A stretch of 64,000 nucleotides of DNA. It comes from a virus. The stretch spans positions 1 through 64,000 of the IMG/VR virus record IMGVR_UViG_3300017991_000064; one strand, given 5' to 3'. This document shows positions 1 through 64,000 of this stretch, piece after piece (within the stretch, counting starts at the first letter, position 1; each line of letters opens with the position of its first letter). The position numbers were made by a program, and so were the translations under genes. The notes below the pieces were generated by a model. The model did not search any database. It saw nothing but the letters and a program-made list of their open reading frames with translations, and was not told the DNA's origin.

Positions 1-466
1 CATCCTCATCAGCATCGGGTTCGGGTTGTGGTTCCTTGTCTACCTTTTCCTTCTCTTTCTTCTTTTCAGGTTCCTTCTCTTTCTTCTTTTCAGGTTCCTT
101 CTCTTTCTTCTTTTCAGGTTCCTTCTCCTGTGACTTCGTGGCCTTCTCAGATTCTGCCTTCTCGGCCTCAAGTTGATCCACCTTCTGAACCATTGTGGAT
201 GCTATGGAGTAGATAATTTCTTCAACCTCTTCGTACTCATACCCTTGACTCGTAGCCCAGGTATGAACAGTTTCATCAGAAGGTTTGGGATTCTTCCGTA
301 GAAAGGATAGAACCTTTTGTTTCATGATCCCACCGAGATCCTCCTCGGATTGTTCCTTCAATGAACGTTTTTTCCTACGTTCCTGCTTCTGTTCCAGCAC
401 CCTCGTCTTCCTTTCGGCCTGACGGTTCTTTCTTCTGGTGTTGGATTTCTTCTTTGTTTTCGACAT
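1..466 (-). CDS. Charged hypothetical protein, 3' end outside window (possible prohead core/scaffold protein)
   Basis: ATG at 466 with AGGAGG RBS; frame open to the window edge (MSKTKKKSNTRRKNRQAERK...EKEPEKKK repeats); absent from the ORF track because it has no stop. Confidence 0.8.
   Translation of the reverse strand, partial: MSKTKKKSNTRRKNRQAERKTRVLEQKQERRKKRSLKEQSEEDLGGIMKQKVLSFLRKNPKPSDETVHTWATSQGYEYEEVEEIIYSIASTMVQKVDQLEAEKAESEKATKSQEKEPEKKKEKEPEKKKEKEPEKKKEKEKVDKEPQPEPDADED
47..127. repeat. 24-bp tandem repeat, about 3.4 copies
   Basis: Unit TTCCTTCTCTTTCTTCTTTTCAGG at 47, 71, 95 and partial at 119; encodes (EKEPEKKK)n on the minus strand. Confidence 0.95.
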
Positions 467-530
467 CTTTTCCTCCTGATGAAGTTGTGGGAACAAAATA
501 TTTAATATAATCGAAAATCATTCTTTGGAA

Positions 531-1661
531 TTAGGTATCAAAATCAGCAAATGCATCAGGACTCTTTACAAAACCGTCCTTCAGCATAAGCCAGCAAAAG
601 TAACCTGCCTCTGAACCACCTTCTGGCGGATCAGTAACACTCGGGTAACAGGCTTCGATTGCATCTGGTAACGCTGACCAAAGATCCCAGGCGTCATTTC
701 TACAGAATTCGAAGTAGTCATCCAGGATCTTCATCTTAGGCACAAATTCACGGGCAGCCTCAACGTCCTCTTCATCGTAGTCTTCCTCATTGTATTGTTC
801 CAACAAGATCTCACCGATGGTCTTCAAAGCATCCTGCAGAGAAGCTTTTTGTTTAGGGGGTTTGAAGGCTCCTGCCTCATCATACTCAACATCTGTGACC
901 GGTTTCTTAGGATCAGGATCAGTTTGGAGCAAGAAAGTTAGTTCATCAGCGATATCATTATACTGACATGAGCCCAGTGCACCTATCTCATCATCGGGAT
1001 CATACTTCTCTCTCACTGGTCTTCGTTTCCTTTCCTTCATGAGGCCCATATTCTCTACTGATACTGGAAACCCGGCCTTTGATGCTGCCTCAATAGCGTC
1101 TATAATCTGTGCTCTCTGCTCATCACCCTTCACCGATACATCCATCACGAATGGATCATCATATCCACCGTAGCTTGATACAGTAAAGAGACTTGGAGAA
1201 TCTGATAGGTTCATTCCTCCGAACTGTTTCGCTAACCATACCATAAAACCCTTCATGAATGGAGCATCAAAGGCTACATAGAACTGAATATCCGTTAGAT
1301 CCAGATCCTCTACGGGTGTTTCAGCGATATCAGCATGATTTCCGTCAAGGAATGAAAAACTCCTTGCTACGTCCAACTTTTTGGCTGCTTCAATGACATC
1401 GTCAGCAGATCCCCATGGATCCATTTCCAACCAGGTATCTATATCATCAGCGGATGCAACACTTGAACTTATGTTCTCAGGCGGAACACCTAAATTTAAT
1501 ACTTTGTTCAGCGTGGTTAGATAAGCTTTCATAGCTTTCTCATCTGTACCAAATGATACGCCGATAGTATTGGGATCATCCATAGCCTCATTAACCTGAC
1601 TCTGTTTCCTTTTCTTCATGAACCCCGTGTTCTCTACAGATTCTCTTAAAAGATCAGACAT
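531..1661 (-). CDS. Acidic protein, putative internal head protein with N-terminal and internal leader motif
   Basis: 376 aa; leader MSDLLRESVENTGFMKKRKQSQVNE shared with the next gene; downstream of portal. Confidence 0.55.
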   Translation of the reverse strand: MSDLLRESVENTGFMKKRKQSQVNEAMDDPNTIGVSFGTDEKAMKAYLTTLNKVLNLGVPPENISSSVASADDIDTWLEMDPWGSADDVIEAAKKLDVARSFSFLDGNHADIAETPVEDLDLTDIQFYVAFDAPFMKGFMVWLAKQFGGMNLSDSPSLFTVSSYGGYDDPFVMDVSVKGDEQRAQIIDAIEAASKAGFPVSVENMGLMKERKRRPVREKYDPDDEIGALGSCQYNDIADELTFLLQTDPDPKKPVTDVEYDEAGAFKPPKQKASLQDALKTIGEILLEQYNEEDYDEEDVEAAREFVPKMKILDDYFEFCRNDAWDLWSALPDAIEACYPSVTDPPEGGSEAGYFCWLMLKDGFVKSPDAFADFDT

Positions 1662-2232
1662 TGTTATACTCTTAGATTCCCAGCGTTTTGCTATTTGTAT
1701 TCTTATCTACGAACTTACTCCAAGCATCCCAGTAGGCCTCTTCGGTCTTAGCATTTCCCATTTTCTGTAGGTCGGCCTTAGCTGATTGTACTGATGATGT
1801 CACTTCATATGGTAACCATTCTCCATCAATTCTTTCATCACCCTCTTGCATTACGTACACTATAGCTATTGAAAAAGTCTTTCCATCTCCCTCAACCTCT
1901 AAAAGAACCCCACTGGTAGAAAGCTCGTCATCATATTCATCAGATACACTGAAACGCTTAGAAAAAATCTTCTCCCAGCTCTTAATCTCTAGGCCAGCTT
2001 CAGCAAAAGGAGATTCCTCACCATTTATGAATTTCAGATCTTCTTCTTCTCCCCAATCATTATCAGACCCCCATGAGCTGTCAGAATAGAAAGCATCCAT
2101 GAAAGTTTCCACTTCAGGGGGGAAGGGTCGTTTTAGATTCTTGTACTCACCCTCGTTAACCTGACTCTGTTTCCGTTCCCTCATAAATCTTGTGTTCTCT
2201 ACAGATTCCCTTAAAAGATCAGACATTGTTAT
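1591..2232. repeat. 77-bp direct repeat (1591-1667 and 2156-2232) covering the 5' ends of two genes
   Basis: 69/77 identical by manual alignment. Confidence 0.9.
1672..2226 (-). CDS. Acidic protein, putative internal head protein
   Basis: 184 aa; leader MSDLLRESVENTRFMRERKQSQVNE; AGGAGG RBS. Confidence 0.55.
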   Translation of the reverse strand: MSDLLRESVENTRFMRERKQSQVNEGEYKNLKRPFPPEVETFMDAFYSDSSWGSDNDWGEEEDLKFINGEESPFAEAGLEIKSWEKIFSKRFSVSDEYDDELSTSGVLLEVEGDGKTFSIAIVYVMQEGDERIDGEWLPYEVTSSVQSAKADLQKMGNAKTEEAYWDAWSKFVDKNTNSKTLGI

Positions 2233-2244
2233 CCTCCTTATTGT

Positions 2245-2451
2245 TTATAAGATCCCATCCAGTATAGCTGGACGAATCTTTTCCTTGTTCTCAATCTGTT
2301 CATCTGTTAGCGATTCCTGATCATCCTCCATTTCAGTGGATTCAAATTCACCTTGGACCTCATATGAGCAACCTATTCTCTTCAATGCATTATCAACCAC
2401 TTCAACGAAGTTCTTTTCTTCACCATCTATTAAAATAGTGGGATCAGGCAT
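2245..2451 (-). CDS. Hypothetical acidic protein
   Basis: 68 aa, overlaps the upstream stop, RBS present. Confidence 0.7.
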   Translation of the reverse strand: MPDPTILIDGEEKNFVEVVDNALKRIGCSYEVQGEFESTEMEDDQESLTDEQIENKEKIRPAILDGIL

Positions 2452-2941
2452 TAAAATCCTCTGGGGACAACGATACTAGTATACGTACAAAGTAGTATCC
2501 CTTCCTACCCCTCCTAACGGGTTTCATACTTTTGGAATAGCTAGGTCTAGTCATACTCCCAGCTTGCACTTTAATTTGTTTGCCTTTAGATCCAGATCTG
2601 TGTTGCTCAGCCTCCCCAAAATCTAAGATAATGGTATAATATCCATCCTCTTCCTCAACCCGGGTATCAACTATTTCAGAACCAAACTCATCAGTAAGAT
2701 CAGCAACTATCTCATCTACCACGTATTGAGCATCTTTAATACTCCTATACTTTTGATTAGCAAATGAAGGACCACCGGCAAAGAGATTCTCACCCTCACT
2801 CCGAAGCTTATACTTAGGTGCAATCTCGGTCTCAATGAAATCCTTAACATCCAACATTAAAACTGACCCGCCACGGATATTATCTTCTGCTTCATTGATT
2901 GCTCCAGTGTTGCTCAGACATTCTTTCAGTAGATTACTCAT
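2444..2941 (-). CDS. Hypothetical protein with related leader (putative internal head protein)
   Basis: Starts MSNLLKECLSNTGAINE. Confidence 0.5.
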   Translation of the reverse strand: MSNLLKECLSNTGAINEAEDNIRGGSVLMLDVKDFIETEIAPKYKLRSEGENLFAGGPSFANQKYRSIKDAQYVVDEIVADLTDEFGSEIVDTRVEEEDGYYTIILDFGEAEQHRSGSKGKQIKVQAGSMTRPSYSKSMKPVRRGRKGYYFVRILVSLSPEDFNA

Positions 2942-3369
2942 CTCACCAACCTCTTCAAGTTATTTATATATGCCTTCAATGCATCACAGGCTTTAATTGC
3001 TTGGTTTAGATGGGACTCAGCATCCTGGTTCTTATCGAAGCTGATATCACCATATGCATTCTGGAGTTCATTGGTCATCTTCGTTACAGTTAGTTCAATG
3101 GCATCCTGGGTCTTCTTCACATTAGATCGTGATTCACCGAGATTCTTCTTTCTGGCTGTTCTCTCTATCATCTTCAGTTTCTGGAGGTTCATTTCCATCT
3201 CAGAGATAGATCTAGCAAGCTTATGAATATTGAGACCCCGTAGATTCCTACTGACTCTTTCTATTTTAATCAGCTCCTCTTTAATGGAGTTCCTTGCCTC
3301 CCTCACCTTCTGGTTCATAGTAAAGGAATCAGTATACTTCATTGTTCGAACTGCGTTGAGACCTGACAT
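2938..3369 (-). CDS. Coiled-coil hypothetical protein (head-assembly operon)
   Basis: 143 aa, GAGGAG RBS, directly downstream of portal. Confidence 0.65.
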   Translation of the reverse strand: MSGLNAVRTMKYTDSFTMNQKVREARNSIKEELIKIERVSRNLRGLNIHKLARSISEMEMNLQKLKMIERTARKKNLGESRSNVKKTQDAIELTVTKMTNELQNAYGDISFDKNQDAESHLNQAIKACDALKAYINNLKRLVR

Positions 3370-3388
3370 TGTTTTACTCCTCTCCTTA

Positions 3389-5185
3389 TTATATTATTTG
3401 AGATTTCTTTGCATCGCGTTGTTCACGAAGTTGGCGTAATCTACCACCGTGAGAGGCAGCCTTTGCTTTCTGGTGATCATCTGCAGTTACTTCAGTAACA
3501 ACCCCCATCGCTATATATTTATCAATGAGACCCAGCTCACTCTTCTTCAAAACAAATTTCGTCTCACCTATGTATTGATCCCTACGATTCCAATGAAAGA
3601 TAACTTCCTCGATGGCAGTATCAATCTGCTTCTCCCTTTCCCTACGTTCATGTAGTTTAGATTTAGGTTTCCTAGATTCAACAGGTTCACTTCCACCCTC
3701 AGCTTCTGCCTCAGCCTTCTCCTGTTCCAATTCAGTCCTCGTCTTCTCTATGGATTTCAACAGTTCATCAAAACCTGGAATCTTAAGGAACATAGCATTG
3801 ATGACCTTAATGAGATCAACCTTCTTTACCTCAGCAGTTTCTTCATCTACCAATCCCAACTCTGTAAGGAGTCCTAATGTTGATGATGCTGCTTCTAGAG
3901 AACTAATAAGTGCAGACTTCCTTTCCTCATCCTCAGCGGTAGATATGGTAGCCATCTGGATATCAAAATCATTTCTGAGATGACCTTTACCAATAGCATA
4001 AAGATGGAGAACAAATAGATCACGTAGGAATTTGCGATTGCAGGATTGAACTCTTTTGACAGCCTTAGCAAATCTGATCTCTAACCTAGTAAGTGATGAT
4101 TCTCCAATACCACCAGGTAGAGTTTCTTCAAGACCTAGGAAAGCCTTCGGTGTACGAAGTGCTCCGTATAGTTTACTTCTGAAGTATTCAATGTCAACGA
4201 TTTCACGAACATCTGCTTCACCACCAAGGGTGGTTACATTGAGGTTTCCCTTCTCTTCAAAGATGGGAACAAATACCCTTCTGATCATATCGAATTGTTT
4301 CGACTGCTGATCAAAGGTTTTAGGATCATTAAGATTTATGAAGTCATCTGTAGCAAAAGCTTCTTTCATCTCTGCTACTAAATCTTTAGCGTCCGTAGGA
4401 GTTAAACCTGTACAGTTAACACCGATGACCTCTTTCATTGGTGATCGTGTAATACGTGCAATCACCATTATGATCTCGAGGAGATTCAATACTTTGTATA
4501 TCTTCCTAGCATTATCAAGAACAGATACACCATAGTCAGCCTTTACCTTGTACTTCTTTCCCCTCCAATCAAACTGCACAAAGTTCCAGTAATCTTTCTT
4601 CTTAGGTTTTGAGAATGGAAGTTTGTAGTGATAGAAGTCTCTGGCAGCATAGAACTGACCATCGTAGTGATAACCCAGAACATAGTTACCTATGGATGCT
4701 TTCGAAACATCGCCTGGATGAATTTGAGTATCGATGAATTCGATTCCTCTATTGTCATCTCCGTAAAAGATCTCAACGAACATATCCCCGTAGAGACAAC
4801 CATTATAACAAACATCTGGGAGAACTTCATATAAATTGAGGCGTCTACAGAATTGTTCAAACTCTCCACAGAGAAATTCGTTATCTGACACGATCCAAAA
4901 GGATTTGCCAGTTTCATAACTAATCTGTGTTGCTTCCTCTGCATATAACTCTAACGCTGAGGAGATAATAGAATCTTCCAACATCCTATCATACTCTTTG
5001 TAGAGGTGTTCACGTCCATACTCAATTCCAAGGTAGGACTGAACCTGTTGCATGATATTGTCAAATTTTGGAATGGACGGTGGTGGACCCTGTGGATGTT
5101 GATCCTCTTTCTTAGGAGCTCTATCCACGAACAACTTCTCTTTTAGGCCTCGGAAGAAGCCTGAAAAACCTCTACCTCTACTCAT
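3389..5185 (-). CDS. Portal protein, T4 gp20-like
   Basis: DIEYFRSKLYGALRTPKAFL and LTRLEIRFAKAVKRVQ match the gp20-family conserved region; start moved to ATG 5185 behind GAGGTG. Confidence 0.9.
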   Translation of the reverse strand: MSRGRGFSGFFRGLKEKLFVDRAPKKEDQHPQGPPPSIPKFDNIMQQVQSYLGIEYGREHLYKEYDRMLEDSIISSALELYAEEATQISYETGKSFWIVSDNEFLCGEFEQFCRRLNLYEVLPDVCYNGCLYGDMFVEIFYGDDNRGIEFIDTQIHPGDVSKASIGNYVLGYHYDGQFYAARDFYHYKLPFSKPKKKDYWNFVQFDWRGKKYKVKADYGVSVLDNARKIYKVLNLLEIIMVIARITRSPMKEVIGVNCTGLTPTDAKDLVAEMKEAFATDDFINLNDPKTFDQQSKQFDMIRRVFVPIFEEKGNLNVTTLGGEADVREIVDIEYFRSKLYGALRTPKAFLGLEETLPGGIGESSLTRLEIRFAKAVKRVQSCNRKFLRDLFVLHLYAIGKGHLRNDFDIQMATISTAEDEERKSALISSLEAASSTLGLLTELGLVDEETAEVKKVDLIKVINAMFLKIPGFDELLKSIEKTRTELEQEKAEAEAEGGSEPVESRKPKSKLHERREREKQIDTAIEEVIFHWNRRDQYIGETKFVLKKSELGLIDKYIAMGVVTEVTADDHQKAKAASHGGRLRQLREQRDAKKSQII

Positions 5186-5266
5186 TATTTTACACCTCAA
5201 TTAATGTTCGGAAAATGTTTAATGGGGATTTAATGTGGGCGAATGCCCAATGAATGTAATGAAAGG

Positions 5267-5565
5267 ACCTTGTTAGTATGGAGATGTGCATAGATTTGAC
5301 CGGGGAGGTCGTCATAATTAAGGAGGTTTATGACTTATCCGGGTACTCTGGGGAATACCAGCGGGTTGGCTATTGAAGCTAAAACCTGAGGGTTAATAGC
5401 GAATGGTTGACAATGCCATGCTCAGGAGCCACCTTGAGGAATCAACCTTCAGGGAAACCGTAGCTACAACAACAGCTTATGATCTTATGCACACCTCAAT
5501 ACTAACAAGGTGATAGACACAGGTATAACAGAACTTCGAATGAAGAATCTGCTTATTCTGTGTTT
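5267..5565. ncRNA. Candidate structured non-coding RNA
   Basis: 26-bp closing stem 5267-5292/5486-5511 (24/26 Watson-Crick) enclosing at least 6 hairpins; further hairpin 5516-5565. Confidence 0.55.
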
Positions 5566-5602
5566 TACTGAAATCCAATGAATCTATGGTATTATCATAT
5601 AT

Positions 5603-5631
5603 ATTATACCATATATAAAGAATGACTTAAA
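5603..5631 (-). promoter_or_regulatory. Sigma70-type promoter
   Basis: TTTAAG-N17-TATAAT with extended TG. Confidence 0.6.
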
Positions 5632-5720
5632 CAGTTTGAAAATTACCAGGGACCGAATGGAACTATCCTATGAACACCTCCATATAAGAAATTTTTCACC
5701 AGGTACCAACTGAATTAAAA

Positions 5721-6110
5721 CTAGGTAGCTTCCGTATCATCATCAGAATGAAATTGTATCAATGAACCAAACGTATTGATAGCCTGGTCTGGTGACATCG
5801 CTCTATCATCAATGTAGATATCAGCGTATGGTTTTCTACCTTCATCTCCAGCAAACAGATCCTTGATATGTTGTGTGTTCTCATTCACTGCATCAAAAGT
5901 GAGACCCTGATTCTTACACCACATTACTGCATCAACAAGAGACTGCCCTTCTCTACATGTAAATAGAATGAGTTGGGTTCCTCTCCGCTTCAACACCTTC
6001 AGTTGACTGATTAACGGTCTATTCGGTTCTCCAATGTTTGGCCATTCATTACTACATAGTGTTCCGTCGAAATCCACTCCCAGAATAAGTGCTCTCTCTT
6101 TAATATCCAT
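5721..6110 (-). CDS. HAD-superfamily phosphatase
   Basis: DFDGT motif I, FTCR motif II, KPYADIYIDDR motifs III/IV. Confidence 0.85.
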   Translation of the reverse strand: MDIKERALILGVDFDGTLCSNEWPNIGEPNRPLISQLKVLKRRGTQLILFTCREGQSLVDAVMWCKNQGLTFDAVNENTQHIKDLFAGDEGRKPYADIYIDDRAMSPDQAINTFGSLIQFHSDDDTEAT

Positions 6111-6115
6111 TCTTC

Positions 6116-6529
6116 CTATGACTCCTCTCTTTCCTTCTTTCTTTTCTTATAGATTCTCATCATTGTTGTTCCAGCTTTGTCCAGGGCCTTCTGCAATGTC
6201 TTTTCAAAACCGGGTTGATCATCATACTTGAAATCCTTATCATGATGCAATTCTATTGAGAAGGTTATAGTTTCTATCGTTCGATCAGGACCTGTTGCGG
6301 TCTCTACTGAGAACTCCGGATTACCAAATGATTCACCAGAGTATTTATACATTGCCTGCGTATACCAACCAGAACCAGAAAGAGATACACCACCCTGGGG
6401 TACATATCCTTTTTCGATACCAAAGTTCACAACCTTCTCAACATCTGTAAACTTTCTAGCTGAAATGATCACGTATGGTTTAATGAAGATACCACCCAAT
6501 TCTTTACAGTAATTCGTATCACCCACCAT
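6116..6529 (-). CDS. DUF1737-like protein
   Basis: VNFGIEKGYVPQGGVS...YTQAM signature. Confidence 0.6.
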   Translation of the reverse strand: MVGDTNYCKELGGIFIKPYVIISARKFTDVEKVVNFGIEKGYVPQGGVSLSGSGWYTQAMYKYSGESFGNPEFSVETATGPDRTIETITFSIELHHDKDFKYDDQPGFEKTLQKALDKAGTTMMRIYKKRKKEREES

Positions 6530-6535
6530 TTCCTC

Positions 6536-6784
6536 CTATGCTATTAGGTCATCTGCTGATTCATATTCGATTATATTTGAAAAGACAAATTTGTACCCAG
6601 TTCTGAAGCCCGACCTAAACAAGTGTTTTCCTTTGATCACATAATCAAAATGTTTACACGGAGGGCCATAACGACCCACTAGTTTATCAAACTTACCAAA
6701 GACGGCCACCATCTTCAGATGGCAGAATGGACAGGTACATTTATTATGAACTCTGTACAGATTTATTCTTCTGCTCATTTGCAT
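6536..6784 (-). CDS. Small Zn-binding protein (paralogue of 14310-14516)
   Basis: CTCPFC...CKH. Confidence 0.65.
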   Translation of the reverse strand: MQMSRRINLYRVHNKCTCPFCHLKMVAVFGKFDKLVGRYGPPCKHFDYVIKGKHLFRSGFRTGYKFVFSNIIEYESADDLIA

Positions 6785-7019
6785 AATCCTTAACAGCTTT
6801 CAGTGACTCCTTCCAGTCTTTCACCGTTCTCGACCAACCAGGACAACCGATCTTTTCCTGGGCTATCATTGATCTTACATTATTAGATGATTTATACAGA
6901 TTCTGGAGTAGGAGTCGTTGTTGTGTGTAAGCCTCTTGTAATTGTTTCACGGAATCGAAGTATTCACCAATATCAATAAATCCCTTGTTCATACTACTAA
7001 TCATCTCCTCTCTGATCAC
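6744..7019 (-). CDS. Hypothetical protein
   Basis: 91 aa, fits operon tiling. Confidence 0.6.
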   Translation of the reverse strand: MIREEMISSMNKGFIDIGEYFDSVKQLQEAYTQQRLLLQNLYKSSNNVRSMIAQEKIGCPGWSRTVKDWKESLKAVKDYANEQKNKSVQSS

Positions 7020-7962
7020 CGTGTAGTGTACCCTTCTTCCTTCTGGATATTAGTTGGTCATAATTCGCTCTTGCTACCTCTGCTATCGAGAAATCAAAGT
7101 GATCACAGAATACAGCCATCTTATGTAGAAGACCAAGACATGCCCACCCTGTAAACTCCCTATCATCATATTCCTCCCAGAGCCTATGAAGCAATGTATG
7201 TATTTCTTTCAATAGCCCAGTAAAATCTAGGTTACTTGATATCTTCCAGGTTCTGGTAAGCTTCAGTTGTTCTTCATATCTCTCAAAGGTAGTACTGAGG
7301 TATACTGTATTTTCCTCACCATCAGGAGTAGAGTGATACTGGGAGAATTGCCATAATTTTAATCCTTGATTCCAGAGGATTTCATTTATGTACCATAGCA
7401 TACCACCCATCTCTGTGATCATCTTATTCTTTCGTTCTTCTGTTAGAGTATTGTTGTCGTCCCTGTATATCTTCTTATACTGATTGAGTAACTCACCGAA
7501 CTCACCAACCAACCCAATCATCGGGTATTCTCTGAAAACTATTGGGTAGTCAGCGAGGTCTCTCATTGTGTTACTGTACTCTTCAATCGTTAATGGTTCT
7601 CTTGTTTTCTCCTCAGGTGGTAGGAATAAACCCATACATGGATCAAATCCGCTTTCGGCCGTTGTTGATTCCTTACCAAACTGTGCTACTCCGAAGCAAC
7701 ATTGTGATTTGTCCAGTTTCTTGTAATAGTTATTATGTGCTTCCTGCCACAGCATTGCCTTCTTACAATCTGTCATGATCTTATCACGACAATGGTCACA
7801 GATATCATCATGCAAACATTTGGATCCCTTGATGAGATCACCAGTTTTAGCATCCCTGAGTTCCACAAGTACCATCACCCCGTTGTTATCAGAACCTACA
7901 GATTTCGCGATCTCATCCCCACATAGATCACAGATTCTATCACCCTTCTTATCAATGCTCAT
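6997..7962 (-). CDS. MazG-like nucleotide pyrophosphohydrolase with N-terminal Zn finger
   Basis: GLVGEFGELLNQYKK...EMGGMLWY...ANYDQLISRRKKGTLHG; N-terminal CDLC...CDHC. Confidence 0.75.
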   Translation of the reverse strand: MSIDKKGDRICDLCGDEIAKSVGSDNNGVMVLVELRDAKTGDLIKGSKCLHDDICDHCRDKIMTDCKKAMLWQEAHNNYYKKLDKSQCCFGVAQFGKESTTAESGFDPCMGLFLPPEEKTREPLTIEEYSNTMRDLADYPIVFREYPMIGLVGEFGELLNQYKKIYRDDNNTLTEERKNKMITEMGGMLWYINEILWNQGLKLWQFSQYHSTPDGEENTVYLSTTFERYEEQLKLTRTWKISSNLDFTGLLKEIHTLLHRLWEEYDDREFTGWACLGLLHKMAVFCDHFDFSIAEVARANYDQLISRRKKGTLHGDQRGDD

Positions 7963-7982
7963 TGTGTCCTCCTAGTATAATA

Positions 7983-8057
7983 TGGCAGGGGTGGCAGGAG
8001 TCGAACCTACGATGCAGGAGTCAAAGTCCTGTGCCTTAACCACTTGGCGACACCCCC
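7983..8057 (-). tRNA. tRNA-Gln (UUG)
   Basis: Full cloverleaf: anticodon arm CAGGA-CTTTGAC-TCCTG, T-loop TTCGACT, encoded CCA. Confidence 0.95.
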
Positions 8058-8062
8058 ATGTG

Positions 8063-8155
8063 TCAGTGTTGTATTAGTAAAAAGAGAATTAGAATCACCA
8101 CTCCTAATGGAATGAACCCTATCTCCATATACAACCAGACCTTATTCCGTTTCAT
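8063..8155 (-). CDS. Small membrane peptide (30 aa)
   Basis: AGGAGG RBS before MKRNKVWLY...; hydrophobic C-terminal half. Confidence 0.55.
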   Translation of the reverse strand: MKRNKVWLYMEIGFIPLGVVILILFLLIQH

Positions 8156-8286
8156 TGTTTCCTCCTGAAGAACCAGTATGATACCAAAATTATACATGTA
8201 GCTATGATTCCACTTAGGAATCCTTGTACGAATACTTGTCCTACCGCCTTCAAATGATTCTCCCAGGTTACGTATGCTACTCCCAT
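8152..8286 (-). CDS. Small membrane protein (44 aa), not in ORF track
   Basis: MGVAYVTWENHLKAVGQVFVQGFLSGIIATCIILVSYWFFRRKQ; TAATG and ATGA coupling to neighbours. Confidence 0.6.
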   Translation of the reverse strand: MGVAYVTWENHLKAVGQVFVQGFLSGIIATCIILVSYWFFRRKQ

Positions 8287-8477
8287 TAGTCACCATCCTT
8301 TATTCTTTCATAGTACCTAGTCCAGTCACAAAATTTACCATAGGCAGTTTTAGCTAACGAACCATAGGACACTAGGTCGGGTCTTTCAATGGCATACCGG
8401 GAAACTGAAGCTTTTCTAATCTCAACCATAGCATCCAGTATGGTCTTATAAACTTCTAGTCTTTCACCGTCAGTCAT
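8286..8477 (-). CDS. Hypothetical protein
   Basis: GGGGAG RBS before MTDGER. Confidence 0.65.
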   Translation of the reverse strand: MTDGERLEVYKTILDAMVEIRKASVSRYAIERPDLVSYGSLAKTAYGKFCDWTRYYERIKDGD

Positions 8478-8700
8478 TAACTCCCCCATCCTTCATCGCT
8501 CTTGCCTTTGTAACCTTTTCCAGGAATCTCTTTCTTGCCCAGATAACAGGATCAGATCCTATTGGAAGAATTCCAAACTCTGTTTTTCTATCTGGAAAGA
8601 TAGGACAGTTGACCGGTAGTAGATCCTTATGCTTTGCACACATCCCACAGAACCATTCGCAAGTTGTACAGATGTAGTAATGTTCCAGTTCCATCATCAC
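8470..8700 (-). CDS. Cys-rich hypothetical protein
   Basis: 76 aa, GGAGG RBS. Confidence 0.65.
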   Translation of the reverse strand: MMMELEHYYICTTCEWFCGMCAKHKDLLPVNCPIFPDRKTEFGILPIGSDPVIWARKRFLEKVTKARAMKDGGVND

Positions 8701-9080
8701 CTCCTATTTCTTTTTCGTGCTTTCTTTGCTGCCTTCCTCTTTGCTTTCTTCTTCTTATCCCCACACCTACCCTTTCCAACTATACCCCTTTCGTTAGGCT
8801 GGTCGTTCATGCTATATCCCAATCCACCCATGAACTCTGACATCTTCCCTAGTGCCTGTTCCTCTCTCAGGTTCCTATGTTGACCCATACCTGCCAATGC
8901 AGACATTAGAGCCAGTGCCTGTTTCCTATTTGTTTTTGATGCTGGATCCCCCTTAGGTGGTGGTTCTGGAACCTGATCTGAATCCTTAGAAATGTAATGT
9001 GGACAATGTACATTACATGTATGCATCTCTGGATTACACCACTCGAATGGGCCTTTACATGTTCTTTCTCCCCAGCTCAT
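8697..9080 (-). CDS. Hypothetical protein, Cys-rich N-terminus and basic tail
   Basis: GGAGGAGG RBS; ends KKKKAKRKAAKKARKRNRR. Confidence 0.7.
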   Translation of the reverse strand: MSWGERTCKGPFEWCNPEMHTCNVHCPHYISKDSDQVPEPPPKGDPASKTNRKQALALMSALAGMGQHRNLREEQALGKMSEFMGGLGYSMNDQPNERGIVGKGRCGDKKKKAKRKAAKKARKRNRR

Positions 9081-9120
9081 TTATGCCTCCTCCTAATTGA
9101 TCGTTGAGTTTTATTGTTAA

Positions 9121-9178
9121 GGTTTCCTACTAGTCAAGTCTAGAAATTAAATGTACCCAGCAAAGAGTCATTCAGGCA
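9121..9178 (-). repeat. Dispersed multi-box element, copy A
   Basis: TGCCTGAATGA-N15-ATTTAATTT-N12-AGTAGGAAACC. Confidence 0.8.
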
Positions 9179-9179
9179 C

Positions 9180-9347
9180 CTATGATTTAATCTTCTTTTT
9201 GTTTTTAGGTGATCTATGAATATCGGGATTCTGGGCAGGAGAGAAGCAATCGAGATATTCACAATGTCCACATAGCTTACCGCTGTTACTGCAGTAGTTA
9301 CAGGGATTCTTTCCATATTCCCTAAGTTTCTTTGCTACTGGATGCAT
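9180..9347 (-). CDS. Small Cys-rich protein (55 aa), not in ORF track
   Basis: AAGGAG RBS; MHPVAKKLREYGKNPCNYC...CGHC. Confidence 0.6.
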   Translation of the reverse strand: MHPVAKKLREYGKNPCNYCSNSGKLCGHCEYLDCFSPAQNPDIHRSPKNKKKIKS

Positions 9348-9486
9348 TATCTATTCTCCTTCTTTTATGACACTCTTGACATTCAACCTCACCTGTATAC
9401 TTTGTTTCATAGGTGCAGATGAAGAATCCACCACATTCACATTTGATCCTTTGCAATTCATAAAAAGCAATTTCTTGTTCTGTCAC
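9322..9486 (-). CDS. Zn-ribbon protein (54 aa), not in ORF track
   Basis: GTG start behind GGAGG; CEC...CQEC. Confidence 0.6.
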   Translation of the reverse strand: MTEQEIAFYELQRIKCECGGFFICTYETKYTGEVECQECHKRRRIDNASSSKET

Positions 9487-9818
9487 CTAGCCCTCCTCCT
9501 GGCCAATCGTACTGCCTTCCTCTTTGCTTTCTTCCTCTTATTTATGTTAGGTGATGGTTTATTTGCCTTCTCTCTATCCTTCGCTACGAATCCATTTTCT
9601 CTGCGTAGGAATTCATTCTCTTCTTTCTTCTTCAACCTGGCTATCTCTTCTGCCTTCTTCCTATCTTCAATACATTGCTTACACTTATAGATACGAGCTA
9701 CCCCTTGTCTTGTATCATATTTAAGTACCTGCTTACCACTTCCACTACTGTATCTAATACAAACTGGAATACAACATGCTGCTATCTCAAGATGGGGACA
9801 ATTTGTATCATAGTACAT
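9483..9818 (-). CDS. Cys-containing protein with basic tail
   Basis: Start moved to MYYDTNC behind GAGGT; ends KRKKAKRKAVRLARRRAR. Confidence 0.65.
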   Translation of the reverse strand: MYYDTNCPHLEIAACCIPVCIRYSSGSGKQVLKYDTRQGVARIYKCKQCIEDRKKAEEIARLKKKEENEFLRRENGFVAKDREKANKPSPNINKRKKAKRKAVRLARRRAR

Positions 9819-10089
9819 TATTACCTCTTCTTTTGTATAAGAGTTTCTTAACATGCTTTCTGAGTATCTTTCTTGCCTCCTCTTTAGCATCCTCATAGGT
9901 CTCATATCGTTTGTCAGTTACAGAATATGTAAACCCGGGTAGGGCACAATTCATTTTAATGTGAGGTCCTTTATAACCCTTTGGTGCGGCTGCATCCCAG
10001 TAGAGTATGAACAAACAATCACCACCAACGAAACCTCTGGTTGATGAAGATGTAGTTTTCCACTCAATCTCTTTGATTCGATATCCCAT
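9808..10089 (-). CDS. Hypothetical protein (paralogue of 16003-16233)
   Basis: KEIxW...LFxLxW...LP...AKxxA pattern; GGAGG RBS. Confidence 0.7.
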   Translation of the reverse strand: MGYRIKEIEWKTTSSSTRGFVGGDCLFILYWDAAAPKGYKGPHIKMNCALPGFTYSVTDKRYETYEDAKEEARKILRKHVKKLLYKRRGNNVL

Positions 10090-10106
10090 TCAATCCTCCT
10101 CTGATC

Positions 10107-10772
10107 TCATTCGTCAGCTAACTCTAGAAGTTTATCCTGGACCCAATTTTCTACTTTAGACATCATTAACTTATATGCTCTCTCGTGTTCTGTGGAGTGA
10201 TATACAGTAGCAGCAGGGACATAGTCACGAAGCTTTTTATAATGGTGTATCACTAATCTTACTATATCTTCACTATAGAAAAGTTCAATACCATCCATAC
10301 GTAAAGCTACCCAGGGGAAATGGTATTTTTTACCATAAGCCCGAACTTTTGCACAGGCTTCTCGTAGGGGTAGTTCAGAGTATGATTGCTGATAGACATA
10401 TGCATGTATTAATGGTAACAATGGGAGGTATGCCTCAAATGCTTTCCCCTGGTCCTCCATGTACCATTGCATACAATCAAAAGCGAAACGTCGAAGTTGC
10501 CACTTATCCAAGAATAATCCAGGAATGGTAACTAGGGCCATATACAGTGTACCATACATGAAATCAAACCGTTGCAGATTCGGGTGGGTCAACACACCAA
10601 GCATAGTAGGTTCACAATAGTTAGACAAGTCTTTAAGGCAGGTATCGCGCATTTCCGGCGTAAAATGAAGATAATCAGTCCCGGCCGGAAGACCACATTG
10701 TACTTCAGACAAAGGTACTTTTTTTTGAAAATGTTTTTGCCCAAACCCTTTTTGATCAATGTTACTTTCCAT
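10107..10772 (-). CDS. Hypothetical protein
   Basis: 221 aa, GGAGG RBS. Confidence 0.75.
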   Translation of the reverse strand: MESNIDQKGFGQKHFQKKVPLSEVQCGLPAGTDYLHFTPEMRDTCLKDLSNYCEPTMLGVLTHPNLQRFDFMYGTLYMALVTIPGLFLDKWQLRRFAFDCMQWYMEDQGKAFEAYLPLLPLIHAYVYQQSYSELPLREACAKVRAYGKKYHFPWVALRMDGIELFYSEDIVRLVIHHYKKLRDYVPAATVYHSTEHERAYKLMMSKVENWVQDKLLELADE

Positions 10773-10970
10773 TCAATCCTCCAGAAGATGTGTTCCCTTT
10801 CTGAACTCATATCTTGATTTATTGATCCTGTCCATCAATGCTCTGATGTTCGCCTCATGTTCCAGCTCATTCCTACCTCTTGCCGTTAACATAGCACCCA
10901 TGAGGAATGGGATAGCATCATCCAACTGAATCATAACCCTCTTCAGAAATTGTTCATTGATTGTTACCAT
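10773..10970 (-). CDS. Hypothetical protein
   Basis: 65 aa, operon tiling. Confidence 0.6.
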   Translation of the reverse strand: MVTINEQFLKRVMIQLDDAIPFLMGAMLTARGRNELEHEANIRALMDRINKSRYEFRKGTHLLED

Positions 10971-11382
10971 GAGATGACCCCTTAATCAATTTTTCGAGAG
11001 CTTCATCTGCGGCTCTATTCTTTATCACATTGTCGTAGTTATACTTGCTTACAAATTCGGTTGCCTGCTCAATTGTCCAGTTATGTTCTGCTGCAAACCT
11101 ACAGAGTTTGCAAGGGATATACGCAGATGTATTGATTTCTTGTATCGCCTCAGGGCTAAGTTCCAATTCAGTATAATTAGGATCACCCTTCCAATCTATT
11201 GGTTCCTTTTCTTCCAATTTACTGGATGTGGGATGTTGATATTCTTTTAGTCGTTCTTGTCGGAACCTATCACAAACAGATAATCCATCCTCAAGAATGA
11301 AATGTGATGTCCTCGTAATGATACCCTTGAAATCACTGAAACACCTTATCCAACCGCGTGAAAGCTTGGTTTCCTTCTGCAT
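10954..11382 (-). CDS. Hypothetical protein
   Basis: Start MQKETK behind GAGG; H...C...CKLC possible Zn site. Confidence 0.65.
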   Translation of the reverse strand: MQKETKLSRGWIRCFSDFKGIITRTSHFILEDGLSVCDRFRQERLKEYQHPTSSKLEEKEPIDWKGDPNYTELELSPEAIQEINTSAYIPCKLCRFAAEHNWTIEQATEFVSKYNYDNVIKNRAADEALEKLIKGSSHGNNQ

Positions 11383-11387
11383 GTTCC

Positions 11388-11561
11388 TCACCCCCTTCCA
11401 AATCCTACACCGCAACCATGATCGTCTCCATCAAAATCTTTTGTCAATGGTTCTTTTAGTTCTTGAGATAGTTTATCCAGCTTCTTCGAGATCTCATTTA
11501 GGTCTGAAAGAATCGCCTGAAGCTTTTTAACTGTTTTCTCTCGTGGTGTTTCAAAAGGCAT
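11388..11561 (-). CDS. Small coiled-coil protein
   Basis: GGAGG RBS before MPFET. Confidence 0.55.
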   Translation of the reverse strand: MPFETPREKTVKKLQAILSDLNEISKKLDKLSQELKEPLTKDFDGDDHGCGVGFGRG

Positions 11562-11571
11562 AGTTAACCTC

Positions 11572-11949
11572 CTACCATAGGAATCGCACATTTGGTAATC
11601 CTGAGAAGCGGGACTTTAATCTCTTACATATTAGCTTCTCCCAGATTCCATATTTATTAGCCAAACCTGAACCCAGCTTCGATATTAAAAAGGTTTTATC
11701 TGGATTCAATTCGATGAACCTGTTTAAGTTCCATAGTTCTGCCAAGAGAACTGGGAGATACTCCTCAACAGTGTAGAATGAGCTATCCTCATTGTTGGGT
11801 AACTTCTTTGTTATGAAACCGTAGGTGTTGGGATGGTCTCTCAATGCTGCAGCACCGCCATGACCTTGCCGTAGTCTATTATCACCGAAGACAAAGATGT
11901 GGTCTGGATGTTCTCTTAGGTAGTCAGATGTAATTTCATTCTCCCCCAT
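11572..11949 (-). CDS. Conserved-type phage protein (IFVFGDN...G.GGAA family)
   Basis: IFVFGDNRLRQGHGGAAALR...YGFITK...SKLGSGLA motif; function unknown. Confidence 0.65.
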   Translation of the reverse strand: MGENEITSDYLREHPDHIFVFGDNRLRQGHGGAAALRDHPNTYGFITKKLPNNEDSSFYTVEEYLPVLLAELWNLNRFIELNPDKTFLISKLGSGLANKYGIWEKLICKRLKSRFSGLPNVRFLW

Positions 11950-11958
11950 GATACCCGC

Positions 11959-12450
11959 CTACCTAGGATTTGGTTTCGATGGTTTCCTGGAACCTTTTGG
12001 TCGTGCAGGTTTTATGAATCCATTCTTGCACCTGGTAATTCTATTGCTATCAGATACCTTTCTTGCCAACCAGTCCCTCCTCTTTTTCTTTAACTCCTGG
12101 AGCCCTGTCTCCTCTTTCTCCCCTTCATCCTTCAGTGACTTCTGGTATACCAGTTGTCGTCTGAGAAGGATGGCTACAGCAATCAACTTCTCAACTTCCT
12201 TGATATTCATAGCCGTGGGCTCTGGAGCACTTCCGATGTTGTCGGTGAGATCTGACATTACGTCCATCAGGTCCTCAACATCATTGCTGTTATAGAGTTG
12301 GTCACCTGGAATGAACCAACTGTCATCTGAGGCGGTGAATGTGATACCTCCCATCTCGTCATTGAAGAAATCCTTCATGACACTATGTAAGTTATCCAAC
12401 ATCCATTCGACATCTGTTTTGTAATCGTAGTTCTGTTTTTCATTACTCAT
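11959..12450 (-). CDS. Hypothetical protein
   Basis: GAGGAGG RBS before MSNEK. Confidence 0.7.
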   Translation of the reverse strand: MSNEKQNYDYKTDVEWMLDNLHSVMKDFFNDEMGGITFTASDDSWFIPGDQLYNSNDVEDLMDVMSDLTDNIGSAPEPTAMNIKEVEKLIAVAILLRRQLVYQKSLKDEGEKEETGLQELKKKRRDWLARKVSDSNRITRCKNGFIKPARPKGSRKPSKPNPR

Positions 12451-12685
12451 CATCATCCTCCTCGTCATCATCGTCTATCTCTTCAGATGCTCCTACTGTG
12501 AAGGTAGCTTCCAGTCGTTCGAGACAAGATGCACATAGGTGGTGCTCTAGATCCTTCATTTCAGAAGGCTGAAAGAACCTGAACATTTTCTCACCGCCAT
12601 CACCAATGATCTTCTGCAAAGCCCAGATTACACCACCCTCACTGGTGTTCGAACAAAGATCACATTTGTAAACTATTTCCTTCAT
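12443..12685 (-). CDS. Zn-finger protein (CDLC...HLCxxC family)
   Basis: 80 aa, GGAGG RBS. Confidence 0.7.
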   Translation of the reverse strand: MKEIVYKCDLCSNTSEGGVIWALQKIIGDGGEKMFRFFQPSEMKDLEHHLCASCLERLEATFTVGASEEIDDDDEEDDDE

Positions 12686-12694
12686 GGTACCTCC

Positions 12695-13096
12695 TCAGTC
12701 CCAGAGTATGGGAAGTATGTTAGAGAGATCCTCTAGTATGAGAATTGAATCCTCTCCAGAATCCCAGGCATCAGAGAAGACAACCTTGGTACAGCTAGTG
12801 AGGGTCATGTTCTTAACACTGGTCTCACCCCTGGGTACCTTGATTGGGATGTGTCTGTGAGTCTGTATCTCAAGGTACTGGATTTTGTGAAGGTTGATGA
12901 AGCATCTCCTGACCCAGAATTCTGATTTTCCTTCTCTTCCACCTATCTGTACCTCCTCAATCCTGTTCACCGCTACCATCAGCGGCATACTAACAGTTGG
13001 GAACTCTGACCTTACCTGCGGTGCTGAGGTGATTGCTGATCCCCCCTTTGGTGGTGTCCGTTTCGGTTTAGGTACTTTTGGTTTTGGTCGTGGCAT
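12695..13096 (-). CDS. Hypothetical protein
   Basis: 133 aa, GGAGGAGG RBS. Confidence 0.7.
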   Translation of the reverse strand: MPRPKPKVPKPKRTPPKGGSAITSAPQVRSEFPTVSMPLMVAVNRIEEVQIGGREGKSEFWVRRCFINLHKIQYLEIQTHRHIPIKVPRGETSVKNMTLTSCTKVVFSDAWDSGEDSILILEDLSNILPILWD

Positions 13097-13169
13097 TTTT
13101 CCTCCTCCTACTTGGTTTCTTCGTTTCTCTGTTTCCTACGTGGCATTGTCAACCTCCAATATGTTATTT

Positions 13170-13198
13170 AATATAGAAAGAGAAATGGGTAGCATAAA
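13170..13198 (-). promoter_or_regulatory. Sigma70-type promoter
   Basis: (G)TTTATG-N17-TATATT. Confidence 0.5.
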
Positions 13199-13219
13199 CT
13201 GACTATGGAAAACGAGATA

Positions 13220-13903
13220 TTATATTCTGTTGAGGAAACTCTTCACCGACACAAAACCAGCAGGATTAATATAACGCTTGACCAGAGATTCCTCAATGGC
13301 ATGCATCTCATAACGCTCTAACTGTTGTACCAGAAAGGCAGATACCACAAGAGAGAACTTCAATTGGTCACGCTGGGATTTCAGTTTATTGAGTCTCTGA
13401 TTAAAGGTTCTGGTTACAATATCATCCTCTTGCTGCTCATCATTTCCGTCATTGGTTTTCACACTACTCTTTATAATCGATGTTACCTTTATTTTCTTCT
13501 CTAACTTCTGGATCTGTTCGTTAGACTTCTTATCAGCCTCAACGCAGGCCTTCTTAATATCCCAAAGAATATTATCATCAGCAGAGATACCCTGTTTCAT
13601 GTAATCATCAATGCACTCTTGTATCATCATCTCGAGTATATTGATTGCGTGGTCTACAATGCTCTTTCCACCACCCTTGTTCATTGTCTCATCATACACC
13701 AACCTAGTTTCTGGATGGATGAGAGTATGGTATGCCTCAACTACAGCGACCTGTTGTTCGTGACTACCCCCTTCCACATCAGGGTGTGTTTCTTTCGATC
13801 GTTTCTTATATGCTTTCTTGATCTCTTCCTCTGTAGCATCCTTCTCTACTCCCAGGACATCATAGAGTGTTTGAGCTTCGAAACTCGGTTTCTGTGGTCC
13901 CAT
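13220..13903 (-). CDS. J-domain (DnaJ-like) protein
   Basis: LYDVLGVEKDATEEEIKKAYKK...HPD followed by coiled coil. Confidence 0.9.
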   Translation of the reverse strand: MGPQKPSFEAQTLYDVLGVEKDATEEEIKKAYKKRSKETHPDVEGGSHEQQVAVVEAYHTLIHPETRLVYDETMNKGGGKSIVDHAINILEMMIQECIDDYMKQGISADDNILWDIKKACVEADKKSNEQIQKLEKKIKVTSIIKSSVKTNDGNDEQQEDDIVTRTFNQRLNKLKSQRDQLKFSLVVSAFLVQQLERYEMHAIEESLVKRYINPAGFVSVKSFLNRI

Positions 13904-14125
13904 TCATTCACTCCTTATCTTGGAATCTACTGGAAGAATACCCAATCTTTCCTCGTATTTCCGACATGTTTTTTCAAGAACATGTACGTACATATTAAAG
14001 TCTGCTCTGGCCTGTACACCGAATGGTTCCCACTGGTCACAGAAAGGGAGCTCCCCACTATGGCCCTCTCTTCCACCTGGGCATAGACCCGTTTTGAATG
14101 AATTACAATTTTCACAGTTTCTCAT
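13904..14125 (-). CDS. Cys-rich hypothetical protein
   Basis: CENC...C...C; RBS present. Confidence 0.6.
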   Translation of the reverse strand: MRNCENCNSFKTGLCPGGREGHSGELPFCDQWEPFGVQARADFNMYVHVLEKTCRKYEERLGILPVDSKIRSE

Positions 14126-14319
14126 TCCTTACCCTCCTTCAATTTCTGTTCACTGAGAAAAGTGAAACCTAACCCAATGAGAAGTACGAAACGTTTATTT
14201 CCCTTCTCTGATAACATCTCTATACAGGGAATACCAGTAAAGGTTGTTACACTACATCTGTCAATCTTCGAACCTTCCAGTAGATGTAGGTTATCCTTCT
14301 TGATCTCAATTACTTCCAT
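14122..14319 (-). CDS. Hypothetical protein
   Basis: 65 aa, operon tiling. Confidence 0.6.
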   Translation of the reverse strand: MEVIEIKKDNLHLLEGSKIDRCSVTTFTGIPCIEMLSEKGNKRFVLLIGLGFTFLSEQKLKEGKE

Positions 14320-14516
14320 ACCTCAGCCTCCCTCTTAAAATGAAACTCATTTAGGTACCTGTACTTTGCATTCTTGTCTCCAATGAATGATGGTGGAATT
14401 ACCATATCACGAACCTTTATAATTCCATGCAAATGCTTACACCCAATCTTCTGATTACATAGCTTTCCGCAGAGTGGGCAGGTACATTGTTTGTTCACCC
14501 TGAGTAGCCTTATCAT
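14310..14516 (-). CDS. Small Zn-binding protein (paralogue of 6536-6784)
   Basis: CTCPLC...CKH. Confidence 0.65.
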   Translation of the reverse strand: MIRLLRVNKQCTCPLCGKLCNQKIGCKHLHGIIKVRDMVIPPSFIGDKNAKYRYLNEFHFKREAEVWK

Positions 14517-14825
14517 TCATGCCCCCCTGCTAATTTCCACGGATGCCCATTGCCTGATGCTGTTATGGTGAGCGGGGAAAGTAAGGGTATTCTCAAACTG
14601 ACAACCATAAATACTCACCTTTGCACAGAGGTACCCAGCAATGAAATTGCTGATGCACGCTTGTACGTCAGTCTGGCAAAGTGACGATTCAGGTTCAGCA
14701 CGGAATGCCAGTGATGCACTAACGGCTGTGTAGCGTGTGGTAAGCTCCAGCAGCTCGACTTTGTGCCTTGCTTTCACTACCTGTTGTAAGCTCTTAAACA
14801 ATGCCTCATAAAATTCTCTATCCAT
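14517..14825 (-). CDS. Hypothetical protein
   Basis: GGAGG RBS. Confidence 0.65.
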   Translation of the reverse strand: MDREFYEALFKSLQQVVKARHKVELLELTTRYTAVSASLAFRAEPESSLCQTDVQACISNFIAGYLCAKVSIYGCQFENTLTFPAHHNSIRQWASVEISRGA

Positions 14826-14835
14826 TGTTTACCTC

Positions 14836-15117
14836 CTAGGTTGTTTCCTGGAAAAGCTGTTTGGTTGGTTTCCACGGTTTCTGAAATGCAGTATATTCCA
14901 ATCCAGTAATTCTCCTAGCCTCTGGATCGGTCCATTTCACATCTGAGAATATTTTCTTACTACATCCGAGATAGATGATCTGATCCTCAAACTCCTGATG
15001 CTCTTTCCTGAGAACCCATGTTTCCCTAGTGATACTCTTTACTGGCTTTCTGGGGTAAAGGTATAAACCACCATCTGGCTCTCTGGCTACATATAGGGAT
15101 CGAAGTGCTGACATCAT
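14836..15117 (-). CDS. Hypothetical phage protein
   Basis: YVAREPDGGLYLYPRKP...VKWTDPEAR pattern typical of small phage proteins. Confidence 0.7.
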   Translation of the reverse strand: MMSALRSLYVAREPDGGLYLYPRKPVKSITRETWVLRKEHQEFEDQIIYLGCSKKIFSDVKWTDPEARRITGLEYTAFQKPWKPTKQLFQETT

Positions 15118-15122
15118 TCCTC

Positions 15123-15425
15123 CTATTCGAATATCTCGTCCTTTACCTTCTGATACAATGCAGGATCACAGAAGGAGAACATCTCATGCCATAGTGCAGC
15201 AAAGCAATCTGTTAACCAGATATCCTTTCCATTGAGTTTCTCTCCTTTCGCTAAAGCCTTGATCGGCTCCTGATAGTTATCATCGATCTGAGAGTATCGT
15301 ACCTCATAACGATATTTCAGAGCACCCCTGACCAATGATACCAGAACACCCAGTGTCAGATGAGCTACAGGTTCAAAGAGTTTCCTCTTTAGGTCCGCTT
15401 CGATCATTCTTTCATCAACTCCCAT
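15123..15425 (-). CDS. Hypothetical protein
   Basis: AGGAGG RBS. Confidence 0.7.
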   Translation of the reverse strand: MGVDERMIEADLKRKLFEPVAHLTLGVLVSLVRGALKYRYEVRYSQIDDNYQEPIKALAKGEKLNGKDIWLTDCFAALWHEMFSFCDPALYQKVKDEIFE

Positions 15426-15437
15426 TTCCTACCTCCT

Positions 15438-15707
15438 TTATTTTCTTCTTTCAAACTTACCTGGAATCTGTTCCATTCTATCCAGTACCTCCTTATCCTC
15501 CCTGAACATAGCTTTGATAAAGGCCATCTCTATCTCAGCTACCAAACTTTCATTCTCTGGTTTCAGTGGATCAAAGGTTGGGAACATAACCTTAATGGCC
15601 CCGGTTAAGTAACCCTGAAACTCTTTGTTCCCGGTGGCAGAAAGGTGAAGTGCACTGTATAGTGATTCCAACCTTTCCCTGTCAATGGTTTGGTTTACCT
15701 TGGGCAT
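15438..15707 (-). CDS. Hypothetical protein
   Basis: GGAGG RBS, first gene after a promoter. Confidence 0.7.
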   Translation of the reverse strand: MPKVNQTIDRERLESLYSALHLSATGNKEFQGYLTGAIKVMFPTFDPLKPENESLVAEIEMAFIKAMFREDKEVLDRMEQIPGKFERRK

Positions 15708-15740
15708 AGCAGTACCTCCCCGATTTGGTTTTATAGGTAT

Positions 15741-15769
15741 ATTATAATATAAAAGGGGGTTAAAGTAAA
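15741..15769 (-). promoter_or_regulatory. Sigma70-type early promoter
   Basis: (G)TTTACT-N17-TATAAT. Confidence 0.7.
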
Positions 15770-15948
15770 CGGACCTGTTTAAGGTGGTTATTTGGCCGTA
15801 TAGGAGATTTGTTTTATCCCACCTAAGGGTTACCCTAGCTGTTGGGTTAAAAGTTCCATAGCAGCTAAATTTGAGCTCCTAGCGGGTGGGATATGACTAG
15901 GCTATATGTATATGATAGAGTATAGGGGAATACAGAATGGTATATACA

Positions 15949-15979
15949 CAAAAGAAGGGGTGATAATGTACCACCCCTA
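15949..15979 (-). terminator. Rho-independent terminator
   Basis: GGGGTG/CACCCC stem followed by CTTCTTTT on the minus strand. Confidence 0.6.
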
Positions 15980-16002
15980 AGCATTACCCTCTGTGTTTGA
16001 AT

Positions 16003-16233
16003 CTATGCTGTTACTTTTGTAAGGAAGAACATGAGAAGTTCATTGGCCTTCATCTTAGCCTTATCTGGGTCACTGAAGCGGACATGTGGCTTCATCTTAA
16101 TTGGTAGATGTGATCGTAGAAGATACCCACCACCGGTTGATGACCATTCTATATCGAACAGTGTTATACTAGCAATCTTGCCTGTGAAGGTACCATACTT
16201 TCCCTCTGACCAGGTAATCTCTTTATGAGTCAT
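16003..16233 (-). CDS. Hypothetical protein (paralogue of 9808-10089)
   Basis: GGAGG RBS; shared motif pattern. Confidence 0.7.
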   Translation of the reverse strand: MTHKEITWSEGKYGTFTGKIASITLFDIEWSSTGGGYLLRSHLPIKMKPHVRFSDPDKAKMKANELLMFFLTKVTA

Positions 16234-16242
16234 TGATCCTCC

Positions 16243-16449
16243 CTATGCTGTTGGCCAGTTGTTAGCAATGAACCTGAGTTTCTCCTTTCTGTATCCGGGA
16301 TCGTTAAGACAGAAGAGGAGACGCCTCCGATCATTGGGAAATCCCTTGAGTCTGGTTTCCATCATATCAATCAGTACCTGGAGTGTGGCTGTTGTGATTG
16401 GATTGTGGATTTCATGTTGTCCTGCTATGAGTCTTTTTCTGGTGGTCAT
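16243..16449 (-). CDS. Hypothetical protein
   Basis: GGAGG RBS. Confidence 0.65.
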   Translation of the reverse strand: MTTRKRLIAGQHEIHNPITTATLQVLIDMMETRLKGFPNDRRRLLFCLNDPGYRKEKLRFIANNWPTA

Positions 16450-16778
16450 TAGTTACCTCCCTCTTCCTGGTCCTCCTCATTGAAAGCCTTAGCCCAGGTC
16501 TTCTTGATTGCTGCGTTGAGCCTCTTCCTCAGCTCTGGCGTCAGTGTCAGATCGTCGATAATGGATTGAGCTAAGGTCAGCCGGCAGTGGATACAGATGT
16601 GGAGATGACCTTCACTGTTGATCTCATCTTCAACATCTGCGAGCATGATGTTCGGTGAACCGTTAGCCTCCGCCTCTGGTTTGATCAGTTCATCGATAGT
16701 TCCGTAGTGATGATTGCTGAGAGGAGTTTGAAACTCCCTTTGACAGAGATCACAAACATAGACTTCCTTCTTACTCAT
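16449..16778 (-). CDS. Zn-finger protein (CDLC...HICxxC family)
   Basis: GGAGG RBS. Confidence 0.7.
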   Translation of the reverse strand: MSKKEVYVCDLCQREFQTPLSNHHYGTIDELIKPEAEANGSPNIMLADVEDEINSEGHLHICIHCRLTLAQSIIDDLTLTPELRKRLNAAIKKTWAKAFNEEDQEEGGN

Positions 16779-16788
16779 TGGTTACCTC

Positions 16789-16986
16789 CTATCCTTCCTC
16801 TACATTAACGATTGATGATGGTGCCCCTGAGACAAAAGCATAATAACTATGTTCTGCTGAGGTAGCAATATCCTTGGCCATCTGTTTGGCTTTCTTCTTA
16901 CTGCTAGCTTTGATATTGACGAATACGGTTACCTTCATCTCTACCCGGTAATCCTTGAGTTCCTCTGTCTTAGTTAGACTTCCCAT
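16789..16986 (-). CDS. Hypothetical protein
   Basis: GGAGG RBS. Confidence 0.65.
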   Translation of the reverse strand: MGSLTKTEELKDYRVEMKVTVFVNIKASSKKKAKQMAKDIATSAEHSYYAFVSGAPSSIVNVEEG

Positions 16987-16989
16987 TGG

Positions 16990-18339
16990 TTACCTCCCAA
17001 TTGATTTAATGAAATGCCTCTTCAGGGTTCTCTTGTTTATCTTACAGGCTTTGGCAGTATCCTTTATTGTCTTGAACCAGGTTGTCCCCATGAGCTCCAG
17101 TCCAGCGTTGATACGTTCGGTGGTATCCATTCCTTCAATGTTATCAATCAGGTTGGAGAGACGAATGGATTCATTGATGTTGCTGGTGGTAATGAACTCT
17201 GTGGGAATGATGTCAAAATCTTCTGTTGGATTATACCTTCTGGTTCGTTCCCCCTCTTGCTTCAAATACTTAAAGATGTATTTCTTGAAGCTGATGAATA
17301 GGTAATCTTCGCTGTTGAGAAGTTCAGCGAATACCTTAGGGTTCTTTCTGGCGAGAACCTTTAAGGTGATGAACTCATGGATGATCTCTTCATTGACATA
17401 CCTGAGATGGACTCTGCTGTAGGTGTAGAGTTTCTGGTAGAGTGAGTTGAGTAATGCTTCGTTGGTACGGTTGCGTTCTTCAATGGTCATGTTCTTGTTC
17501 ACCTTTGCCTTGGTTAAAGATGAAAAGGACGAGGACCCTTTCGGGCCCCCGTTCCTGTTGGTGGTTTTCTTTGAGTTGGTCATGCTGCCTTTGCTTTCTT
17601 TTCCTTTTTCTGTTTTGCCTTCTGTTCCGGTTCGCCGAAGTGACCTCCTGTTCTTTTTCTTGTTCTTCTTGGTTTCCTTCTTCTGCTTCTCTGCGTTTCT
17701 CTTTTGCCTCTTCTTCGTGGTCTCCTTCTTGCCCTTTCCTTCCTTGGCCTTGATCTTCCTGAGAAGCCTTCTGAGCCTCTTCTTCAGGTACTTGACTGAG
17801 TCATCCTTTTCCTTTGACAGGAGGTAGAGGTGCTTGAACTGATCTGCTGTGACTCCCTGTTCGAGTACCTTCTCCTTCAGTGCCTTGAGTTCTGCCTTGT
17901 TGGAAAACTTGGTTACCTTCGTACTCTTCTTTGCTGCCTTGGCTTCTTCCTTCTTGCGGTTTTTGTTTTTGGCCATGTTGTCCTCCGATTCAATTTGGTT
18001 TTTGGGTTCTGAGTCTTTCATCTGCTCTTTGAGTAATGCCTTCCGTTCTGCCCTTCTCTTTCTTCGTACCTCCTTCTTTGTTTGGTTTATTTTATCAGTT
18101 TCCTTATCTGTTTGTAAACGTTTGTCCTGATCCTTGCACCATTGCTTGTAGCGTTTTGATTTGTATCCCTTTGCTATTTTCTCTTTCAGGTATGGTGGTG
18201 TAGATTCACCTTCGAGATAGTAGTCAATGTATTCCTGTACCTCCTTTTGGGTCATCCCTAATACTTCTCCGAGTTTTCTGAGATGTGCCTCCAGTGCTGG
18301 TGTGATATTCCTACCGTGTGTTGCTGCTGGTCCTACCAT
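16990..18339 (-). CDS. Lys-rich protein with C-terminal sigma-like/HTH region
   Basis: 449 aa; C-terminal TIKDTAKACKINKRTLKRH helix-turn-helix and region-2-like helices; internal RBS and ATG at 17976. Confidence 0.5.
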   Translation of the reverse strand: MVGPAATHGRNITPALEAHLRKLGEVLGMTQKEVQEYIDYYLEGESTPPYLKEKIAKGYKSKRYKQWCKDQDKRLQTDKETDKINQTKKEVRRKRRAERKALLKEQMKDSEPKNQIESEDNMAKNKNRKKEEAKAAKKSTKVTKFSNKAELKALKEKVLEQGVTADQFKHLYLLSKEKDDSVKYLKKRLRRLLRKIKAKEGKGKKETTKKRQKRNAEKQKKETKKNKKKNRRSLRRTGTEGKTEKGKESKGSMTNSKKTTNRNGGPKGSSSFSSLTKAKVNKNMTIEERNRTNEALLNSLYQKLYTYSRVHLRYVNEEIIHEFITLKVLARKNPKVFAELLNSEDYLFISFKKYIFKYLKQEGERTRRYNPTEDFDIIPTEFITTSNINESIRLSNLIDNIEGMDTTERINAGLELMGTTWFKTIKDTAKACKINKRTLKRHFIKSIGR

Positions 18340-18342
18340 TAG

Positions 18343-18483
18343 TTAACTCCAAGCCTTTCCCAGTGCTGCCAGTAATTCGTAGAAGTCATCGAAGTTGTAT
18401 TCGTCGTCGTCTCCGGTGATGGTAATGCTGTTGTCATCGAAGACTTGTATCTTGCCACCGTCTCCGTGGTATTCCATTTTCAT
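18343..18483 (-). CDS. Small acidic protein
   Basis: GGAGG RBS before MKMEYHG. Confidence 0.6.
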   Translation of the reverse strand: MKMEYHGDGGKIQVFDDNSITITGDDDEYNFDDFYELLAALGKAWS

Positions 18484-18878
18484 TGTGTCACCTCCTGGTA
18501 GTCGTGAGCTCTGATACATTGGTAAACTTCTTCTGGTGTCGTGTGGTTGGTGGGACATGTATCAAAGTGATCCTGAATCATGTCTGGAGAGATGTCTAGC
18601 GGTGCTCTCTTCATGGTCTCCTCGTAGAGAATTATTCTCTTCTCCTCTTCATTGATGAGATCAATACCTTCTGGTGAGTAGATGTGAATGATATGCCTCT
18701 TGCCTGATGGTTCTGATTGGGAGAAGTCTTCGGTATGGTTCTTCCAGTGTCTGACTTCTACTGTCTTTCCTTCGTCGATGGCTTTAGTAATGGTATTGAA
18801 TAGTGCTTCCATGTTGGTCGTGTAATGACCTTGATCTGATCCCTTATAGTTGTATCTATATTCTTTGAGTGTTTTCAT
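18480..18878 (-). CDS. Hypothetical protein
   Basis: Start MKTLKEY behind AGGGGG. Confidence 0.65.
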   Translation of the reverse strand: MKTLKEYRYNYKGSDQGHYTTNMEALFNTITKAIDEGKTVEVRHWKNHTEDFSQSEPSGKRHIIHIYSPEGIDLINEEEKRIILYEETMKRAPLDISPDMIQDHFDTCPTNHTTPEEVYQCIRAHDYQEVTQ

Positions 18879-18888
18879 TAGTTGCCCC

Positions 18889-19092
18889 CTACCTGATCTC
18901 GAATGATTCAAGTCTTTCGAGTTCTTCTATATACCTGATCTTCTTCTCCTCTGTGAGTACATTACTGGGATCGAGATAGTAGCCCTTATTGAGAATATCT
19001 TGTATCTGGTGTATTCTCTGCTGTCTCTTATATGAATACTGAGTGGATCTTTTAGAGACTTTTGATTGTTTCTTTTGCTTTTTCTTATTCAT
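18889..19092 (-). CDS. Basic hypothetical protein, first gene of the leftward block
   Basis: AGGAGG RBS. Confidence 0.65.
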   Translation of the reverse strand: MNKKKQKKQSKVSKRSTQYSYKRQQRIHQIQDILNKGYYLDPSNVLTEEKKIRYIEELERLESFEIR

Positions 19093-20059
19093 TGATGGGT
19101 ACCTCCTTTTGGTTTTTGGTTGGTTTCAATTATATAGTAGGAATAACCATGCCAAGATCGGTTCGGTAGTGAGGTAGGTACCAGTTTCATGATGTTCCCC
19201 CTGCTGTTGACAGCGTAATCGTGGTTTTCTAATATTATATCATACTTTGGCATGGAAGTAAATTAAAAGCTTTCATCATGCCAAATGGGTAGTTATTACA
19301 GATCGACCAGTTACCAAACAGCACCAACTCACCAGTATCATTGCGGTTGACAGCATATCCCACTGTGTAAAACGTAGACAGTTTCGGGAGTCATTTGGGT
19401 AACTATTCCCTAGCGAGGATAAGGCTGTGGCTGACACTGTTTTCAAAATATCTCTTTCGTATAGATAAAACCATATAAAGTTGGCATGCGTTTTCAATCT
19501 CGTAGCATGCTCCTTCCAATCCTTGATGAATTTCCATGCCAGGTATTGATGGAAAGCTAAATTATTATTACCCGAGAAATATCGACCAGAATACCTTAGG
19601 ATAACATGGCCCTTTTCTTGGAAGCTTATTAGACCCTTATGGTTAGATGGTTAGGTAGTATATATAATTGTATGAATAGTATGTATGGAAAACCTATTGT
19701 ACCTTTGTTGCCTACCTACCCAGAGTGAGATATCAATATGTCCGAGGGATAGTAGGTTCCTGCCTGGATGATGTTTGTTGGAAACATTATTTCGTGTGAT
19801 CCCATGATTCATGGAAAATATTATAATGACTACAGGGAATAGTTTTCACCGAGATGGTATTTCCTGGTTTGGTTTATCGATGGTTTTGAAATGTTAATGA
19901 CCTTTAATGTATCTCTGATACATTAACCCTAAATGTTATAAAACCTACGATTTGATTTTGTGGTTCCCTATGATGGTTTTTGATCTGGTGTTTTAGGTTC
20001 TTGATTATACATGATCGTTTTTAATTTTAACCTACAAAAAACGAAGGGGAGGCAATGCT
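19093..20059. promoter_or_regulatory. ~1-kb divergent non-coding control region with five YTGGCATG boxes
   Basis: Coding strand switches here; promoter TTTACT-N17-TATAAT at 19262-19234 (-); boxes at 19148, 19247, 19277, 19481, 19535. Confidence 0.65.
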
Positions 20060-20821
20060 ATGGAAAACAAGGATAGGACCCAGAATGATGTTAGGAAGGA
20101 TATGTTCAGAAAAGAAACGGTATCATGCTATCATCGCACCTGGGAATTGAATGAATCTGAAACCAGTATAACATTTCGTTGTGCAGAAAAATGGAGTAGT
20201 TTAGAATTCCCCCTCATCCATGTACTCGATCGTCTGGCCATTAAGGGGATAGAGATAACGAATGTTGAGGAACGGGATATAGCAATGCACGTATACGCAT
20301 GTAATTTATTTAATTGCTTTGGCTGTGACCATCGCTGTTCCGCGGAAACCTGTGATGCAGAACTGGAAATCAAAGGTACAGAAACGGGGAGACTCCTAAC
20401 AGAATCACCCTTGGGGGATGGGATGAATGAAATCAATAAGGAACTAATTGATATTGACAGGAGGTTGGTTGAGATTGATAAAAAATTAATTGAGAAGGGT
20501 AGAAGGATGTTGAATACATCGGCAAAGGAATCGTTGGAATGGTTAACCTCAAAGGATAAAATTAGAATGACAGAATTAGGTGGTGAGGCCTTTGTTCCCG
20601 ATATTCCACCGGGTCTAAAAAACTTTGATTACGCAGAACTGGAACGTAGGATGTTGGCCCATGGAATGGGTAATGGTGGGGAGCAGATCACCATCTGTGG
20701 TGCCAAAATGAATATCGTACAAAACAATTACCTACCTGACGACACCATCATCATTCTCGGCAATGAACAAACTATTATTAGAATACGGCAGCTATTCAAA
20801 CAGGAAAAGGGGGATGAATGA
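20060..20821 (+). CDS. Hypothetical protein
   Basis: 253 aa, GGAGG RBS. Confidence 0.75.
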   Translation: MENKDRTQNDVRKDMFRKETVSCYHRTWELNESETSITFRCAEKWSSLEFPLIHVLDRLAIKGIEITNVEERDIAMHVYACNLFNCFGCDHRCSAETCDAELEIKGTETGRLLTESPLGDGMNEINKELIDIDRRLVEIDKKLIEKGRRMLNTSAKESLEWLTSKDKIRMTELGGEAFVPDIPPGLKNFDYAELERRMLAHGMGNGGEQITICGAKMNIVQNNYLPDDTIIILGNEQTIIRIRQLFKQEKGDE

Positions 20822-20888
20822 ATGATGGATACCATTGCTCTCCAGGATGCAATGATCCTAATAAAATTTTATGAACAGGAGGAACAGA

Positions 20889-21338
20889 ATGGGCGAGGAA
20901 AAGAAAGCTACACTATTTCGGGACAACCTGACAATCACCACGCTGAGTAATTTCAGGGCTGGAGGACATCTTCTTCTTGGATTCTGGCAGAGTCACAGAG
21001 GTTTCTTCATGTCATTCAAAGGTGGGGCACCTGAGGATGATGTAGTTAATCCCACGAGCATTTATGTAGTAGGAGTCAATACCAGTCCTACAGGTGGACC
21101 AGAGATGCCACCTGAAGAGGTACTCACAGACCTGGTAGATAACTTCGAAATCATTAATGCTCTGAACATTGGTTCCACAGAATTCGAAAATCTATGGGTA
21201 CAGATAGATGAGGCAGTTGCCAAGCAGGAACATATGGCCGGGGTGGAACAAAACCTTCGAGATGAGCTCTGGTCACTTCGTACACCAGAGAATTATGAAG
21301 TGACCATGCTTAAAACAACTAAGGAGGAAGAGGAATGA
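20889..21338 (+). CDS. Hypothetical protein
   Basis: AGGAGG RBS before MGEEKK. Confidence 0.7.
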   Translation: MGEEKKATLFRDNLTITTLSNFRAGGHLLLGFWQSHRGFFMSFKGGAPEDDVVNPTSIYVVGVNTSPTGGPEMPPEEVLTDLVDNFEIINALNIGSTEFENLWVQIDEAVAKQEHMAGVEQNLRDELWSLRTPENYEVTMLKTTKEEEE

Positions 21339-21667
21339 CGCAGGCACAGATGATCAGAATGATGATCAACAATGATCTCAGAGCTGGTAGGATTCTTTTG
21401 ACTGATGGATTTGAGAAGGAGTACAAGCACAGAAAGGAGGTGGTTGACAGATTCTTCAAGGGTATTATGAAATGTCTTCGGATGGGTGAAAAGGTTGTGA
21501 TACCAGGATTCGGTACCTTCGAGATTAAAACATTGGGGGAACAGAAGTACTTCGATCTCAACTCTGCCAAACCCAGAATGAGAACAATAGGCCGGAGGAA
21601 ACATCCTAGGTTCCGTCCCTCTGATGTTCTCGTTAAAAGAATTCGGACAAAGGGAAAGAGGAGGTAA
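21335..21667 (+). CDS. HU/IHF-family DNA-binding protein
   Basis: GEKVVIPGFGTFEIK...PRFRPS. Confidence 0.85.
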   Translation: MTQAQMIRMMINNDLRAGRILLTDGFEKEYKHRKEVVDRFFKGIMKCLRMGEKVVIPGFGTFEIKTLGEQKYFDLNSAKPRMRTIGRRKHPRFRPSDVLVKRIRTKGKRR

Positions 21668-21670
21668 TCA

Positions 21671-22198
21671 ATGCCGAACAATCAGATTGAACAAACTATG
21701 ATGCCAAAAAAGAAACAGAGGACGAAATCAAAAGGTCGCCGCTCATATGATATTATTGACAAGGAACAGATGGTCAGGGTCTTTCATTATCATGTAGAAT
21801 TCACAACACCCCAGCACCTACGCTCTCTGGGTGACATGAAATTCTTCGGTATAGTTCAGGTCAAGAGGTCTCTAGGTAAAGAAGCTGCTGGTCTGTTTAT
21901 CAGTTTCATTACCCAGGAAAAATCCTACGTCATAGGATACGTAGCTCACCACAAAAACTTCATCGAGATGGATCCGGATGAAATCATCCATGTCCTGTAT
22001 CACAACCCACGTGCTGCACATGAGCTTGGCCTCACTAATGAGGAAGTTGATGCCATCTGCATAGAGTTAGAAAAGCAGGAGAGAGCACATGACACAGCAA
22101 CTTTTGGAATGAAACAACTTAAGGATCGATTGGAGTTACTCCATCGTAATCCCAATGATAATGATGATGACGAGGAAGAAGAGGAGGATGAAGATTGA
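21671..22198 (+). CDS. Hypothetical protein
   Basis: 175 aa, GGAGG RBS. Confidence 0.7.
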   Translation: MPNNQIEQTMMPKKKQRTKSKGRRSYDIIDKEQMVRVFHYHVEFTTPQHLRSLGDMKFFGIVQVKRSLGKEAAGLFISFITQEKSYVIGYVAHHKNFIEMDPDEIIHVLYHNPRAAHELGLTNEEVDAICIELEKQERAHDTATFGMKQLKDRLELLHRNPNDNDDDEEEEEDED

Positions 22199-22476
22199 AT
22201 CGCCCAAGGAAGAAACCATCCGAACTATCTAGAAAAGCTAATAAGTGGGAGTGGGGTCATCGAGTAGAGAATCCAAATTACAGATATGATGTCTGCGATA
22301 AAAACCCAGAAGGTGATCCACAGGATGAAACGAAATGTGTTGTGGAACTCTATGACAGGAGGATAAAGAGATTCAGACAGTGTCAGCATCTTCGAGGTAA
22401 AGGACCTAAGGGATTGTACTGTAGAATACATGCTAAAAGAATTGCTGAAAGAAAGGTTAAGGTGACACTGGGATGA
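22195..22476 (+). CDS. Small Zn-binding phage protein
   Basis: C...QC...GKGPKGLYCRIH. Confidence 0.65.
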   Translation: MNRPRKKPSELSRKANKWEWGHRVENPNYRYDVCDKNPEGDPQDETKCVVELYDRRIKRFRQCQHLRGKGPKGLYCRIHAKRIAERKVKVTLG

Positions 22477-22886
22477 GTAAACTGAGTAAGAATATTGCTG
22501 CAACCAAGAAGCAATCAAAGGGATTACAACAATCGATGGCAGATTACTTCCAGGCACTGAACAAGGTACGAGACAAGCTGGATTCTACATTTGATGAGTA
22601 TCTTAAACAAAGGAGGCAGATTCAAGAGAAACTAACAGTAGCCCGAGAAGCACATGACTGGAAACTCTATGGAGCACTGAGAAAACAACTAAAGGAGGTG
22701 AAGAAGGCATCATTCAGTGTTCTCTATGGAAAGAATCTTGACTACAAGAATCACATCTGTGCAGAGTGTAAGCACCATGCAGAATCTCAAACTGGGATCT
22801 GTACTGAGGGTGACGGAGATCCTGTCAGTAGGTTAGCAGAGGAACCTGCTTGTGAAAAATTCGACCTAAAGAAAGAAGAGGAGTAA
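22473..22886 (+). CDS. Coiled-coil protein with Cys-rich C-terminus
   Basis: 137 aa. Confidence 0.65.
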   Translation: MSKLSKNIAATKKQSKGLQQSMADYFQALNKVRDKLDSTFDEYLKQRRQIQEKLTVAREAHDWKLYGALRKQLKEVKKASFSVLYGKNLDYKNHICAECKHHAESQTGICTEGDGDPVSRLAEEPACEKFDLKKEEE

Positions 22887-22890
22887 AACT

Positions 22891-23133
22891 ATGTCAGCAA
22901 AAGACTGGAGAGATCAGAACTATACTATCACGAAACTTGATGGAACACAGGCCCACATCGATGAGTACATAAAAGAAAAGAGTAGATCCAGGTTTACACC
23001 CAAGCGCAGCAAAAAGAACTATATGTCAAGGATGGAATGGTTCTTCTTCATGAACAACAAGTTCAGCAAACATGTGATGAAACGATTCACAGTAATTGAC
23101 GGAGGCCAATCAAAGTGTCTCAAAGGAATTTAA
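22891..23133 (+). CDS. Hypothetical protein
   Basis: GAGGAG RBS. Confidence 0.6.
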   Translation: MSAKDWRDQNYTITKLDGTQAHIDEYIKEKSRSRFTPKRSKKNYMSRMEWFFFMNNKFSKHVMKRFTVIDGGQSKCLKGI

Positions 23134-23642
23134 CTGTTCTCACCTTGGTCATCATCTTCTGCTTCTGTCTAGCATTGATAGCTAACACTGAAAAAGAAGA
23201 TGATGATCATTGGATATTCACCTATGGAAGTTGTAACATCTGCGGTAACTGCTTCGAGCTCTACAGAGTAAATGACCTTACAGGAACTAGACAATTCATC
23301 GATCTCGATGCCTACGTTTTCTTCAGGGTCACTGGAGTTATGATGTGCTCAGAATGTAGACAAAGGCTAGGTGATAAACGCTTGAAGGATATCCAAAAAC
23401 TACTAATGGTCCTACACCCACGAACAGATGAAGTGATGATAGATGATCATTGTTGTATCTGTAAGAGACCACTACTCCTACACACCTTTGATTCACTAGC
23501 GATTAGAGATGCTGTAGAGATAGGGGGCTACATCTTCTGTAGAGATTGTGGACAGAAGATACAGAAATGGTTAGAGGATTACATTGATATACAATCACAA
23601 CGATACCAGGAGGAGATAAGAAATGCTACGAACACAAAGTGA
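23115..23642 (+). CDS. Membrane-anchored double Zn-finger protein
   Basis: N-terminal hydrophobic helix; CNIC/CSEC and CCIC/CRDC pairs. Confidence 0.65.
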   Translation: MSQRNLTVLTLVIIFCFCLALIANTEKEDDDHWIFTYGSCNICGNCFELYRVNDLTGTRQFIDLDAYVFFRVTGVMMCSECRQRLGDKRLKDIQKLLMVLHPRTDEVMIDDHCCICKRPLLLHTFDSLAIRDAVEIGGYIFCRDCGQKIQKWLEDYIDIQSQRYQEEIRNATNTK

Positions 23643-23967
23643 AGGTGGTGAAATTAGAATTGTTGGTGAAATCAGTACTGTCCCGGTTATTATGGACATC
23701 ACAGATGTAGCACCCGAACAACATATCACAGTAGCTCAAAAAGCAGATGGAACCATCTTCCTCTTAAAGGATGTTGGAGCCCACTGGTTATGGGTCTCTC
23801 TGAAGAGTTCTGATATTGGTGAAGAAGAGATAGACTCAGCTCTTAGCTATGAAGATGCTATCTACAACATGAGAACCTACCTAGATGATGGTGCTTCTGA
23901 ACAAGAAGTGTACATCTTTGAAACCCAGTATGAGATGCTCCAACACTTCCTTAGGAGGAGTTTGTGA
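23623..23967 (+). CDS. Hypothetical protein
   Basis: GGAGGAG RBS. Confidence 0.65.
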   Translation: MLRTQSEGGEIRIVGEISTVPVIMDITDVAPEQHITVAQKADGTIFLLKDVGAHWLWVSLKSSDIGEEEIDSALSYEDAIYNMRTYLDDGASEQEVYIFETQYEMLQHFLRRSL

Positions 23968-24251
23968 TGGCCCTAGAAGCAACACAGAACTTACTCAATG
24001 CACTAACTTACATCGCTCTCGTTGTAGTAGGAATCTACATCCTTTACCAGATTAAACGATATTGTCAACTAAGACAAGGTTGGAGTATGAAGGATGATAT
24101 CATTGTGTATCGAGGCGAGAAGATAGATGAAGATGATATCTATCCAGGTGAACCCCCTGATGATAAGAAAAAATATTATGAGAAAGTATACATTACCATC
24201 AAAGGAACACCCTATTTCTTCTGGAGGAAAAAGCATGAACCCATTAAATGA
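23964..24251 (+). CDS. Small membrane protein
   Basis: N-terminal TM helix; AGGAGG RBS. Confidence 0.65.
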   Translation: MMALEATQNLLNALTYIALVVVGIYILYQIKRYCQLRQGWSMKDDIIVYRGEKIDEDDIYPGEPPDDKKKYYEKVYITIKGTPYFFWRKKHEPIK

Positions 24252-24861
24252 TGACAAAGCAAAGAAATTCGTAGCGCAGGCTATGTTTCGTTCTGCACGT
24301 ATAGAGGTCCTTACCACTCTCATAGAGTATAACAGAATATCAATGGAGGTGTTCAATGAGAGAGCTAAGGATTTTCTTCCGCGAACATATCGAGATACAC
24401 TAGACATGATGGTAGATCACGATCTTATCACAGCTAGGGTATCCCCGAAGAGGAATCAAACATTTGTCTATCTCACGTCTGCTGGTACGAGTGAAGCAGA
24501 ACGTCTGGTACAATCTATGGAAACAAGTAAGGTGGTTGTATCAGAAATTCGACCAAGGGGTAGGTCTCTCCGTTCACTTGTTCAGGTTTATATTAATAGC
24601 ACTAAGGGAAAGTACTATCCTGGTTATTGGTTTACTAAACGTGGTGAGGAAGGAAAGAAAGTTATGATCACCAGATTAGTTCCGGAACCTGCGAAAGCGA
24701 GAAGATTCATTAATGATGACGCCTCAATAGTCATGTTTCGATTTGAGGATGATGATCAGGAGTATCCTCTCTCGCTAGGTGCTTTCATGTATTGGTATGA
24801 ATATGACGAAAATCAAAATGCCAATCCTGAAATCGATGAAAAGGAGACAAGCGAAACCTGA
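24235..24861 (+). CDS. Winged-helix (MarR-like) DNA-binding protein
   Basis: LDMMVDHDLITARVSPKRNQTFVYLTSAG wing motif; start moved to MNPLND behind GGAGG. Confidence 0.65.
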   Translation: MNPLNDDKAKKFVAQAMFRSARIEVLTTLIEYNRISMEVFNERAKDFLPRTYRDTLDMMVDHDLITARVSPKRNQTFVYLTSAGTSEAERLVQSMETSKVVVSEIRPRGRSLRSLVQVYINSTKGKYYPGYWFTKRGEEGKKVMITRLVPEPAKARRFINDDASIVMFRFEDDDQEYPLSLGAFMYWYEYDENQNANPEIDEKETSET

Positions 24862-25171
24862 TTTTCTTAAATCTGTTCACCAGCGATGTAAGTCCGAACC
24901 CCTGGGAATTTGTTCCAAAGTGAACCCGGCACCCCGCGAGGAAAGAGTTTTGGGGCTATTGATTTCAGGTTGACCTATACCCAAGCGAGTCTACAAGATT
25001 AAGGTTTTGGAAGTTTGGACCTACAAATTAAAAATAAACCAAAATCTCATCACTCGCTATGTTGGCCGACCACCGGGTGAGGTGGATCAAAATGAACACC
25101 AAAACCCAACTAGAGAGCTGGAGGTAACTATTGATTTTCTTTGCGCATACGAGCCCACGCGGAACGGGCGT

Positions 25172-25234
25172 ATATGATACTAAAGTATCATATTAAACTA
25201 TACATAGTTTCATTATCATTCCACTATGCATAGT
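25172..25234. promoter_or_regulatory. Three palindromic operator-like sites
   Basis: ATATGATACT-AA-AGTATCATAT (25172-25193), AAACTAT-AC-ATAGTTT (25195-25210), ACTATGCATAGT (25223-25234). Confidence 0.55.
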
Positions 25235-25313
25235 TCTCTTCTAAATTTAGTTTTCAATCTTTTCCGCTCTACTTTACATTGATTGAGAAATGAAGGGAAG
25301 GTGATGTTAAATT

Positions 25314-25526
25314 ATGACAGATCAAGAAAGAGTTCAATTGTTATTGCTCAACATCCAGTATAACCAGGTTAATCTCTGGACAATAGATCAGATGTTAAGA
25401 AAAAGGAGTACACATTCAAGGAGTGTAAAACGTATAATGTTAAATAGCTATGATGCATTAACAACACTAATTGTTAGTTTCTCAATTGCTCTCAGAACCT
25501 ATATTAAATTATTAGAAAGGAGTTAA
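25314..25526 (+). CDS. Hypothetical protein
   Basis: 70 aa. Confidence 0.55.
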   Translation: MTDQERVQLLLLNIQYNQVNLWTIDQMLRKRSTHSRSVKRIMLNSYDALTTLIVSFSIALRTYIKLLERS

Positions 25527-25531
25527 AGGGT

Positions 25532-25720
25532 ATGTTAGTCAGGTGCTTTGATGGTATCTCCAGAAACTTTGTAAAGTTAGCTGGAAAGGTATACTGTAAT
25601 AGATGTGGAGCAAATGTTAGCTATAACAAGAAGGTAGAGTTTAATATGAGACACTCAGGCCAACTACTTGTACTGAAGAAACACATCTGCAAGGATCAAC
25701 TTAGCTTCCCTTTCCAGTAA
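25532..25720 (+). CDS. Small Zn-binding protein
   Basis: CNRC...HIC; GGAG RBS. Confidence 0.6.
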   Translation: MLVRCFDGISRNFVKLAGKVYCNRCGANVSYNKKVEFNMRHSGQLLVLKKHICKDQLSFPFQ

Positions 25721-25842
25721 CCTATCCATCGTTCGAATGTCATTCTTATTTTTCTTTTAATACAAAATCCAACCTAACATGTATCGATGTTGGTAGGGAA
25801 TGAAAGCCTTTTAATTACTGAATAAACAGATTGGAGGATTGA

Positions 25843-26616
25843 ATGGCAAAGAAGAAGCGAAAGAAAACCAAACGCTCTAAGAAACACCCACTTCTACTTC
25901 AAGCACAGCAGGATCCTCAGGGACATCTGAACCAAACCAACACAGTCTATATTACAGATTGCTTCGGCTGGTTCTACAAGGAAGGCCACAGACAATGTAA
26001 GAAATGTCCAGATGCTGCTGAATGTGAATACCAGAAGAGGATGAACAAGTTAGCTATTAAGAAAGCAAAGGAAGCAGAAGCCAAAAGGAGGTCACTTCAC
26101 CCCAGTGAAATAGATATTCGGACTAATGTACAGGTCTCAAAACGAAAGGCCTCGAAAGAACAGAACCTCAGAATCATCAAAGAGTTAGACTACGAGTATC
26201 TTAAGGTAGGAGAAAGATATCTCATTATTCTAACTGCAGGCCATTATATAGAACACTCCAGAGATCTTCGTGTCCACCTCGGTATCTCATATCCAACTAT
26301 CAATACATCACCCATCAGTTACTGGAGAAGATGTAACTTCGGTTACTTCAAAATAAAACAATACAGACCCGATCCACACAATGATTCAGTAACAACCAGA
26401 ACTATCATCTACTCTCTCAGGCCCAGACTCAAGTTTGAAGAACAAGTAAAGACAGACAAGGAAGATTATAAAGAAAGGGTTCAGAGAGCAAAGACTCGAA
26501 AGCTCAGGGGGAAGGCTACAGATCCAGATGCTAAAAGAGAAAAGAGAAGGCAGAGAAGATTAGAACGAAAAAGACAGAGAGAAATGGAACAAGGAAAAGC
26601 CGGTGATGAAGAATAA
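25843..26616 (+). CDS. Basic protein with Cys cluster
   Basis: CFG...CKKC...C; GGAGG RBS. Confidence 0.7.
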   Translation: MAKKKRKKTKRSKKHPLLLQAQQDPQGHLNQTNTVYITDCFGWFYKEGHRQCKKCPDAAECEYQKRMNKLAIKKAKEAEAKRRSLHPSEIDIRTNVQVSKRKASKEQNLRIIKELDYEYLKVGERYLIILTAGHYIEHSRDLRVHLGISYPTINTSPISYWRRCNFGYFKIKQYRPDPHNDSVTTRTIIYSLRPRLKFEEQVKTDKEDYKERVQRAKTRKLRGKATDPDAKREKRRQRRLERKRQREMEQGKAGDEE

Positions 26617-26655
26617 AAATTTGTCCATAGAGATCCATTGGAAAATCGATCCTGT

Positions 26656-26713
26656 GGGAATCCACTTGGGAGATCACGAAATAAAATCTAGGTATCAAAT
26701 TTTCATTCTGGCA
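26656..26713 (-). repeat. Dispersed multi-box element, copy B
   Basis: TGCCAGAATGA-N15-ATTTTATTT-N12-AGTGGATTCCC. Confidence 0.8.
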
Positions 26714-26746
26714 CCCCCAATTATTTTAACAAAAAGGAATTAAATT

Positions 26747-27073
26747 ATGGCTTGGAGGGAAAGAAAGGTTCGTCTTCTTGAAAAACCTAAGATACGACTC
26801 ACCATCAAACTAATCGATAAGAAACACAGGATATACGGTTTGTACTACCATATCAATAAGTACAAGCAGTTATTCTGCGTATCTTCTGGAAAAGAAGGGA
26901 AAGAGTGGCAAGAGAAGCTACGACGAATCTTACTTAAAGACCCTGAGTGGAAGAAAGCTATCCTTTATGATATTAAGCAATCAGCACTGAGTAGAAAAGA
27001 AAATATACGCAGGAATGTTAAGAAGTGGGGTATTAAGTACGAGATCTATAAGGTAAAAAAGAAAAGGAGTTAA
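26747..27073 (+). CDS. Basic hypothetical protein
   Basis: 108 aa. Confidence 0.65.
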   Translation: MAWRERKVRLLEKPKIRLTIKLIDKKHRIYGLYYHINKYKQLFCVSSGKEGKEWQEKLRRILLKDPEWKKAILYDIKQSALSRKENIRRNVKKWGIKYEIYKVKKKRS

Positions 27074-27075
27074 CA

Positions 27076-27234
27076 ATGACAGAACAGTATCAGATTCGGA
27101 AAGGTGAGAAACTTCAGTGGTCCCTGTGGGTGAGAACCAAACATGGGTGGACTGTATTAGAAGAGAATGATAGTCACGAGATTCTTCAGAAGAAGTTGAG
27201 GTCTATCAAAGAGCGTAAGAATATCAAGGGCTGA
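27076..27234 (+). CDS. Small protein (52 aa), not in ORF track
   Basis: AAGGAG RBS; MTEQYQIRKGEKLQWSLWVRTK... Confidence 0.6.
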   Translation: MTEQYQIRKGEKLQWSLWVRTKHGWTVLEENDSHEILQKKLRSIKERKNIKG

Positions 27235-27236
27235 TC

Positions 27237-28193
27237 ATGTCCGGCATCCCAATCAAAATCAAAGGCTTCGATACAGAGTGGGTCCCAGCAAAGGGTACTG
27301 AAGTGTGGTTGATTGATTGTTCCTTCTACTTCTACCGTAGCTTCTATAAGATGCCTGAGCTACAATTCAATGGTATAGGTACCGGTCATATCTATGGACT
27401 CGGTCAACTACTCATGCATCTTTACAAGAGGTATCAAAAGAATGATAAGGTTGTTGGAATAATTCTCTTTGATACTAAAGCAACTAGACGACTAGAGCTA
27501 TTCCCCAAGTACAAGAAAGGTAAGAAGAGAGTACAACGAAAGAAGGATAGGCCTACTCCAAAGTTCTGGTTGAATCAGGAACTGTATGAACAGATGATCT
27601 CTGTCGTTCCAGGATGTTACTGGGCAAAGGAAGAGGGGTTAGAAGCAGATGACCTCATTGCCTATTTGATAAAATCACTTGTAGAATACCGCGAGGTCAA
27701 GAGAGTGAATATCATAACCAACGATTATGATATCATATACCTAGCTAATCTTGATCAACGGCTGAAGTTCTATGAAAAGATTGGTGGAGAGTTTGATCCC
27801 CAACATAGAGTATATAAGAAACACAAGTTGGATGACCTCAGTTTAATTCCCTGGTTCAAAATGCTGTATGGAGATGAGTCAGATAACATTCCGCAGTTAT
27901 TCGATAAAAGAACCACAAAGAAAATCATCGCTGTGTGGAAAGAAAAGGGTAGGATGAAGAAGTGCCACCCTGATTTACACAAAGAAGAAGTTCTAGCACA
28001 ACTCAAACTAAACAAACAACTCATTTCTCACATGGATCCTAATGAAAACTTCTGCTTACAATCTTCCAAGGTGGAACACCTTTCATTAGTCAGAGATTTG
28101 CAGAAGCTCGGATTATTAAAGTTTATGTCCTTTATATTACATAATCACCTCATTGAAGTATCCCCACAAGACATGAGGAGAAAGTTCAAATGA
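27237..28193 (+). CDS. 5'-3' exonuclease / flap endonuclease (PolI N-terminal, T4 RNase H-like)
   Basis: LIDCSFYFYRSFY, GLEADDLIA, TNDYD, GDESDNIP. Confidence 0.92.
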   Translation: MSGIPIKIKGFDTEWVPAKGTEVWLIDCSFYFYRSFYKMPELQFNGIGTGHIYGLGQLLMHLYKRYQKNDKVVGIILFDTKATRRLELFPKYKKGKKRVQRKKDRPTPKFWLNQELYEQMISVVPGCYWAKEEGLEADDLIAYLIKSLVEYREVKRVNIITNDYDIIYLANLDQRLKFYEKIGGEFDPQHRVYKKHKLDDLSLIPWFKMLYGDESDNIPQLFDKRTTKKIIAVWKEKGRMKKCHPDLHKEEVLAQLKLNKQLISHMDPNENFCLQSSKVEHLSLVRDLQKLGLLKFMSFILHNHLIEVSPQDMRRKFK

Positions 28194-28657
28194 CACAGAA
28201 ACCAATCTTGCAGAAAGTGAAGATTCCCAGAGAAAAATCAATGTTAGAGTACCTAACAACACACCAGGAGTCTTTGGTAACATTAGATGAATATGAGCTA
28301 TCCTTAGTTTCTCCAAGTGTTATCATACTCTGCGATCAACTTATTTATCTCAATATTGTGAAAGCAAATGCTAAGGAAGGATGGATTGAGATTATGAGTT
28401 TAGTAACTGATAGCAATGGAGAACCTAAACGAACCAGGGTCAACAGGATTGAGGGTACGGTAGTTATCTTCTACCTGTTTGAGGGTACGCTTATTACAAA
28501 GGATGCCCTGGAAATGATAAAGGATGAAAAAGGAAAGATAACATTAAAGGAGGACAATGATGTGCCCAGTAGTCGAAAAGGTAAACATGAAGCAGAGGAA
28601 CAAGGGATACCGGCCAAAGAAAGAGTACCCACAAGGGACGGACAAACAGTCCACTGA
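28190..28657 (+). CDS. Hypothetical protein
   Basis: 155 aa, ATGA overlap with upstream gene. Confidence 0.65.
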   Translation: MTQKPILQKVKIPREKSMLEYLTTHQESLVTLDEYELSLVSPSVIILCDQLIYLNIVKANAKEGWIEIMSLVTDSNGEPKRTRVNRIEGTVVIFYLFEGTLITKDALEMIKDEKGKITLKEDNDVPSSRKGKHEAEEQGIPAKERVPTRDGQTVH

Positions 28658-28862
28658 ACAACAGAGGCCGTTTCATTTCTCTGTGTTCATTCTCCTGCAG
28701 AATGGTAAGTATCTTACTACCATGAAAACCAGAGAGGCAGCTGAAGCTTACATTGCTGAGGAGTATCCTAACTACGAGTACAATGAGAAACTCAAGTTGT
28801 GGGTTAACCAGAAGAGCAAGCGGTATAAGATTAATATCATAGAGGAGAAGTTTGATGGCTGA
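28557..28862 (+). CDS. Hypothetical protein
   Basis: 101 aa; start uncertain. Confidence 0.55.
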   Translation: MMCPVVEKVNMKQRNKGYRPKKEYPQGTDKQSTEQQRPFHFSVFILLQNGKYLTTMKTREAAEAYIAEEYPNYEYNEKLKLWVNQKSKRYKINIIEEKFDG

Positions 28863-29334
28863 TGATACCAAAACAGGAAAGTACCGTGGGAGAAAGAAGG
28901 ATGTGGCCAAGTTGGCTAAATACTCGGTAGATGACTACGAGTTCAAGTTTCGTGGTGAGATCATTGATTTCAACATCTTCATCAACATGGATATCACTGA
29001 CATACACAATAAAGAATTGATCATTCAGCAAATGAATTACTACGGATCAATGGTTAAGATGCTCCTTCCTATTTACAACCAGAAGATTGCCAGAGTTGAG
29101 GTAAAGAAAGGTAAATGGTGGGCTGAGGCGTATCATAAGGTACGTTTAAGGATGGAGAAGAAAGGGATTGATGTTACAGAGAAGATGTTATCTAATGCTT
29201 TAATTGCAGATGTAGACTATCAAACCCTTCTGGAGAAGCTACATAAACTCAAGTATAAATACAATTTGCTGGAAGCATTGAATAACATTGTGTTCATGAG
29301 AGAGAAGCTTCTCAACATGCACTACAGGGTTTAA
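28855..29334 (+). CDS. Helical protein, possible UvsY-like recombination mediator
   Basis: Size, helical pattern and position directly upstream of RecA; inference only. Confidence 0.4.
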   Translation: MADDTKTGKYRGRKKDVAKLAKYSVDDYEFKFRGEIIDFNIFINMDITDIHNKELIIQQMNYYGSMVKMLLPIYNQKIARVEVKKGKWWAEAYHKVRLRMEKKGIDVTEKMLSNALIADVDYQTLLEKLHKLKYKYNLLEALNNIVFMREKLLNMHYRV

Positions 29335-29346
29335 GGAGTTACATTA

Positions 29347-30309
29347 ATGAAATCGATTAAATCGTCCTTTGAGAAGTACCAAGAGAGTCCCAGGCTTCAT
29401 TCCTCATCACTCTACATGACTGCCAAACTTAATAGCGGACCACCTAAGGGCCGAGTAATAGAGATATTCGGGCAGGAAGCATCTGGAAAAACTTATGTAG
29501 CACTGGACCTGGGTGTTCAGGGTCTACGAGAGTATAAGAAAGCAATACTTCGCTTTTATGATTGTGAGTTTGCTTTTACTCATGATTTCATCAAACCCCA
29601 TATCAACAAACCCTATATGGATCGATTCTTTCTTCATCAGAATAATGTAGCTGAACAAGTGCTCCCTGAGATTGAGAAAAATATGAAGAAGGATATAGAG
29701 AAGGGTTTCATTCCCATCGTTATTGTTGACAGCATAGCAGCACTAGCTACCGATGCAGAGATGGGTATGGAGGAATATGAAAGGAAAGCAAACTTTGATT
29801 TCCAAAAGTTCATGGGGTTGTTCCTAAAGAAGAATATCGGTACGAATATCAGACACGGTTGGTTAATTCTTATTAACCAGGTTCGTACCGAGATTTCCAT
29901 GAATAAGTTCGTCAAAGAACACCCGGATGGAATTGTTACCCCAGGTGGTAAAGCAATTAGATTCTATGCTTCACTTAGACTCTACCTGAAAGCAATGAGT
30001 AAATCAAAAATGAAAAAAGAATTTGGCAAGAAGGTAGATTCATATCATGGTATCAGAGTTAAGATTGAGAAGACCAAGTTCGGAAGGAAAACTACCTTCT
30101 ACATGAAAGTGAATGAGGACCTTCTTCTAGATGCTCATCATGGACTGGATGAACTATTGACAGAGGCTGGGGTTATCATCTCTAGACAGAAGGGTCTTTA
30201 CTCTCTACGAAATAAACCGGATAAGAAGTATCGTTGGAATCAACTGTGTCAGATGCTTTTAACTGATAAGAACAAACCAAAGGTTCTAAAAGCTCTAGGT
30301 CTTCAATGA
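29347..30309 (+). CDS. recA: RecA/UvsX-like recombinase
   Basis: PKGRVIEIFGQEASGKT, IVDSIAAL, LINQVR, TPGGKAIRFYASLRL. Confidence 0.93.
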   Translation: MKSIKSSFEKYQESPRLHSSSLYMTAKLNSGPPKGRVIEIFGQEASGKTYVALDLGVQGLREYKKAILRFYDCEFAFTHDFIKPHINKPYMDRFFLHQNNVAEQVLPEIEKNMKKDIEKGFIPIVIVDSIAALATDAEMGMEEYERKANFDFQKFMGLFLKKNIGTNIRHGWLILINQVRTEISMNKFVKEHPDGIVTPGGKAIRFYASLRLYLKAMSKSKMKKEFGKKVDSYHGIRVKIEKTKFGRKTTFYMKVNEDLLLDAHHGLDELLTEAGVIISRQKGLYSLRNKPDKKYRWNQLCQMLLTDKNKPKVLKALGLQ

Positions 30310-30359
30310 TCTAGACTTATTTGTGTTACTTTCATTACTACATTAAACAGGAGGATTGA

Positions 30360-31373
30360 ATGTCAAAGAGCAAGAAGAAGAAGGGAAAGAAGAAGGGAAA
30401 CTCCGCTTATGAAAGAGCAATGGGAGCTTACCAGAAACTCAGAGAGCAGGGTAAGGGAAGATATAAAGAGGTACTGAAGAGTCTTCCTGTTGGGTCTACT
30501 TATCTGAAGATCGGAGACTGGAATGAAGCATCCTGCGGTTTCTACGAGTACCTTCCTTTCCATCAAGTAAAACAAGGTTCCAAAGAGTTTCCTCAGCTCT
30601 GTCAGAGTTTTTTCGAAGAAGAATGTGTTCAGTGTGAAGAGGGTAATACTAATACCAGAACAAAGTATGCTGTGATTGCCCTAGTGAAAAACAAGAAGCT
30701 GGGTTTGAATTTCGATAAACCTAGGCTTGTCCTCCTGACTCAGAAAGCTATGGTTCAGCTTAACACTCTTTTCTTCGGTGGAGATGAGGAAGATGATGAC
30801 GATGATCTTGACAAGCTCTACGACTTTGATGAGTACATCAATACTGAACGCAAGAGCAAGATCATTAAGATCACTAGAGTTGGAGAGAAGAAAAACGATA
30901 CTACCTATACGGTAAAACCGATTGACGACAAGATGCAGACCTTTGACAAGGAAGCCATCGAACTCCTCCAGGAATGGATCAATAACAGTGATGAAAAGCT
31001 CGAAGCTCTGTATAGAGTAACTGATGACGATACAGAGGATGATGACGATGAAGATGAGGGAAAGAAGAAAAAGTCGAAGAAGAAACCAAAGAAGGGAAAG
31101 AAGAAAGTAAAAGATGAAGAGGACGACGACGATGAGGACCTCGATGATCTTGTTGATGATGAGGGTGATGATGACGACGACCCGGATGAAGAAGAAGATC
31201 TAGACGAGGATGATGATGACGACGAGGATGAAGAGGAGGAAAAGCCTAAAAGCAAGAGGAAGAAGTCAAAGAAATCCAAGGACAAGAAGAAGTCAAAAAA
31301 GAAGAAACGCAACAAGGTAGATGAGGATGACGACGATGATGAAGACGATGATGACATCGATTTGGAGGATTAA
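30360..31373 (+). CDS. Single-stranded DNA-binding protein (gp32-like) with long acidic/basic tail
   Basis: H...C...CVQC Zn site, IKITRVGEKKNDTTYTV, position after RecA, acidic C-terminus. Confidence 0.75.
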   Translation: MSKSKKKKGKKKGNSAYERAMGAYQKLREQGKGRYKEVLKSLPVGSTYLKIGDWNEASCGFYEYLPFHQVKQGSKEFPQLCQSFFEEECVQCEEGNTNTRTKYAVIALVKNKKLGLNFDKPRLVLLTQKAMVQLNTLFFGGDEEDDDDDLDKLYDFDEYINTERKSKIIKITRVGEKKNDTTYTVKPIDDKMQTFDKEAIELLQEWINNSDEKLEALYRVTDDDTEDDDDEDEGKKKKSKKKPKKGKKKVKDEEDDDDEDLDDLVDDEGDDDDDPDEEEDLDEDDDDDEDEEEEKPKSKRKKSKKSKDKKKSKKKKRNKVDEDDDDDEDDDDIDLED

Positions 31374-31375
31374 GC

Positions 31376-32107
31376 ATGAGGTTGTTTGATAATACTAATG
31401 AACTCATTAGCGAAATCCTTCGAGACTTCCATGAGATTGCAACAACCAACGACCAGGTAATAACTAAAAGTTTCCAGAACCAGGTGGGGTCTTTTGAAAC
31501 CAAGGAACTCTTCAACTACTTCTACTCCTTGTTAAGTTTTGAGGATATCAAAGAAATCTTTCTCTTTGATGCTAGAAACCTAGCATACTGTGAGCAGGAG
31601 TTCAAAGACAGGTTATGTGAATGCCTCAACCCGGGAGAGTCATACAAACTTCGTCCAGATGTCTGGAAACCATTCCTTAATGCTGATGGTCTCAATGGCA
31701 GATTCGATTATACCTACTCTGAAAGAATCGGTGGTACCAGAGTGGGTCATATCATCAGAACATTGAGCAATGATTCTGGAAGTAGACAAGCATTCCTTCC
31801 CATCTTCTGGCAAACAGATATGATCTTTACTGGTGGTGCTCAAAGGATCCCATGTTCTCTGGGTTATCAGTTTAACATCAGGCAAGGTAAACTCCATCTC
31901 ACGTACCTGCAGAGAAGTTGTGACTTTGTGACCCACTGGGCGAATGATGTTTACATGGCCTGGAAGATGTTAGAGTTCGTAGCTGAACAACTCCAGGTTC
32001 CCGTGGGTTACTTCCATCACATGATCATATCTTTCCATATCTACAAAACGGACGTGGAAAGATTCCAAGAAGCATACTACACACTCATTGGTCAACAACA
32101 GAGCTGA
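31376..32107 (+). CDS. Thymidylate-synthase-fold enzyme, predicted dCMP (hydroxy)methylase
   Basis: SRQA, RIPCS catalytic Cys, QRSCDFVTHWAND with Asp at the base-specificity position, SFHIY. Confidence 0.75.
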   Translation: MRLFDNTNELISEILRDFHEIATTNDQVITKSFQNQVGSFETKELFNYFYSLLSFEDIKEIFLFDARNLAYCEQEFKDRLCECLNPGESYKLRPDVWKPFLNADGLNGRFDYTYSERIGGTRVGHIIRTLSNDSGSRQAFLPIFWQTDMIFTGGAQRIPCSLGYQFNIRQGKLHLTYLQRSCDFVTHWANDVYMAWKMLEFVAEQLQVPVGYFHHMIISFHIYKTDVERFQEAYYTLIGQQQS

Positions 32108-32156
32108 TACAATATGAGTAAAACTAAAGACAACACAAGGGGAGGCAAATAATAAG

Positions 32157-32531
32157 ATGGGAAAGAGCAAAAAGATCAATACCAGATCCACTCCCAGTAC
32201 TTATGTAGTAAGTGCTAAGCTCATGCCAATTGATGGCCAGTATGCTAAAACTAAGCTAACAGGCATGGAGTTTATGGATCGAATCAAAGAGTTACTCGAC
32301 AATGATATAGAGGTCGAGTTCTTTATAGGACATGAGAACACACTTCAGTTCCTATCAGAACAGTTAGGAATAGATGATGAGGTCATACAAAAGAAAGGCC
32401 GAAAGGTACGACTAAGGAGTGGAGATACAATGTTTGTCATCACTCTGAATAAGCACCACGAGTCTAAGGATGATCCCATTGAGAAGTATGATTACTCAGT
32501 GATCACATTCACAGCACCAAAGAACAAATAA
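32157..32531 (+). CDS. AcrIII-1-like ring nuclease (DUF1874 / STIV B116 / YddF family)
   Basis: FFIGHENTLQFLSEQLGI with the catalytic GH motif, DGQYAKTKLT, R..LRSGD..FVITL; 124 aa. Confidence 0.75.
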   Translation: MGKSKKINTRSTPSTYVVSAKLMPIDGQYAKTKLTGMEFMDRIKELLDNDIEVEFFIGHENTLQFLSEQLGIDDEVIQKKGRKVRLRSGDTMFVITLNKHHESKDDPIEKYDYSVITFTAPKNK

Positions 32532-32622
32532 CCCAAGCATTCGGCATCCTGGGGGATGATTCAACTTGGCTCTAGCGGGATCATCTCTCATGGGTGTTGT
32601 TTGCCTAATAAGGAGGTGTATT

Positions 32623-33321
32623 ATTGATTACAGAGATATGACCAAGGTGGTTGATAAGGAACTTAGAGATGGACTCAAACTAACCTTTGACTTTCTTTTT
32701 CAACGATCGGTAGCAATGCTAGAGGACTACAAACAAATTGAGAAGTGGCCAAGGACCTTGGAGAAGATGTCAATATCATCCAACCATAAACAAAAGATTG
32801 TGAAAGAATGCATCTATCGAGTCTTCGAAGAATTATGTGAAGCTACCGCAGAAGAAGAAAACAGTGGTAAATTTACTGAAGAGCTAGCTGATGCCTCATT
32901 GTTCTTCATGGAGATGTTAGTTATTCTTGGTTTTAATACCACTGAGAGTCTGGTAGAGTTAGTCGCTAAGCGATCTGAATTTTACCTGCATGAATCTGAT
33001 CCTGACGATGAAGAGATAACTCCAGAGAATTTTGTAGAGTCTATGCGTTACTACTATCATATGGCAGTAGACCCAACCTGTGAGTTTTCTTCTAGTGCTT
33101 TTGAAATGCTAAGTCTCCTCGGTAGGTTTGGAAATGCATTGAAGAACAGACCCTGGAGACAAACAAAAGTACTAACGGATGAAAGCAAAGCATTGACTCT
33201 ATTAGCAGATTCTATTCTAACCTTCTTTGGTTTCATAAGGTTGTTCGGGGGAGTAGATATTCTGAAGTTCATCTACATGAAACAGAAGGTTAACGAGTTC
33301 AGAATCAGATCAAACTATTAA
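32623..33321 (+). CDS. All-alpha dNTP pyrophosphatase (dCTPase/dUTPase, MazG fold)
   Basis: EELCEA...EELADASLFF, LKNRPWRQT, KQKVNEFRIRSNY; start uncertain (ATT 32623 or ATG 32638). Confidence 0.75.
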   Translation: MDYRDMTKVVDKELRDGLKLTFDFLFQRSVAMLEDYKQIEKWPRTLEKMSISSNHKQKIVKECIYRVFEELCEATAEEENSGKFTEELADASLFFMEMLVILGFNTTESLVELVAKRSEFYLHESDPDDEEITPENFVESMRYYYHMAVDPTCEFSSSAFEMLSLLGRFGNALKNRPWRQTKVLTDESKALTLLADSILTFFGFIRLFGGVDILKFIYMKQKVNEFRIRSNY

Positions 33322-33331
33322 ATTAAACTGT

Positions 33332-33419
33332 GCAGAGATGGTGGAACTGGAATACGCAGCAGACTTAGGATCTGCCTCCCACATTGGGAATGGGGGTTCG
33401 ACTCCCCCTCTCTGCACCA
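33332..33419 (+). tRNA. tRNA-Leu (UAG)
   Basis: GCAGAGA/TCTCTGC acceptor, GCAGA-CTTAGGA-TCTGC anticodon arm, long variable arm, encoded CCA. Confidence 0.95.
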
Positions 33420-33442
33420 TTTATTAGAAGGAGATTAAAGTT

Positions 33443-34150
33443 ATGTTTCTTATTTGGAGCGGACCAAGTGGATCAGGAAAAACACACAAGATCCAACAGA
33501 TTGAGGGGTGCAGAGTTGAAAAGTTTGATACCAGAGGTTGCTTAAAAACTAGATTCAACATCATATCTCTTTCTCAGTATCAGAAGATGATCATTTCAGA
33601 TACAGAAAATTTTCTGAAGATCCAGGAAGAAATCATGGAAGAAAGGTATCGAATTTTCAAACGATACATGGGGGAAACATACGAACATGAGCGAAACCGT
33701 GTTGTATTCGATCGTGGCCTGTTTGATAATCTGGTATACCTCCACGACTACAACATTCGTATCCAATCCAAGCTCAGTCTGATTGAACATACCAACAGTA
33801 GACTTCAAATCCTTCACATAATGAACAATCTACTTGCTAGAGCTTATAACCTCATCATCAAGCTTAATTCAGTATCTTATCACTTCATTTGCAAACCACA
33901 TCCTGACAATTTCAAAGACGGAGATTCCTTCAGAGATATTTCTTTTGAGGACTCTCTAAGACTCTTTAATCTGTACATCTATATGGCAGACACACATGGT
34001 ATTTCATATCAGATTCTGGAACGTGGTAATGAGGACCTTGAGATCCTACCTGAACCAACTAATGAGTTCATGAAGATTCATGATGCACTACGTGACGAGA
34101 TAGATATGAGAAAAGATATAGAAAGAAAAAGAAGGTTTAACATCGAATAA
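33443..34150 (+). CDS. P-loop nucleotide kinase (dNMP kinase-like)
   Basis: GPSGSGKT, VFDRGLFDNLVY, DGDSFR. Confidence 0.75.
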   Translation: MFLIWSGPSGSGKTHKIQQIEGCRVEKFDTRGCLKTRFNIISLSQYQKMIISDTENFLKIQEEIMEERYRIFKRYMGETYEHERNRVVFDRGLFDNLVYLHDYNIRIQSKLSLIEHTNSRLQILHIMNNLLARAYNLIIKLNSVSYHFICKPHPDNFKDGDSFRDISFEDSLRLFNLYIYMADTHGISYQILERGNEDLEILPEPTNEFMKIHDALRDEIDMRKDIERKRRFNIE

Positions 34151-34152
34151 AC

Positions 34153-36933
34153 ATGATTAAATACAAATTCAAAAAATCCATCTGCAAGCAGTGCTTAATG
34201 TATCCTGCTAACTTCAATCCTATTCGTGGTATAGGAAATCCTAAAGCAGACATCATGTTCATTGCTGAAACTCCCTCGAACGATGCGAAAGCTGTGAATG
34301 AAATCTTTTCGGGTCGTTCTTCACAATTCTTATTTGAGATCCTCTCAGAACTCTTCTCTATCCCTGTGGAGGATATCAAATCAAAACATTCTCCCTTCTA
34401 CTTCACAAACATCGTCAAATGTTATATTCCCAACAAATATGATGTTGAGGACAAAAAACTAAAAGACATTGCTGTCTCTTGTAGCGATTACGCTAAACAA
34501 GAGATAGAAGAAGTTGATCCTAAGATAGTTGTTCTACTAGGAAGAGCTGCTCTTAATGGTATCCTAGGTGGGGCTACAAAGGTAGAATCAAAAAGGGGTA
34601 GGATTCATACACAAGAGATCAACGAGAAAGAGTATAAGTTTGTACCTGTTTTTCACCAAAGCTACGTATTCAGAAACCCAAATGTACTTCAGATGTTTAT
34701 CAAAGATCTCGAGTTAATGAAGAGGTATGTAGATGGTGATCTGGAAAAAGAGGAATTAGATTACACCATGGTAGATAATAAGAAATCGTTTAACAAGATG
34801 ATAACCTTTCTTGAAAGAAAACAACCAGATCAATCATCCTGGGATGTAGAAACTAGTTCATTTGATTTTGCATCTGGGAAAGCTGTAATGCTCTTGGGTA
34901 TGTCATTCTACAATAGCGAACTGGATGAAGAGTATAATTTCATGCTTGACATAAAACGTTTTAAGTTTCGAAAAGGGTTAACAGCAGATAGAATCATACC
35001 AGTACTGTTAGATAGCATGGGTGGATACTGTAAGTATCTAATAGGTCAAAATTTTAAGTATGATATGAAACACCTCTTCAATTATGGTTTCCCCAAACGT
35101 GGACTCAAAAGCAAAATTTTAGATACTATGATAATGTCATATGTCCTGAATGAAGAAAGATTCGGAAGGTATGGTAAGCATTCATTAGAGAACCTATTGG
35201 GTTTCTACTTTCCAGAGGCGTTAGAATACAAGGTTTCCAAAGGTGAGGAAGCTAAAGAAGATCGAAAGAAACGAAATAAAGAACTCAGCAAGGAAGAGAA
35301 GAAACAAAAACAAAAGGAATCTAAGGTTGATGTGGATAAGGGAAACCCCTTTGATGACCCTGATTACTGTATGAACGATGCTATCTACACTGGACGGATA
35401 GCTAGGATCTTCCTTAAGGAGTTCGAAGAAAAGAAGAACAAGAAGCTACGAAGATTATACTTCAAACTATACGAACCGGCGTTGAAATTAATGACTCGGG
35501 TAGAGTATCGTGGAGCGAAGATAAATGTAAACTATCTCTTAGAATTAGATGAAAAGATGAGTGCAGAAAGAGATGACTACGAAAAGAAACTCCGAGGTTA
35601 CCTTTATCGTATTTTTGATGATAAGAAGTATGCTAAAGGAATTAACTTCAATTCGTCTCCACAGAAAAAGGTCCTCTGCTTTGAGAAGCTGAAGCTACCA
35701 ATAGTTCATTATACGAAGAGTAAGAAAAAAGGTGGAGGAAAGAAAAAGAAAAGTCCTAGTACAGGAAAGGATGCATTTGAAAAATGGGGTATCCTTCTGA
35801 ACAAGGGAGAGCTATTTCAGTGTTGTGATAGAAAGTATACGAAGGACCAAAGGAAGTATACAGCAAAGTTCATCAAGCTCTATAACAAATATAGTAGAGT
35901 TAAACATCTCCACAAGAACTTCGTCATTGGCATTCAGGTTCTTCTCGACAAGAATAATAGAATACATGGAACCTTCAAGCTCGTTGGAACAGTAACTGGG
36001 AGATTGAGTTCTGCTAGGCCAAATCTACAGAATATTCCCAGGACCACAACCAATAGCGAAATAAAGAAGTTATTCATTCCCAGTCATAAAAAATGGTACA
36101 TTGTTGAGGTGGACTACTCTCAAGCTGAATTAAGGGTCCTTGCCCACTTCTCTCAATCCAAAACTTTGATCGAAGCTTTCACACAGGGATTCGACATCCA
36201 TCTATTCGTAGCTTCAGAGATGTATGGTGTTCCATTTAAGGAAGCTGAAAAGATCTACTATAATAAAGACCTGGAAGGAACTGATTTACATATCAAATGG
36301 AAGAAGTGGAGAAAGAGAGCTAAAACGATAGTTTTCGGTATTGTCTATGGAGTTGGTCCAGATACACTAGCTGAGAACCTATCTGATCCTGATGTTGGAG
36401 AAATTGTTTCCAGAGAGGAAGCTATTGAGTTCATTGAGATGTTCTACAGAAAATTCCCTGAGATCAGAGATTACATTGAGCGTTGTATTAAATTTGTACG
36501 ACGACATAAGTACATCGATAATGTTCTTGGGAGACGAAGACACCTACCAAACATTAATAGTGAAGCTAAGAACCTAGCTGCCGAATCTGAAAGAAAAGCT
36601 GTTAATTCTCCGATACAGGCTACCGCCAGTGACTTTGCTTTGTTCTCAGCGGTCCTGATCGATAAGTATATTCATCGGTATAAACTAAGAGCCCATGAGT
36701 TTACTACCGTCCATGACTCTATCCTGTATGATGTACACCTTGATGACATCCTTAAGCTACATAAGATTGTAGATCATGTAATGCCTAATCCGCCACTTAA
36801 GAAATACTTTAAGTCAGAATTTACAGTTCCGCTAGACTATGGTATTGAGGTGGGCCCAGTCTGGGGAGAGATGTACGGTGATCTGAAGAAGTTTGTAGCT
36901 AAGGAAAAACAGAAATATAAAGAGATAGCATAG
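34153..36933 (+). CDS. polA: Family A DNA polymerase with N-terminal family-4 UDG-like domain and 3'-5' exonuclease
   Basis: FTNIVKC and LLGRAA (UDG); DVET and QNFKYD (exo); TVTGRLSS, DYSQAELR, RAKTIVFGIVYG, NSPIQ, TVHDS. Confidence 0.95.
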   Translation: MIKYKFKKSICKQCLMYPANFNPIRGIGNPKADIMFIAETPSNDAKAVNEIFSGRSSQFLFEILSELFSIPVEDIKSKHSPFYFTNIVKCYIPNKYDVEDKKLKDIAVSCSDYAKQEIEEVDPKIVVLLGRAALNGILGGATKVESKRGRIHTQEINEKEYKFVPVFHQSYVFRNPNVLQMFIKDLELMKRYVDGDLEKEELDYTMVDNKKSFNKMITFLERKQPDQSSWDVETSSFDFASGKAVMLLGMSFYNSELDEEYNFMLDIKRFKFRKGLTADRIIPVLLDSMGGYCKYLIGQNFKYDMKHLFNYGFPKRGLKSKILDTMIMSYVLNEERFGRYGKHSLENLLGFYFPEALEYKVSKGEEAKEDRKKRNKELSKEEKKQKQKESKVDVDKGNPFDDPDYCMNDAIYTGRIARIFLKEFEEKKNKKLRRLYFKLYEPALKLMTRVEYRGAKINVNYLLELDEKMSAERDDYEKKLRGYLYRIFDDKKYAKGINFNSSPQKKVLCFEKLKLPIVHYTKSKKKGGGKKKKSPSTGKDAFEKWGILLNKGELFQCCDRKYTKDQRKYTAKFIKLYNKYSRVKHLHKNFVIGIQVLLDKNNRIHGTFKLVGTVTGRLSSARPNLQNIPRTTTNSEIKKLFIPSHKKWYIVEVDYSQAELRVLAHFSQSKTLIEAFTQGFDIHLFVASEMYGVPFKEAEKIYYNKDLEGTDLHIKWKKWRKRAKTIVFGIVYGVGPDTLAENLSDPDVGEIVSREEAIEFIEMFYRKFPEIRDYIERCIKFVRRHKYIDNVLGRRRHLPNINSEAKNLAAESERKAVNSPIQATASDFALFSAVLIDKYIHRYKLRAHEFTTVHDSILYDVHLDDILKLHKIVDHVMPNPPLKKYFKSEFTVPLDYGIEVGPVWGEMYGDLKKFVAKEKQKYKEIA

Positions 36934-36942
36934 GAGGAACTC

Positions 36943-37704
36943 ATGCCTAAAACTAAAACTAAGGAAAAGAAAAAATCTACGAAGCGGAAGAAGAAGAAGG
37001 ATGAGGTAACTGAAGAACCAAAGAAGACTAAGAAGAAACGAGTTAGAAAGAAACCTACGAAGAAAGAAAAAGCCAAGAGGGCCAGAAGGTATAGAGAGCG
37101 GCGGCATACTCAGAAGGTTCAGGAAGAGATGACTCGTGAGTTAGAAAAGGGATCCATTGAATTAGAAGGAAAAATGGAATTCATTGAGAAAACCTTTGGA
37201 GTCAAAGATATAAAATTGGTGGCGTATCAATTCTATCAAACATTCTGCACATTAGCAGATGAAGAGGAACCTGAGGAAATATCTGAGATGGATGATGTAG
37301 CCACCAAGGGGAAGAAGAAAACAGTACAACTCTTCTCCCTCATCATGGCTCAGTTATTCAAATCTAAAACTACCGAGTTACTCCAGAGGGTAGAAAAAAC
37401 CATTAACCTTCAGGTTATTGATAACCTTGATGACCTTACTAAACTTCGCTATCATCGTAGCCTAACCAAAACCCGTTTGAAAGAAATCGAGCTTATTCTA
37501 GAGACTCTTATCAAAGTCATGAATCTACTGGATAGACGTACCCAAATGAAACAGGGGCAACTCCCTGGGGATCCCAGATTGTTAGGATACGATGGTAATC
37601 CAACCATAGTACCATTCAGGAAATCCAAGATAATACAAGCACTTATGGAGCCTGGTGTTAGTGATGCTAAACTAAAGAAAATTGAAAAAATCCTCGAGTG
37701 TTAA
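36943..37704 (+). CDS. Hypothetical protein, Lys-rich N-terminus
   Basis: 253 aa, AGGAGG RBS. Confidence 0.75.
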   Translation: MPKTKTKEKKKSTKRKKKKDEVTEEPKKTKKKRVRKKPTKKEKAKRARRYRERRHTQKVQEEMTRELEKGSIELEGKMEFIEKTFGVKDIKLVAYQFYQTFCTLADEEEPEEISEMDDVATKGKKKTVQLFSLIMAQLFKSKTTELLQRVEKTINLQVIDNLDDLTKLRYHRSLTKTRLKEIELILETLIKVMNLLDRRTQMKQGQLPGDPRLLGYDGNPTIVPFRKSKIIQALMEPGVSDAKLKKIEKILEC

Positions 37705-37849
37705 CCGTATGAGCAAGCCTTTTAATTTATGAAACCACCACATAAGAAGGCTATAGAAGGCATATAATAATAAATTGAAAGGAGGCATTAGTTTAATTAA
37801 ATAGGTTCATATATGAACCAAAACAAACTACCTTAACAGGAGGCAAAGA

Positions 37850-38536
37850 ATGGCTAAGAAGAAAGAGAAGAAGGAAACCGCAAAGAAGGCCAAGGGCAAG
37901 AAGGAGAACGCCAAGAAGATCAAAGGAAAGGACAAGAAGAAGAAGGACAAGAAGAAGTTCGAGAAGACCAGACTCAAGGATATCCATATCGAGGGTCTGA
38001 CAAAACGTGAAATCCGCCGTTCCTACAAGATCGTTGAAGCTGTTCTCCTGAAGCACATCCTCGAAGAGACAGAGTGCCCAGCACCCCTCGGCACCATGAA
38101 ACTCAAGGTGGGCAAACATCGCACCACGGGGGAACCGGTTCTCAGGATCAAATACAAATGGACCAAGAGTATCCGGAAGAGGGAATACTCCGAAGAAGAC
38201 CTCGAGAAACTGATCGAACAGCTCGGACTCGGAGAGATCCCAGAAGACATGGAAGAGGGAGATGAACCCAAGAGCAAGAAGAAGTCAAAGAAGAGCAAGA
38301 AATCCAAAAAGAAGGCCAAGGAAGAAGAGGACGAAGACGAAGATGATGATGACCTCGATATAGATGAAGAGGAGGACGAAGAGGAAGAGGAGGAGGAGAA
38401 ACCTAAGAAAAGCAAGAAGAAGAAGTCAAAGAAATCCAAAAAGTCAAAGAAGAAAGCCAAGGAAGAAGAGGACGAAGAGGAAGAAGAAGAGGGAGATGAT
38501 GATGATGACCTCGACCTCGACGACGATGACCTCTAA
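37850..38536 (+). CDS. HU-like nucleoid protein with Lys-rich and acidic low-complexity tails
   Basis: PLGTMKLKVGKHRTTGEPVLRIKYK resembles the HU beta-ribbon arm; AGGAGG RBS. Confidence 0.55.
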   Translation: MAKKKEKKETAKKAKGKKENAKKIKGKDKKKKDKKKFEKTRLKDIHIEGLTKREIRRSYKIVEAVLLKHILEETECPAPLGTMKLKVGKHRTTGEPVLRIKYKWTKSIRKREYSEEDLEKLIEQLGLGEIPEDMEEGDEPKSKKKSKKSKKSKKKAKEEEDEDEDDDDLDIDEEEDEEEEEEEKPKKSKKKKSKKSKKSKKKAKEEEDEEEEEEGDDDDDLDLDDDDL

Positions 38537-38564
38537 TCCATAATACTACACCAAGTACGAACAA

Positions 38565-38597
38565 GGAGGGGGCTCATTCAGTAGTCCCCTCTTTTTT
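38565..38597 (+). terminator. Rho-independent terminator
   Basis: GAGGGGGCT/AGTCCCCTC stem followed by a T-run. Confidence 0.8.
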
Positions 38598-38625
38598 ATG
38601 TAACCTACATTGGAGTTAATTAAAT

Positions 38626-39501
38626 ATGACCACACCCACCGCCTACACTGGAGACCTAGAGAAAGAGCTTCGTCGAAATAAGATCCTTCGCAAGAAGAAC
38701 CAGAATTATTATCTTAACTGCTCATTCTGTAGAGAACGGAATAAGAAACTACGAGTAAAGAAGATGCTACCATCAAACAGGTACATGTTTCATTGCTTCA
38801 AGTGTGATACCTCAGGAATCTTAGACTATCCTACACTCCAGGCACTTATAAGGTGGAATACTAAAACTTGGGATGCAAAGAAAAAGACTACCGACACAAA
38901 AGAAACCAAACCTTTCTACTCTGGGACCACAGAGAAATCATTTTTTCATCCACTGTTGATTGCATACTTAAAGAAAGATCGAAAGTTTACTAATCAAGAG
39001 ATTACCAGAATGGTTAATGCCTTTGGAATCTACTGGTGTGATGATGCAATCTACTTCACAAGCTTCTTCCGTGAGAAACCCATCTTCCTATTCAAAAAGA
39101 TACTGGGAAAGAAGGGATACCTCAATCAAACAGGATCCAAATTCCCCTTTAACTTCAATGCTGTATTCAACAACAGAGTCAACTATGTTATCCTTGTAGA
39201 AGGTGTTTTCGATGCTATTAGACTATGTGTTAATGGTTTCAATGCGATGGCTATGTTAGGAAAGAGTTTAGGAACACGGGGTCTATTAACATTTGAACGA
39301 TACATCTCTGATAAGCGTATCATCATTATGCTAGACGGAGATATCACAGATAATGAGGATAAGAAGTTGAAGGTGAAATTACAAAATCTATTACCCCGTA
39401 ATGAGATAAAACGTATTAGATTACCAGGGGGAGATCCAGATGAGTACTTCCAAGAAGAAAAACGAGTTCAGAAACTTCAAGGTATTATTAACTGTAAGTG
39501 A
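38626..39501 (+). CDS. DNA primase (Zn finger + TOPRIM)
   Basis: CSFC...CFKC, LVEGVFDA, MLDGD, DPDE. Confidence 0.9.
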   Translation: MTTPTAYTGDLEKELRRNKILRKKNQNYYLNCSFCRERNKKLRVKKMLPSNRYMFHCFKCDTSGILDYPTLQALIRWNTKTWDAKKKTTDTKETKPFYSGTTEKSFFHPLLIAYLKKDRKFTNQEITRMVNAFGIYWCDDAIYFTSFFREKPIFLFKKILGKKGYLNQTGSKFPFNFNAVFNNRVNYVILVEGVFDAIRLCVNGFNAMAMLGKSLGTRGLLTFERYISDKRIIIMLDGDITDNEDKKLKVKLQNLLPRNEIKRIRLPGGDPDEYFQEEKRVQKLQGIINCK

Positions 39502-40159
39502 ACTCCGTAGGTTCATTAAGAGACTCACCGGAGAGAGTGAACATACTGACCAAGAGATCTATGAAGCTATCATTACTTTCAAATCCAAAAGCCATAACCT
39601 GAAAGCTGGAAATATCAGTGGACACCTTATAGCTCAATTTTTTATAAAGTTATATGGGCACCTGTACGCTCTAAATAAGAATAGTAGTAGACGCGTAGTT
39701 AAATTTCTAAGGGAGCTCCAGTTGGATTTCCCAGATGTAGAAACCGAAGTTCTTCTAACAGCCTTTATTAAATTCATCAAGAGCAGATATAAAGGAAAAA
39801 CAAAACGACTCCCACAGGTTATCTCAAGTGTAAACAAAACTGCTTTCGTAGAGTACTATAAGTATAGTCGAAAATATTCGAAAGCTATAGACTATCTCCA
39901 GACACAAGATGTTATCGTAGACCATGACTCCCAAGGAGTAGAACTAGTAAAGAAGATTATCCAACTCTCAAAAGAATTTGGAATACCCAAGGCTGATAAA
40001 TTGTTTCTCAATATTGTCTCAGAGTTTATTACAAATGAGTATCAAGGTAAAGCATACTACTTCACAAGATACTGTTCTGTAGCTAACTTTATGCAATATG
40101 TTGAAGAAGAGAATAAGAAACGATACTACAGCATATTAAAACAGGCTCAGGGGGATTAA
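39440..40159 (+). CDS. Hypothetical protein (replication cluster)
   Basis: 239 aa between primase and helicase. Confidence 0.7.
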   Translation: MSTSKKKNEFRNFKVLLTVSELRRFIKRLTGESEHTDQEIYEAIITFKSKSHNLKAGNISGHLIAQFFIKLYGHLYALNKNSSRRVVKFLRELQLDFPDVETEVLLTAFIKFIKSRYKGKTKRLPQVISSVNKTAFVEYYKYSRKYSKAIDYLQTQDVIVDHDSQGVELVKKIIQLSKEFGIPKADKLFLNIVSEFITNEYQGKAYYFTRYCSVANFMQYVEEENKKRYYSILKQAQGD

Positions 40160-41598
40160 TGATTATACACTATAGACCTCGTGAAGAAAGGTCAGCCATT
40201 GAGATTGAATCTCTAGATGACATGAAATGGTACACTATTATTGAAAATCTTTTAACCATAGAAACACCAAAGAATCGATTATACTTCATTAATCAAAGAG
40301 CACGTGAAAAGGCTGCAAAGCGAAAACAAAAGTATGAAGACTGGGATGGCAAGAGATCCTTGCTCAAGAATGCTACCTTTCCCTCAGGTTTATTCTATCT
40401 CATCGTTAGAACACTAGACAAAGCAGGAGCAGAATTTGAAACTAATGTTGTACTACCTAAACACTGTCAGTACAAACTAAGGTTGAACAAAGAGTTCTGT
40501 AAAACATTAAGGCCTGCACAAAAGAAATCTGTTAATAAGATTCTAGCTCTTCATGAAAAATGGGGTTGGACTCGAAAGGTTCTAAACATACCCATAGGGA
40601 TTGGCAAGAGTTACATCCTAGCTAATTTCACAAAGATCTTTCCAGGAACCACATCGATTCTAGTAGTAGAGAGTAGATCCCTGTATGAACAGTATTTAGA
40701 GTACCCTGAGATAGTAGAATTAAACACAACTGGAGTTGTTCATGGAAAAGTTAATCTAACGATGGTAGACTTCTACAGAAAGAATTTCGAAGAGATTACT
40801 ACCATTGATATACACTTCTTACTGCTAGATGAAGTCCACCTAGAAGAAATCAAAGGTTCAGTAATGAAGTGGCCTGTGAAATATCTAATCTGCGGAATCA
40901 TAGGGTCAACAGCTACCCTACCTGATGATCGAGGAGAATTGTTACAGGTCATGTCTTATATTTCATCTAGTGTTTTCAAATTACGATACACAGATGCCTA
41001 CGAAAACCCCCCAAGGGTTCTAATCATAGAAAATAAGAAGGTTCACCCCGATTACATGCCTAGGATGAAATACGCTAAATTGTATACCCTCTGGGCTAAG
41101 GATCCTCATCGAAACAAAGGTTTACTCAGGTTGATTAGAATGTATCCAGAAAAGAAATTTGTGGTGATCTTTGAGAAAGTAACTAATCACCTTCTGCCTG
41201 TAGCAAAGTACCTTTCGAAGAAAGGCGTCTCTCTTAATATCATCTATGGCAAAGTGAAACCCAAAGAAAGAATGAAACGACAGCAAGACCTTAGAGATGA
41301 TAAGGTACAGGTCTCCTTAGTTTCCGGTGTTCTCAAGGCCGGTATAGATATTGATCAGGCAGATGTCCTGGTATTCTTCGCCCCATACTGTTCTAAAATT
41401 CCAGTAATACAATTCTCTGGGCGCATTATAAGGGGGGACGATGAATCAATCTCTAAGAAGCTTATCGTGGATTTTTATGACAGCAAGTATAAGCATTTCA
41501 GGACCCATGGAATAAAACGAAAAAGAATTTACCAGCAACAAGGTTGGAAAATTGAGAAGATGAATTTGGAGGATATGAACCAATTAAGACTATGGTAG
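40159..41598 (+). CDS. SF2 DNA helicase (UvsW-like)
   Basis: LRPAQ, PIGIGKS, LDEVH, TAT, GIDI, QFSGRIIR. Confidence 0.9.
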   Translation: MIIHYRPREERSAIEIESLDDMKWYTIIENLLTIETPKNRLYFINQRAREKAAKRKQKYEDWDGKRSLLKNATFPSGLFYLIVRTLDKAGAEFETNVVLPKHCQYKLRLNKEFCKTLRPAQKKSVNKILALHEKWGWTRKVLNIPIGIGKSYILANFTKIFPGTTSILVVESRSLYEQYLEYPEIVELNTTGVVHGKVNLTMVDFYRKNFEEITTIDIHFLLLDEVHLEEIKGSVMKWPVKYLICGIIGSTATLPDDRGELLQVMSYISSSVFKLRYTDAYENPPRVLIIENKKVHPDYMPRMKYAKLYTLWAKDPHRNKGLLRLIRMYPEKKFVVIFEKVTNHLLPVAKYLSKKGVSLNIIYGKVKPKERMKRQQDLRDDKVQVSLVSGVLKAGIDIDQADVLVFFAPYCSKIPVIQFSGRIIRGDDESISKKLIVDFYDSKYKHFRTHGIKRKRIYQQQGWKIEKMNLEDMNQLRLW

Positions 41599-41661
41599 AA
41601 TATAGTGATATTAAGCCTTTTAATAATAAATCCATTAAATCGAACCTAGAGAGGGTGAAAC

Positions 41662-42201
41662 ATGAAAGTATACTTGTATAGAATCCTAAACCTACCACGA
41701 AAGAAGTTTAATGAGTTTATCTACTCTATCAAACTCAGAAAGATAGGGCTGATAATTGCTAACTCAGATTCCTATCCTTACTTCTACTCAACTGTCGGTA
41801 GAAATGAGATTCTAAAACAAAAAGAGAAATGGGGGTTTTACTTTAAGCTCAAACGGATGAGGAAGGTAGATATCTCTCATGCCCAGATTTGGTTTAGGTC
41901 AATGCATCTTATTAGTGCAGGAGTAGAGTCAAATATATTACCTAAGGTAGTAATGAAAGCACTAGAAATACCCCTAAAGAGCCACGTTCTAATTACATTA
42001 AATGATCAAGCAGAATATGTAGGAGCTTTAATGCAAGTAGCTAGCAATAGTCTTACATTAGAACTGATAGGAGAAGAGGGTATTCATCTTGTTATACCCT
42101 ACAGAAGAATCATAGAACTATCAGTAGCACCAAAACAATTTGCTAAGAAGCTTGAAGAAACCCAAGCTAGACTTAGATACCTCAACGAAAATAAGGAGTA
42201 A
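41662..42201 (+). CDS. Hypothetical protein, possible Sm-like C-terminal domain
   Basis: VLITLNDQAEYVGAL...LVIPYRRIIEL. Confidence 0.55.
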   Translation: MKVYLYRILNLPRKKFNEFIYSIKLRKIGLIIANSDSYPYFYSTVGRNEILKQKEKWGFYFKLKRMRKVDISHAQIWFRSMHLISAGVESNILPKVVMKALEIPLKSHVLITLNDQAEYVGALMQVASNSLTLELIGEEGIHLVIPYRRIIELSVAPKQFAKKLEETQARLRYLNENKE

Positions 42202-42210
42202 TAGAACTCA

Positions 42211-43506
42211 ATGGAAGAAGTTAAACTTATCGTTGTGCTATTTTTGCTGATGCGAAGAAAGATTAAGGTCAGTCAGTACATCAGCAAGATTAGATTACTA
42301 CCAACCGAAATTCTCACAACAGAGTTCATAGAAAGTCTTCGAAAGAGTAATGCTAGGAAATTTCATGATCTCAAAACAAAATTCCTGGAGTACTATTCAA
42401 CCTGGGAATGGTACGATGATGAACTAGAAGTGAACTATGTAATAGTTAAAATGCGGAAGATGTACAAGAAGTACAGAAAACATTCCGATGATTACTTGCT
42501 TACCTTCGTAAAAGAAAAGTTCCAATCTTTAATTATCAACCATACTAACCAACAATTGCTAGAAGGTCATGATCTGGATAGACGATTCCAAATCCTTGAG
42601 CAGGGACATTCTTTAATCAAAGAATTTCGTGATGAGAAAAGAGCTAGGCAATCTCTAGACCTCAGTGATATGGAGCAGGTTAAAGCCTATGAAAAAGAAC
42701 TTAAGAGTAGGAAAGAAGAGATAGACTTCCGCATCAAAACTAAGTGGCCTACTCTGGATCAATACTTCTCTAATGGAACAGATCTTGGCTTAGCTTGTAG
42801 AAGGATCGTACTGTTATTCGGTATTGCTAAACGTTTCAAAACAACACTCATGTACAATGCTGCCCTAAGAGCTTATCACCAAGGATACAATGTTAGATTC
42901 TATACCCTGGAGATGTCTCTCGAAGATATCTTTGAGAAGAGCAAACTCATTGTTAATCCCATCGCGTTAGCCAAGGTAAAGAAAGATAAGGGAAGAAACA
43001 ACTTCTTCAAGGTCGAATACTATCCATCATACACCTTTGGTTTATCTAATCTTAACCAGGATCTTCAGAATGATAAGGATAAAGGGAATCCCACACATTG
43101 GGTTGGTATAGATTACATTGAGGTTATGTTTCATCGATTATTCACTACCCTTCGAAATTCGAGTGATAAGAGATTTGGAATTAATCAGCTCTACTACGGG
43201 CTCAGAGACTCAGTTAACTATTACAACTACATGCTCTGGACTATTTCACAGGCTAACAGAGGAGCAGTTAAGAAGAAAGGGAAGGCTGCAGAAAGTGGAG
43301 ATATCGCAGAAGATTGGTCTAAGGTGGCTGCTATCGATTACCTTCTCTCAACAAACCAAACACCTGACCAGAGAAAAGCCAGGATCATTATGTTAAAACT
43401 TCTAGAGTCTAGGTGGACAGATTGGGATAAACTCAAAACAGATGAGCTTTTCCTAAAGTATAAATCACCAACCCTTCTCTTCAAAGAGATTGTATCAAAA
43501 TTATAG
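42211..43506 (+). CDS. DnaB-like replicative helicase
   Basis: GIAKRFKT, TLEMS, IDYIEVM, SQANR, DIAED. Confidence 0.85.
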   Translation: MEEVKLIVVLFLLMRRKIKVSQYISKIRLLPTEILTTEFIESLRKSNARKFHDLKTKFLEYYSTWEWYDDELEVNYVIVKMRKMYKKYRKHSDDYLLTFVKEKFQSLIINHTNQQLLEGHDLDRRFQILEQGHSLIKEFRDEKRARQSLDLSDMEQVKAYEKELKSRKEEIDFRIKTKWPTLDQYFSNGTDLGLACRRIVLLFGIAKRFKTTLMYNAALRAYHQGYNVRFYTLEMSLEDIFEKSKLIVNPIALAKVKKDKGRNNFFKVEYYPSYTFGLSNLNQDLQNDKDKGNPTHWVGIDYIEVMFHRLFTTLRNSSDKRFGINQLYYGLRDSVNYYNYMLWTISQANRGAVKKKGKAAESGDIAEDWSKVAAIDYLLSTNQTPDQRKARIIMLKLLESRWTDWDKLKTDELFLKYKSPTLLFKEIVSKL

Positions 43507-43518
43507 GAGTTAATTTCT

Positions 43519-44538
43519 ATGGACTCGGTAAAAAATCAAGGAGTATTCATTGTAGGAGACATGCATGTTGAGATTACTCAATATGCTTTCAGGGGTAGAA
43601 TCGTAGAAATGATGCAGAAGATTAAAGAACATGAGTGTAAGAGTGTGATATGTCTGGGAGATTTCTTCAACTCCTGGCTACTTAATAACGATTCGCTCCA
43701 GATGTTCAGCTACTATATAAAGATGATGAGTAGGGTAGTTGACCATATCTCATTCATTCAGGGTAACCACGAACTACCTAAAACAAAAGAATTCACACCG
43801 ATCTTTGAAGTAATGCATACCTTGTTCCCCCAAATGAGCACTACTCTAACCTGGCATACTACACCTAGTTCTACATTCTCACACCCCAACCATAACCTTT
43901 ACATTATACCATTTTCTAAAGAATTAGACTACAACTTTCTAGAGAAGCAAGTAAAGGGTAGAATCGTTCTAGGGCATTTTGATATTAAACAAATTCGAAG
44001 AATTAGAAAGATGTCACCAAAGTATATTATCAGTGGACACTACCATACTCCCCAGAAGTTCAAGGGAGGAATGATTCTTGGTAGTTATGTTCCTATAGAA
44101 TTTGATCGGGACTACGAAGGAAAGAACTATTACGCTGTAATTAAACCGGATAACAAAATTAAGATCCGCTCATTTGAACATCAGATACAACAGAAGATTG
44201 TAGAGGTTAATGATAACGATGATGTAAAGGATCTCCTAAAAGAGCAGAAGAAACAAAAGAAGCGAGAAAAAAGAACACCCCGTGAGTTGGTTAAGGTGAT
44301 AGTTACTTCTAAGTCAGTTTCTCATGATGCTCTTAGTAGATTACTTTCTGAGAATGGATGCTCTAGAATTGAGTTTGATACCAGTGCTGAGATATTTCCA
44401 GAAGGTACCATACAAGAATTATACGAGAAATTTCTAGTCGACAAAGACCTCTTAATGAAAGTGAATCCAGGTCTTTATAGTGCTGTGATTTCTTCATTAG
44501 AACAATATGTAGATCCGGATGAGAATGATGATGACTGA
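43519..44538 (+). CDS. SbcD/Mre11 (gp47-like) nuclease
   Basis: GDMH, LGDFF, GNHE, GHF, SGHYH metallophosphoesterase motifs. Confidence 0.88.
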   Translation: MDSVKNQGVFIVGDMHVEITQYAFRGRIVEMMQKIKEHECKSVICLGDFFNSWLLNNDSLQMFSYYIKMMSRVVDHISFIQGNHELPKTKEFTPIFEVMHTLFPQMSTTLTWHTTPSSTFSHPNHNLYIIPFSKELDYNFLEKQVKGRIVLGHFDIKQIRRIRKMSPKYIISGHYHTPQKFKGGMILGSYVPIEFDRDYEGKNYYAVIKPDNKIKIRSFEHQIQQKIVEVNDNDDVKDLLKEQKKQKKREKRTPRELVKVIVTSKSVSHDALSRLLSENGCSRIEFDTSAEIFPEGTIQELYEKFLVDKDLLMKVNPGLYSAVISSLEQYVDPDENDDD

Positions 44539-45262
44539 GAGAATCAAGGGAGATCCCTACGCTAAAAAGTATAAAGTACGATTATCTCCAAAACAGGTGG
44601 CAGATATTGCATCGCAGTATAAGGAGAGAAAGAATATCCACCATGTTTCAAAACTATTGATTGAGGCCTATCATTTCTTTCTGTTAAAATGGGCTCGATA
44701 TTATGCTAACAAATTTCAAGGAGATGCTGCTATGTCTATAGAAGATTTTATGCAGGAGGGAAGAATAGCTCTTATACTAGCCCTAGAGAAATTTAATCCC
44801 GAGAAGGGAGCTTTTACCACAATAGCCTACTACTATGTTCGGAGGAAAATGAAAAGATTCCTTCAACAGAATGGTCGTAAAGAACACTATAAACGAAGTA
44901 AAGTTTATCAGAAAACCATTATCCCCATGAAGTTTGATGAAATTGATTTTATTAACTTTCCCGCTAGCTACGAAGCAGACAGTTTTGAACAGATTGAAAC
45001 CAAAGTAGACCAGGAAAATTTGTTAAGAGTAGGATTCTCAATCCTAACCAAGAGTGAAAGATATCTAGTAGAAAAATACTTCTTTGAAAACAAATCTCTT
45101 AAAGAGTTAGCATATATTTATGGAGTAACCAAAGAGGCGATTAGGCAAAGAAAGATAGTTATCTTAAACAAACTAAGAGAAAGAATCCAGGAGGTGTATC
45201 CAGATGAACAAGGAATTGAGGGAAGGATTGCAACAGAGAAGAAGAAAAAACGTACTAACTGA
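44519..45262 (+). CDS. Sigma70-family RNA polymerase sigma factor
   Basis: EDFMQEGRIALILALEKFNPEKGAFTTIAYYYVR (region 2), SLKELAYIYGVTKEAIRQ (region 4). Confidence 0.92.
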   Translation: MRMMMTERIKGDPYAKKYKVRLSPKQVADIASQYKERKNIHHVSKLLIEAYHFFLLKWARYYANKFQGDAAMSIEDFMQEGRIALILALEKFNPEKGAFTTIAYYYVRRKMKRFLQQNGRKEHYKRSKVYQKTIIPMKFDEIDFINFPASYEADSFEQIETKVDQENLLRVGFSILTKSERYLVEKYFFENKSLKELAYIYGVTKEAIRQRKIVILNKLRERIQEVYPDEQGIEGRIATEKKKKRTN

Positions 45263-45923
45263 ACAACGAGTATCTCATCTTACACAGATGGAAGATATTC
45301 TTTCCCACAGAAAAGCAGTTCAGCACGTAGCAGACCATCTTATTCACTTCTACCTTAATAACAACGAGGTAGGTCTAGCTCTAGCTATAGGGAAGAGAGC
45401 AGCAGAGCATGATGCAAGTAAGTTCGAAAAGGATGAATACCTAGGAATGTGTTCTGACACCAGAACCATTGCTCAGATGGGTGATGATGACAAGGGAGTA
45501 AAGATCGATCCTTGGAAAGCAATGGGTCCAGAAAAACGAAAGGCCGTGAGACTCCACTATCAAAGAAATCGACATCATCCAGAACACTTTCCGGGTAACA
45601 GGTATGAAACAGACATGACCCAGTTGGATGTTATTGAAATGTGTATAGATTGGTATGCTAGATCTATTCAATTCAATAACAATCCTATCGAGTTTCTTGA
45701 AATAGTTAGGAACGATCGCTACAACTTCTCAGATGCCTTCTATGCCAAAGTGAAATCATGTCTGGAGTTAATAGAGGTTTTAATCTCAACCGGAATAGGG
45801 AAGGATCATCGAGCTGACTTTTGTGAAACAGAGGTGGGTGAAAAGATATTCAAGAAATTCGAGACTTTCAAACGAAGTTGTAAACTAAGAGAAAGGAGGC
45901 CAAGGCGTCATGTCCACAGATAA
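45204..45923 (+). CDS. HD-like protein (DUF5662-type)
   Basis: H...HDASKF...HY..NRHHPEH...EMCIDW. Confidence 0.7.
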   Translation: MNKELREGLQQRRRKNVLTEQRVSHLTQMEDILSHRKAVQHVADHLIHFYLNNNEVGLALAIGKRAAEHDASKFEKDEYLGMCSDTRTIAQMGDDDKGVKIDPWKAMGPEKRKAVRLHYQRNRHHPEHFPGNRYETDMTQLDVIEMCIDWYARSIQFNNNPIEFLEIVRNDRYNFSDAFYAKVKSCLELIEVLISTGIGKDHRADFCETEVGEKIFKKFETFKRSCKLRERRPRRHVHR

Positions 45924-46557
45924 ACTTCAAAAGCAACTACTTGATAGGGCTATAAATGAAACCATTAATCAAGAAAAACTAGAGGGGAATAATCCATCCG
46001 CCTTGACCAAAGAAAAGCAAGAGGAAGCAATTACGAGACTAAAGGAAGCTCAGGAAGCATTAGCTCAGGATGAAAATTGGAGAGCTATGACAGAAGAAGA
46101 AAGCAACACCTGGGTAAATTGGTGTAATATCCTGGTGCCTAATAACATCAAAGAAAGCACACATTCCTTCTTTCTCAGGGGTATGAGTGAAGCCTTCGGT
46201 GAGCTGGCTCCCTCATTTAACATCTCAATCAACACCTTCCCCCAGAGGCTGTTAGAAGAATTTGGTTTGAAGAATATCAAAACAGCCAGAGATCTGAATA
46301 AGAATGCTGACCCTGGAGTTACCTACAAGAGTAAGATTATAAAGCTTGATCTAACCAGAACAGGTAACTCCAACCGTAAGACTACCTTTCAATCCAAGTG
46401 GAAAAATGCTCTTATTAGAGAGGTACTAAAACAAGATGCCCTTACAGAGATGGTAGTTCTTACGTGCATCTACGAGTATCGCCAGCAGTATCTAGGTTAT
46501 CTACCTAACTACATACGCTACATGGTGGAAGGGTACTTTCCCGAGGTAGCAAAGTAA
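45910..46557 (+). CDS. Hypothetical protein
   Basis: 215 aa, AGGAGG upstream. Confidence 0.7.
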   Translation: MSTDKLQKQLLDRAINETINQEKLEGNNPSALTKEKQEEAITRLKEAQEALAQDENWRAMTEEESNTWVNWCNILVPNNIKESTHSFFLRGMSEAFGELAPSFNISINTFPQRLLEEFGLKNIKTARDLNKNADPGVTYKSKIIKLDLTRTGNSNRKTTFQSKWKNALIREVLKQDALTEMVVLTCIYEYRQQYLGYLPNYIRYMVEGYFPEVAK

Positions 46558-46569
46558 AAGGTCATATAA

Positions 46570-48186
46570 ATGAAGCTATTGAGTTTGAAGATAAAGAATC
46601 TGAAATCAATTTCAACCCTCTCAATGAAATTGAAAGATGGTGTGACATTGATTGTAGGTGACAACAAGATAGGGAAGACATCAATTTTTCAGGCTATAAT
46701 GTTTGCAATCTATGGTGGTGTGAAGAAAAATCTCATTCGTCATGATCAAAAGCTCTGTGAATTAATGCTAGAGTTTGAACATGACCACCATCACTACAAG
46801 ATTCAACGAACATTCTACAACCGGAAAAAATCATCTGATGCTTCCTTATGGATCGATTCAATGGATGAGCCCTATTCATCCAGTACGAAAGTAATCAATG
46901 GTCTCGCTAAACAAAGATTCCACTTCTTCAAACTCTTTGGCTTTATCTACTATACTAAGGTTAACACCTGGTTAGTAGAACAGAAAATGAAAAAAGATCA
47001 ATTTCTTTTAGAACTCTTTGACCTGGACTGTATCAGTCAATTTGTTAAAGAGGGAGAATCCCACATACGGAAGTTCAGAAAAGATATTCCAGAGTGGTAC
47101 TTTGAATTTGATCCTGAAGAAAAACGAATTGAACTAGATGAGGCAAAAGAAAAGAGAGAAAAGTATACTGTGGCTCTAAACAAACTAGATCAGAAAATCA
47201 GTACACTAGATAAACTTCAGGCTAAGATTAAGTTCTATCGAAAACAAACTGAAGGGAAAGAAGTTGTAAAACCTGAAATGATCGAGGAGCTAGAAAATAA
47301 GTTGGAAGATGTCCAAAAAGAAATTGGCGCTATCAATCACCTAATGAAAGCCAAGAGTAAGATTCTGAATTTCACAAAATCCTATGACTCAGAGAACACC
47401 TGTCCACTTTGTCACTCAACAGTAAACCTAAAGAAGGTAGCAAAAGCAATTAAACAAGATCTGGCACAGTTAGAGGAGAAGGAGGAAGAATGGGAAAAGG
47501 TCAATGATCAAATTAATGAAGCTCTCAAGAAAATGATCACAAGGGATGACCTACCAGAAATTACGAAAACACAACTTAAAAAGAACCTTGATACCCTTCC
47601 TCTTCGTCAAAAAAGATCCAAGCTCCGCGAAAGAATGAGTCCCAACTCTGCCATAATTAGTTCTATAAAGGACGAGTTATATGCCCACAGAAAGATTCAA
47701 CGTCGGATAGAGGAGTCTAACATCAATGAGCTTGAAACCTCGGTGCAATCGCTATCAAGTACCATCAAGGTAATTAATGATACAATGAAAGCCAACCTCG
47801 TTAATATGATGAACGAATTCATGTTGGTAGCATATGAGGGTAATAGCTCTATACATCTTATTGATGGTCAACTCTATTTAGAAAACAGCAGAGGAGAGAA
47901 GATTGAGTTTGATGAGATGAGTGGAGCCAATAGCGAGATAGAAATTGTAATCTTTATCTTTGCTACATCACTGAACATTATTACAGGAAACAGAGTACTT
48001 ATAATGGATGAGCTCTTTAATACCCTAGATAAGAAAACTTTTCCTAGAGCGGTGAACCTCATCCAGTATGTTACCAAAAAGTACTTAACTCAACTCTTCA
48101 TTATCTCACATCGCAATGATTTTGAATATGACCATCTATTCACCAAATCAAAGAAAAGAGATAAGTGGGGATATATTTCTAACTAA
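46570..48186 (+). CDS. SbcC/Rad50 (gp46-like) ATPase
   Basis: GDNKIGKT, coiled coil with CPLC hook, MSGA, IMDELF, IISH. Confidence 0.9.
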   Translation: MKLLSLKIKNLKSISTLSMKLKDGVTLIVGDNKIGKTSIFQAIMFAIYGGVKKNLIRHDQKLCELMLEFEHDHHHYKIQRTFYNRKKSSDASLWIDSMDEPYSSSTKVINGLAKQRFHFFKLFGFIYYTKVNTWLVEQKMKKDQFLLELFDLDCISQFVKEGESHIRKFRKDIPEWYFEFDPEEKRIELDEAKEKREKYTVALNKLDQKISTLDKLQAKIKFYRKQTEGKEVVKPEMIEELENKLEDVQKEIGAINHLMKAKSKILNFTKSYDSENTCPLCHSTVNLKKVAKAIKQDLAQLEEKEEEWEKVNDQINEALKKMITRDDLPEITKTQLKKNLDTLPLRQKRSKLRERMSPNSAIISSIKDELYAHRKIQRRIEESNINELETSVQSLSSTIKVINDTMKANLVNMMNEFMLVAYEGNSSIHLIDGQLYLENSRGEKIEFDEMSGANSEIEIVIFIFATSLNIITGNRVLIMDELFNTLDKKTFPRAVNLIQYVTKKYLTQLFIISHRNDFEYDHLFTKSKKRDKWGYISN

Positions 48187-48194
48187 ATCATAGG

Positions 48195-48252
48195 TGCCAG
48201 GATGAAAATTTGGTACCGCTATTGAATTTGTTTACCATTATAGTAGAATCCC
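48195..48252 (+). repeat. Dispersed multi-box element, copy C
   Basis: TGCCAGGATGA-N15-ATTGAATTT-N12-AGTAGAATCCC. Confidence 0.8.
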
Positions 48253-48295
48253 AAAAGGTTAAATCTCCACGAAAACTTTTATAAGGAATGATAAC

Positions 48296-50185
48296 ATGTA
48301 TATAATCAAGAGTAAGAAGGGTTACCAAAGATTGGTCCCTAATGTAGAAATTGAAGAATACTTCTCGGAAGATTATTTCATAGGTAGAAGTACCAAACAA
48401 GGGAAACATATATTTCCTGTTTGGCGAAAAGCTTTGAAAACTATCTTCAGTAAAAAGCGTGGTAAAGACCTCATTGAGGTTATTGCTACTGGAGCTATTG
48501 GTTCGGGGAAGTCCACTCTAGCTATAATAGGATCATCTTTCATACTCTACAAACTTTTATTATTAGAAGATCCACATGATACCTTTGATATGATCAGAGG
48601 TCAACCTATCTTCTACCTATTCTTCAATGTAACAATGGATGCCAGTGAAGAAGGAAACATTCTGGCCCTAGGGAACCTTATACATGAAGCTCCTGTTTTT
48701 AGGGATCTAGGGGTTAGGTTTTCGAAGAATACGAAATACCCAAAACCCATCTTCCCTAAGAATATTCTACTAGCTCCCGGTTCTATGTTTGCTAAAGGTT
48801 TCGGGGCTGTTGGTAAGAATGTCATTAGCGGAATGATGGATGAGGTGAATGAATCTGATACAGACAAGAAACAAAGAAAGGCTCTCTTCACACAGAAGCG
48901 GGCATTGAAAATGTATAAAGCTATCATACGGAGAATGAAATCAAGATTTTTTGATGACCCTGATCAACCCTTCCTTAGGTACATTAAGCTCTTTCTCATT
49001 TCATCCAGACAAGAGAAAGACAATTTCCTTGAGGATTATATCGAGAAGGTAAAAGATAAGAAACATGTTATCGTTTTTGATTTCCCAGTTTGGGTAGCAA
49101 GATCCAAAAAGAAACTATGTGGGGATACATTCCATGTAGCAGTTTCTCCATTCATGGATCCCATGATAGTAAAGAAGAAGAAAGAAATTCCTGATGTTGA
49201 TGGAATCAAATCATATGAAATCCCTGTAGAGTATCTTCCAGCATTTGAACTAGATGCTCTATCCGCCCTTGCTGAGATAGCTGGTGTTAGTGTAAACAGG
49301 ATGAGGACCAGATTCTTTAGAAATAGAAAACTCCTCAAGGCTTCTTTCACAGAACGTCCTATCAATAGAGATATTCTAGAACTTTCTCTCTATGATGCAA
49401 TTCAGGTAGCATCATGTTTTAATATTAAGGAACTGATGAAACTCCGTGGACAAGCTATGACAGTACATATTGATGTTGGTTTGACTGGGGATAGATTGGG
49501 CATTGGTGCTGCTATGGTGGAATCATTCAAGCACCTAACTGTTTCTCCAGATGAGGAAGAGAAGTTAAGATTACTAAAAACAACTCTAGATCAAGAAAGC
49601 GATAGTCCTGTGGATGAGAAGAAACCAAATGAAGTACATGTACCTATAGTTCTAGTTCCCTTTGCTCTAGGTATTCAAGCTAAAGATGAGATTCCCCTAT
49701 TTAAGATTCGTGACTTTCTCTTCTTCCTCCGTGATGATATTGGAATACACTTCATCGAGGTAACTACTGATGGTTATCAATCTCGTGACCTACGACAGTT
49801 GTTAACAGTAGCTAATATTCCAAACAGAGAGTTATCCGTGGATAGAACGATGTCACATCATACAATCTACAGGACATGGGTCTATATGGGATTAGTAAAG
49901 AAAGTGAAGAATAGAATGCTATGGAAGGAGGAAAAAGAGTTACTAGAGTTGATGACAGATGCAAAGATTGATCATCCCGATGGAGGCAGTAAGGACCTTT
50001 CTGATGGAGTAACTGGAGCTGTAGCAAATCTTTTAATACAGAAACAGAGTAGAATGAACATGAGTCCACAGGCTAGGAAGGATCTCTACAGAATGATGCT
50101 AAACCAAGGAAGGTCAAAGACCACAGGATTGATGGATATGATGAGGCCCAAAAGGGGTGGTAACCCATTAAACTATAAAAAATAA
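48296..50185 (+). CDS. Terminase large subunit
   Basis: GAIGSGKS, MMDEVN, ISS, HIDVG, TDGYQS, KIDHPDGGSKDLSD. Confidence 0.9.
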   Translation: MYIIKSKKGYQRLVPNVEIEEYFSEDYFIGRSTKQGKHIFPVWRKALKTIFSKKRGKDLIEVIATGAIGSGKSTLAIIGSSFILYKLLLLEDPHDTFDMIRGQPIFYLFFNVTMDASEEGNILALGNLIHEAPVFRDLGVRFSKNTKYPKPIFPKNILLAPGSMFAKGFGAVGKNVISGMMDEVNESDTDKKQRKALFTQKRALKMYKAIIRRMKSRFFDDPDQPFLRYIKLFLISSRQEKDNFLEDYIEKVKDKKHVIVFDFPVWVARSKKKLCGDTFHVAVSPFMDPMIVKKKKEIPDVDGIKSYEIPVEYLPAFELDALSALAEIAGVSVNRMRTRFFRNRKLLKASFTERPINRDILELSLYDAIQVASCFNIKELMKLRGQAMTVHIDVGLTGDRLGIGAAMVESFKHLTVSPDEEEKLRLLKTTLDQESDSPVDEKKPNEVHVPIVLVPFALGIQAKDEIPLFKIRDFLFFLRDDIGIHFIEVTTDGYQSRDLRQLLTVANIPNRELSVDRTMSHHTIYRTWVYMGLVKKVKNRMLWKEEKELLELMTDAKIDHPDGGSKDLSDGVTGAVANLLIQKQSRMNMSPQARKDLYRMMLNQGRSKTTGLMDMMRPKRGGNPLNYKK

Positions 50186-50198
50186 CAGGAGGAACACT

Positions 50199-50633
50199 AT
50201 GGATGACATGACTAAGGTAAAGGAACCCAAAGACATTAATGACACAGAGAACACAGATGATCTTCTCACAAAGGAAGACCTAGCTAAGGAATGTAATGAG
50301 GAACTCTGGGCACTGAAACTGGTGACTGGGGAAGAAGTTCTAGCCAAGGGGTACTGGAAGGTACCTAAGGAAGGGCTCAATTCAATCTTCATTATTACGG
50401 GATCAATGGTAAGGTTGATGGCTAACCCAGTCTTGGTCAGAGGAAACCTAGCTTTTCAAAAGACTTATGTACCGTGGGTACACGAAGCTCACACGCAGGA
50501 GATTAATTCCTGGTTCGTAATCTCTTCCAACAATCAAGTTTCTAAGAAGGCCACTGAACAGTTCTACAAAACTACAACCGGTCTCAGTATTCATGGTACC
50601 AATGAGATTCCATCCAATGGGGGTCACCAATGA
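50199..50633 (+). CDS. Hypothetical protein, possible Sm-like fold
   Basis: LKLVTGEEVLA...NP...PW pattern seen in large-phage proteins. Confidence 0.55.
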   Translation: MDDMTKVKEPKDINDTENTDDLLTKEDLAKECNEELWALKLVTGEEVLAKGYWKVPKEGLNSIFIITGSMVRLMANPVLVRGNLAFQKTYVPWVHEAHTQEINSWFVISSNNQVSKKATEQFYKTTTGLSIHGTNEIPSNGGHQ

Positions 50634-51088
50634 GAAAGTTTACTTACTTTTTGCTGCTCATTTTCTTTTTATTAGTTGGCCAGAGTTTCAGAGTAAAGGC
50701 TGAGGTTTTTGTAGTAACCAAAGTGAAGTACCCTGAGAAACCACATAGAACGTATTACCTCCGTTCAGTTACTAAGCCAATCCATAAACTCTCTATGGTT
50801 CAGAAGGATATTAAAGGCCTGTATCTGGAGATGAATGATCAGATTGAGGTAGTTTTAAGTTTTGAGAAACCTGGTGATACAGAAATCTTCGTATATCTGA
50901 GAGTTGAAACGATGGGGGAGAAGAGAACACCGGCTGGAGACCAGAGAACTGTTTACGGGTGTACATTTATCAATGGGGCAAGTTTTGGAGGCTCGGGTAA
51001 ATTTGATGGTGGATTCTTCAATAAAACATTAAAACTGGGTGATAGGTTCTACTTATCCCTACGCAAAGTTTCAGAGGAGGATAGCTGA
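50630..51088 (+). CDS. Exported protein
   Basis: Signal peptide MRKFTYFLLLIFFLLVGQSFRVKA. Confidence 0.65.
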   Translation: MRKFTYFLLLIFFLLVGQSFRVKAEVFVVTKVKYPEKPHRTYYLRSVTKPIHKLSMVQKDIKGLYLEMNDQIEVVLSFEKPGDTEIFVYLRVETMGEKRTPAGDQRTVYGCTFINGASFGGSGKFDGGFFNKTLKLGDRFYLSLRKVSEEDS

Positions 51089-51090
51089 TC

Positions 51091-51768
51091 ATGTACGAAA
51101 ATATAGAAATGATTCCGCAAGATGTCAGGATCATCGAACAGCCCGTACTAAAGAATATCAGAAACTCGGAGTTTGTAGCTAGGTTATCACACCGCTCGGA
51201 AGAAAGAATCTCCGACGATTCTTACGTGGCTCTCATGGATAAAATGACACGTTTGAACCACCAGGCAGCCTTTGAGTTCATGGATATGACCGTAATGTTT
51301 ACTACGAACCGTGGAGTATCCCATGAACTTGTCCGACATCGCCTATGTTCCTTCCTGCAAGAGAGTACGAGATACATCAATTTCGACAAGAAGATGAAGG
51401 GTAAGATTCCTATTATCCGCGGGGATTACCCAATGTATATGTTAAAGATTCTGGATGACATAGCATATACATACAAGAAGATGGTTAACGAAGGTATCCC
51501 ACCACAGAAAGCAAGAGATATCCTACCAATGTCATTGGCTACCAGGATAGCTGTTAAAACCAATCTTAGAGAATGGGCATATTTATTCCACATGAGATTA
51601 TTCAACAAGAAAGCTCATCCTCAGTTTAGAGAGTTGATGTCAATGCTATTGAATAAGCTAGTAAACAAACCAGCCTGGTATCCGGTAGTAAACTGCCTAC
51701 TTCAGAATACCTATGGATACACAGAAGAACAAATCGAAGATGCAAGGGGGGTCTGTCTCAATGAGTAA
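51091..51768 (+). CDS. thyX: Flavin-dependent thymidylate synthase
   Basis: HQAAFE, RGVSHELVRHRLCSFLQESTRY (RHRX7S), AR.ILP, NLREW, AHPQ. Confidence 0.95.
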   Translation: MYENIEMIPQDVRIIEQPVLKNIRNSEFVARLSHRSEERISDDSYVALMDKMTRLNHQAAFEFMDMTVMFTTNRGVSHELVRHRLCSFLQESTRYINFDKKMKGKIPIIRGDYPMYMLKILDDIAYTYKKMVNEGIPPQKARDILPMSLATRIAVKTNLREWAYLFHMRLFNKKAHPQFRELMSMLLNKLVNKPAWYPVVNCLLQNTYGYTEEQIEDARGVCLNE

Positions 51769-52597
51769 TGTCACATATGTATTCTATGAAAATGGTGTCA
51801 AGATGCTTGGGTCTACTAACAATGAATTTGATGTGGGATCAGATGCTATAAGAGATGAACTTCTCCAACGACTCCAATCAACAATCAGCCATGTTTCCGA
51901 GTTAGAATTCCAGGTGAAAGATCTTGAGGCCTCAAAGAACCAGGCCTACAAGGAAAGGAATTTAATGGTTCAATTCCTCACCTTCATCTACCCATCATAT
52001 CTTACTAAGCACCCCGAAGATGATCTTTCCTGGGAACAGGACTGGATGAACATTGTTGTGGTTGATGGTCCTGGTGGTCAAATGAGTTGGCACATCCATG
52101 ATTCTGAAATGCTTCTCTTCTCCCATCTGGGGTACAGAGAGAATGATTGGGATGGGCATACCACGGAGGATAAGTACAAAAGGTTAGAGCATTGTTGCCG
52201 AGTAGAGATTCAGAGACCACTAATTGAGAATCCACCGATCGTTAAGTCTCAGGGTGATCGTGATAAAGTAGAATTAGGTCTTTGTCTACAGATGATCGAT
52301 AAAGATAACATCTTTAAGGCCATCGTTCAAGAGATATTCAAACAGAAAGCTGCAGAGAGGGGCTATGTTCTCCCCGATCAGGACTCTGATATTTCTATGA
52401 TCAACGGCGAGCTAGAAGAGAAATTGGTTCTTATGGGATTCCAAACAAAGGTGGAAATGGCAGTTCATCGTATTCCCTACCCCTTTGATAAGAACAAGAA
52501 AACCAAGGTAGAGCATGTTGATGTGTCAGTCACTGAAGGAATTGATAAATTCATAGGTGCTATTAAAGGAGCTAAGGAGGAAAAGAAAGATGAATGA
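51761..52597 (+). CDS. Hypothetical phage protein with WDGH motif
   Basis: AYKERN...GQMSWHIHD...WDGHTT. Confidence 0.7.
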   Translation: MSNVTYVFYENGVKMLGSTNNEFDVGSDAIRDELLQRLQSTISHVSELEFQVKDLEASKNQAYKERNLMVQFLTFIYPSYLTKHPEDDLSWEQDWMNIVVVDGPGGQMSWHIHDSEMLLFSHLGYRENDWDGHTTEDKYKRLEHCCRVEIQRPLIENPPIVKSQGDRDKVELGLCLQMIDKDNIFKAIVQEIFKQKAAERGYVLPDQDSDISMINGELEEKLVLMGFQTKVEMAVHRIPYPFDKNKKTKVEHVDVSVTEGIDKFIGAIKGAKEEKKDE

Positions 52598-53597
52598 TAC
52601 CCAACTCATTCAATTGGCGGAGGAAACATTCGGTGGTGCACTTGATGTTATGAAACGAAAGAATGCTGACTACACAGCAGGTATGAAGGAGTATGATGCT
52701 CTTCTAAACTTTAAGTTGATTGCTTCATTGTTGAATATCTCTCCCTATAAGGTCTGGGGTGTTTATGCTATGAAGCATATGCTTGCGATCCTTAAGTTCA
52801 CCAATACTGGTAGGGTAGAAAGTGAAGGTTTATTTGGAAGGGTTGATGACCAGATGAACTATGCCATTCTCCTCAAGGCACTGGCTACAGATGAGAAGAA
52901 TGGTGTCAGAATGACCATTGATCTCGAAGAGTACTTCAGAATTCATATGGCAGAAAATGGGGTTCAGAACGATGACATCATTGACGATGATGAACCAGAG
53001 ATTGATCAAGAGTTTATCCAGACGAGATTAAATACAACTCTTGAAGCATTGAAGGAAAGTCTACAAAGGTCAGACTCCATTCCTGTTGATGTAAAGAAAA
53101 TGATCGAGAAAAAGATACAGAGTATGGAAGAGATGGTAACTACACCCTCCACGTCAGATGTGGAAGGAGTTAAGGTAGTTCCTCCACCTGAGGAGGATAC
53201 GCTAGTTATTGTACCCATCTCGGATACCCTAGAGGCATTGCTAAAAAGGTATCAAATGGACAAGGAGTCTGTGGAGAAGACCATTATTCCAAACATCATT
53301 TCGATGTTCGAAAGGTTTCAGCAGAAGTTTGGTGATGGCAGAAAATGTATGACTAGAGTAGAAACGTTTAAGAAACCCAATAACCTTGAGAAAAAGGTTA
53401 GATATTCTGCTTACGTGGTCTTGTACTTAAAACAGGATGAGCATCCTTCTGGAGTACAGATTGACAGAATGGGATTCGGGGTTTATGACAGTATTCAAGA
53501 TGTCACGGTCGCTGGAGAGATGGTGAGTATCGCATTAGAGCGGGTTCATAAAAAGTGTAAAATTGATATCGAAGTAGCCGAAGCTGTACAATTTTAA
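52590..53597 (+). CDS. DUF1599/Nmad1-like (nucleotide-modification-associated) N-terminal domain protein
   Basis: MKRKNADY...NF...KH...ES...DQMNYAILL. Confidence 0.6.
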   Translation: MNDTQLIQLAEETFGGALDVMKRKNADYTAGMKEYDALLNFKLIASLLNISPYKVWGVYAMKHMLAILKFTNTGRVESEGLFGRVDDQMNYAILLKALATDEKNGVRMTIDLEEYFRIHMAENGVQNDDIIDDDEPEIDQEFIQTRLNTTLEALKESLQRSDSIPVDVKKMIEKKIQSMEEMVTTPSTSDVEGVKVVPPPEEDTLVIVPISDTLEALLKRYQMDKESVEKTIIPNIISMFERFQQKFGDGRKCMTRVETFKKPNNLEKKVRYSAYVVLYLKQDEHPSGVQIDRMGFGVYDSIQDVTVAGEMVSIALERVHKKCKIDIEVAEAVQF

Positions 53598-53851
53598 TGA
53601 ACATGAGTAGAATACCAGAAGCTTTATCTAATGTAATGATGTGGCTATCTGCCTTGAAGGTTAGAGGTCGGATTTTCTTCCACTGGACAACAAAAGGTAA
53701 GGACCTTGAATTCACCCTACGCATTCCAGCCAATGAAGCCATAGCAGTCCCCGCAAAGGAACTTGCTAATCTGAACAAAGCACGGAGTGTTAGTGAGAAA
53801 TTAAGGATCCTTAGACGTATTGCTCTTCTAGTCGAGAATAGAAGAAAATAG
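53597..53851 (+). CDS. Hypothetical protein
   Basis: 84 aa, TAATG coupling. Confidence 0.55.
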   Translation: MNMSRIPEALSNVMMWLSALKVRGRIFFHWTTKGKDLEFTLRIPANEAIAVPAKELANLNKARSVSEKLRILRRIALLVENRRK

Positions 53852-53879
53852 CCTTTTTATAGTATATAAGGAGGTTCTC

Positions 53880-54248
53880 ATGAGAATGTGGATGGTAGAT
53901 CCAAAGATAATGTGTAGACAACATCTGTTGGGTGAGCATAGAGAGATGCATGCTCTACGAGGTATGATTATGAAAGGACTCAGTCTCGATGGCTATGTCC
54001 GTAATAATTGTCTTCAGTTTAGGGACATCAAGAAACGCCATGATCGAATTGTTGCTGAAATGATTCGTCGTGGTTATAATCACTATTCTCCACTCGAAGA
54101 AATTCCTGATATGGTCACGATAAAATATAGCTACTTCGTTCAGGAATCAAAGGTTGATGTTGAATCTTCACTACAGGATCTACTCCAACGTTGTGTACGA
54201 TGTTCTAAACGATTCAAAAAGTTAAGGAGGAATAATGGAGAACAATGA
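53880..54248 (+). CDS. Pyrimidine-dimer DNA glycosylase (DenV/endonuclease V-like)
   Basis: MRMWMVDPKIMCRQHLLGEHREMH...EMIRRGYNH. Confidence 0.75.
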   Translation: MRMWMVDPKIMCRQHLLGEHREMHALRGMIMKGLSLDGYVRNNCLQFRDIKKRHDRIVAEMIRRGYNHYSPLEEIPDMVTIKYSYFVQESKVDVESSLQDLLQRCVRCSKRFKKLRRNNGEQ

Positions 54249-54549
54249 ACACCTACTGAACAGGAATTTTCACTTTCACAAAACAAAAGACAAGGAAGGG
54301 ATTCCGATCATCATGATTATGTCAGTTGAAAATATGGAGGGGACCTTCAAGGGAATAGATCCCCCACTAGAACGAAATGCAGAATCTGATAAGATCGGAA
54401 TCCCCAATCCCAAAACTGGAGAAACAGAGTGGATAGAATATTCTCCAGCACCAGACCTAGCACTGAAAGTCGTGGGGTATCTCACAGACAATGACATGAG
54501 AGCGCTAATGGAAGTAATCCCACGAGATATTCATCTCGAGTACATGTAG
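54235..54549 (+). CDS. Hypothetical protein
   Basis: AGGAGG RBS. Confidence 0.7.
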   Translation: MENNEHLLNRNFHFHKTKDKEGIPIIMIMSVENMEGTFKGIDPPLERNAESDKIGIPNPKTGETEWIEYSPAPDLALKVVGYLTDNDMRALMEVIPRDIHLEYM

Positions 54550-54557
54550 GAGGAATC

Positions 54558-54923
54558 ATGAACTTTATCCGGGTAGGTTTTCATTTCATGGTGGACAATG
54601 CGATCCCTATCCTTTACATTCTTCTTGCTCTCCATATCTTTCTAACTACCCGAAGAGTCTTTTACTTAGAGGGTAAGATTCGAGAGGTGGAAATTAACCT
54701 GGAAGATGTTAAGAGACAATTGGATTACTACGTTGTCTCCACCGCTGATTTCGAGAAGTTCAAGAGTGAAGTATATCTGATTGTGGACAACTTCTCAAGG
54801 TACCAGGAAATAACACGTAGAAGTAACGGAAAGTTGAGTCACCGGGGGTTAATGAATTTTCTCAAGAGTCAGCTCGAGATAGAAAGCTTACAGGCCAAAT
54901 GTGAAGTTAGTGATGATGATTAG
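54558..54923 (+). CDS. Membrane-anchored coiled-coil protein
   Basis: TM helix then coiled coil; AGGAGG RBS. Confidence 0.65.
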   Translation: MNFIRVGFHFMVDNAIPILYILLALHIFLTTRRVFYLEGKIREVEINLEDVKRQLDYYVVSTADFEKFKSEVYLIVDNFSRYQEITRRSNGKLSHRGLMNFLKSQLEIESLQAKCEVSDDD

Positions 54924-55360
54924 AATCTAAAGGTGAATGAAACACTCTTCTTTCCATATTCAGTTCCAAAGGGGCTTACGACATTCCCAAGTTGTAAGCC
55001 TTCTTTTTTGTGTAGTTTGGTTAGGATTCTGTTCTCAAGGTGTGATGTAATACGATCACTCATCTCCAAACTCATTTCACGTCTCAATGATCTCTTCAGA
55101 TATTTTCCAAAGGCACCTAATCCCCTTGTCTTCATTTCGTATCTATGGTTCGTAATATAATCACCCGTTGCACTACACCAATGCTTTAACCTTTTGTACA
55201 TTACAAGTTCGGTAGCAGTATAGTATTTAGTAGCTCCACTTTCATCTGCTCTCTTCATCGCTTTTGTCGCTACTCTTATGAATTGTGTAAATATCAGTAG
55301 TACAATTAGATTGAAGTAATTCACAAGTACATCATTTAATAGATCACCAATTAATTCCAT
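54920..55360 (-). CDS. Membrane-anchored hypothetical protein
   Basis: N-terminal TM helix. Confidence 0.65.
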   Translation of the reverse strand: MELIGDLLNDVLVNYFNLIVLLIFTQFIRVATKAMKRADESGATKYYTATELVMYKRLKHWCSATGDYITNHRYEMKTRGLGAFGKYLKRSLRREMSLEMSDRITSHLENRILTKLHKKEGLQLGNVVSPFGTEYGKKSVSFTFRF

Positions 55361-55372
55361 TCAAACCCCCCT

Positions 55373-55430
55373 TGCCAGAATGACAAAACAGTACCAAGAT
55401 TTCATTTGTTAGGTTTACCAGTGGAAATCC
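55373..55430 (+). repeat. Dispersed multi-box element, copy D
   Basis: TGCCAGAATGA-N15-ATTTCATTT-N12-AGTGGAAATCC. Confidence 0.8.
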
Positions 55431-55442
55431 TTAACTTAAATC

Positions 55443-55631
55443 TCAACGACCCATATAGGGAAAAATTTGACCCTTTATTTTATCCCCTTTTCTCCTTCTC
55501 TTTAATTTCCTGGTGGTCATCCACATTGAGATCATTTGAATTACTACCATCGCTGAGACAAGAATGGTTCCACCCATAAGAATGTAAGCAATGGTTTTGA
55601 GACTCCATTCGAGTTCAATTATTGTCATCAT
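55443..55631 (-). CDS. Small membrane protein
   Basis: Single TM helix plus basic tail; AGGAGG RBS. Confidence 0.6.
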   Translation of the reverse strand: MMTIIELEWSLKTIAYILMGGTILVSAMVVIQMISMWMTTRKLKRRRKGDKIKGQIFPYMGR

Positions 55632-55648
55632 ACCTCCTATCAACGGAA

Positions 55649-55676
55649 ATGGGATAGAGAATGAACTCTATCCCAT
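55649..55676 (-). terminator. Perfect 11-bp hairpin, probable terminator after the holin-like gene
   Basis: ATGGGATAGAG-N6-CTCTATCCCAT; U-tract is weak. Confidence 0.55.
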
Positions 55677-55716
55677 AACCATGCTCCAAAATATCGTAAC
55701 GTATGTACGACCTGAA

Positions 55717-56181
55717 TCAGTTACCGATGTTGTTCACCTTGAACACATTCTGTTCCACTAGATGCTCAATGTATGCACCGGTATCACCCATGAACTTATC
55801 AAGGAGATCCATCTTTTCCTTACCAAGAATTCTCTTGGCCTCGCTGATAACATTCTGTTTGATGACCTTCTTCTCTGCATCGGTTACCTTAGCACCACCA
55901 TCGCTATCAGGTGCCTGGGCTTTCTTGTACTCCTTAACCAATGTTTGTTCTGCTGACATGACCAAAGTTTCGATTAGTTCAGCCAGGTCCAGCTTGGTTT
56001 CGTAGTACTGTATCTTCTCACCCTGTGCCTCTGCGGCAGCTTTCTTCGCTTCCATATCTTTCTCATAGGTATCAACGTATTTCTTCACCTTTGAGGAGAT
56101 CATGGGAAGAAGAACAATAATAGCTGTTTTGATCAACCAGTTCAGTACGAGACTAACGGCCTCTGATGATAGCCATTCCAT
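55717..56181 (-). CDS. Holin-like protein (LL-H type)
   Basis: Single N-terminal TM, LVMSAEQ...GAKVT.AEK...IEHLVEQNV; near endolysin. Confidence 0.6.
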   Translation of the reverse strand: MEWLSSEAVSLVLNWLIKTAIIVLLPMISSKVKKYVDTYEKDMEAKKAAAEAQGEKIQYYETKLDLAELIETLVMSAEQTLVKEYKKAQAPDSDGGAKVTDAEKKVIKQNVISEAKRILGKEKMDLLDKFMGDTGAYIEHLVEQNVFKVNNIGN

Positions 56182-56236
56182 TGTGTTCACCTCCGTTTAT
56201 GTATGTAATCTAATGGTTTACTTATGATTCCTTGTG

Positions 56237-56461
56237 TCACCTCCGTCCCATGTAATATTTGCATCTAATGCATCTTCCTTTCTGTTTATCCTTTAACCCT
56301 TTCCTAAAGTTCCATTTGCCACAATTGTTGCATTTCCGCATGGTAGCTCTTTTCTTAATGGCCCACTTCAAAGAACTAAATGGCGCTTTCACAATTCCTA
56401 CAACTAGATCCTTCGGACTAATGAAGATTCCATGCCCTCGTCTATTGTTAAGAAATTTCAT
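56237..56461 (-). CDS. Small Zn-ribbon protein
   Basis: CNNC...CIRC. Confidence 0.6.
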   Translation of the reverse strand: MKFLNNRRGHGIFISPKDLVVGIVKAPFSSLKWAIKKRATMRKCNNCGKWNFRKGLKDKQKGRCIRCKYYMGRR

Positions 56462-57033
56462 TCCTTCCCCTCCTTTACGAACTTGGGAAGATAGATAAGA
56501 TTCAATTTGTTGATTCGATTACTAACTCCGTAGTAGATACTATAGGTCCATATCCTCTTCCGTACGAGAGCAATGTTGTATTTATCTCTCATGTCATTAA
56601 AGAAGGCTGCAAATCTTTCTACAACAACATTGCTGTAATGATCCTCTCCTCCCAAACAATCTTCTACCGCCTTAAGTGTAATGGGACCTATGAGTCCATC
56701 CATTCTTAGCTGAAGGTCATACTTAATGTTGAGACATTGTTGCATGAGACGAATGGATGTATGTGGTGATGCATTGTAGGCAAAGTCCATTACACAGATA
56801 TCTAACCCTGATGGTAACTCTGAGCATTTGGCCTTTTGCCATCGTGGCATGTATACCTCCTCGAATACTGTTGACATCCTCAAGGTTTTATTCTTAATCT
56901 GTTCAGCATACTGAGGATACGCTCGTGATGAAACGCCATACATTGTTGTGCCACCTGGATCATCAGGATCATTACTCCAGTATCCCTCAAATTCCATTAG
57001 AACCGGCCAAAATTTCTTTTCGTTCCCTCTCAT
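56458..57033 (-). CDS. Endolysin, glycoside hydrolase family 108
   Basis: EGYWSNDPDDPGGTTMYGVS, DFAYN, DGLIGPITL. Confidence 0.9.
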   Translation of the reverse strand: MRGNEKKFWPVLMEFEGYWSNDPDDPGGTTMYGVSSRAYPQYAEQIKNKTLRMSTVFEEVYMPRWQKAKCSELPSGLDICVMDFAYNASPHTSIRLMQQCLNIKYDLQLRMDGLIGPITLKAVEDCLGGEDHYSNVVVERFAAFFNDMRDKYNIALVRKRIWTYSIYYGVSNRINKLNLIYLPKFVKEGKE

Positions 57034-57055
57034 TGTGTCACCTCCATTTTATGTT

Positions 57056-57511
57056 TCATTCTGGTGTAAACCATTCTTTTATGATTTTTGACCAGGTAAG
57101 TTGATTACTTTCATTAGGCATTCCCATCACTAGATTCGTATGGTGTGAAAATAATTGGAGATACATATTATAAAGTGTGGTGGAATACATAAGCACTAAT
57201 GATCTGGGATTTAGCATGATAAACTGATCTAGAATAAATAGATCTGCCTTAACCTCATCCTTACTAAAATTCATCTCATGGGTCATAGCTGTTGAGATAA
57301 TTAATAGGTTAGGGTGGGAATCGGTAGCTTCATATATTGTATCAAAACGTTCAATCTCAAACTGTAGATTACAATTGATGGAACATACTTTGAGAAGTTT
57401 TAGAAAGAATTTGTAGTCTACATAGTCATCATACAAATCATCATAACCAGATTCAATAAAAACAGCAGTTCTGATAGAACCATTGGATGTTTCATTCATA
57501 ATGTTTAACAT
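57056..57511 (-). CDS. Degenerate receiver (REC-like) domain protein
   Basis: AVFIE...HPNLLIIST...VLMYST beta/alpha pattern; lacks the phospho-acceptor Asp. Confidence 0.4.
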   Translation of the reverse strand: MLNIMNETSNGSIRTAVFIESGYDDLYDDYVDYKFFLKLLKVCSINCNLQFEIERFDTIYEATDSHPNLLIISTAMTHEMNFSKDEVKADLFILDQFIMLNPRSLVLMYSTTLYNMYLQLFSHHTNLVMGMPNESNQLTWSKIIKEWFTPE

Positions 57512-57575
57512 ATCACCCCCATGATAATGGTAATTTTTAATACCTACCGAATTTCTGGGGCGATAGGAATAGCGG

Positions 57576-58271
57576 TTATATTTTTATCTGCCGTTTCCTA
57601 CGCTTCTTCTTTTTTCTCTTCTTTCCAACCCCGATACCAGGTGGATCCTTGTGTACAGCATAGTAACCTAAGGCTATGGCATCTGCTGTATCATGAGGAA
57701 ATTCATCAGGGTCTATGTCATACTCTGATGAAAGGATGATCTTAACAACCTGCTTAACCATGATCTCTTTTCTGAGTTTCTTATCCCTTAACTGATACTT
57801 CTTTGATTTGGATGAAAACTCTTTGGGAATCATAGCTCCTATATGTCTACTCTTAGCTGATGGTCCTACCTTAATCAGTTTCACTCCTGGAAAGTAGAGG
57901 TGGAAGAGTGAGAAGTAGAGACCATTGAGTTCAGCTAGTTGTGAGAGAACTTTCCTACCTAAGGTATAAATGTAGTCATCAATATATACTCTTGTGATAT
58001 TAGCATAGTGCTTTTTGACTGTAGAGATCCATCGGCGAATCATTCTGATGATAATCTCAGGTGTCATTCTCGAGACTCCTAATTCAACCTCTTTATCGAT
58101 CTCTAGGTTCTCGAAATGAATTGTGTAATGATCATAGTATGGTTTACGATCTTTCTTCCGTTTCTTAAGATTCAGATAACCAAAGTCAACGATTTCCTTG
58201 GTGTCCCAATCGAATATCGCAAATCCCATGTTATTCAAACCAGTATCTACCGCTAATACTAGATTACTCAT
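57576..58271 (-). CDS. RuvC-like Holliday junction resolvase
   Basis: VLAVDTG...GFAI, LAELNG, HDTADAIALG. Confidence 0.85.
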   Translation of the reverse strand: MSNLVLAVDTGLNNMGFAIFDWDTKEIVDFGYLNLKKRKKDRKPYYDHYTIHFENLEIDKEVELGVSRMTPEIIIRMIRRWISTVKKHYANITRVYIDDYIYTLGRKVLSQLAELNGLYFSLFHLYFPGVKLIKVGPSAKSRHIGAMIPKEFSSKSKKYQLRDKKLRKEIMVKQVVKIILSSEYDIDPDEFPHDTADAIALGYYAVHKDPPGIGVGKKRKKKKRRKRQIKI

Positions 58272-58272
58272 A

Positions 58273-58405
58273 TTGCCTCCGATGCTGTAATGTGGATGTA
58301 ATGATCATAATAAAAAGAGAGGATACCTGCTCAAAACCAACGATTCATCACAGGTATCCACAATACGGTAGGTGACAAACGAACCAAACCATTGATCGGA
58401 GGCAA
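58273..58405 (-). promoter_or_regulatory. Structured leader: terminator hairpin nested in an RBS-sequestering helix
   Basis: 11-bp IR 58273-58283/58395-58405; 9-bp IR 58321-58329/58351-58359 followed by TCTCTTTTT on the minus strand. Confidence 0.6.
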
Positions 58406-58414
58406 AACGACCAT

Positions 58415-58921
58415 TTAGATCTGTTCATCATCCGGTAGGAAAACATTTTCAATTGCTGAAATGGAGGCCTCGATTCGTGAAGCCATAGATTGGGCCTTGT
58501 CCATCATCTGTTCTCCGTTAGTGATTAGATCAAGAGCATTCATTATTCTTTTATGAACCTCACCCATATGAGCATTCTTAGGAATAATGGTAATACAATT
58601 TCTACCTCGTAGTTCCTCGAGTATGAAACTTTCTGAAACACAAGTGTAAATAACAACTGGGGTGGTTACTCCGGAGTCACGAAGTTCAATGAGAAAATCC
58701 AAGCCAGCTCTACTGTTACCATTGATTCGGATATCGAGCACCAGAAGATCATGTGTCTGAACTTTCATACACTCTCTTGCAGTGAGAACATCCATTGCCC
58801 AATCTACCTGGAGCTTTGCATAATCATCTGGTACTATTTCCTCCAGATATCTTGTCCAGATTCTTCTCATAATGTGTTCATCTTCCATGAATAGGATACG
58901 ATATTTTCCATCCTTTGTCAT
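58415..58921 (-). CDS. Response regulator receiver-domain protein
   Basis: RILFMEDE, DLLVLDI (phospho-Asp), GLDFL, PVVIYT, IIPK. Confidence 0.88.
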   Translation of the reverse strand: MTKDGKYRILFMEDEHIMRRIWTRYLEEIVPDDYAKLQVDWAMDVLTARECMKVQTHDLLVLDIRINGNSRAGLDFLIELRDSGVTTPVVIYTCVSESFILEELRGRNCITIIPKNAHMGEVHKRIMNALDLITNGEQMMDKAQSMASRIEASISAIENVFLPDDEQI

Positions 58922-58932
58922 AGTTTCACCCC

Positions 58933-59373
58933 TTAAACTCCAATGAAATACTTAATTAGAAGTAGAGAGACAGCACCAAGGATACCCCAAAGATACTTGG
59001 AGAAGTGTTCCTTAAAACGATGCTTCTTATCTTCCTTAGTCTCTCTAGCTTCAGTATTCTTTTGTACCTTCTGAAACAGGTCGAACTCGTTAATCTTTTC
59101 CATTAATGCACATTGTCCGGTCATACAGGTATGCATCTGTTTCTTTTCAAGGTCTCTAAGAACCTGACGAACAGATTTCTCAAACATCTCAATGTTGTGC
59201 TTGATGTTGGTAAACTCTAGTTCGTCATCTTTACTCTGCAATTCCATCTGATGAATCTTATTTTTAAGAGCCTCAATCCCCTCAAGGAGTTTTTCTAGTC
59301 TTTCAGGTAACCCTGACATCTGACCCATGAATTGATTCATCTTATCTTGTATTGTAATAGGATCACCTGGCAT
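58933..59373 (-). CDS. Coiled-coil protein with C-terminal TM helix
   Basis: 146 aa; YLWGILGAVSLLLIKYFIGV; AGGAGG RBS. Confidence 0.7.
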   Translation of the reverse strand: MPGDPITIQDKMNQFMGQMSGLPERLEKLLEGIEALKNKIHQMELQSKDDELEFTNIKHNIEMFEKSVRQVLRDLEKKQMHTCMTGQCALMEKINEFDLFQKVQKNTEARETKEDKKHRFKEHFSKYLWGILGAVSLLLIKYFIGV

Positions 59374-59407
59374 TCTAGCTATCCTCCTTTTCTTTCGTCT
59401 GTAGTTG

Positions 59408-59441
59408 TAAAGGGGGGGGCCAGCCCATTAGACCGGCCCCT
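59408..59441 (-). terminator. Terminator after tail fibre gene
   Basis: GGGGCCGGTC/GGCTGGCCCC stem followed by CCCTTT on the minus strand. Confidence 0.65.
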
Positions 59442-59455
59442 GGTAATTCATTCCG

Positions 59456-62400
59456 TTACGGGTTACTTGCTTCTGTTGCCGTCCATGTTATTTCTCTTGA
59501 ACCACCAGTATTGTCAACAACATAGTAAATGAACCCATCTTTATCAGCTTCCTGAACCCCAAATGAGCCACCTATATACATCCATGACATACCACTGTAA
59601 TATGATTTGGGAGTAATGGTAACTATAACATCATCACTACCAAATGCAGTGCTAAAAGAAACTTCTGTTGTTGTGTATGTACCCATACTGGCATTTATCT
59701 CATCTGTTCCACTCTTGACAGTAGGAATCACAAGTTCAACATCATCAATCTTGTATACACCAGTAATGTTGATATTACCGTCCACATCAAGAACTTCAGC
59801 AGGTGCAAGATCATTGATACCAACCTTACCCCCCATGATTGCCATAGTGCTTGCTTGTGTAAGTGTCGGTGTTGTATTATAGTCTAAACTGAAACCAATT
59901 GAATACTGAGCATCTGAATCCGTAGTACCTACAATTATTCCGGCTCCTAATGCTATAGAATTTGCACTTCTAGCCGTGTTAGATGCTCCCAATGCTACAG
60001 AATTTGCACCAGAAGCAGTTGACCCGCTTCCAATTGAAAGTGAATAAGCACCAGTAGCATCAGCCTGATTGCCAACAGCAAATGAGTATATGCCAGATGC
60101 TTTTGTGTTATATCCCAACGCATTGGAAAGAAAGCCGATATTGGCATCATCCCAGTCTGTAGATGAACTACGACCTGCTCTAAAAGCTCCTTTTGACTTA
60201 TCAAAGAAAAATCTATAGTCATGGTCAGAATCACCATCATCGGCAAGTTGCGGTGAACCCCATACAAAATCATCAGTTGAATATGTTACTTCACTGGAGT
60301 TTGCCCTGACAACAGTACCGGCTTTTTCCCAGTATGAAGTTCCACCGCCACCGGCAGCAAGTTCAGCAAGGGTTTTATCCCCTGTAACTCCGTCTGATAG
60401 TACAAGATTTCCACTGCCATCTTGGAATAGGTCAAATGAGCCAGAACCACCATGAAATGCCGTTGCTTCAATAGTTCCTGAAACTTCCAGTGTTCCAGAT
60501 GGGGGGTTGATTGTATCTGACCTCAAGGCTGTTGCTTCAACAGTACCACCTACAGAAAGCTCATATGAGGGAGTCAGGTCTGCAATACCAACCTTACCTC
60601 TCATAATTGCTAAAGTATTGTCCTGAGAAAGAGTTGAAGATGAAGCAGCAAGATTGATAAGCATTGAGTTATCTGCACTACTATCAACAGTAGCATTACA
60701 ACCCAAAGCAACACCATTACCCCCGTTGGCATTATTACCATAACCAAGAGCAACACCGCCCCAACCTGCAACCTCACACTGATAACCGATAGCAGTTGCA
60801 TAATTGTTTGTAGCCTGTGACTGATACCCCATAGCTACAGCAGCATCAGCGGTAGCATCAGAAGCATATCCAGCGGCAAAAGCATAACTGTCACTGGCAG
60901 CACAATCATCACCGAAAGCAGCCGACCATGATCCTCTGTTAGCATCATCCCAATTCACAGAGTTACAGTACCCAGCCCGGAAAGCAGCTTTACTATCATC
61001 AAAGAAAAACCGCCTGTCTTTGGTTGCGTGTATCTGTCTGTTAAGTGTTGGAGAACCAAACACAAAGTCATTATTGTAGGTTGTATCTGATTCCCTGACC
61101 ACATCTGAATCTTCCTCAAAGACACCACCTGCTACTGCTTCACTTGTCCATTCTCCAGAAGCATCATCATAGGTTAAAACATCATTATCAGAAGGATTTG
61201 ATACATCTACATCAGATAGATCATCAAGTGTTACTGATGAAAGTATTGTATTAACCTCATCCGTTAAACCTACATACTGACCCTCAAGATAAACAGCTTT
61301 CAAAGTACCTTCGACTTCGACTGATCCGGCATTAAGATAAAGTTTTTGATTTGCTACACTATTATCAAAAATACCGTAAATCAATGAAGTATCACGAGCG
61401 TTTGATTCACTATCACGAGGATAAATGTCAATAAAGAGTTTATTACTCCCCGTTTCATAATACCCTGCATCATTACCAAGAAAGATATTATTTGATCCGG
61501 TAGTGTTAGTATAACCAGCACGATAACCTAATGCTGTATTAGCATTACCAGAGGTAATATTTGTCAAGCTATTATACCCGATTGCAGTATTTTTATTACT
61601 ATTACAATCAGCTAATGCTAATGAACCTATAGCTGTATTCTCATCTCCGGTGGTCACAGTATTTAATGAGTTATAACCTACTCCAACATTACTGAACCCC
61701 TCGGTGATTTCCGTTCCAGCATAAGCACCTATTCCGGTATTATTATAGCCACTGGTAACATCTTGTAGAGTATAGCTTCCGATACCTATATTGCTCTGAC
61801 CCGTTTGAGTAAAATTACCAGCCTGAACACCAAGAAATAATGAAGACCCAGAACCTGTGTAAGTATGAAGCAATCTTTCACCATTCTGGGATATAACTCC
61901 TACATATTGCCCTGATGTAGTAGGTAAACTTGCATATCCAGTAATTTCAAGAGAATCAACCTTAACATTGCCAACATTATTATTGACAATATCATCTCCA
62001 TCAGCATCCCAATATGTAGTACCTGCTACTGCTTCACTTGTCCATTCTCCAGTTCCAGAGTCATAAACAAGAGCCTCACCGTCCTCTGGGGAAGCAACAT
62101 TGACATCACCAAGATCATTCAAGTCAAGATCAATAGCAGCAATAGCGGTTTCGATTGTGGAATCCGCTTCCGCTTTGGTATAGGTTTCTGATTCAGTGTA
62201 ATAACGATTGTCCAACTGTCCATTGTCAAGTTCCGTCTGCGTGTAAACCTCTGTAGAGTTGTAACTGTAAGAATCTATTACACCTTCAATCTCGGCATCC
62301 GTTCTGATCTTGCCATCAATGACAGCCTGAGAGTAGGTATATGCTTCGATGGTACTGTCTGTTTGAGCTTTAGTATAAGCATCAACAGCAGGAATAACCT

Positions 62401-64000
62401 CTGATGTCCACTCACCAGTTCCGCCATCATAGGTCAATACATCATTGTCACTTGGAGCAGAAACATTAACATCAGACAGTCCTGCAAGATCTTTGTTCCA
62501 AACTTCAACCGTCCACTCTCCGGGTGTATGTGCATATCTTAAATAAGCATCGTCAAAACCGGGATAAGTGCTTGCATCAACATCTGATAGATTGTCGAGT
62601 GATTGGAGTATGTAATTACCAGTTGGGATATATACTCCTGTTGTTGAGTCCTTTTGATACCAACCTTCTGCCATTGGTACACCTTTTGTATCATCAGTGA
62701 ACAATACTTGACTATTATCAGTAGTAATAGTTTCATCCCATGATGCACCATTATATTCATAGATATTTCCAGCAGTCCAACCGTTACCTGCAACTAAACA
62801 AGCATAACGATCACCTGTGGATGGTGCAATAGGAAGAATACCAGCAGCAACCCAAGCATTGAGGACATCAGGATATATAATTTGCTGTTCATCTTTGGTG
62901 TATACCTCAGTAGAGTTGTAGCTGTAGGAATCAATGATAGTTTCAACTTCTGATGTATTTGTACCACTTGCTATAGCTTCACTTGTCCATTCACCGGAAG
63001 CAGTATCATAAGTAAGAACATCATTATCACTGGGGGCAGAAACATTAACATCAGAAAGATCACCTAATGCATAGTTCGCAAGTGCAGTATCAATCTCAGA
63101 TTTACTGTATGCATAGGTTTCAATGGTGCTGTCCGTTTCTGCTTTTGTATAGGTGGTTGTCGTATCTGCCTTATCATCCAGCAAATTATCAGTTTCTGTT
63201 TGCGTGTAGACCTCTGTAGAATTGTAGGAGTAGGCATCAATGATATTTTCTACAGTAGAATCTAAATCAGTAATGGTGTCAGCCTGATTTACAATACCGT
63301 CATCATTAGTATCATAAGTAGACTTCTCCATATCACCTGTACCAATAGCAGGTTTATTGGTGACATTATCCCAGTGAAGTTGTGCCTGTCCTGATGTCTG
63401 CATATTTGTCTGTGTGTAGTAATCAGCAGGGTCAATATAAGCCTCAATGGTTGAATCTGTTTCAGCCTTTGTATACACATCTGAGGCACTAGCAAAATCT
63501 GATACAGCGGAACCACTATCCTTGATATTGCCAGAGGCATCAAGAGATACAAGGTTGTCCTCTGTACCTGCTGAAACTATATCTGCTTTGTCATCCAACA
63601 GATTATCTGTTTCTGTTTCAGAATAAGCATAGGTTTCTATTGTAGAATCTGTTTCTGCTTTGGTATATACATCTGTTGCATTGGCCTTATCATCCAGTAA
63701 ATTGTCTGTTTCTGTTTGAGTATAGACATCAGCTTTAGGATAAGCATAGGCTTCAACTGTTGCATCTACCTCAACCTTAGTGTAAGTAGTAATTACATCA
63801 GCTTTATCATCCAACAGATTATTGGTTTCAGTCTGAGTATAATAATCTGAGGGATCAATGTAAGCCTCGATTGTAGCATCTACCTGAGTTCTAGTATACC
63901 CCTCTGCCGTATCCAAGAAGTTTTCATCTACTTCTGGAGCCAACTTGTCCAGTGTAACTGCTGTATCCTGAATAGAATCAGTTACAACTGTATCTTCTGG
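59456..64000 (-). CDS. Long tail fibre / receptor-binding protein, 5' end outside window
   Basis: Frame open to the window edge; YTKAETD repeats, LxDLSDV...DVLTYD...EWTSE repeats, NTAIG and YadA-head-like (S.A.G) repeats. Confidence 0.85.
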   Translation of the reverse strand, partial: PEDTVVTDSIQDTAVTLDKLAPEVDENFLDTAEGYTRTQVDATIEAYIDPSDYYTQTETNNLLDDKADVITTYTKVEVDATVEAYAYPKADVYTQTETDNLLDDKANATDVYTKAETDSTIETYAYSETETDNLLDDKADIVSAGTEDNLVSLDASGNIKDSGSAVSDFASASDVYTKAETDSTIEAYIDPADYYTQTNMQTSGQAQLHWDNVTNKPAIGTGDMEKSTYDTNDDGIVNQADTITDLDSTVENIIDAYSYNSTEVYTQTETDNLLDDKADTTTTYTKAETDSTIETYAYSKSEIDTALANYALGDLSDVNVSAPSDNDVLTYDTASGEWTSEAIASGTNTSEVETIIDSYSYNSTEVYTKDEQQIIYPDVLNAWVAAGILPIAPSTGDRYACLVAGNGWTAGNIYEYNGASWDETITTDNSQVLFTDDTKGVPMAEGWYQKDSTTGVYIPTGNYILQSLDNLSDVDASTYPGFDDAYLRYAHTPGEWTVEVWNKDLAGLSDVNVSAPSDNDVLTYDGGTGEWTSEVIPAVDAYTKAQTDSTIEAYTYSQAVIDGKIRTDAEIEGVIDSYSYNSTEVYTQTELDNGQLDNRYYTESETYTKAEADSTIETAIAAIDLDLNDLGDVNVASPEDGEALVYDSGTGEWTSEAVAGTTYWDADGDDIVNNNVGNVKVDSLEITGYASLPTTSGQYVGVISQNGERLLHTYTGSGSSLFLGVQAGNFTQTGQSNIGIGSYTLQDVTSGYNNTGIGAYAGTEITEGFSNVGVGYNSLNTVTTGDENTAIGSLALADCNSNKNTAIGYNSLTNITSGNANTALGYRAGYTNTTGSNNIFLGNDAGYYETGSNKLFIDIYPRDSESNARDTSLIYGIFDNSVANQKLYLNAGSVEVEGTLKAVYLEGQYVGLTDEVNTILSSVTLDDLSDVDVSNPSDNDVLTYDDASGEWTSEAVAGGVFEEDSDVVRESDTTYNNDFVFGSPTLNRQIHATKDRRFFFDDSKAAFRAGYCNSVNWDDANRGSWSAAFGDDCAASDSYAFAAGYASDATADAAVAMGYQSQATNNYATAIGYQCEVAGWGGVALGYGNNANGGNGVALGCNATVDSSADNSMLINLAASSSTLSQDNTLAIMRGKVGIADLTPSYELSVGGTVEATALRSDTINPPSGTLEVSGTIEATAFHGGSGSFDLFQDGSGNLVLSDGVTGDKTLAELAAGGGGTSYWEKAGTVVRANSSEVTYSTDDFVWGSPQLADDGDSDHDYRFFFDKSKGAFRAGRSSSTDWDDANIGFLSNALGYNTKASGIYSFAVGNQADATGAYSLSIGSGSTASGANSVALGASNTARSANSIALGAGIIVGTTDSDAQYSIGFSLDYNTTPTLTQASTMAIMGGKVGINDLAPAEVLDVDGNINITGVYKIDDVELVIPTVKSGTDEINASMGTYTTTEVSFSTAFGSDDVIVTITPKSYYSGMSWMYIGGSFGVQEADKDGFIYYVVDNTGGSREITWTATEASNP

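What the first reader, a model, noticed from the sequence alone, without database searches (positions are those of the whole stretch)
5267..5565. ~300-nt structured RNA candidate upstream of the portal, with SD / anti-SD loops
Seen: a 26-bp closing stem (5267-5292/5486-5511) encloses GACC/GGTC, GTCATAA/TTATGAC, GGTA/TACC, GCTATTGA/TTAATAGC, ATGGT/GCCAT, CTCAGG/CTTGAG and GGTTG/CAACC helices; a long interrupted hairpin follows (5516-5565). Most G-U pairs favour the + strand, where about 7 GGA motifs occur, several in loops, as in CsrB/RsmZ-type CsrA sponges. The only clear promoter (5631-5603) fires on the - strand, where one loop reads ACCUCCUUA, the 16S rRNA 3' anti-SD, as in C-rich sRNAs that block ribosome binding. 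Inference: a phage sRNA acting on translation, or a portal-linked structural or leader RNA.
Basis: partly seen in the sequence, partly recalled or inferred. Interest (0 to 1): 0.72.

Follow-up and report, generated by a model that had tools for sequence, protein, structure and literature searches.

The report
Orphan folded leader before phage portal
The largest non-coding gap of this 107-kb sediment phage, just upstream of its portal gene, holds a real and statistically exceptional 246-base fold closed by a 26-29 bp stem. It has no relatives anywhere searched, so its strand and function (most likely a leader RNA of the late-gene message) remain inferred.

Summary
The structure is real. The 26-bp inverted repeat (5267-5292 / 5486-5511, 24/26 complementary, 28 pairs with a bulge) is the only one of its kind in the 106,874-bp genome. 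The 246-nt domain is the top RNALfold hit on the - strand (z -7.9) and second on the + strand (z -6.1).

Most of that signal is the closing stem. The interior alone is only modestly structured (z -2.7 on -, -1.6 on +).

New here:
- The two arms are two of three copies of a ~20-27-nt box (A 5665-5684, B 5482-5501, C 5277-5296 inverted) found nowhere else in the genome.
- Box B shares a 10-mer, ATTGAGGTGT, with the portal ribosome-binding site. That 10-mer occurs only at these two places in the genome.

The CsrA-sponge idea fails: GGA is not enriched (7 seen, 6.3 expected). There is no Rfam match and no homologue in any collection searched. Phages with 43-47% identical portals have a plain terminator plus promoter at this position, so covariation cannot be tested. 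No RNA data exist.

Best reading (about 0.37): a structured 5' leader or processing stem of the portal/late-operon mRNA on the - strand. A + strand sRNA, DNA-level protein-binding boxes and a functionless duplication remain open. The scan has reported structured phage leaders before on other DNA, but no look-alike of this sequence.

The parts
5267..5295 (-). Box C, the 3' arm of the closing stem P1 on the - strand RNA (box core 5277-5296, inverted relative to boxes A and B)
5482..5511 (-). Box B, the 5' arm of P1 on the - strand RNA; contains AUUGAGGUGU, identical to the portal RBS 10-mer
5296..5481 (-). Interior of the domain. In the - strand MFE, four helices leave a multi-branch junction: a long arm (~5369-5473), a hairpin at 5340-5368, GUCAUAA/UUAUGAC with loop ACCUCCUUAA, and GACC/GGUC with loop UCCCC
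   Evidence: interior alone z -2.66 (-), -1.59 (+)
5319..5327 (-). Loop ACCUCCUUA (reads UAAGGAGGU on the + strand, followed there by AUG at 5330 with only 3 nt spacing after GGAGG)
5304..5309 (-). Second ACCUCC on the - strand, spanning the 5' stem strand and loop of the GACC/GGUC hairpin
5515..5566 (.). Interrupted hairpin, significant on both strands; followed by UUUU only on the + strand
5603..5611 (-). Extended -10 promoter-like TGGTATAAT lying between boxes A and B. A start near 5596 would give a ~410-nt leader.
5665..5684 (-). Box A, the third and more diverged copy of the box, direct with respect to B and upstream of the promoter-like site
5192..5201 (-). Portal ribosome-binding region ATTGAGGTGT; the 10-mer is repeated only in box B
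3389..5185 (-). T4-type portal gene (PF07230), first gene of the structural block
5721..6110 (-). Upstream 129-aa gene with phosphatase-like PHROG matches; no predicted terminator after it

Best explanation
The 246-nt domain and the hairpin before it are part of a long (~410 nt) structured 5' leader of the portal/late structural mRNA, read on the - strand from the extended -10 promoter at 5611-5603 or from read-through of upstream genes. Inferred steps: boxes B and C pair over 28 bp and lock a multi-branch RNA domain. A near-perfect helix of that length is a natural double-strand-specific (RNase III-type) processing site, which would separate the portal message from upstream RNA and set its stability. 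Because box B copies the portal ribosome-binding site and box C is complementary to it, the stem may also keep an anti-RBS segment occupied so the portal start stays open. Shown: the fold, its uniqueness, the box family, the RBS repeat and the gene context. Inferred: transcription, strand, processing and any effect on translation.
For: - It lies in the largest non-coding gap of the genome.
- The gap sits at a module boundary. Auxiliary genes lie upstream. The portal follows, and the - strand block continues in the same direction across the contig ends to protease, major head and sheath genes.
- All genes from 1 to 19.5 kb are on the - strand.
- The best promoter-like site in the gap is on the - strand.
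- Phages with 43-47% identical portals start a new transcription unit at this position (terminator plus promoter).
- The domain is the top RNALfold hit on the - strand.
- The - strand fold is better defined: mean probability of MFE pairs 0.82 vs 0.59, ensemble diversity 40 vs 59.
- P1 forms in every - strand construct folded that contains both arms.
- The single transition difference between the arms is G-U on - and A-C on +. Box C's unique A also gives G-U with both A and B on the - strand.
- ATTGAGGTGT occurs only in box B and at the portal RBS. Three of the five - strand GAGGTGT in the genome lie in this gap.
- Without the 5' arm, the MFE pairs box C with the portal SD.
- RNase III sites are enriched in 5' UTRs and intergenic parts of transcripts in E. 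coli (PMC6212723).
Against: - No homologue was found, so there is no covariation.
- Sub-domain z-scores are split between the strands.
- The hairpin at 5515-5566 carries a U-tract only on the + strand.
- The interior is only modestly structured.
- Thermodynamic modelling does not support an RBS switch. The SD is predicted mostly paired with or without the element, and the C:RBS duplex (-9.5 kcal/mol) is no better than shuffles (114/500).
- Box A lies upstream of the promoter-like site and has no role in this model.
- Three dispersed copies of one box also fit DNA-binding sites.
- The phage encodes no RNase III, so a host enzyme is assumed.
Confidence: 0.37

Rival explanations
1. A free-standing + strand small RNA of about 300-340 nt, antisense to the portal leader. 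It would consist of the structured body 5267-5511 followed 4-5 nt later by a terminator-like hairpin plus UUUU, with SD-like GGAGG sequences exposed.
For: The hairpin at 5515-5562 is followed by UUUUAC only on the + strand. The + strand fold is second-best in the genome. Arm 5364-5478 is better and well defined on + (z -2.46, MFE equals centroid). A weak promoter-like match lies at 5189-5216.
Against: The + strand promoter match is poor (GAAAAT as -10). No other + strand gene lies within 19 kb. The overall + fold is less well defined. The terminator scan did not call this hairpin. GGA is not enriched. The P1 transition mismatch is A-C on this strand.
Confidence: 0.18
2. A DNA-level element: boxes A, B and C (and perhaps the RBS copy) are binding sites for a phage or host protein, such as operators that loop DNA around the late promoter or a packaging or replication site. 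On this reading the RNA fold is a by-product.
For: Three copies of one ~20-nt box occur only here, two direct and one inverted, flanking the promoter-like site at roughly -80, +100 and +310. An AT-rich stretch lies at 5570-5640. Box A has no role in the RNA model.
Against: B and C are complementary over 26-29 bp, far beyond the ~20 nt shared with A. The boxes have almost no internal dyad. They do not recur at any other regulatory region of the genome. No terminase or DNA-binding gene was recognised nearby. The interior and the adjoining hairpin are themselves more structured than chance.
Confidence: 0.2
3. A functionless relic: local duplication and inversion of the portal RBS region, or remains of a mobile element such as a MITE or invertible segment, tolerated in a non-coding gap.
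For: The element is an orphan. It is absent upstream of the portal in related contigs. The arm/RBS identity suggests duplication. The inverted repeats resemble terminal or inversion repeats.
Against: No target-site duplication flanks the arms. It is single-copy in the genome. Exact arm patterns are absent from IMG/VR and from 185,579 species genomes. The phage has no serine or tyrosine recombinase, reverse transcriptase or TnpB. A gene-dense phage rarely keeps 0.5 kb of junk.
Confidence: 0.15

Closest known systems
RNase III processing stems of rRNA operons and phage T7/lambda mRNAs (own knowledge; PMC6212723 for E. coli target classes)
   Same: A long, near-perfect helix formed by sequences ~200 nt apart, enclosing a structured RNA inside a polycistronic transcript and sitting in a 5' UTR or intergenic position.
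   Different: No cleavage data exist and no RNase III gene is in the phage. T7 sites are short local hairpins, and rRNA stems enclose a known stable RNA.
T4 gene e / soc / 49 leaders, where translation depends on which promoter made the transcript (own knowledge)
   Same: A late structural gene whose RBS sequence has a complementary partner in the leader, so the choice of 5' end could decide whether the RBS is free.
   Different: Here the complementary segment is normally occupied by a decoy copy of the RBS (box B). Folding gives no clear switch, and no internal promoter was found.
P1/P7 c4 and P4 CI leader-embedded antisense RNAs (own knowledge)
   Same: One segment (box C) is complementary to several targets in the same transcript, including a ribosome-binding site.
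   Different: No Rfam match to any family. The element is much larger, the phage has no integrase, and processing is unknown.
CsrB/RsmZ sponges and C-rich anti-SD sRNAs
   Same: Hairpin loops carry GGAGG on the + strand or CCUCC on the - strand.
   Different: GGA is not enriched, there is no Rfam match, and no independent transcription unit is shown.

Membership tests
CsrB/RsmZ-type CsrA sponge | Many GGA motifs, above chance, mostly in hairpin loops | tested here: not met
   7 GGA in 245 nt vs 6.3 +/- 1.7 in 1000 dinucleotide shuffles, P = 0.46
CsrB/RsmZ-type CsrA sponge | Match to a curated covariance model | tested here: not met
   cmscan of 4500-6500 against all 4227 Rfam families at E <= 10 gave only four chance-level eukaryotic or unrelated hits
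C-rich anti-SD sRNA | Unpaired C-rich/CCUCC loops | tested here: met
   ACCUCCUUA and ACCUCC lie in or at two adjacent hairpin loops of the - strand MFE and centroid
C-rich anti-SD sRNA | Own transcription unit with a terminator on that strand | tested here: not met
   No terminator-like site on the - strand in 4900-6200; the domain runs into the portal gene
phi29-type packaging RNA | Match to the family model and a phi29-like small genome | tested here: not met
   No Rfam match; 106,874-bp genome with a T4-type portal
MITE / small transposable element | Terminal inverted repeats | tested here: met
   26-bp arms, 24/26
MITE / small transposable element | Target-site duplication and multiple copies | tested here: not met
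   Flanks GAAAGG / TGATAG are not a direct repeat. Single copy in the genome. The arm pattern is absent from IMG/VR and GTDB genomes.
Invertible DNA segment | A site-specific recombinase, and both orientations present in reads | tested here: inconclusive
   No resolvase or integrase in the phage. Only contigs of one run could be laid: one orientation, and minor forms are invisible.
RNase III processing stem | About two turns or more of nearly uninterrupted dsRNA | tested here: met
   13 + 12 + 3 pairs with one mismatch and one bulge; duplex -39.8 kcal/mol
RNase III processing stem | Staggered cleavage in vivo | not testable with these tools
   No RNA run holds the sequence
Retron / DGR / omega-RNA leaders | Adjacent reverse transcriptase or TnpB/IscB gene | tested here: not met
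   No RVT_1 and no TnpB zinc-ribbon domain in the genome
Conserved structured RNA (any) | Compensatory base changes across homologues | not testable with these tools

The most novel reading that the evidence does not exclude
The domain is cut out of the late-operon leader at its 28-bp stem to give a stable ~200-250-nt phage RNA. Its two adjacent loops display the 16S rRNA 3'-end sequence (ACCUCCUUA, ACCUCC). It would act in trans as a decoy anti-SD that binds Shine-Dalgarno sites of host or early phage mRNAs, a translation-takeover RNA made at the switch to late genes.
Probability: 0.05. Interest if true: 0.85.

Novelty: new member of a known kind. Interest (0 to 1): 0.35.

Why it matters
If the leader reading holds, this is one more case of a phage controlling its first structural gene at the RNA level. 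The layout is unusual: a decoy copy of the ribosome-binding site holds an anti-RBS segment in a 28-bp stem. It would be a compact test system for long-range RNA pairing and RNase III processing in an uncultured phage lineage. As it stands it is a single orphan sequence without expression or comparative data, so its value is as a well-defined candidate, not a result.

Tried and rejected
Homologue searches that found nothing:
- blastn (distant mode) of the gap against 50,697 phage records: no match.
- Portal-based searches: IMG/VR gave only 29-32% identical portals. JGI metagenomes gave two contigs at 43-47%. Their upstream gaps are 100-214 nt with no similar element.
- Exact patterns from the arms and interior: none in IMG/VR or in GTDB species genomes.
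- Earlier scan notes by sequence: nothing.

Sequencing data:
- No RNA holder is listed; one DNA run, probably the source sample.
- Laying its contigs showed one identical contig, with no joints or variants.

Other tests:
- A first genome-wide MFE scan with fixed 250-nt windows missed the element because no window held both arms. It was replaced by RNALfold with z-scores.
- The second most structured region (84,971-85,556) is coding and has no Rfam match.
- The RBS-switch idea was tested by pair probabilities and not supported.
- Start codons inside the arms (+ 5278, - 5291/5315) have no convincing SD. The + strand UAAGGAGGU-AUG has only 3 nt spacing and a 19-codon frame, so small-protein readings were rejected.
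- The dispersed ~80-bp element of this genome is absent from the gap.
- Literature searches gave no precedent specific to portal leaders.

Full report
**Context**

The window is the first 64 kb of a 106,874-bp IMG/VR virus record, and the one run that holds it is a sediment metagenome. All genes from 1 to about 19.5 kb lie on the - strand.

The ORF 3389-5185 (-) is a T4-type portal (PF07230, E 1e-41). It has an ATG at 5185 and GAGGTG seven bases upstream. The gene upstream, 5721-6110 (-), gives phosphatase-like PHROG matches.

The portal opens the structural block. The same strand continues across the contig ends to protease-like, major head and sheath genes. The 520-535-nt gap between the two genes is the largest non-coding stretch in the genome.

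Yes for the fold.
- The inverted repeat 5267-5292/5486-5511 is 24/26 complementary. It is the only repeat of that quality within 450 nt in 107 kb, and shuffles gave none.
- The 311-nt stretch has z -7.4 (+) and -8.6 (-) against dinucleotide shuffles.
- RNALfold with z-scores over the whole genome puts 5266-5511 first on the - strand (-7.92) and second on the + strand (-6.14).
- The adjoining hairpin 5515-5566 is significant on both strands.

The stem carries most of this signal. The interior alone scores z -2.66 (-) and -1.59 (+).

Sub-domains split between the strands:

| Segment | z on - strand | z on + strand |
|---|---|---|
| 5340-5368 | -3.66 | -0.2 |
| 5296-5342 | -2.10 | -1.56 |
| 5364-5478 | -1.27 | -2.46 |

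The - strand ensemble is better defined overall. The one transition mismatch in the stem is G-U on - and A-C on +.

GGA is not enriched, so the CsrA-sponge resemblance is not supported. Rfam gives nothing, even at E <= 10. The only Rfam hits in the window are the two tRNAs.

**New anatomy**

A duplex test showed that the 3' arm also pairs with a segment 400 nt upstream. That led to three copies of one box:
- A: 5665-5684 (-), TATGGAGGTGTTCATAGGAT
- B: 5482-5501 (-), TATTGAGGTGTGCATAAGAT
- C: 5277-5296 (+), TATGGAGATGTGCATAGATT

There are no further copies in the genome. B and C extend to 26-29 bp. A is more diverged and carries a 1-nt indel.

The extended -10 TGGTATAAT (5611-5603, - strand) lies between A and B. 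The 10-mer ATTGAGGTGT occurs only twice in the genome, in box B and at the portal ribosome-binding site. Three of the five - strand GAGGTGT fall in this gap.

**Comparative evidence**

None is available. The nearest portals are 47-49% identical. The two contigs I could read (L007, L008) have a classical terminator followed by a promoter and RBS in 100-140 nt upstream of the portal. More distant ones have 119-214-nt gaps.

No RNA run holds the sequence.

**Mechanism**

The position (start of the late structural unit), the gene orientation, the - strand promoter-like site and the better-defined - strand fold make a structured 5' leader the most likely reading, at about 0.37. P1 forms in every - strand construct folded that contains both arms.

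A 28-pair, nearly perfect helix is the kind of substrate RNase III cuts in rRNA operons and phage messages. In E. coli such sites are enriched in 5' UTRs and intergenic parts of transcripts (PMC6212723).

The RBS copy in box B and its complement in box C suggest that the stem keeps an anti-RBS segment occupied. With the 5' arm removed, the MFE pairs box C with the portal SD. However, pair probabilities show no clear switch, and the C:RBS duplex is no better than shuffles. That step is therefore only a hypothesis.

**Rivals**
- A + strand sRNA ending at the hairpin plus UUUU: 0.18.
- DNA-level binding boxes around the promoter: 0.20.
- A functionless duplication or mobile-element relic: 0.15.

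MITE, inverton, retron and omega-RNA readings lack their defining partners: no target duplication, no other copies, and no recombinase, reverse transcriptase or TnpB.

**Relation to earlier scan notes**

Notes on other genomes describe structured phage leaders, including a 190-nt nested repeat that locks a start codon. That note prompted a check of start codons in the arms here, and none is convincing. No note concerns a look-alike of this sequence.

**Verdict**

This is a real, statistically exceptional, orphan structured element. It is most likely a leader or processing domain of the portal mRNA. Its strand, expression and function are unproven. Interest is moderate to low until homologues or RNA data appear.

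Noticed in passing
window 9100-9200(-), 26635-26735(-), 48175-48275(+), 55353-55453(+): A dispersed ~80-bp intergenic element with conserved blocks (GTGCCAGAATGA ... GTACC ... ATTT ... AGTAG ... CTCAACGA) aligns at 73% mean column identity. The first block is over-represented in the window (13 matches vs 6 expected). It does not occur in the portal gap.
   Followed up: partly
whole genome G000: No large terminase was recognised by four Pfam terminase families (Terminase_6N, Terminase_6C, TerL_ATPase, Terminase_3) or by PHROG scans of 18 of the large ORFs (>=300 aa). The 629-aa ORF at 48296-50185 has no match in either library.
   Followed up: partly
G000 84971-85556 (-), outside the window (L010 1472-2057): Second most structured stretch of the genome by RNALfold (z to -7.0). 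It lies inside coding sequence (a 167-aa ORF and the 633-aa sheath-like gene) and has no Rfam match.
   Followed up: partly
G000 90877-90894 / 91191-91208, outside the window: The only other long-range inverted repeat in the genome (18 nt, 1 mismatch, 296 nt apart).
   Followed up: no
L007 2269-2411; L008 550-626: In contigs whose portals are 43-47% identical, the portal is preceded by a canonical hairpin-plus-T-run terminator and a TATACT-type -10. The portal therefore starts a transcription unit in this phage group.
   Followed up: yes
window 1-5185 and G000 59456-106874: The - strand structural block runs from the portal off the left end of the contig and resumes at the right end (protease-like, major head, sheath, fibres). 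This is consistent with a circularly permuted or circular assembly, although IMG/VR calls the record linear.
   Followed up: partly
window 5190-5315 (-): A 41-codon frame starts inside the domain and stops 4 nt before the portal ATG, just after its SD, with no SD of its own. It is probably not translated.
   Followed up: partly

Follow-up and report, generated by a model that had tools for sequence, protein, structure and literature searches.

The run of genes at positions 31376-36933 of the analysed stretch of phage DNA (64,000 nucleotides, hereafter the window; the phage genome measures 107 kb) is interpreted, with a probability of roughly 65%, as a module for the pre-replicative C5-modification of cytosine, and the phage probably replaces the cytosine of its DNA with a C5-modified cytosine. 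The folds, the residue assignments, the placement in the tree and the conserved gene order were computed here; the enzyme activities and the chemistry of the packaged DNA are what we infer. Phage DNA in which cytosine is replaced pre-replicatively is protected against restriction enzymes and some CRISPR nucleases; the replacement also confounds sequencing and phage engineering. The genes of the run, together with a separate ThyX gene, are the following:

31376-32107, plus strand: P0001 (243 aa), a TS-fold enzyme from the Arg143/His173/Asp177 clade, predicted to modify dCMP at C5
32157-32531, plus strand: STIV_B116-like (DUF1874) protein, 124 aa (Pfam PF08960, E 2.9e-6, 27.8 bits, cut-off 26)
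32638-33321, plus strand: all-alpha NTP pyrophosphatase of the dimeric-dUTPase fold, gp56-like dCTPase/dUTPase candidate
33332-33419, plus strand: tRNA-Leu, anticodon TAG (ARAGORN)
33443-34150, plus strand: P0034, a P-loop protein resembling NMP kinases (AAA_28 / NadR-Ttd14 type) and a candidate kinase for (modified) dNMPs
34153-36933, plus strand: SPO1-like family-A DNA polymerase with N-terminal family-4 UDG and 3'-5' exonuclease, 926 aa
51091-51768, plus strand: ThyX, flavin-dependent thymidylate synthase (dUMP to dTMP; PF02511, E 2e-31)

The run described in an earlier note on this DNA (TS-fold gene, pyrophosphatase, tRNA-Leu, P-loop protein and UDG-exo-PolA) was recovered with Pfam, ARAGORN and PHROG. 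P0001 was assigned to the thymidylate synthase/dCMP hydroxymethylase superfamily (PF00303 fold) from a Pfam match above the cut-off (Thymidylat_synt, E 2.6e-13, 50.2 bits, cut-off 24.3) and from its AF2 model (pLDDT 93), which matched TS-fold chains in Foldseek with E 5e-16 to 1e-11; the CMP hydroxymethylase MilA and the phage HY126 dCMP hydroxylase AfhB ranked highest, with ThyA behind both. The reading frame contains RSCDFVTHWAND. Residues were brought into register by hhalign of the family profile with E. coli ThyA (probability 97.6%), giving, for P0001 and ThyA respectively, R157=L143, C160=C146, S161=H147, R180/S181=R166/S167, D183=D169, H187=G173, D191=N177 and H221=H207, with R137 and Y223 in register with Arg126' and Tyr209. 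P0001 accordingly carries the catalytic Cys146, the phosphate-binding Arg166/Ser167/Arg126' and the sugar-binding His207/Tyr209 of the fold. In its family C160, R180, S181, R137 and H221 are invariant and the Tyr209 position is Tyr or Phe; 32 homologues, Muddy gp46 and the P21 "ThyA" all share R157, P159, C160, R180, S181, D183, H187, D191 and H221. The Asp that had been claimed for ThyA position 177 was thus found in register as D191, and across the clade position 177 is always Asp and position 147 always Ser or Thr.

The exchange N177D confers specificity for dCMP and D169N is the mark of 5hodCMP synthases (PMC13326640); cytosine-modified contigs are enriched for Asp177 together with a residue other than His at 147 (PMC8670742), and deoxyribose is selected by Ser167/Arg126' (PMC5175136). 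Ser167 and Arg126 in P0001 argue for a deoxyribose substrate. Asp177, non-His147, Ser167, Arg126 and Asp169, all in register, support the cytosine module, as does the cytosine specificity of the solved folds nearest to the model.

In the phylogeny, which the earlier note had proposed as a check, P0001 fell with neither the gp42 type nor ThyA but into a clade of its own (support 96/97), apart from gp42 and from ThyA/td, and the Xp12/PaMx74 enzymes were placed as sisters of ThyA/td. Muddy gp46, the "ThyA" of C. perfringens phage and over 576 IMG/VR contigs are included in the P0001 clade; no published characterisation of it was found in the literature. Of the 80 best related viral loci, 79 have both a pyrophosphatase homologue and a PolA no more than 8 kb from the TS homologue and on its strand, so that the association exceeds chance, and the order MazG-like, TS, PolA is likewise kept in 79 of 80. 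This synteny agrees with the TS, PRA-PH, PolA and exonuclease neighbourhood described for modified contigs (preprint 10.1101/2024.12.05.627091).

An alternative that we regard as unlikely makes P0001 a divergent thymidylate synthase turning dUMP into dTMP, within an ordinary operon (dUTPase, TS, thymidylate kinase) that supplies the polymerase with dTTP and is redundant here with ThyX. Of 12 near-complete relatives, 11 have a P0001-type TS as their sole TS-family gene and lack ThyX, and so do Muddy and P21; the enzyme could for this reason supply their dTMP. Genes of the dUTPase family, thymidylate kinase and dCMP deaminase lie near the TS gene in relatives, the same gene set has been annotated as a 'thymine synthesis' operon in Gordonia CT phages (PMC10353413), and the fold of the pyrophosphatase is that of dimeric dUTPases. 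The best NCBIfam match of P0001 is an archaeal thymidylate synthase model. P0001 is nevertheless far below every TS equivalog cut-off (63 bits with a cut-off of 174.55, and at most 36 bits with cut-offs of at least 325; NCBIfam TS models taken together, 24-63 bits with cut-offs of 108-427). The invariant Asp177 and Ser/Thr147 and the split from ThyA/td also speak against a thymidylate synthase, and ThyX accompanies a P0001-type TS in two unrelated phages, the present one and MW202455, whose operon comprises TMP kinase, NTP-PPase, ThyX, a second TS-fold gene, the TS-like gene, ligase and UDG-PolA. This independent recurrence of ThyX beside a P0001-type TS supports the cytosine module, since dTMP synthesis would otherwise be redundant. 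Moreover, relatives with an adjacent deaminase could derive dTTP from 5-methyl-dCTP with no need of a true TS, a route described for Xp12-type phages (preprint 10.1101/2024.12.05.627091); a gene of the dCMP deaminase family adjoins the TS gene in some clade members (Muddy gp45 and two IMG/VR relatives), as in Xp12-type loci.

Identity of P0001 with each of the characterised members of the fold was also considered. Canonical ThyA was rejected on Asp191 and Ser161 in place of Asn177 and His147. T4 gp42 shares with P0001 the fold, the catalytic Cys, Asp177, Ser167 and Arg126, but a gp42-type dCMP hydroxymethylase was rejected on the 96/97 split, on Arg in place of the acidic residue at 143 (Asp in gp42) and on His in place of Gly at 173. 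An Xp12-type dCMP methyltransferase was rejected on the separate clade with Arg143, Ser147 and His173; the Xp12/PaMx74 enzymes, which group with ThyA, have Asn143, Pro147 and Gly173. The 5-hydroxy-dCMP synthases (RB69 gp48, DLP3 gp80 and HY126 AfhB; PDB 9iqc/9iqu) are the best PDB sequence match (E 1e-10) and a top structural match, and are likewise short (about 235 aa) with Asp177; D169N is absent from P0001, in which Asp183 is kept and invariant, and position 143 is Arg and not Glu, so that flavin-dependent hydroxylation is not predicted. MilA, the best Foldseek match (E 5e-16, TM 0.73), shares with BcmA and P0001 the cytosine-specific Asp, but the ribose-selecting Ala (for Ser167) and Lys (for Arg126') of a CMP hydroxymethylase are replaced in P0001 by Ser181 and Arg137 (rule from PMC5175136), and MilA and BcmA belong to biosynthetic gene clusters, whereas P0001 stands in a phage replication setting.

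The pyrophosphatase reading frame is open over 32566-33321 from a TTG at 32566, with the ATG at 32638 as the likely start. Pfam did not recognise it; the assignment as a dNTP pyrophosphatase, made earlier from the letters, was borne out by PHROG 12184 (E 3e-16), by motifs and by fold. The protein is all-alpha with acidic ExxE/ExxD-type motifs and a C-terminal K..N..R, as in the superfamily of dimeric dUTPases and gp56 dCTPase, and R..EE..E, EE.AD..F, N..KN.PW and K.N..R....Y are invariant in 13 homologues. The two best PDB matches of its AF2 model in VIA-align were dimeric dUTPases (1w2y, Z 10.7 over 158 residues; 5myd, Z 10.3). Gene 56 (dCTPase) was the sole match of its profile in the T4 genome (E 5.6e-4), which may indicate a weak tie to gp56; the profile matched 1w2y with E 0.05, and the modelled fold would suit a plain dUTPase equally well.

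The STIV_B116-like reading frame, which the earlier note had left out, sits between the TS gene and the pyrophosphatase. No role in the pathway is evident for its product, and no homologue was found across 80 related loci.

P0034 matched Pfam AAA_28 (E 6e-10) and carries the Walker A motif GPSGSGKT. Its look-alikes in the ESM Atlas were viral AAA_28 clusters, some of them with cytidylate, thymidylate or deoxynucleoside kinase families; no sequence relatives were found at E<=0.001 in 1.8e9 representatives, a point against the cytosine module. This kinase without an assigned substrate, the absence of a deaminase or tailoring enzymes from the genome and the closest solved fold, MilA of a nucleoside-antibiotic pathway, would suit an enzyme whose C5-modified cytidine or deoxycytidine nucleotide serves ends other than bulk DNA replacement, as a signalling or inhibitory nucleotide or as the source of a partial, low-level modification. 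We hold this to be very unlikely, given that Ser167/Arg126 favour deoxyribose over ribose and that close linkage of the gene to the replicative PolA and a dNTP pyrophosphatase is widespread.

In the proposed cytosine module, the pyrophosphatase would convert dCTP, and probably dUTP too, into the monophosphates, draining canonical dCTP and yielding dCMP and dUMP. Cys160 of P0001 would then attack C6 of dCMP, Asp191 would read and protonate the N3/N4 edge of cytosine, and the deoxyribose would be chosen by Ser181 and Arg137'. With Asp183 preserving a site for a pterin-type cofactor, C5 is proposed to receive a one-carbon unit from methylene-tetrahydrofolate; since a side chain at position 173 is otherwise found in a flavin-dependent hydroxylase (Val in RB69 gp48), the use of folate is not certain. 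The P-loop kinase and the host NDP kinase would raise the modified dCMP to the triphosphate, which UDG-exo-PolA would incorporate while removing uracil, and ThyX would separately turn dUMP into dTMP. The logic of depleting dCTP, modifying dCMP and re-phosphorylating the product is common to T4, in which gp42, the gp56 dCTPase/dUTPase and the gp1 dNMP kinase likewise combine an all-alpha dCTPase-like pyrophosphatase and a nucleotide kinase with the TS-fold enzyme. The present phage differs from T4 in an AAA_28-type kinase in place of the gp1 type, in a UDG-PolA in place of PolB and in having no glucosyltransferase. The 5mC phages Xp12 and PaMx74 and the MetaGPA contigs share with it an Asp177 TS homologue, a MazG/PRA-PH-type pyrophosphatase and a family-A polymerase with exonuclease; unlike the Xp12 type, the present phage has no deaminase and would obtain dTMP through ThyX. 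Asp177 TS homologues paired with PolA were reported for Xp12, PaMx74 and modified MetaGPA contigs (preprint 10.1101/2024.12.05.627091); cytosine-modifying PolA phages are therefore already known, and the pairing is not new.

Arg143 and His173 are invariant in the clade and, as a pair near C5, match no characterised signature, neither methyl nor hydroxymethyl. In an uncharacterised clade with these residues, P0001 does not allow 5mC to be told from 5hmC; if it acts on dCMP, the product may be 5-methyl (at slightly less than even odds), less probably 5-hydroxymethyl, and something else with a somewhat smaller chance. A C5 chemistry on dCMP other than methylation, hydroxymethylation or hydroxylation, for example one in which a nucleophile positioned by Arg/His captures the exocyclic methylene intermediate, is improbable though worth bearing in mind: it would mean a so-far undescribed cytosine derivative in the present phage, Muddy, the C. 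perfringens phages and hundreds of gut-virome phages, with the work split, in most relatives, with an adjacent, very divergent second TS-fold paralogue. P0001 defines a large TS-fold clade with its own invariant active-site pair, the members of which are routinely annotated 'thymidylate synthase', including those of the therapeutic mycobacteriophage Muddy and of C. perfringens phages proposed for biocontrol. Should the clade modify cytosine, these annotations would be wrong, the DNA chemistry of the phages would have to be redefined, and the residue rules predicting dT, 5mC, 5hmC and 5hoC would need a further class. Isolates of the clade exist, which makes a direct test by LC-MS feasible.

The core of the earlier idea, a cytosine-modifying cluster with ThyX for dTMP, is upheld computationally by cytosine-type residues, folds, synteny, the gene 56 match and MW202455, although P0001 is not a close homologue of gp42 or Xp12. 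The accessory enzymes listed earlier found no support: Pfam scans of approximately 75 reading frames of the window gave no gene of the DUF1599-like, HD-like, HAD or second MazG kind, and PF03819 (MazG) had zero matches across the whole genome. A search of the genome for deaminases, glycosyltransferases and other tailoring enzymes found none, which counts against the cytosine module and is in line with the lack of a glycosyltransferase noticed before. The ThyX at 51091 proved complete, with the Thy1 domain and the motif RHR..S....S.RY present as RHRLCSFLQESTRY, although its score with TIGR02170 (78.9 bits) lies slightly below the cut-off of 87.9.

The claimed fusion of UDG to PolA was likewise seen, the Pfam domains UDG, DNA_pol_A_exo1 and DNA_pol_A all being present in 34153-36933. 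As in SPO1-like UDG-PolAs of the same size, the four Fe-S cysteines are kept (UDG domain with 4zbx, E 3e-21); the putative UDG motifs are AETPS (for GE[AG]PG) and FHQSY (for HPS/HPA), with Glu and His retained. The nearest isolates by this protein are Bacillus CP-51/JL/Shanette and MW202455, with 29-34% identity to the CP-51/JL polymerases. SPO1-like UDG-PolAs are known above all from thymine-modified phages (PMC13697223), which tells against the cytosine module. As such polymerase families are tied to T-modified genomes and a dUTPase-fold enzyme would provide dUMP, P0001 might be a dUMP hydroxymethylase that replaces thymine partly or fully with 5-hydroxymethyluracil as in SPO1, the polymerase being adapted to T-modified DNA. 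This is highly improbable: SPO1-type phages use an Asn177 enzyme (gp29 in SPO1), whereas the present phage has a cytosine-type TS homologue with Asp at 177 and a complete ThyX that would compete through dTMP, and neither a dTTPase nor a 5-hmdU DNA kinase or transferase was recognised. The AT-only site TTTAAA is avoided (count 0, 35 ± 5.8 expected), although T modification could shield it, and GGCC, CCGG and similar C-containing 4-mers are not; this composition was counted as indirect support for modification of cytosine.

The virus record (106,874 bp, G+C 40.9%), of which the window is the first 64 kb, is rated 100% complete, and its replication module lies on the + strand at 27-54 kb of the window. 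The gene run described in the earlier note, in which a thymidylate synthase (TS)-fold gene, a pyrophosphatase, a tRNA-Leu, a P-loop protein and PolA follow one another, with ThyX elsewhere, was largely confirmed:

Genes of the replication module (window positions)
27-54 kb module, +, 5'-3' exonuclease
29347, +, RecA/UvsX-like protein
30360-31373, +, low-complexity 337-aa protein directly upstream of the TS-fold gene
31376-32107, +, TS-fold gene
32157-32531, +, 124-aa STIV_B116-like (DUF1874) ORF (Pfam E 2.9e-6, just above cut-off)
32638-33321, +, all-alpha pyrophosphatase (reading frame open from 32566; the start is probably the ATG at 32638)
33332-33419, +, tRNA-Leu(tag)
33443-34150, +, P-loop protein
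34153-36933, +, UDG, exonuclease and PolA (926 aa)
51091-51768, +, ThyX (RHR..S motif)
27-54 kb module, +, primase, helicases, Mre11/SbcC-like genes and sigma factor
27-54 kb module, +, pyrimidine-dimer glycosylase

The STIV_B116-like ORF between the TS-fold gene and the pyrophosphatase has no counterpart in 80 related loci. A stand-alone response-regulator receiver domain protein, a DnaJ-domain protein, an HU-like DNA-binding protein and a sigma-70-type factor are also encoded by the phage (coordinates listed jointly: 58415-58921 (-), 13220-13903 (-), 21335-21667 (+), 44519-45262 (+)). A nucleotide search of the phage collection returned tRNA-like matches only.

The proposal that this cluster replaces C before replication is supported in outline: with a probability of roughly two in three, the phage follows a gp42/gp56/gp1-like logic by means of parts that are not orthologous or have diverged very far, and these work alongside ThyX and an SPO1-like UDG-PolA. 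Pfam lent no support to the DUF1599-like, HD-like, HAD and second MazG genes that had been put forward as accessory enzymes.

The sequence RSCDFVTHWAND was found in the window. In the TS-fold protein the Pfam match is confined to the C-terminal half (E 2.6e-13), and all NCBIfam thymidylate-synthase equivalogs score far under their cut-offs. From 32 homologues AlphaFold2 gave a confident model (pLDDT 93); its best structural matches in the PDB were the CMP hydroxymethylase MilA and the dCMP hydroxylase of phage HY126 (9iqc/9iqu), followed by ThyA structures, and a PDB sequence search agreed. The residue register was set by profile-profile alignment against E. coli ThyA (prob 97.6%) and by a MAFFT table that included reference enzymes from phage records. 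Cys146, Arg166, Ser167, Asp169, Arg126, His207 and Tyr209 (E. coli numbering) are kept; the substitutions are Asp for Asn177, Ser for His147, Arg for Leu143 and His for Gly173.

Residues at selected positions (E. coli ThyA numbering)
ThyA: 143 L, 147 H, 169 D, 173 G, 177 N
Xp12: 143 N, 147 P, 169 D, 173 G, 177 D
T4 gp42: 143 D, 147 T, 169 D, 173 G, 177 D
SPO1 gp29: 143 D, 147 N, 169 D, 173 G, 177 N
RB69 gp48: 143 E, 147 T, 169 N, 173 V, 177 D
Arg143/His173/Asp177 clade: 143 R, 147 S/T, 169 D, 173 H, 177 D

According to published work, N177D is the dCMP switch, hydroxymethylation accompanies an acidic residue at 143, and D169N marks the flavin-dependent 5-hydroxy-dCMP synthases (PMC13326640); positions 177 and 147 show the strongest residue association in cytosine-modified contigs (PMC8670742), and deoxyribose is selected by Ser167 and Arg126' (PMC5175136). 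By these determinants (177, 147, 143, 169, 167/126'), the enzyme looks specific for dCMP and probably depends on a pterin. As to its product, the residues point to no known class, since neither Arg143 nor His173 occurs in any of the characterised enzymes. Membership tests placed it outside the gp42, Xp12, 5hodCMP-synthase and MilA groups.

Arg143, Pro145, Cys146, Arg166, Ser167, Asp169, His173, Asp177 and His207 are invariant in 31 metagenomic homologues (identity at most 45%), and this signature recurs in gp46 of Mycobacterium phage Muddy, in MW202455 and in the "ThyA" of several Clostridium perfringens phages (P21 and the related CPD4, CP3 and CPAS-15). In a maximum-likelihood tree, in which Xp12/PaMx74 group with ThyA, 34 clade sequences split from all seven characterised references (support 96/97). 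More than 576 IMG/VR contigs carry a relative. No characterised clade member was found in the literature searched for Muddy, the C. perfringens phages and dCMP methylases, nor was any found by motif search of paper supplements among experimentally tested TS homologues. What is new here is the enzyme clade with its Arg143/His173 signature; the pathway type is already known, as are PolA phages with C replacement.

In the best 80 IMG/VR loci with a TS relative, a pyrophosphatase homologue and PolA each lie within the distance limit of 8 kb in 79, in the one-strand order (helicase), pyrophosphatase, TS, PolA. In a typical 85-kb relative, a gene of the trimeric dUTPase family is accompanied by the pyrophosphatase, a 334-aa protein of unassigned family, the TS gene and a PolA that lacks the UDG domain. 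In one IMG/VR record (L070, 163,683 bp) two TS-like copies are separated by about 87.7 kb (1579, 89295); instead of a larger phage, it is probably a concatemer of a genome of approximately 87 kb.

The main rival, that the enzyme is a plain, divergent thymidylate synthase, is favoured by most relatives being without any other TS: none of 30 relatives, including 12 that are at least 90% complete, has ThyX, nor do Muddy and P21, and 11 of the 12 near-complete relatives have no PF00303 gene besides the TS-like one. ThyX and the Arg143/His173/Asp177 type nevertheless occur together in at least two phages (this phage and MW202455), which argues that they are not redundant, and we regard a plain synthase as improbable. 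The nearest known analogue of the window's arrangement is the operon of MW202455, a 44-kb circular Myoviridae sp. genome; it comprises, at 33000-44049, TMP kinase, NTP-PPase, ThyX, a second TS-fold gene, TS-like, ligase and UDG-PolA, the last being the closest full-length match to the window's UDG-PolA.

In Muddy (gp45) and two IMG/VR relatives a dCMP-deaminase-family gene adjoins the TS gene, recalling Xp12-type loci, in which a deaminase converts 5-methyl-dCTP into dTTP (preprint 10.1101/2024.12.05.627091). Muddy gp45 (labelled hypothetical) has its dCMP-deaminase-family match at E 4e-20, and gp48, labelled "dUTPase", is a pyrophosphatase homologue (profile match E 5e-16); both flank the Asp177 TS-like gp46 beside PolA, with no other TS in Muddy.

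In most relatives the TS-like gene is directly preceded by a gene for a conserved protein of 250-335 aa:

L018 (IMG/VR relative), 6799-7803, upstream partner (334 aa)
L002 (Muddy), 5033-5926, upstream partner gp47
L108 (MW202455), 7372-8142, upstream partner annotated "pyrimidine hmase synthase"

This partner appears to be a second TS-fold paralogue that has diverged very far: hhalign to the TS family (E 3e-4, prob 40%) aligns its Cys, the Arg of Arg-Ser and the position of Asp177, and an Atlas lead is in line with this. No such partner was found anywhere in this genome. The 30360-31373 protein was rejected as a candidate; it is unrelated to the partner, has no family match and is of very low complexity, consisting in part of long stretches rich in Lys or in Asp/Glu.

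The motifs R..EE..E, EE.AD..F, N..KN.PW and K.N..R....Y are common to 13 homologues of the pyrophosphatase. Its family profile matches Campylobacter dimeric dUTPase weakly (E 0.05) and, in the whole T4 genome, only gene 56 (dCTPase/dUTPase; E 5.6e-4, hhalign prob 76%). With its AF2 model (pLDDT 86), Foldseek gave no significant match, whereas VIA-align ranked two dimeric dUTPases at the top (Z 10.7 and 10.3, 140-158 residues), followed by unrelated helical bundles (Z at most 8.4). PDB sequence searches with the pyrophosphatase and with the kinase returned nothing.

The kinase has a Walker A motif and an AAA_28 match, and its Atlas look-alikes are viral AAA_28 clusters, some with cytidylate, thymidylate or deoxynucleoside kinase families; yet two large searches (5.8e9 and 1.8e9 proteins) gave no sequence relative, so that a dNMP kinase is plausible but unproven. 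The UDG domain belongs to family 4 (match to 4zbx, E 3e-21) and has retained all four Fe-S cysteines as well as the Glu and the His of its two motifs; the whole UDG-PolA falls into the known SPO1-like class (PMC13697223).

The genome was found to have neither a dCMP deaminase nor a trimeric dUTPase, and it likewise has no canonical MazG, no GT1/GT2 glycosyltransferase and no C5 DNA methyltransferase. CpG is depleted (odds 0.51), and GGCC, CCGG and similar C-containing 4-mers are not avoided. TTTAAA, a site without cytosine, does not occur in the window (35 ± 5.8 expected) or in the 107-kb genome (28.6 expected). Together with the unavoided 4-mers, this absence would fit, weakly and indirectly, a protection limited to C-containing sites; it suggests pressure from a DraI/AhaIII-type restriction system not covered by any base modification of the phage.
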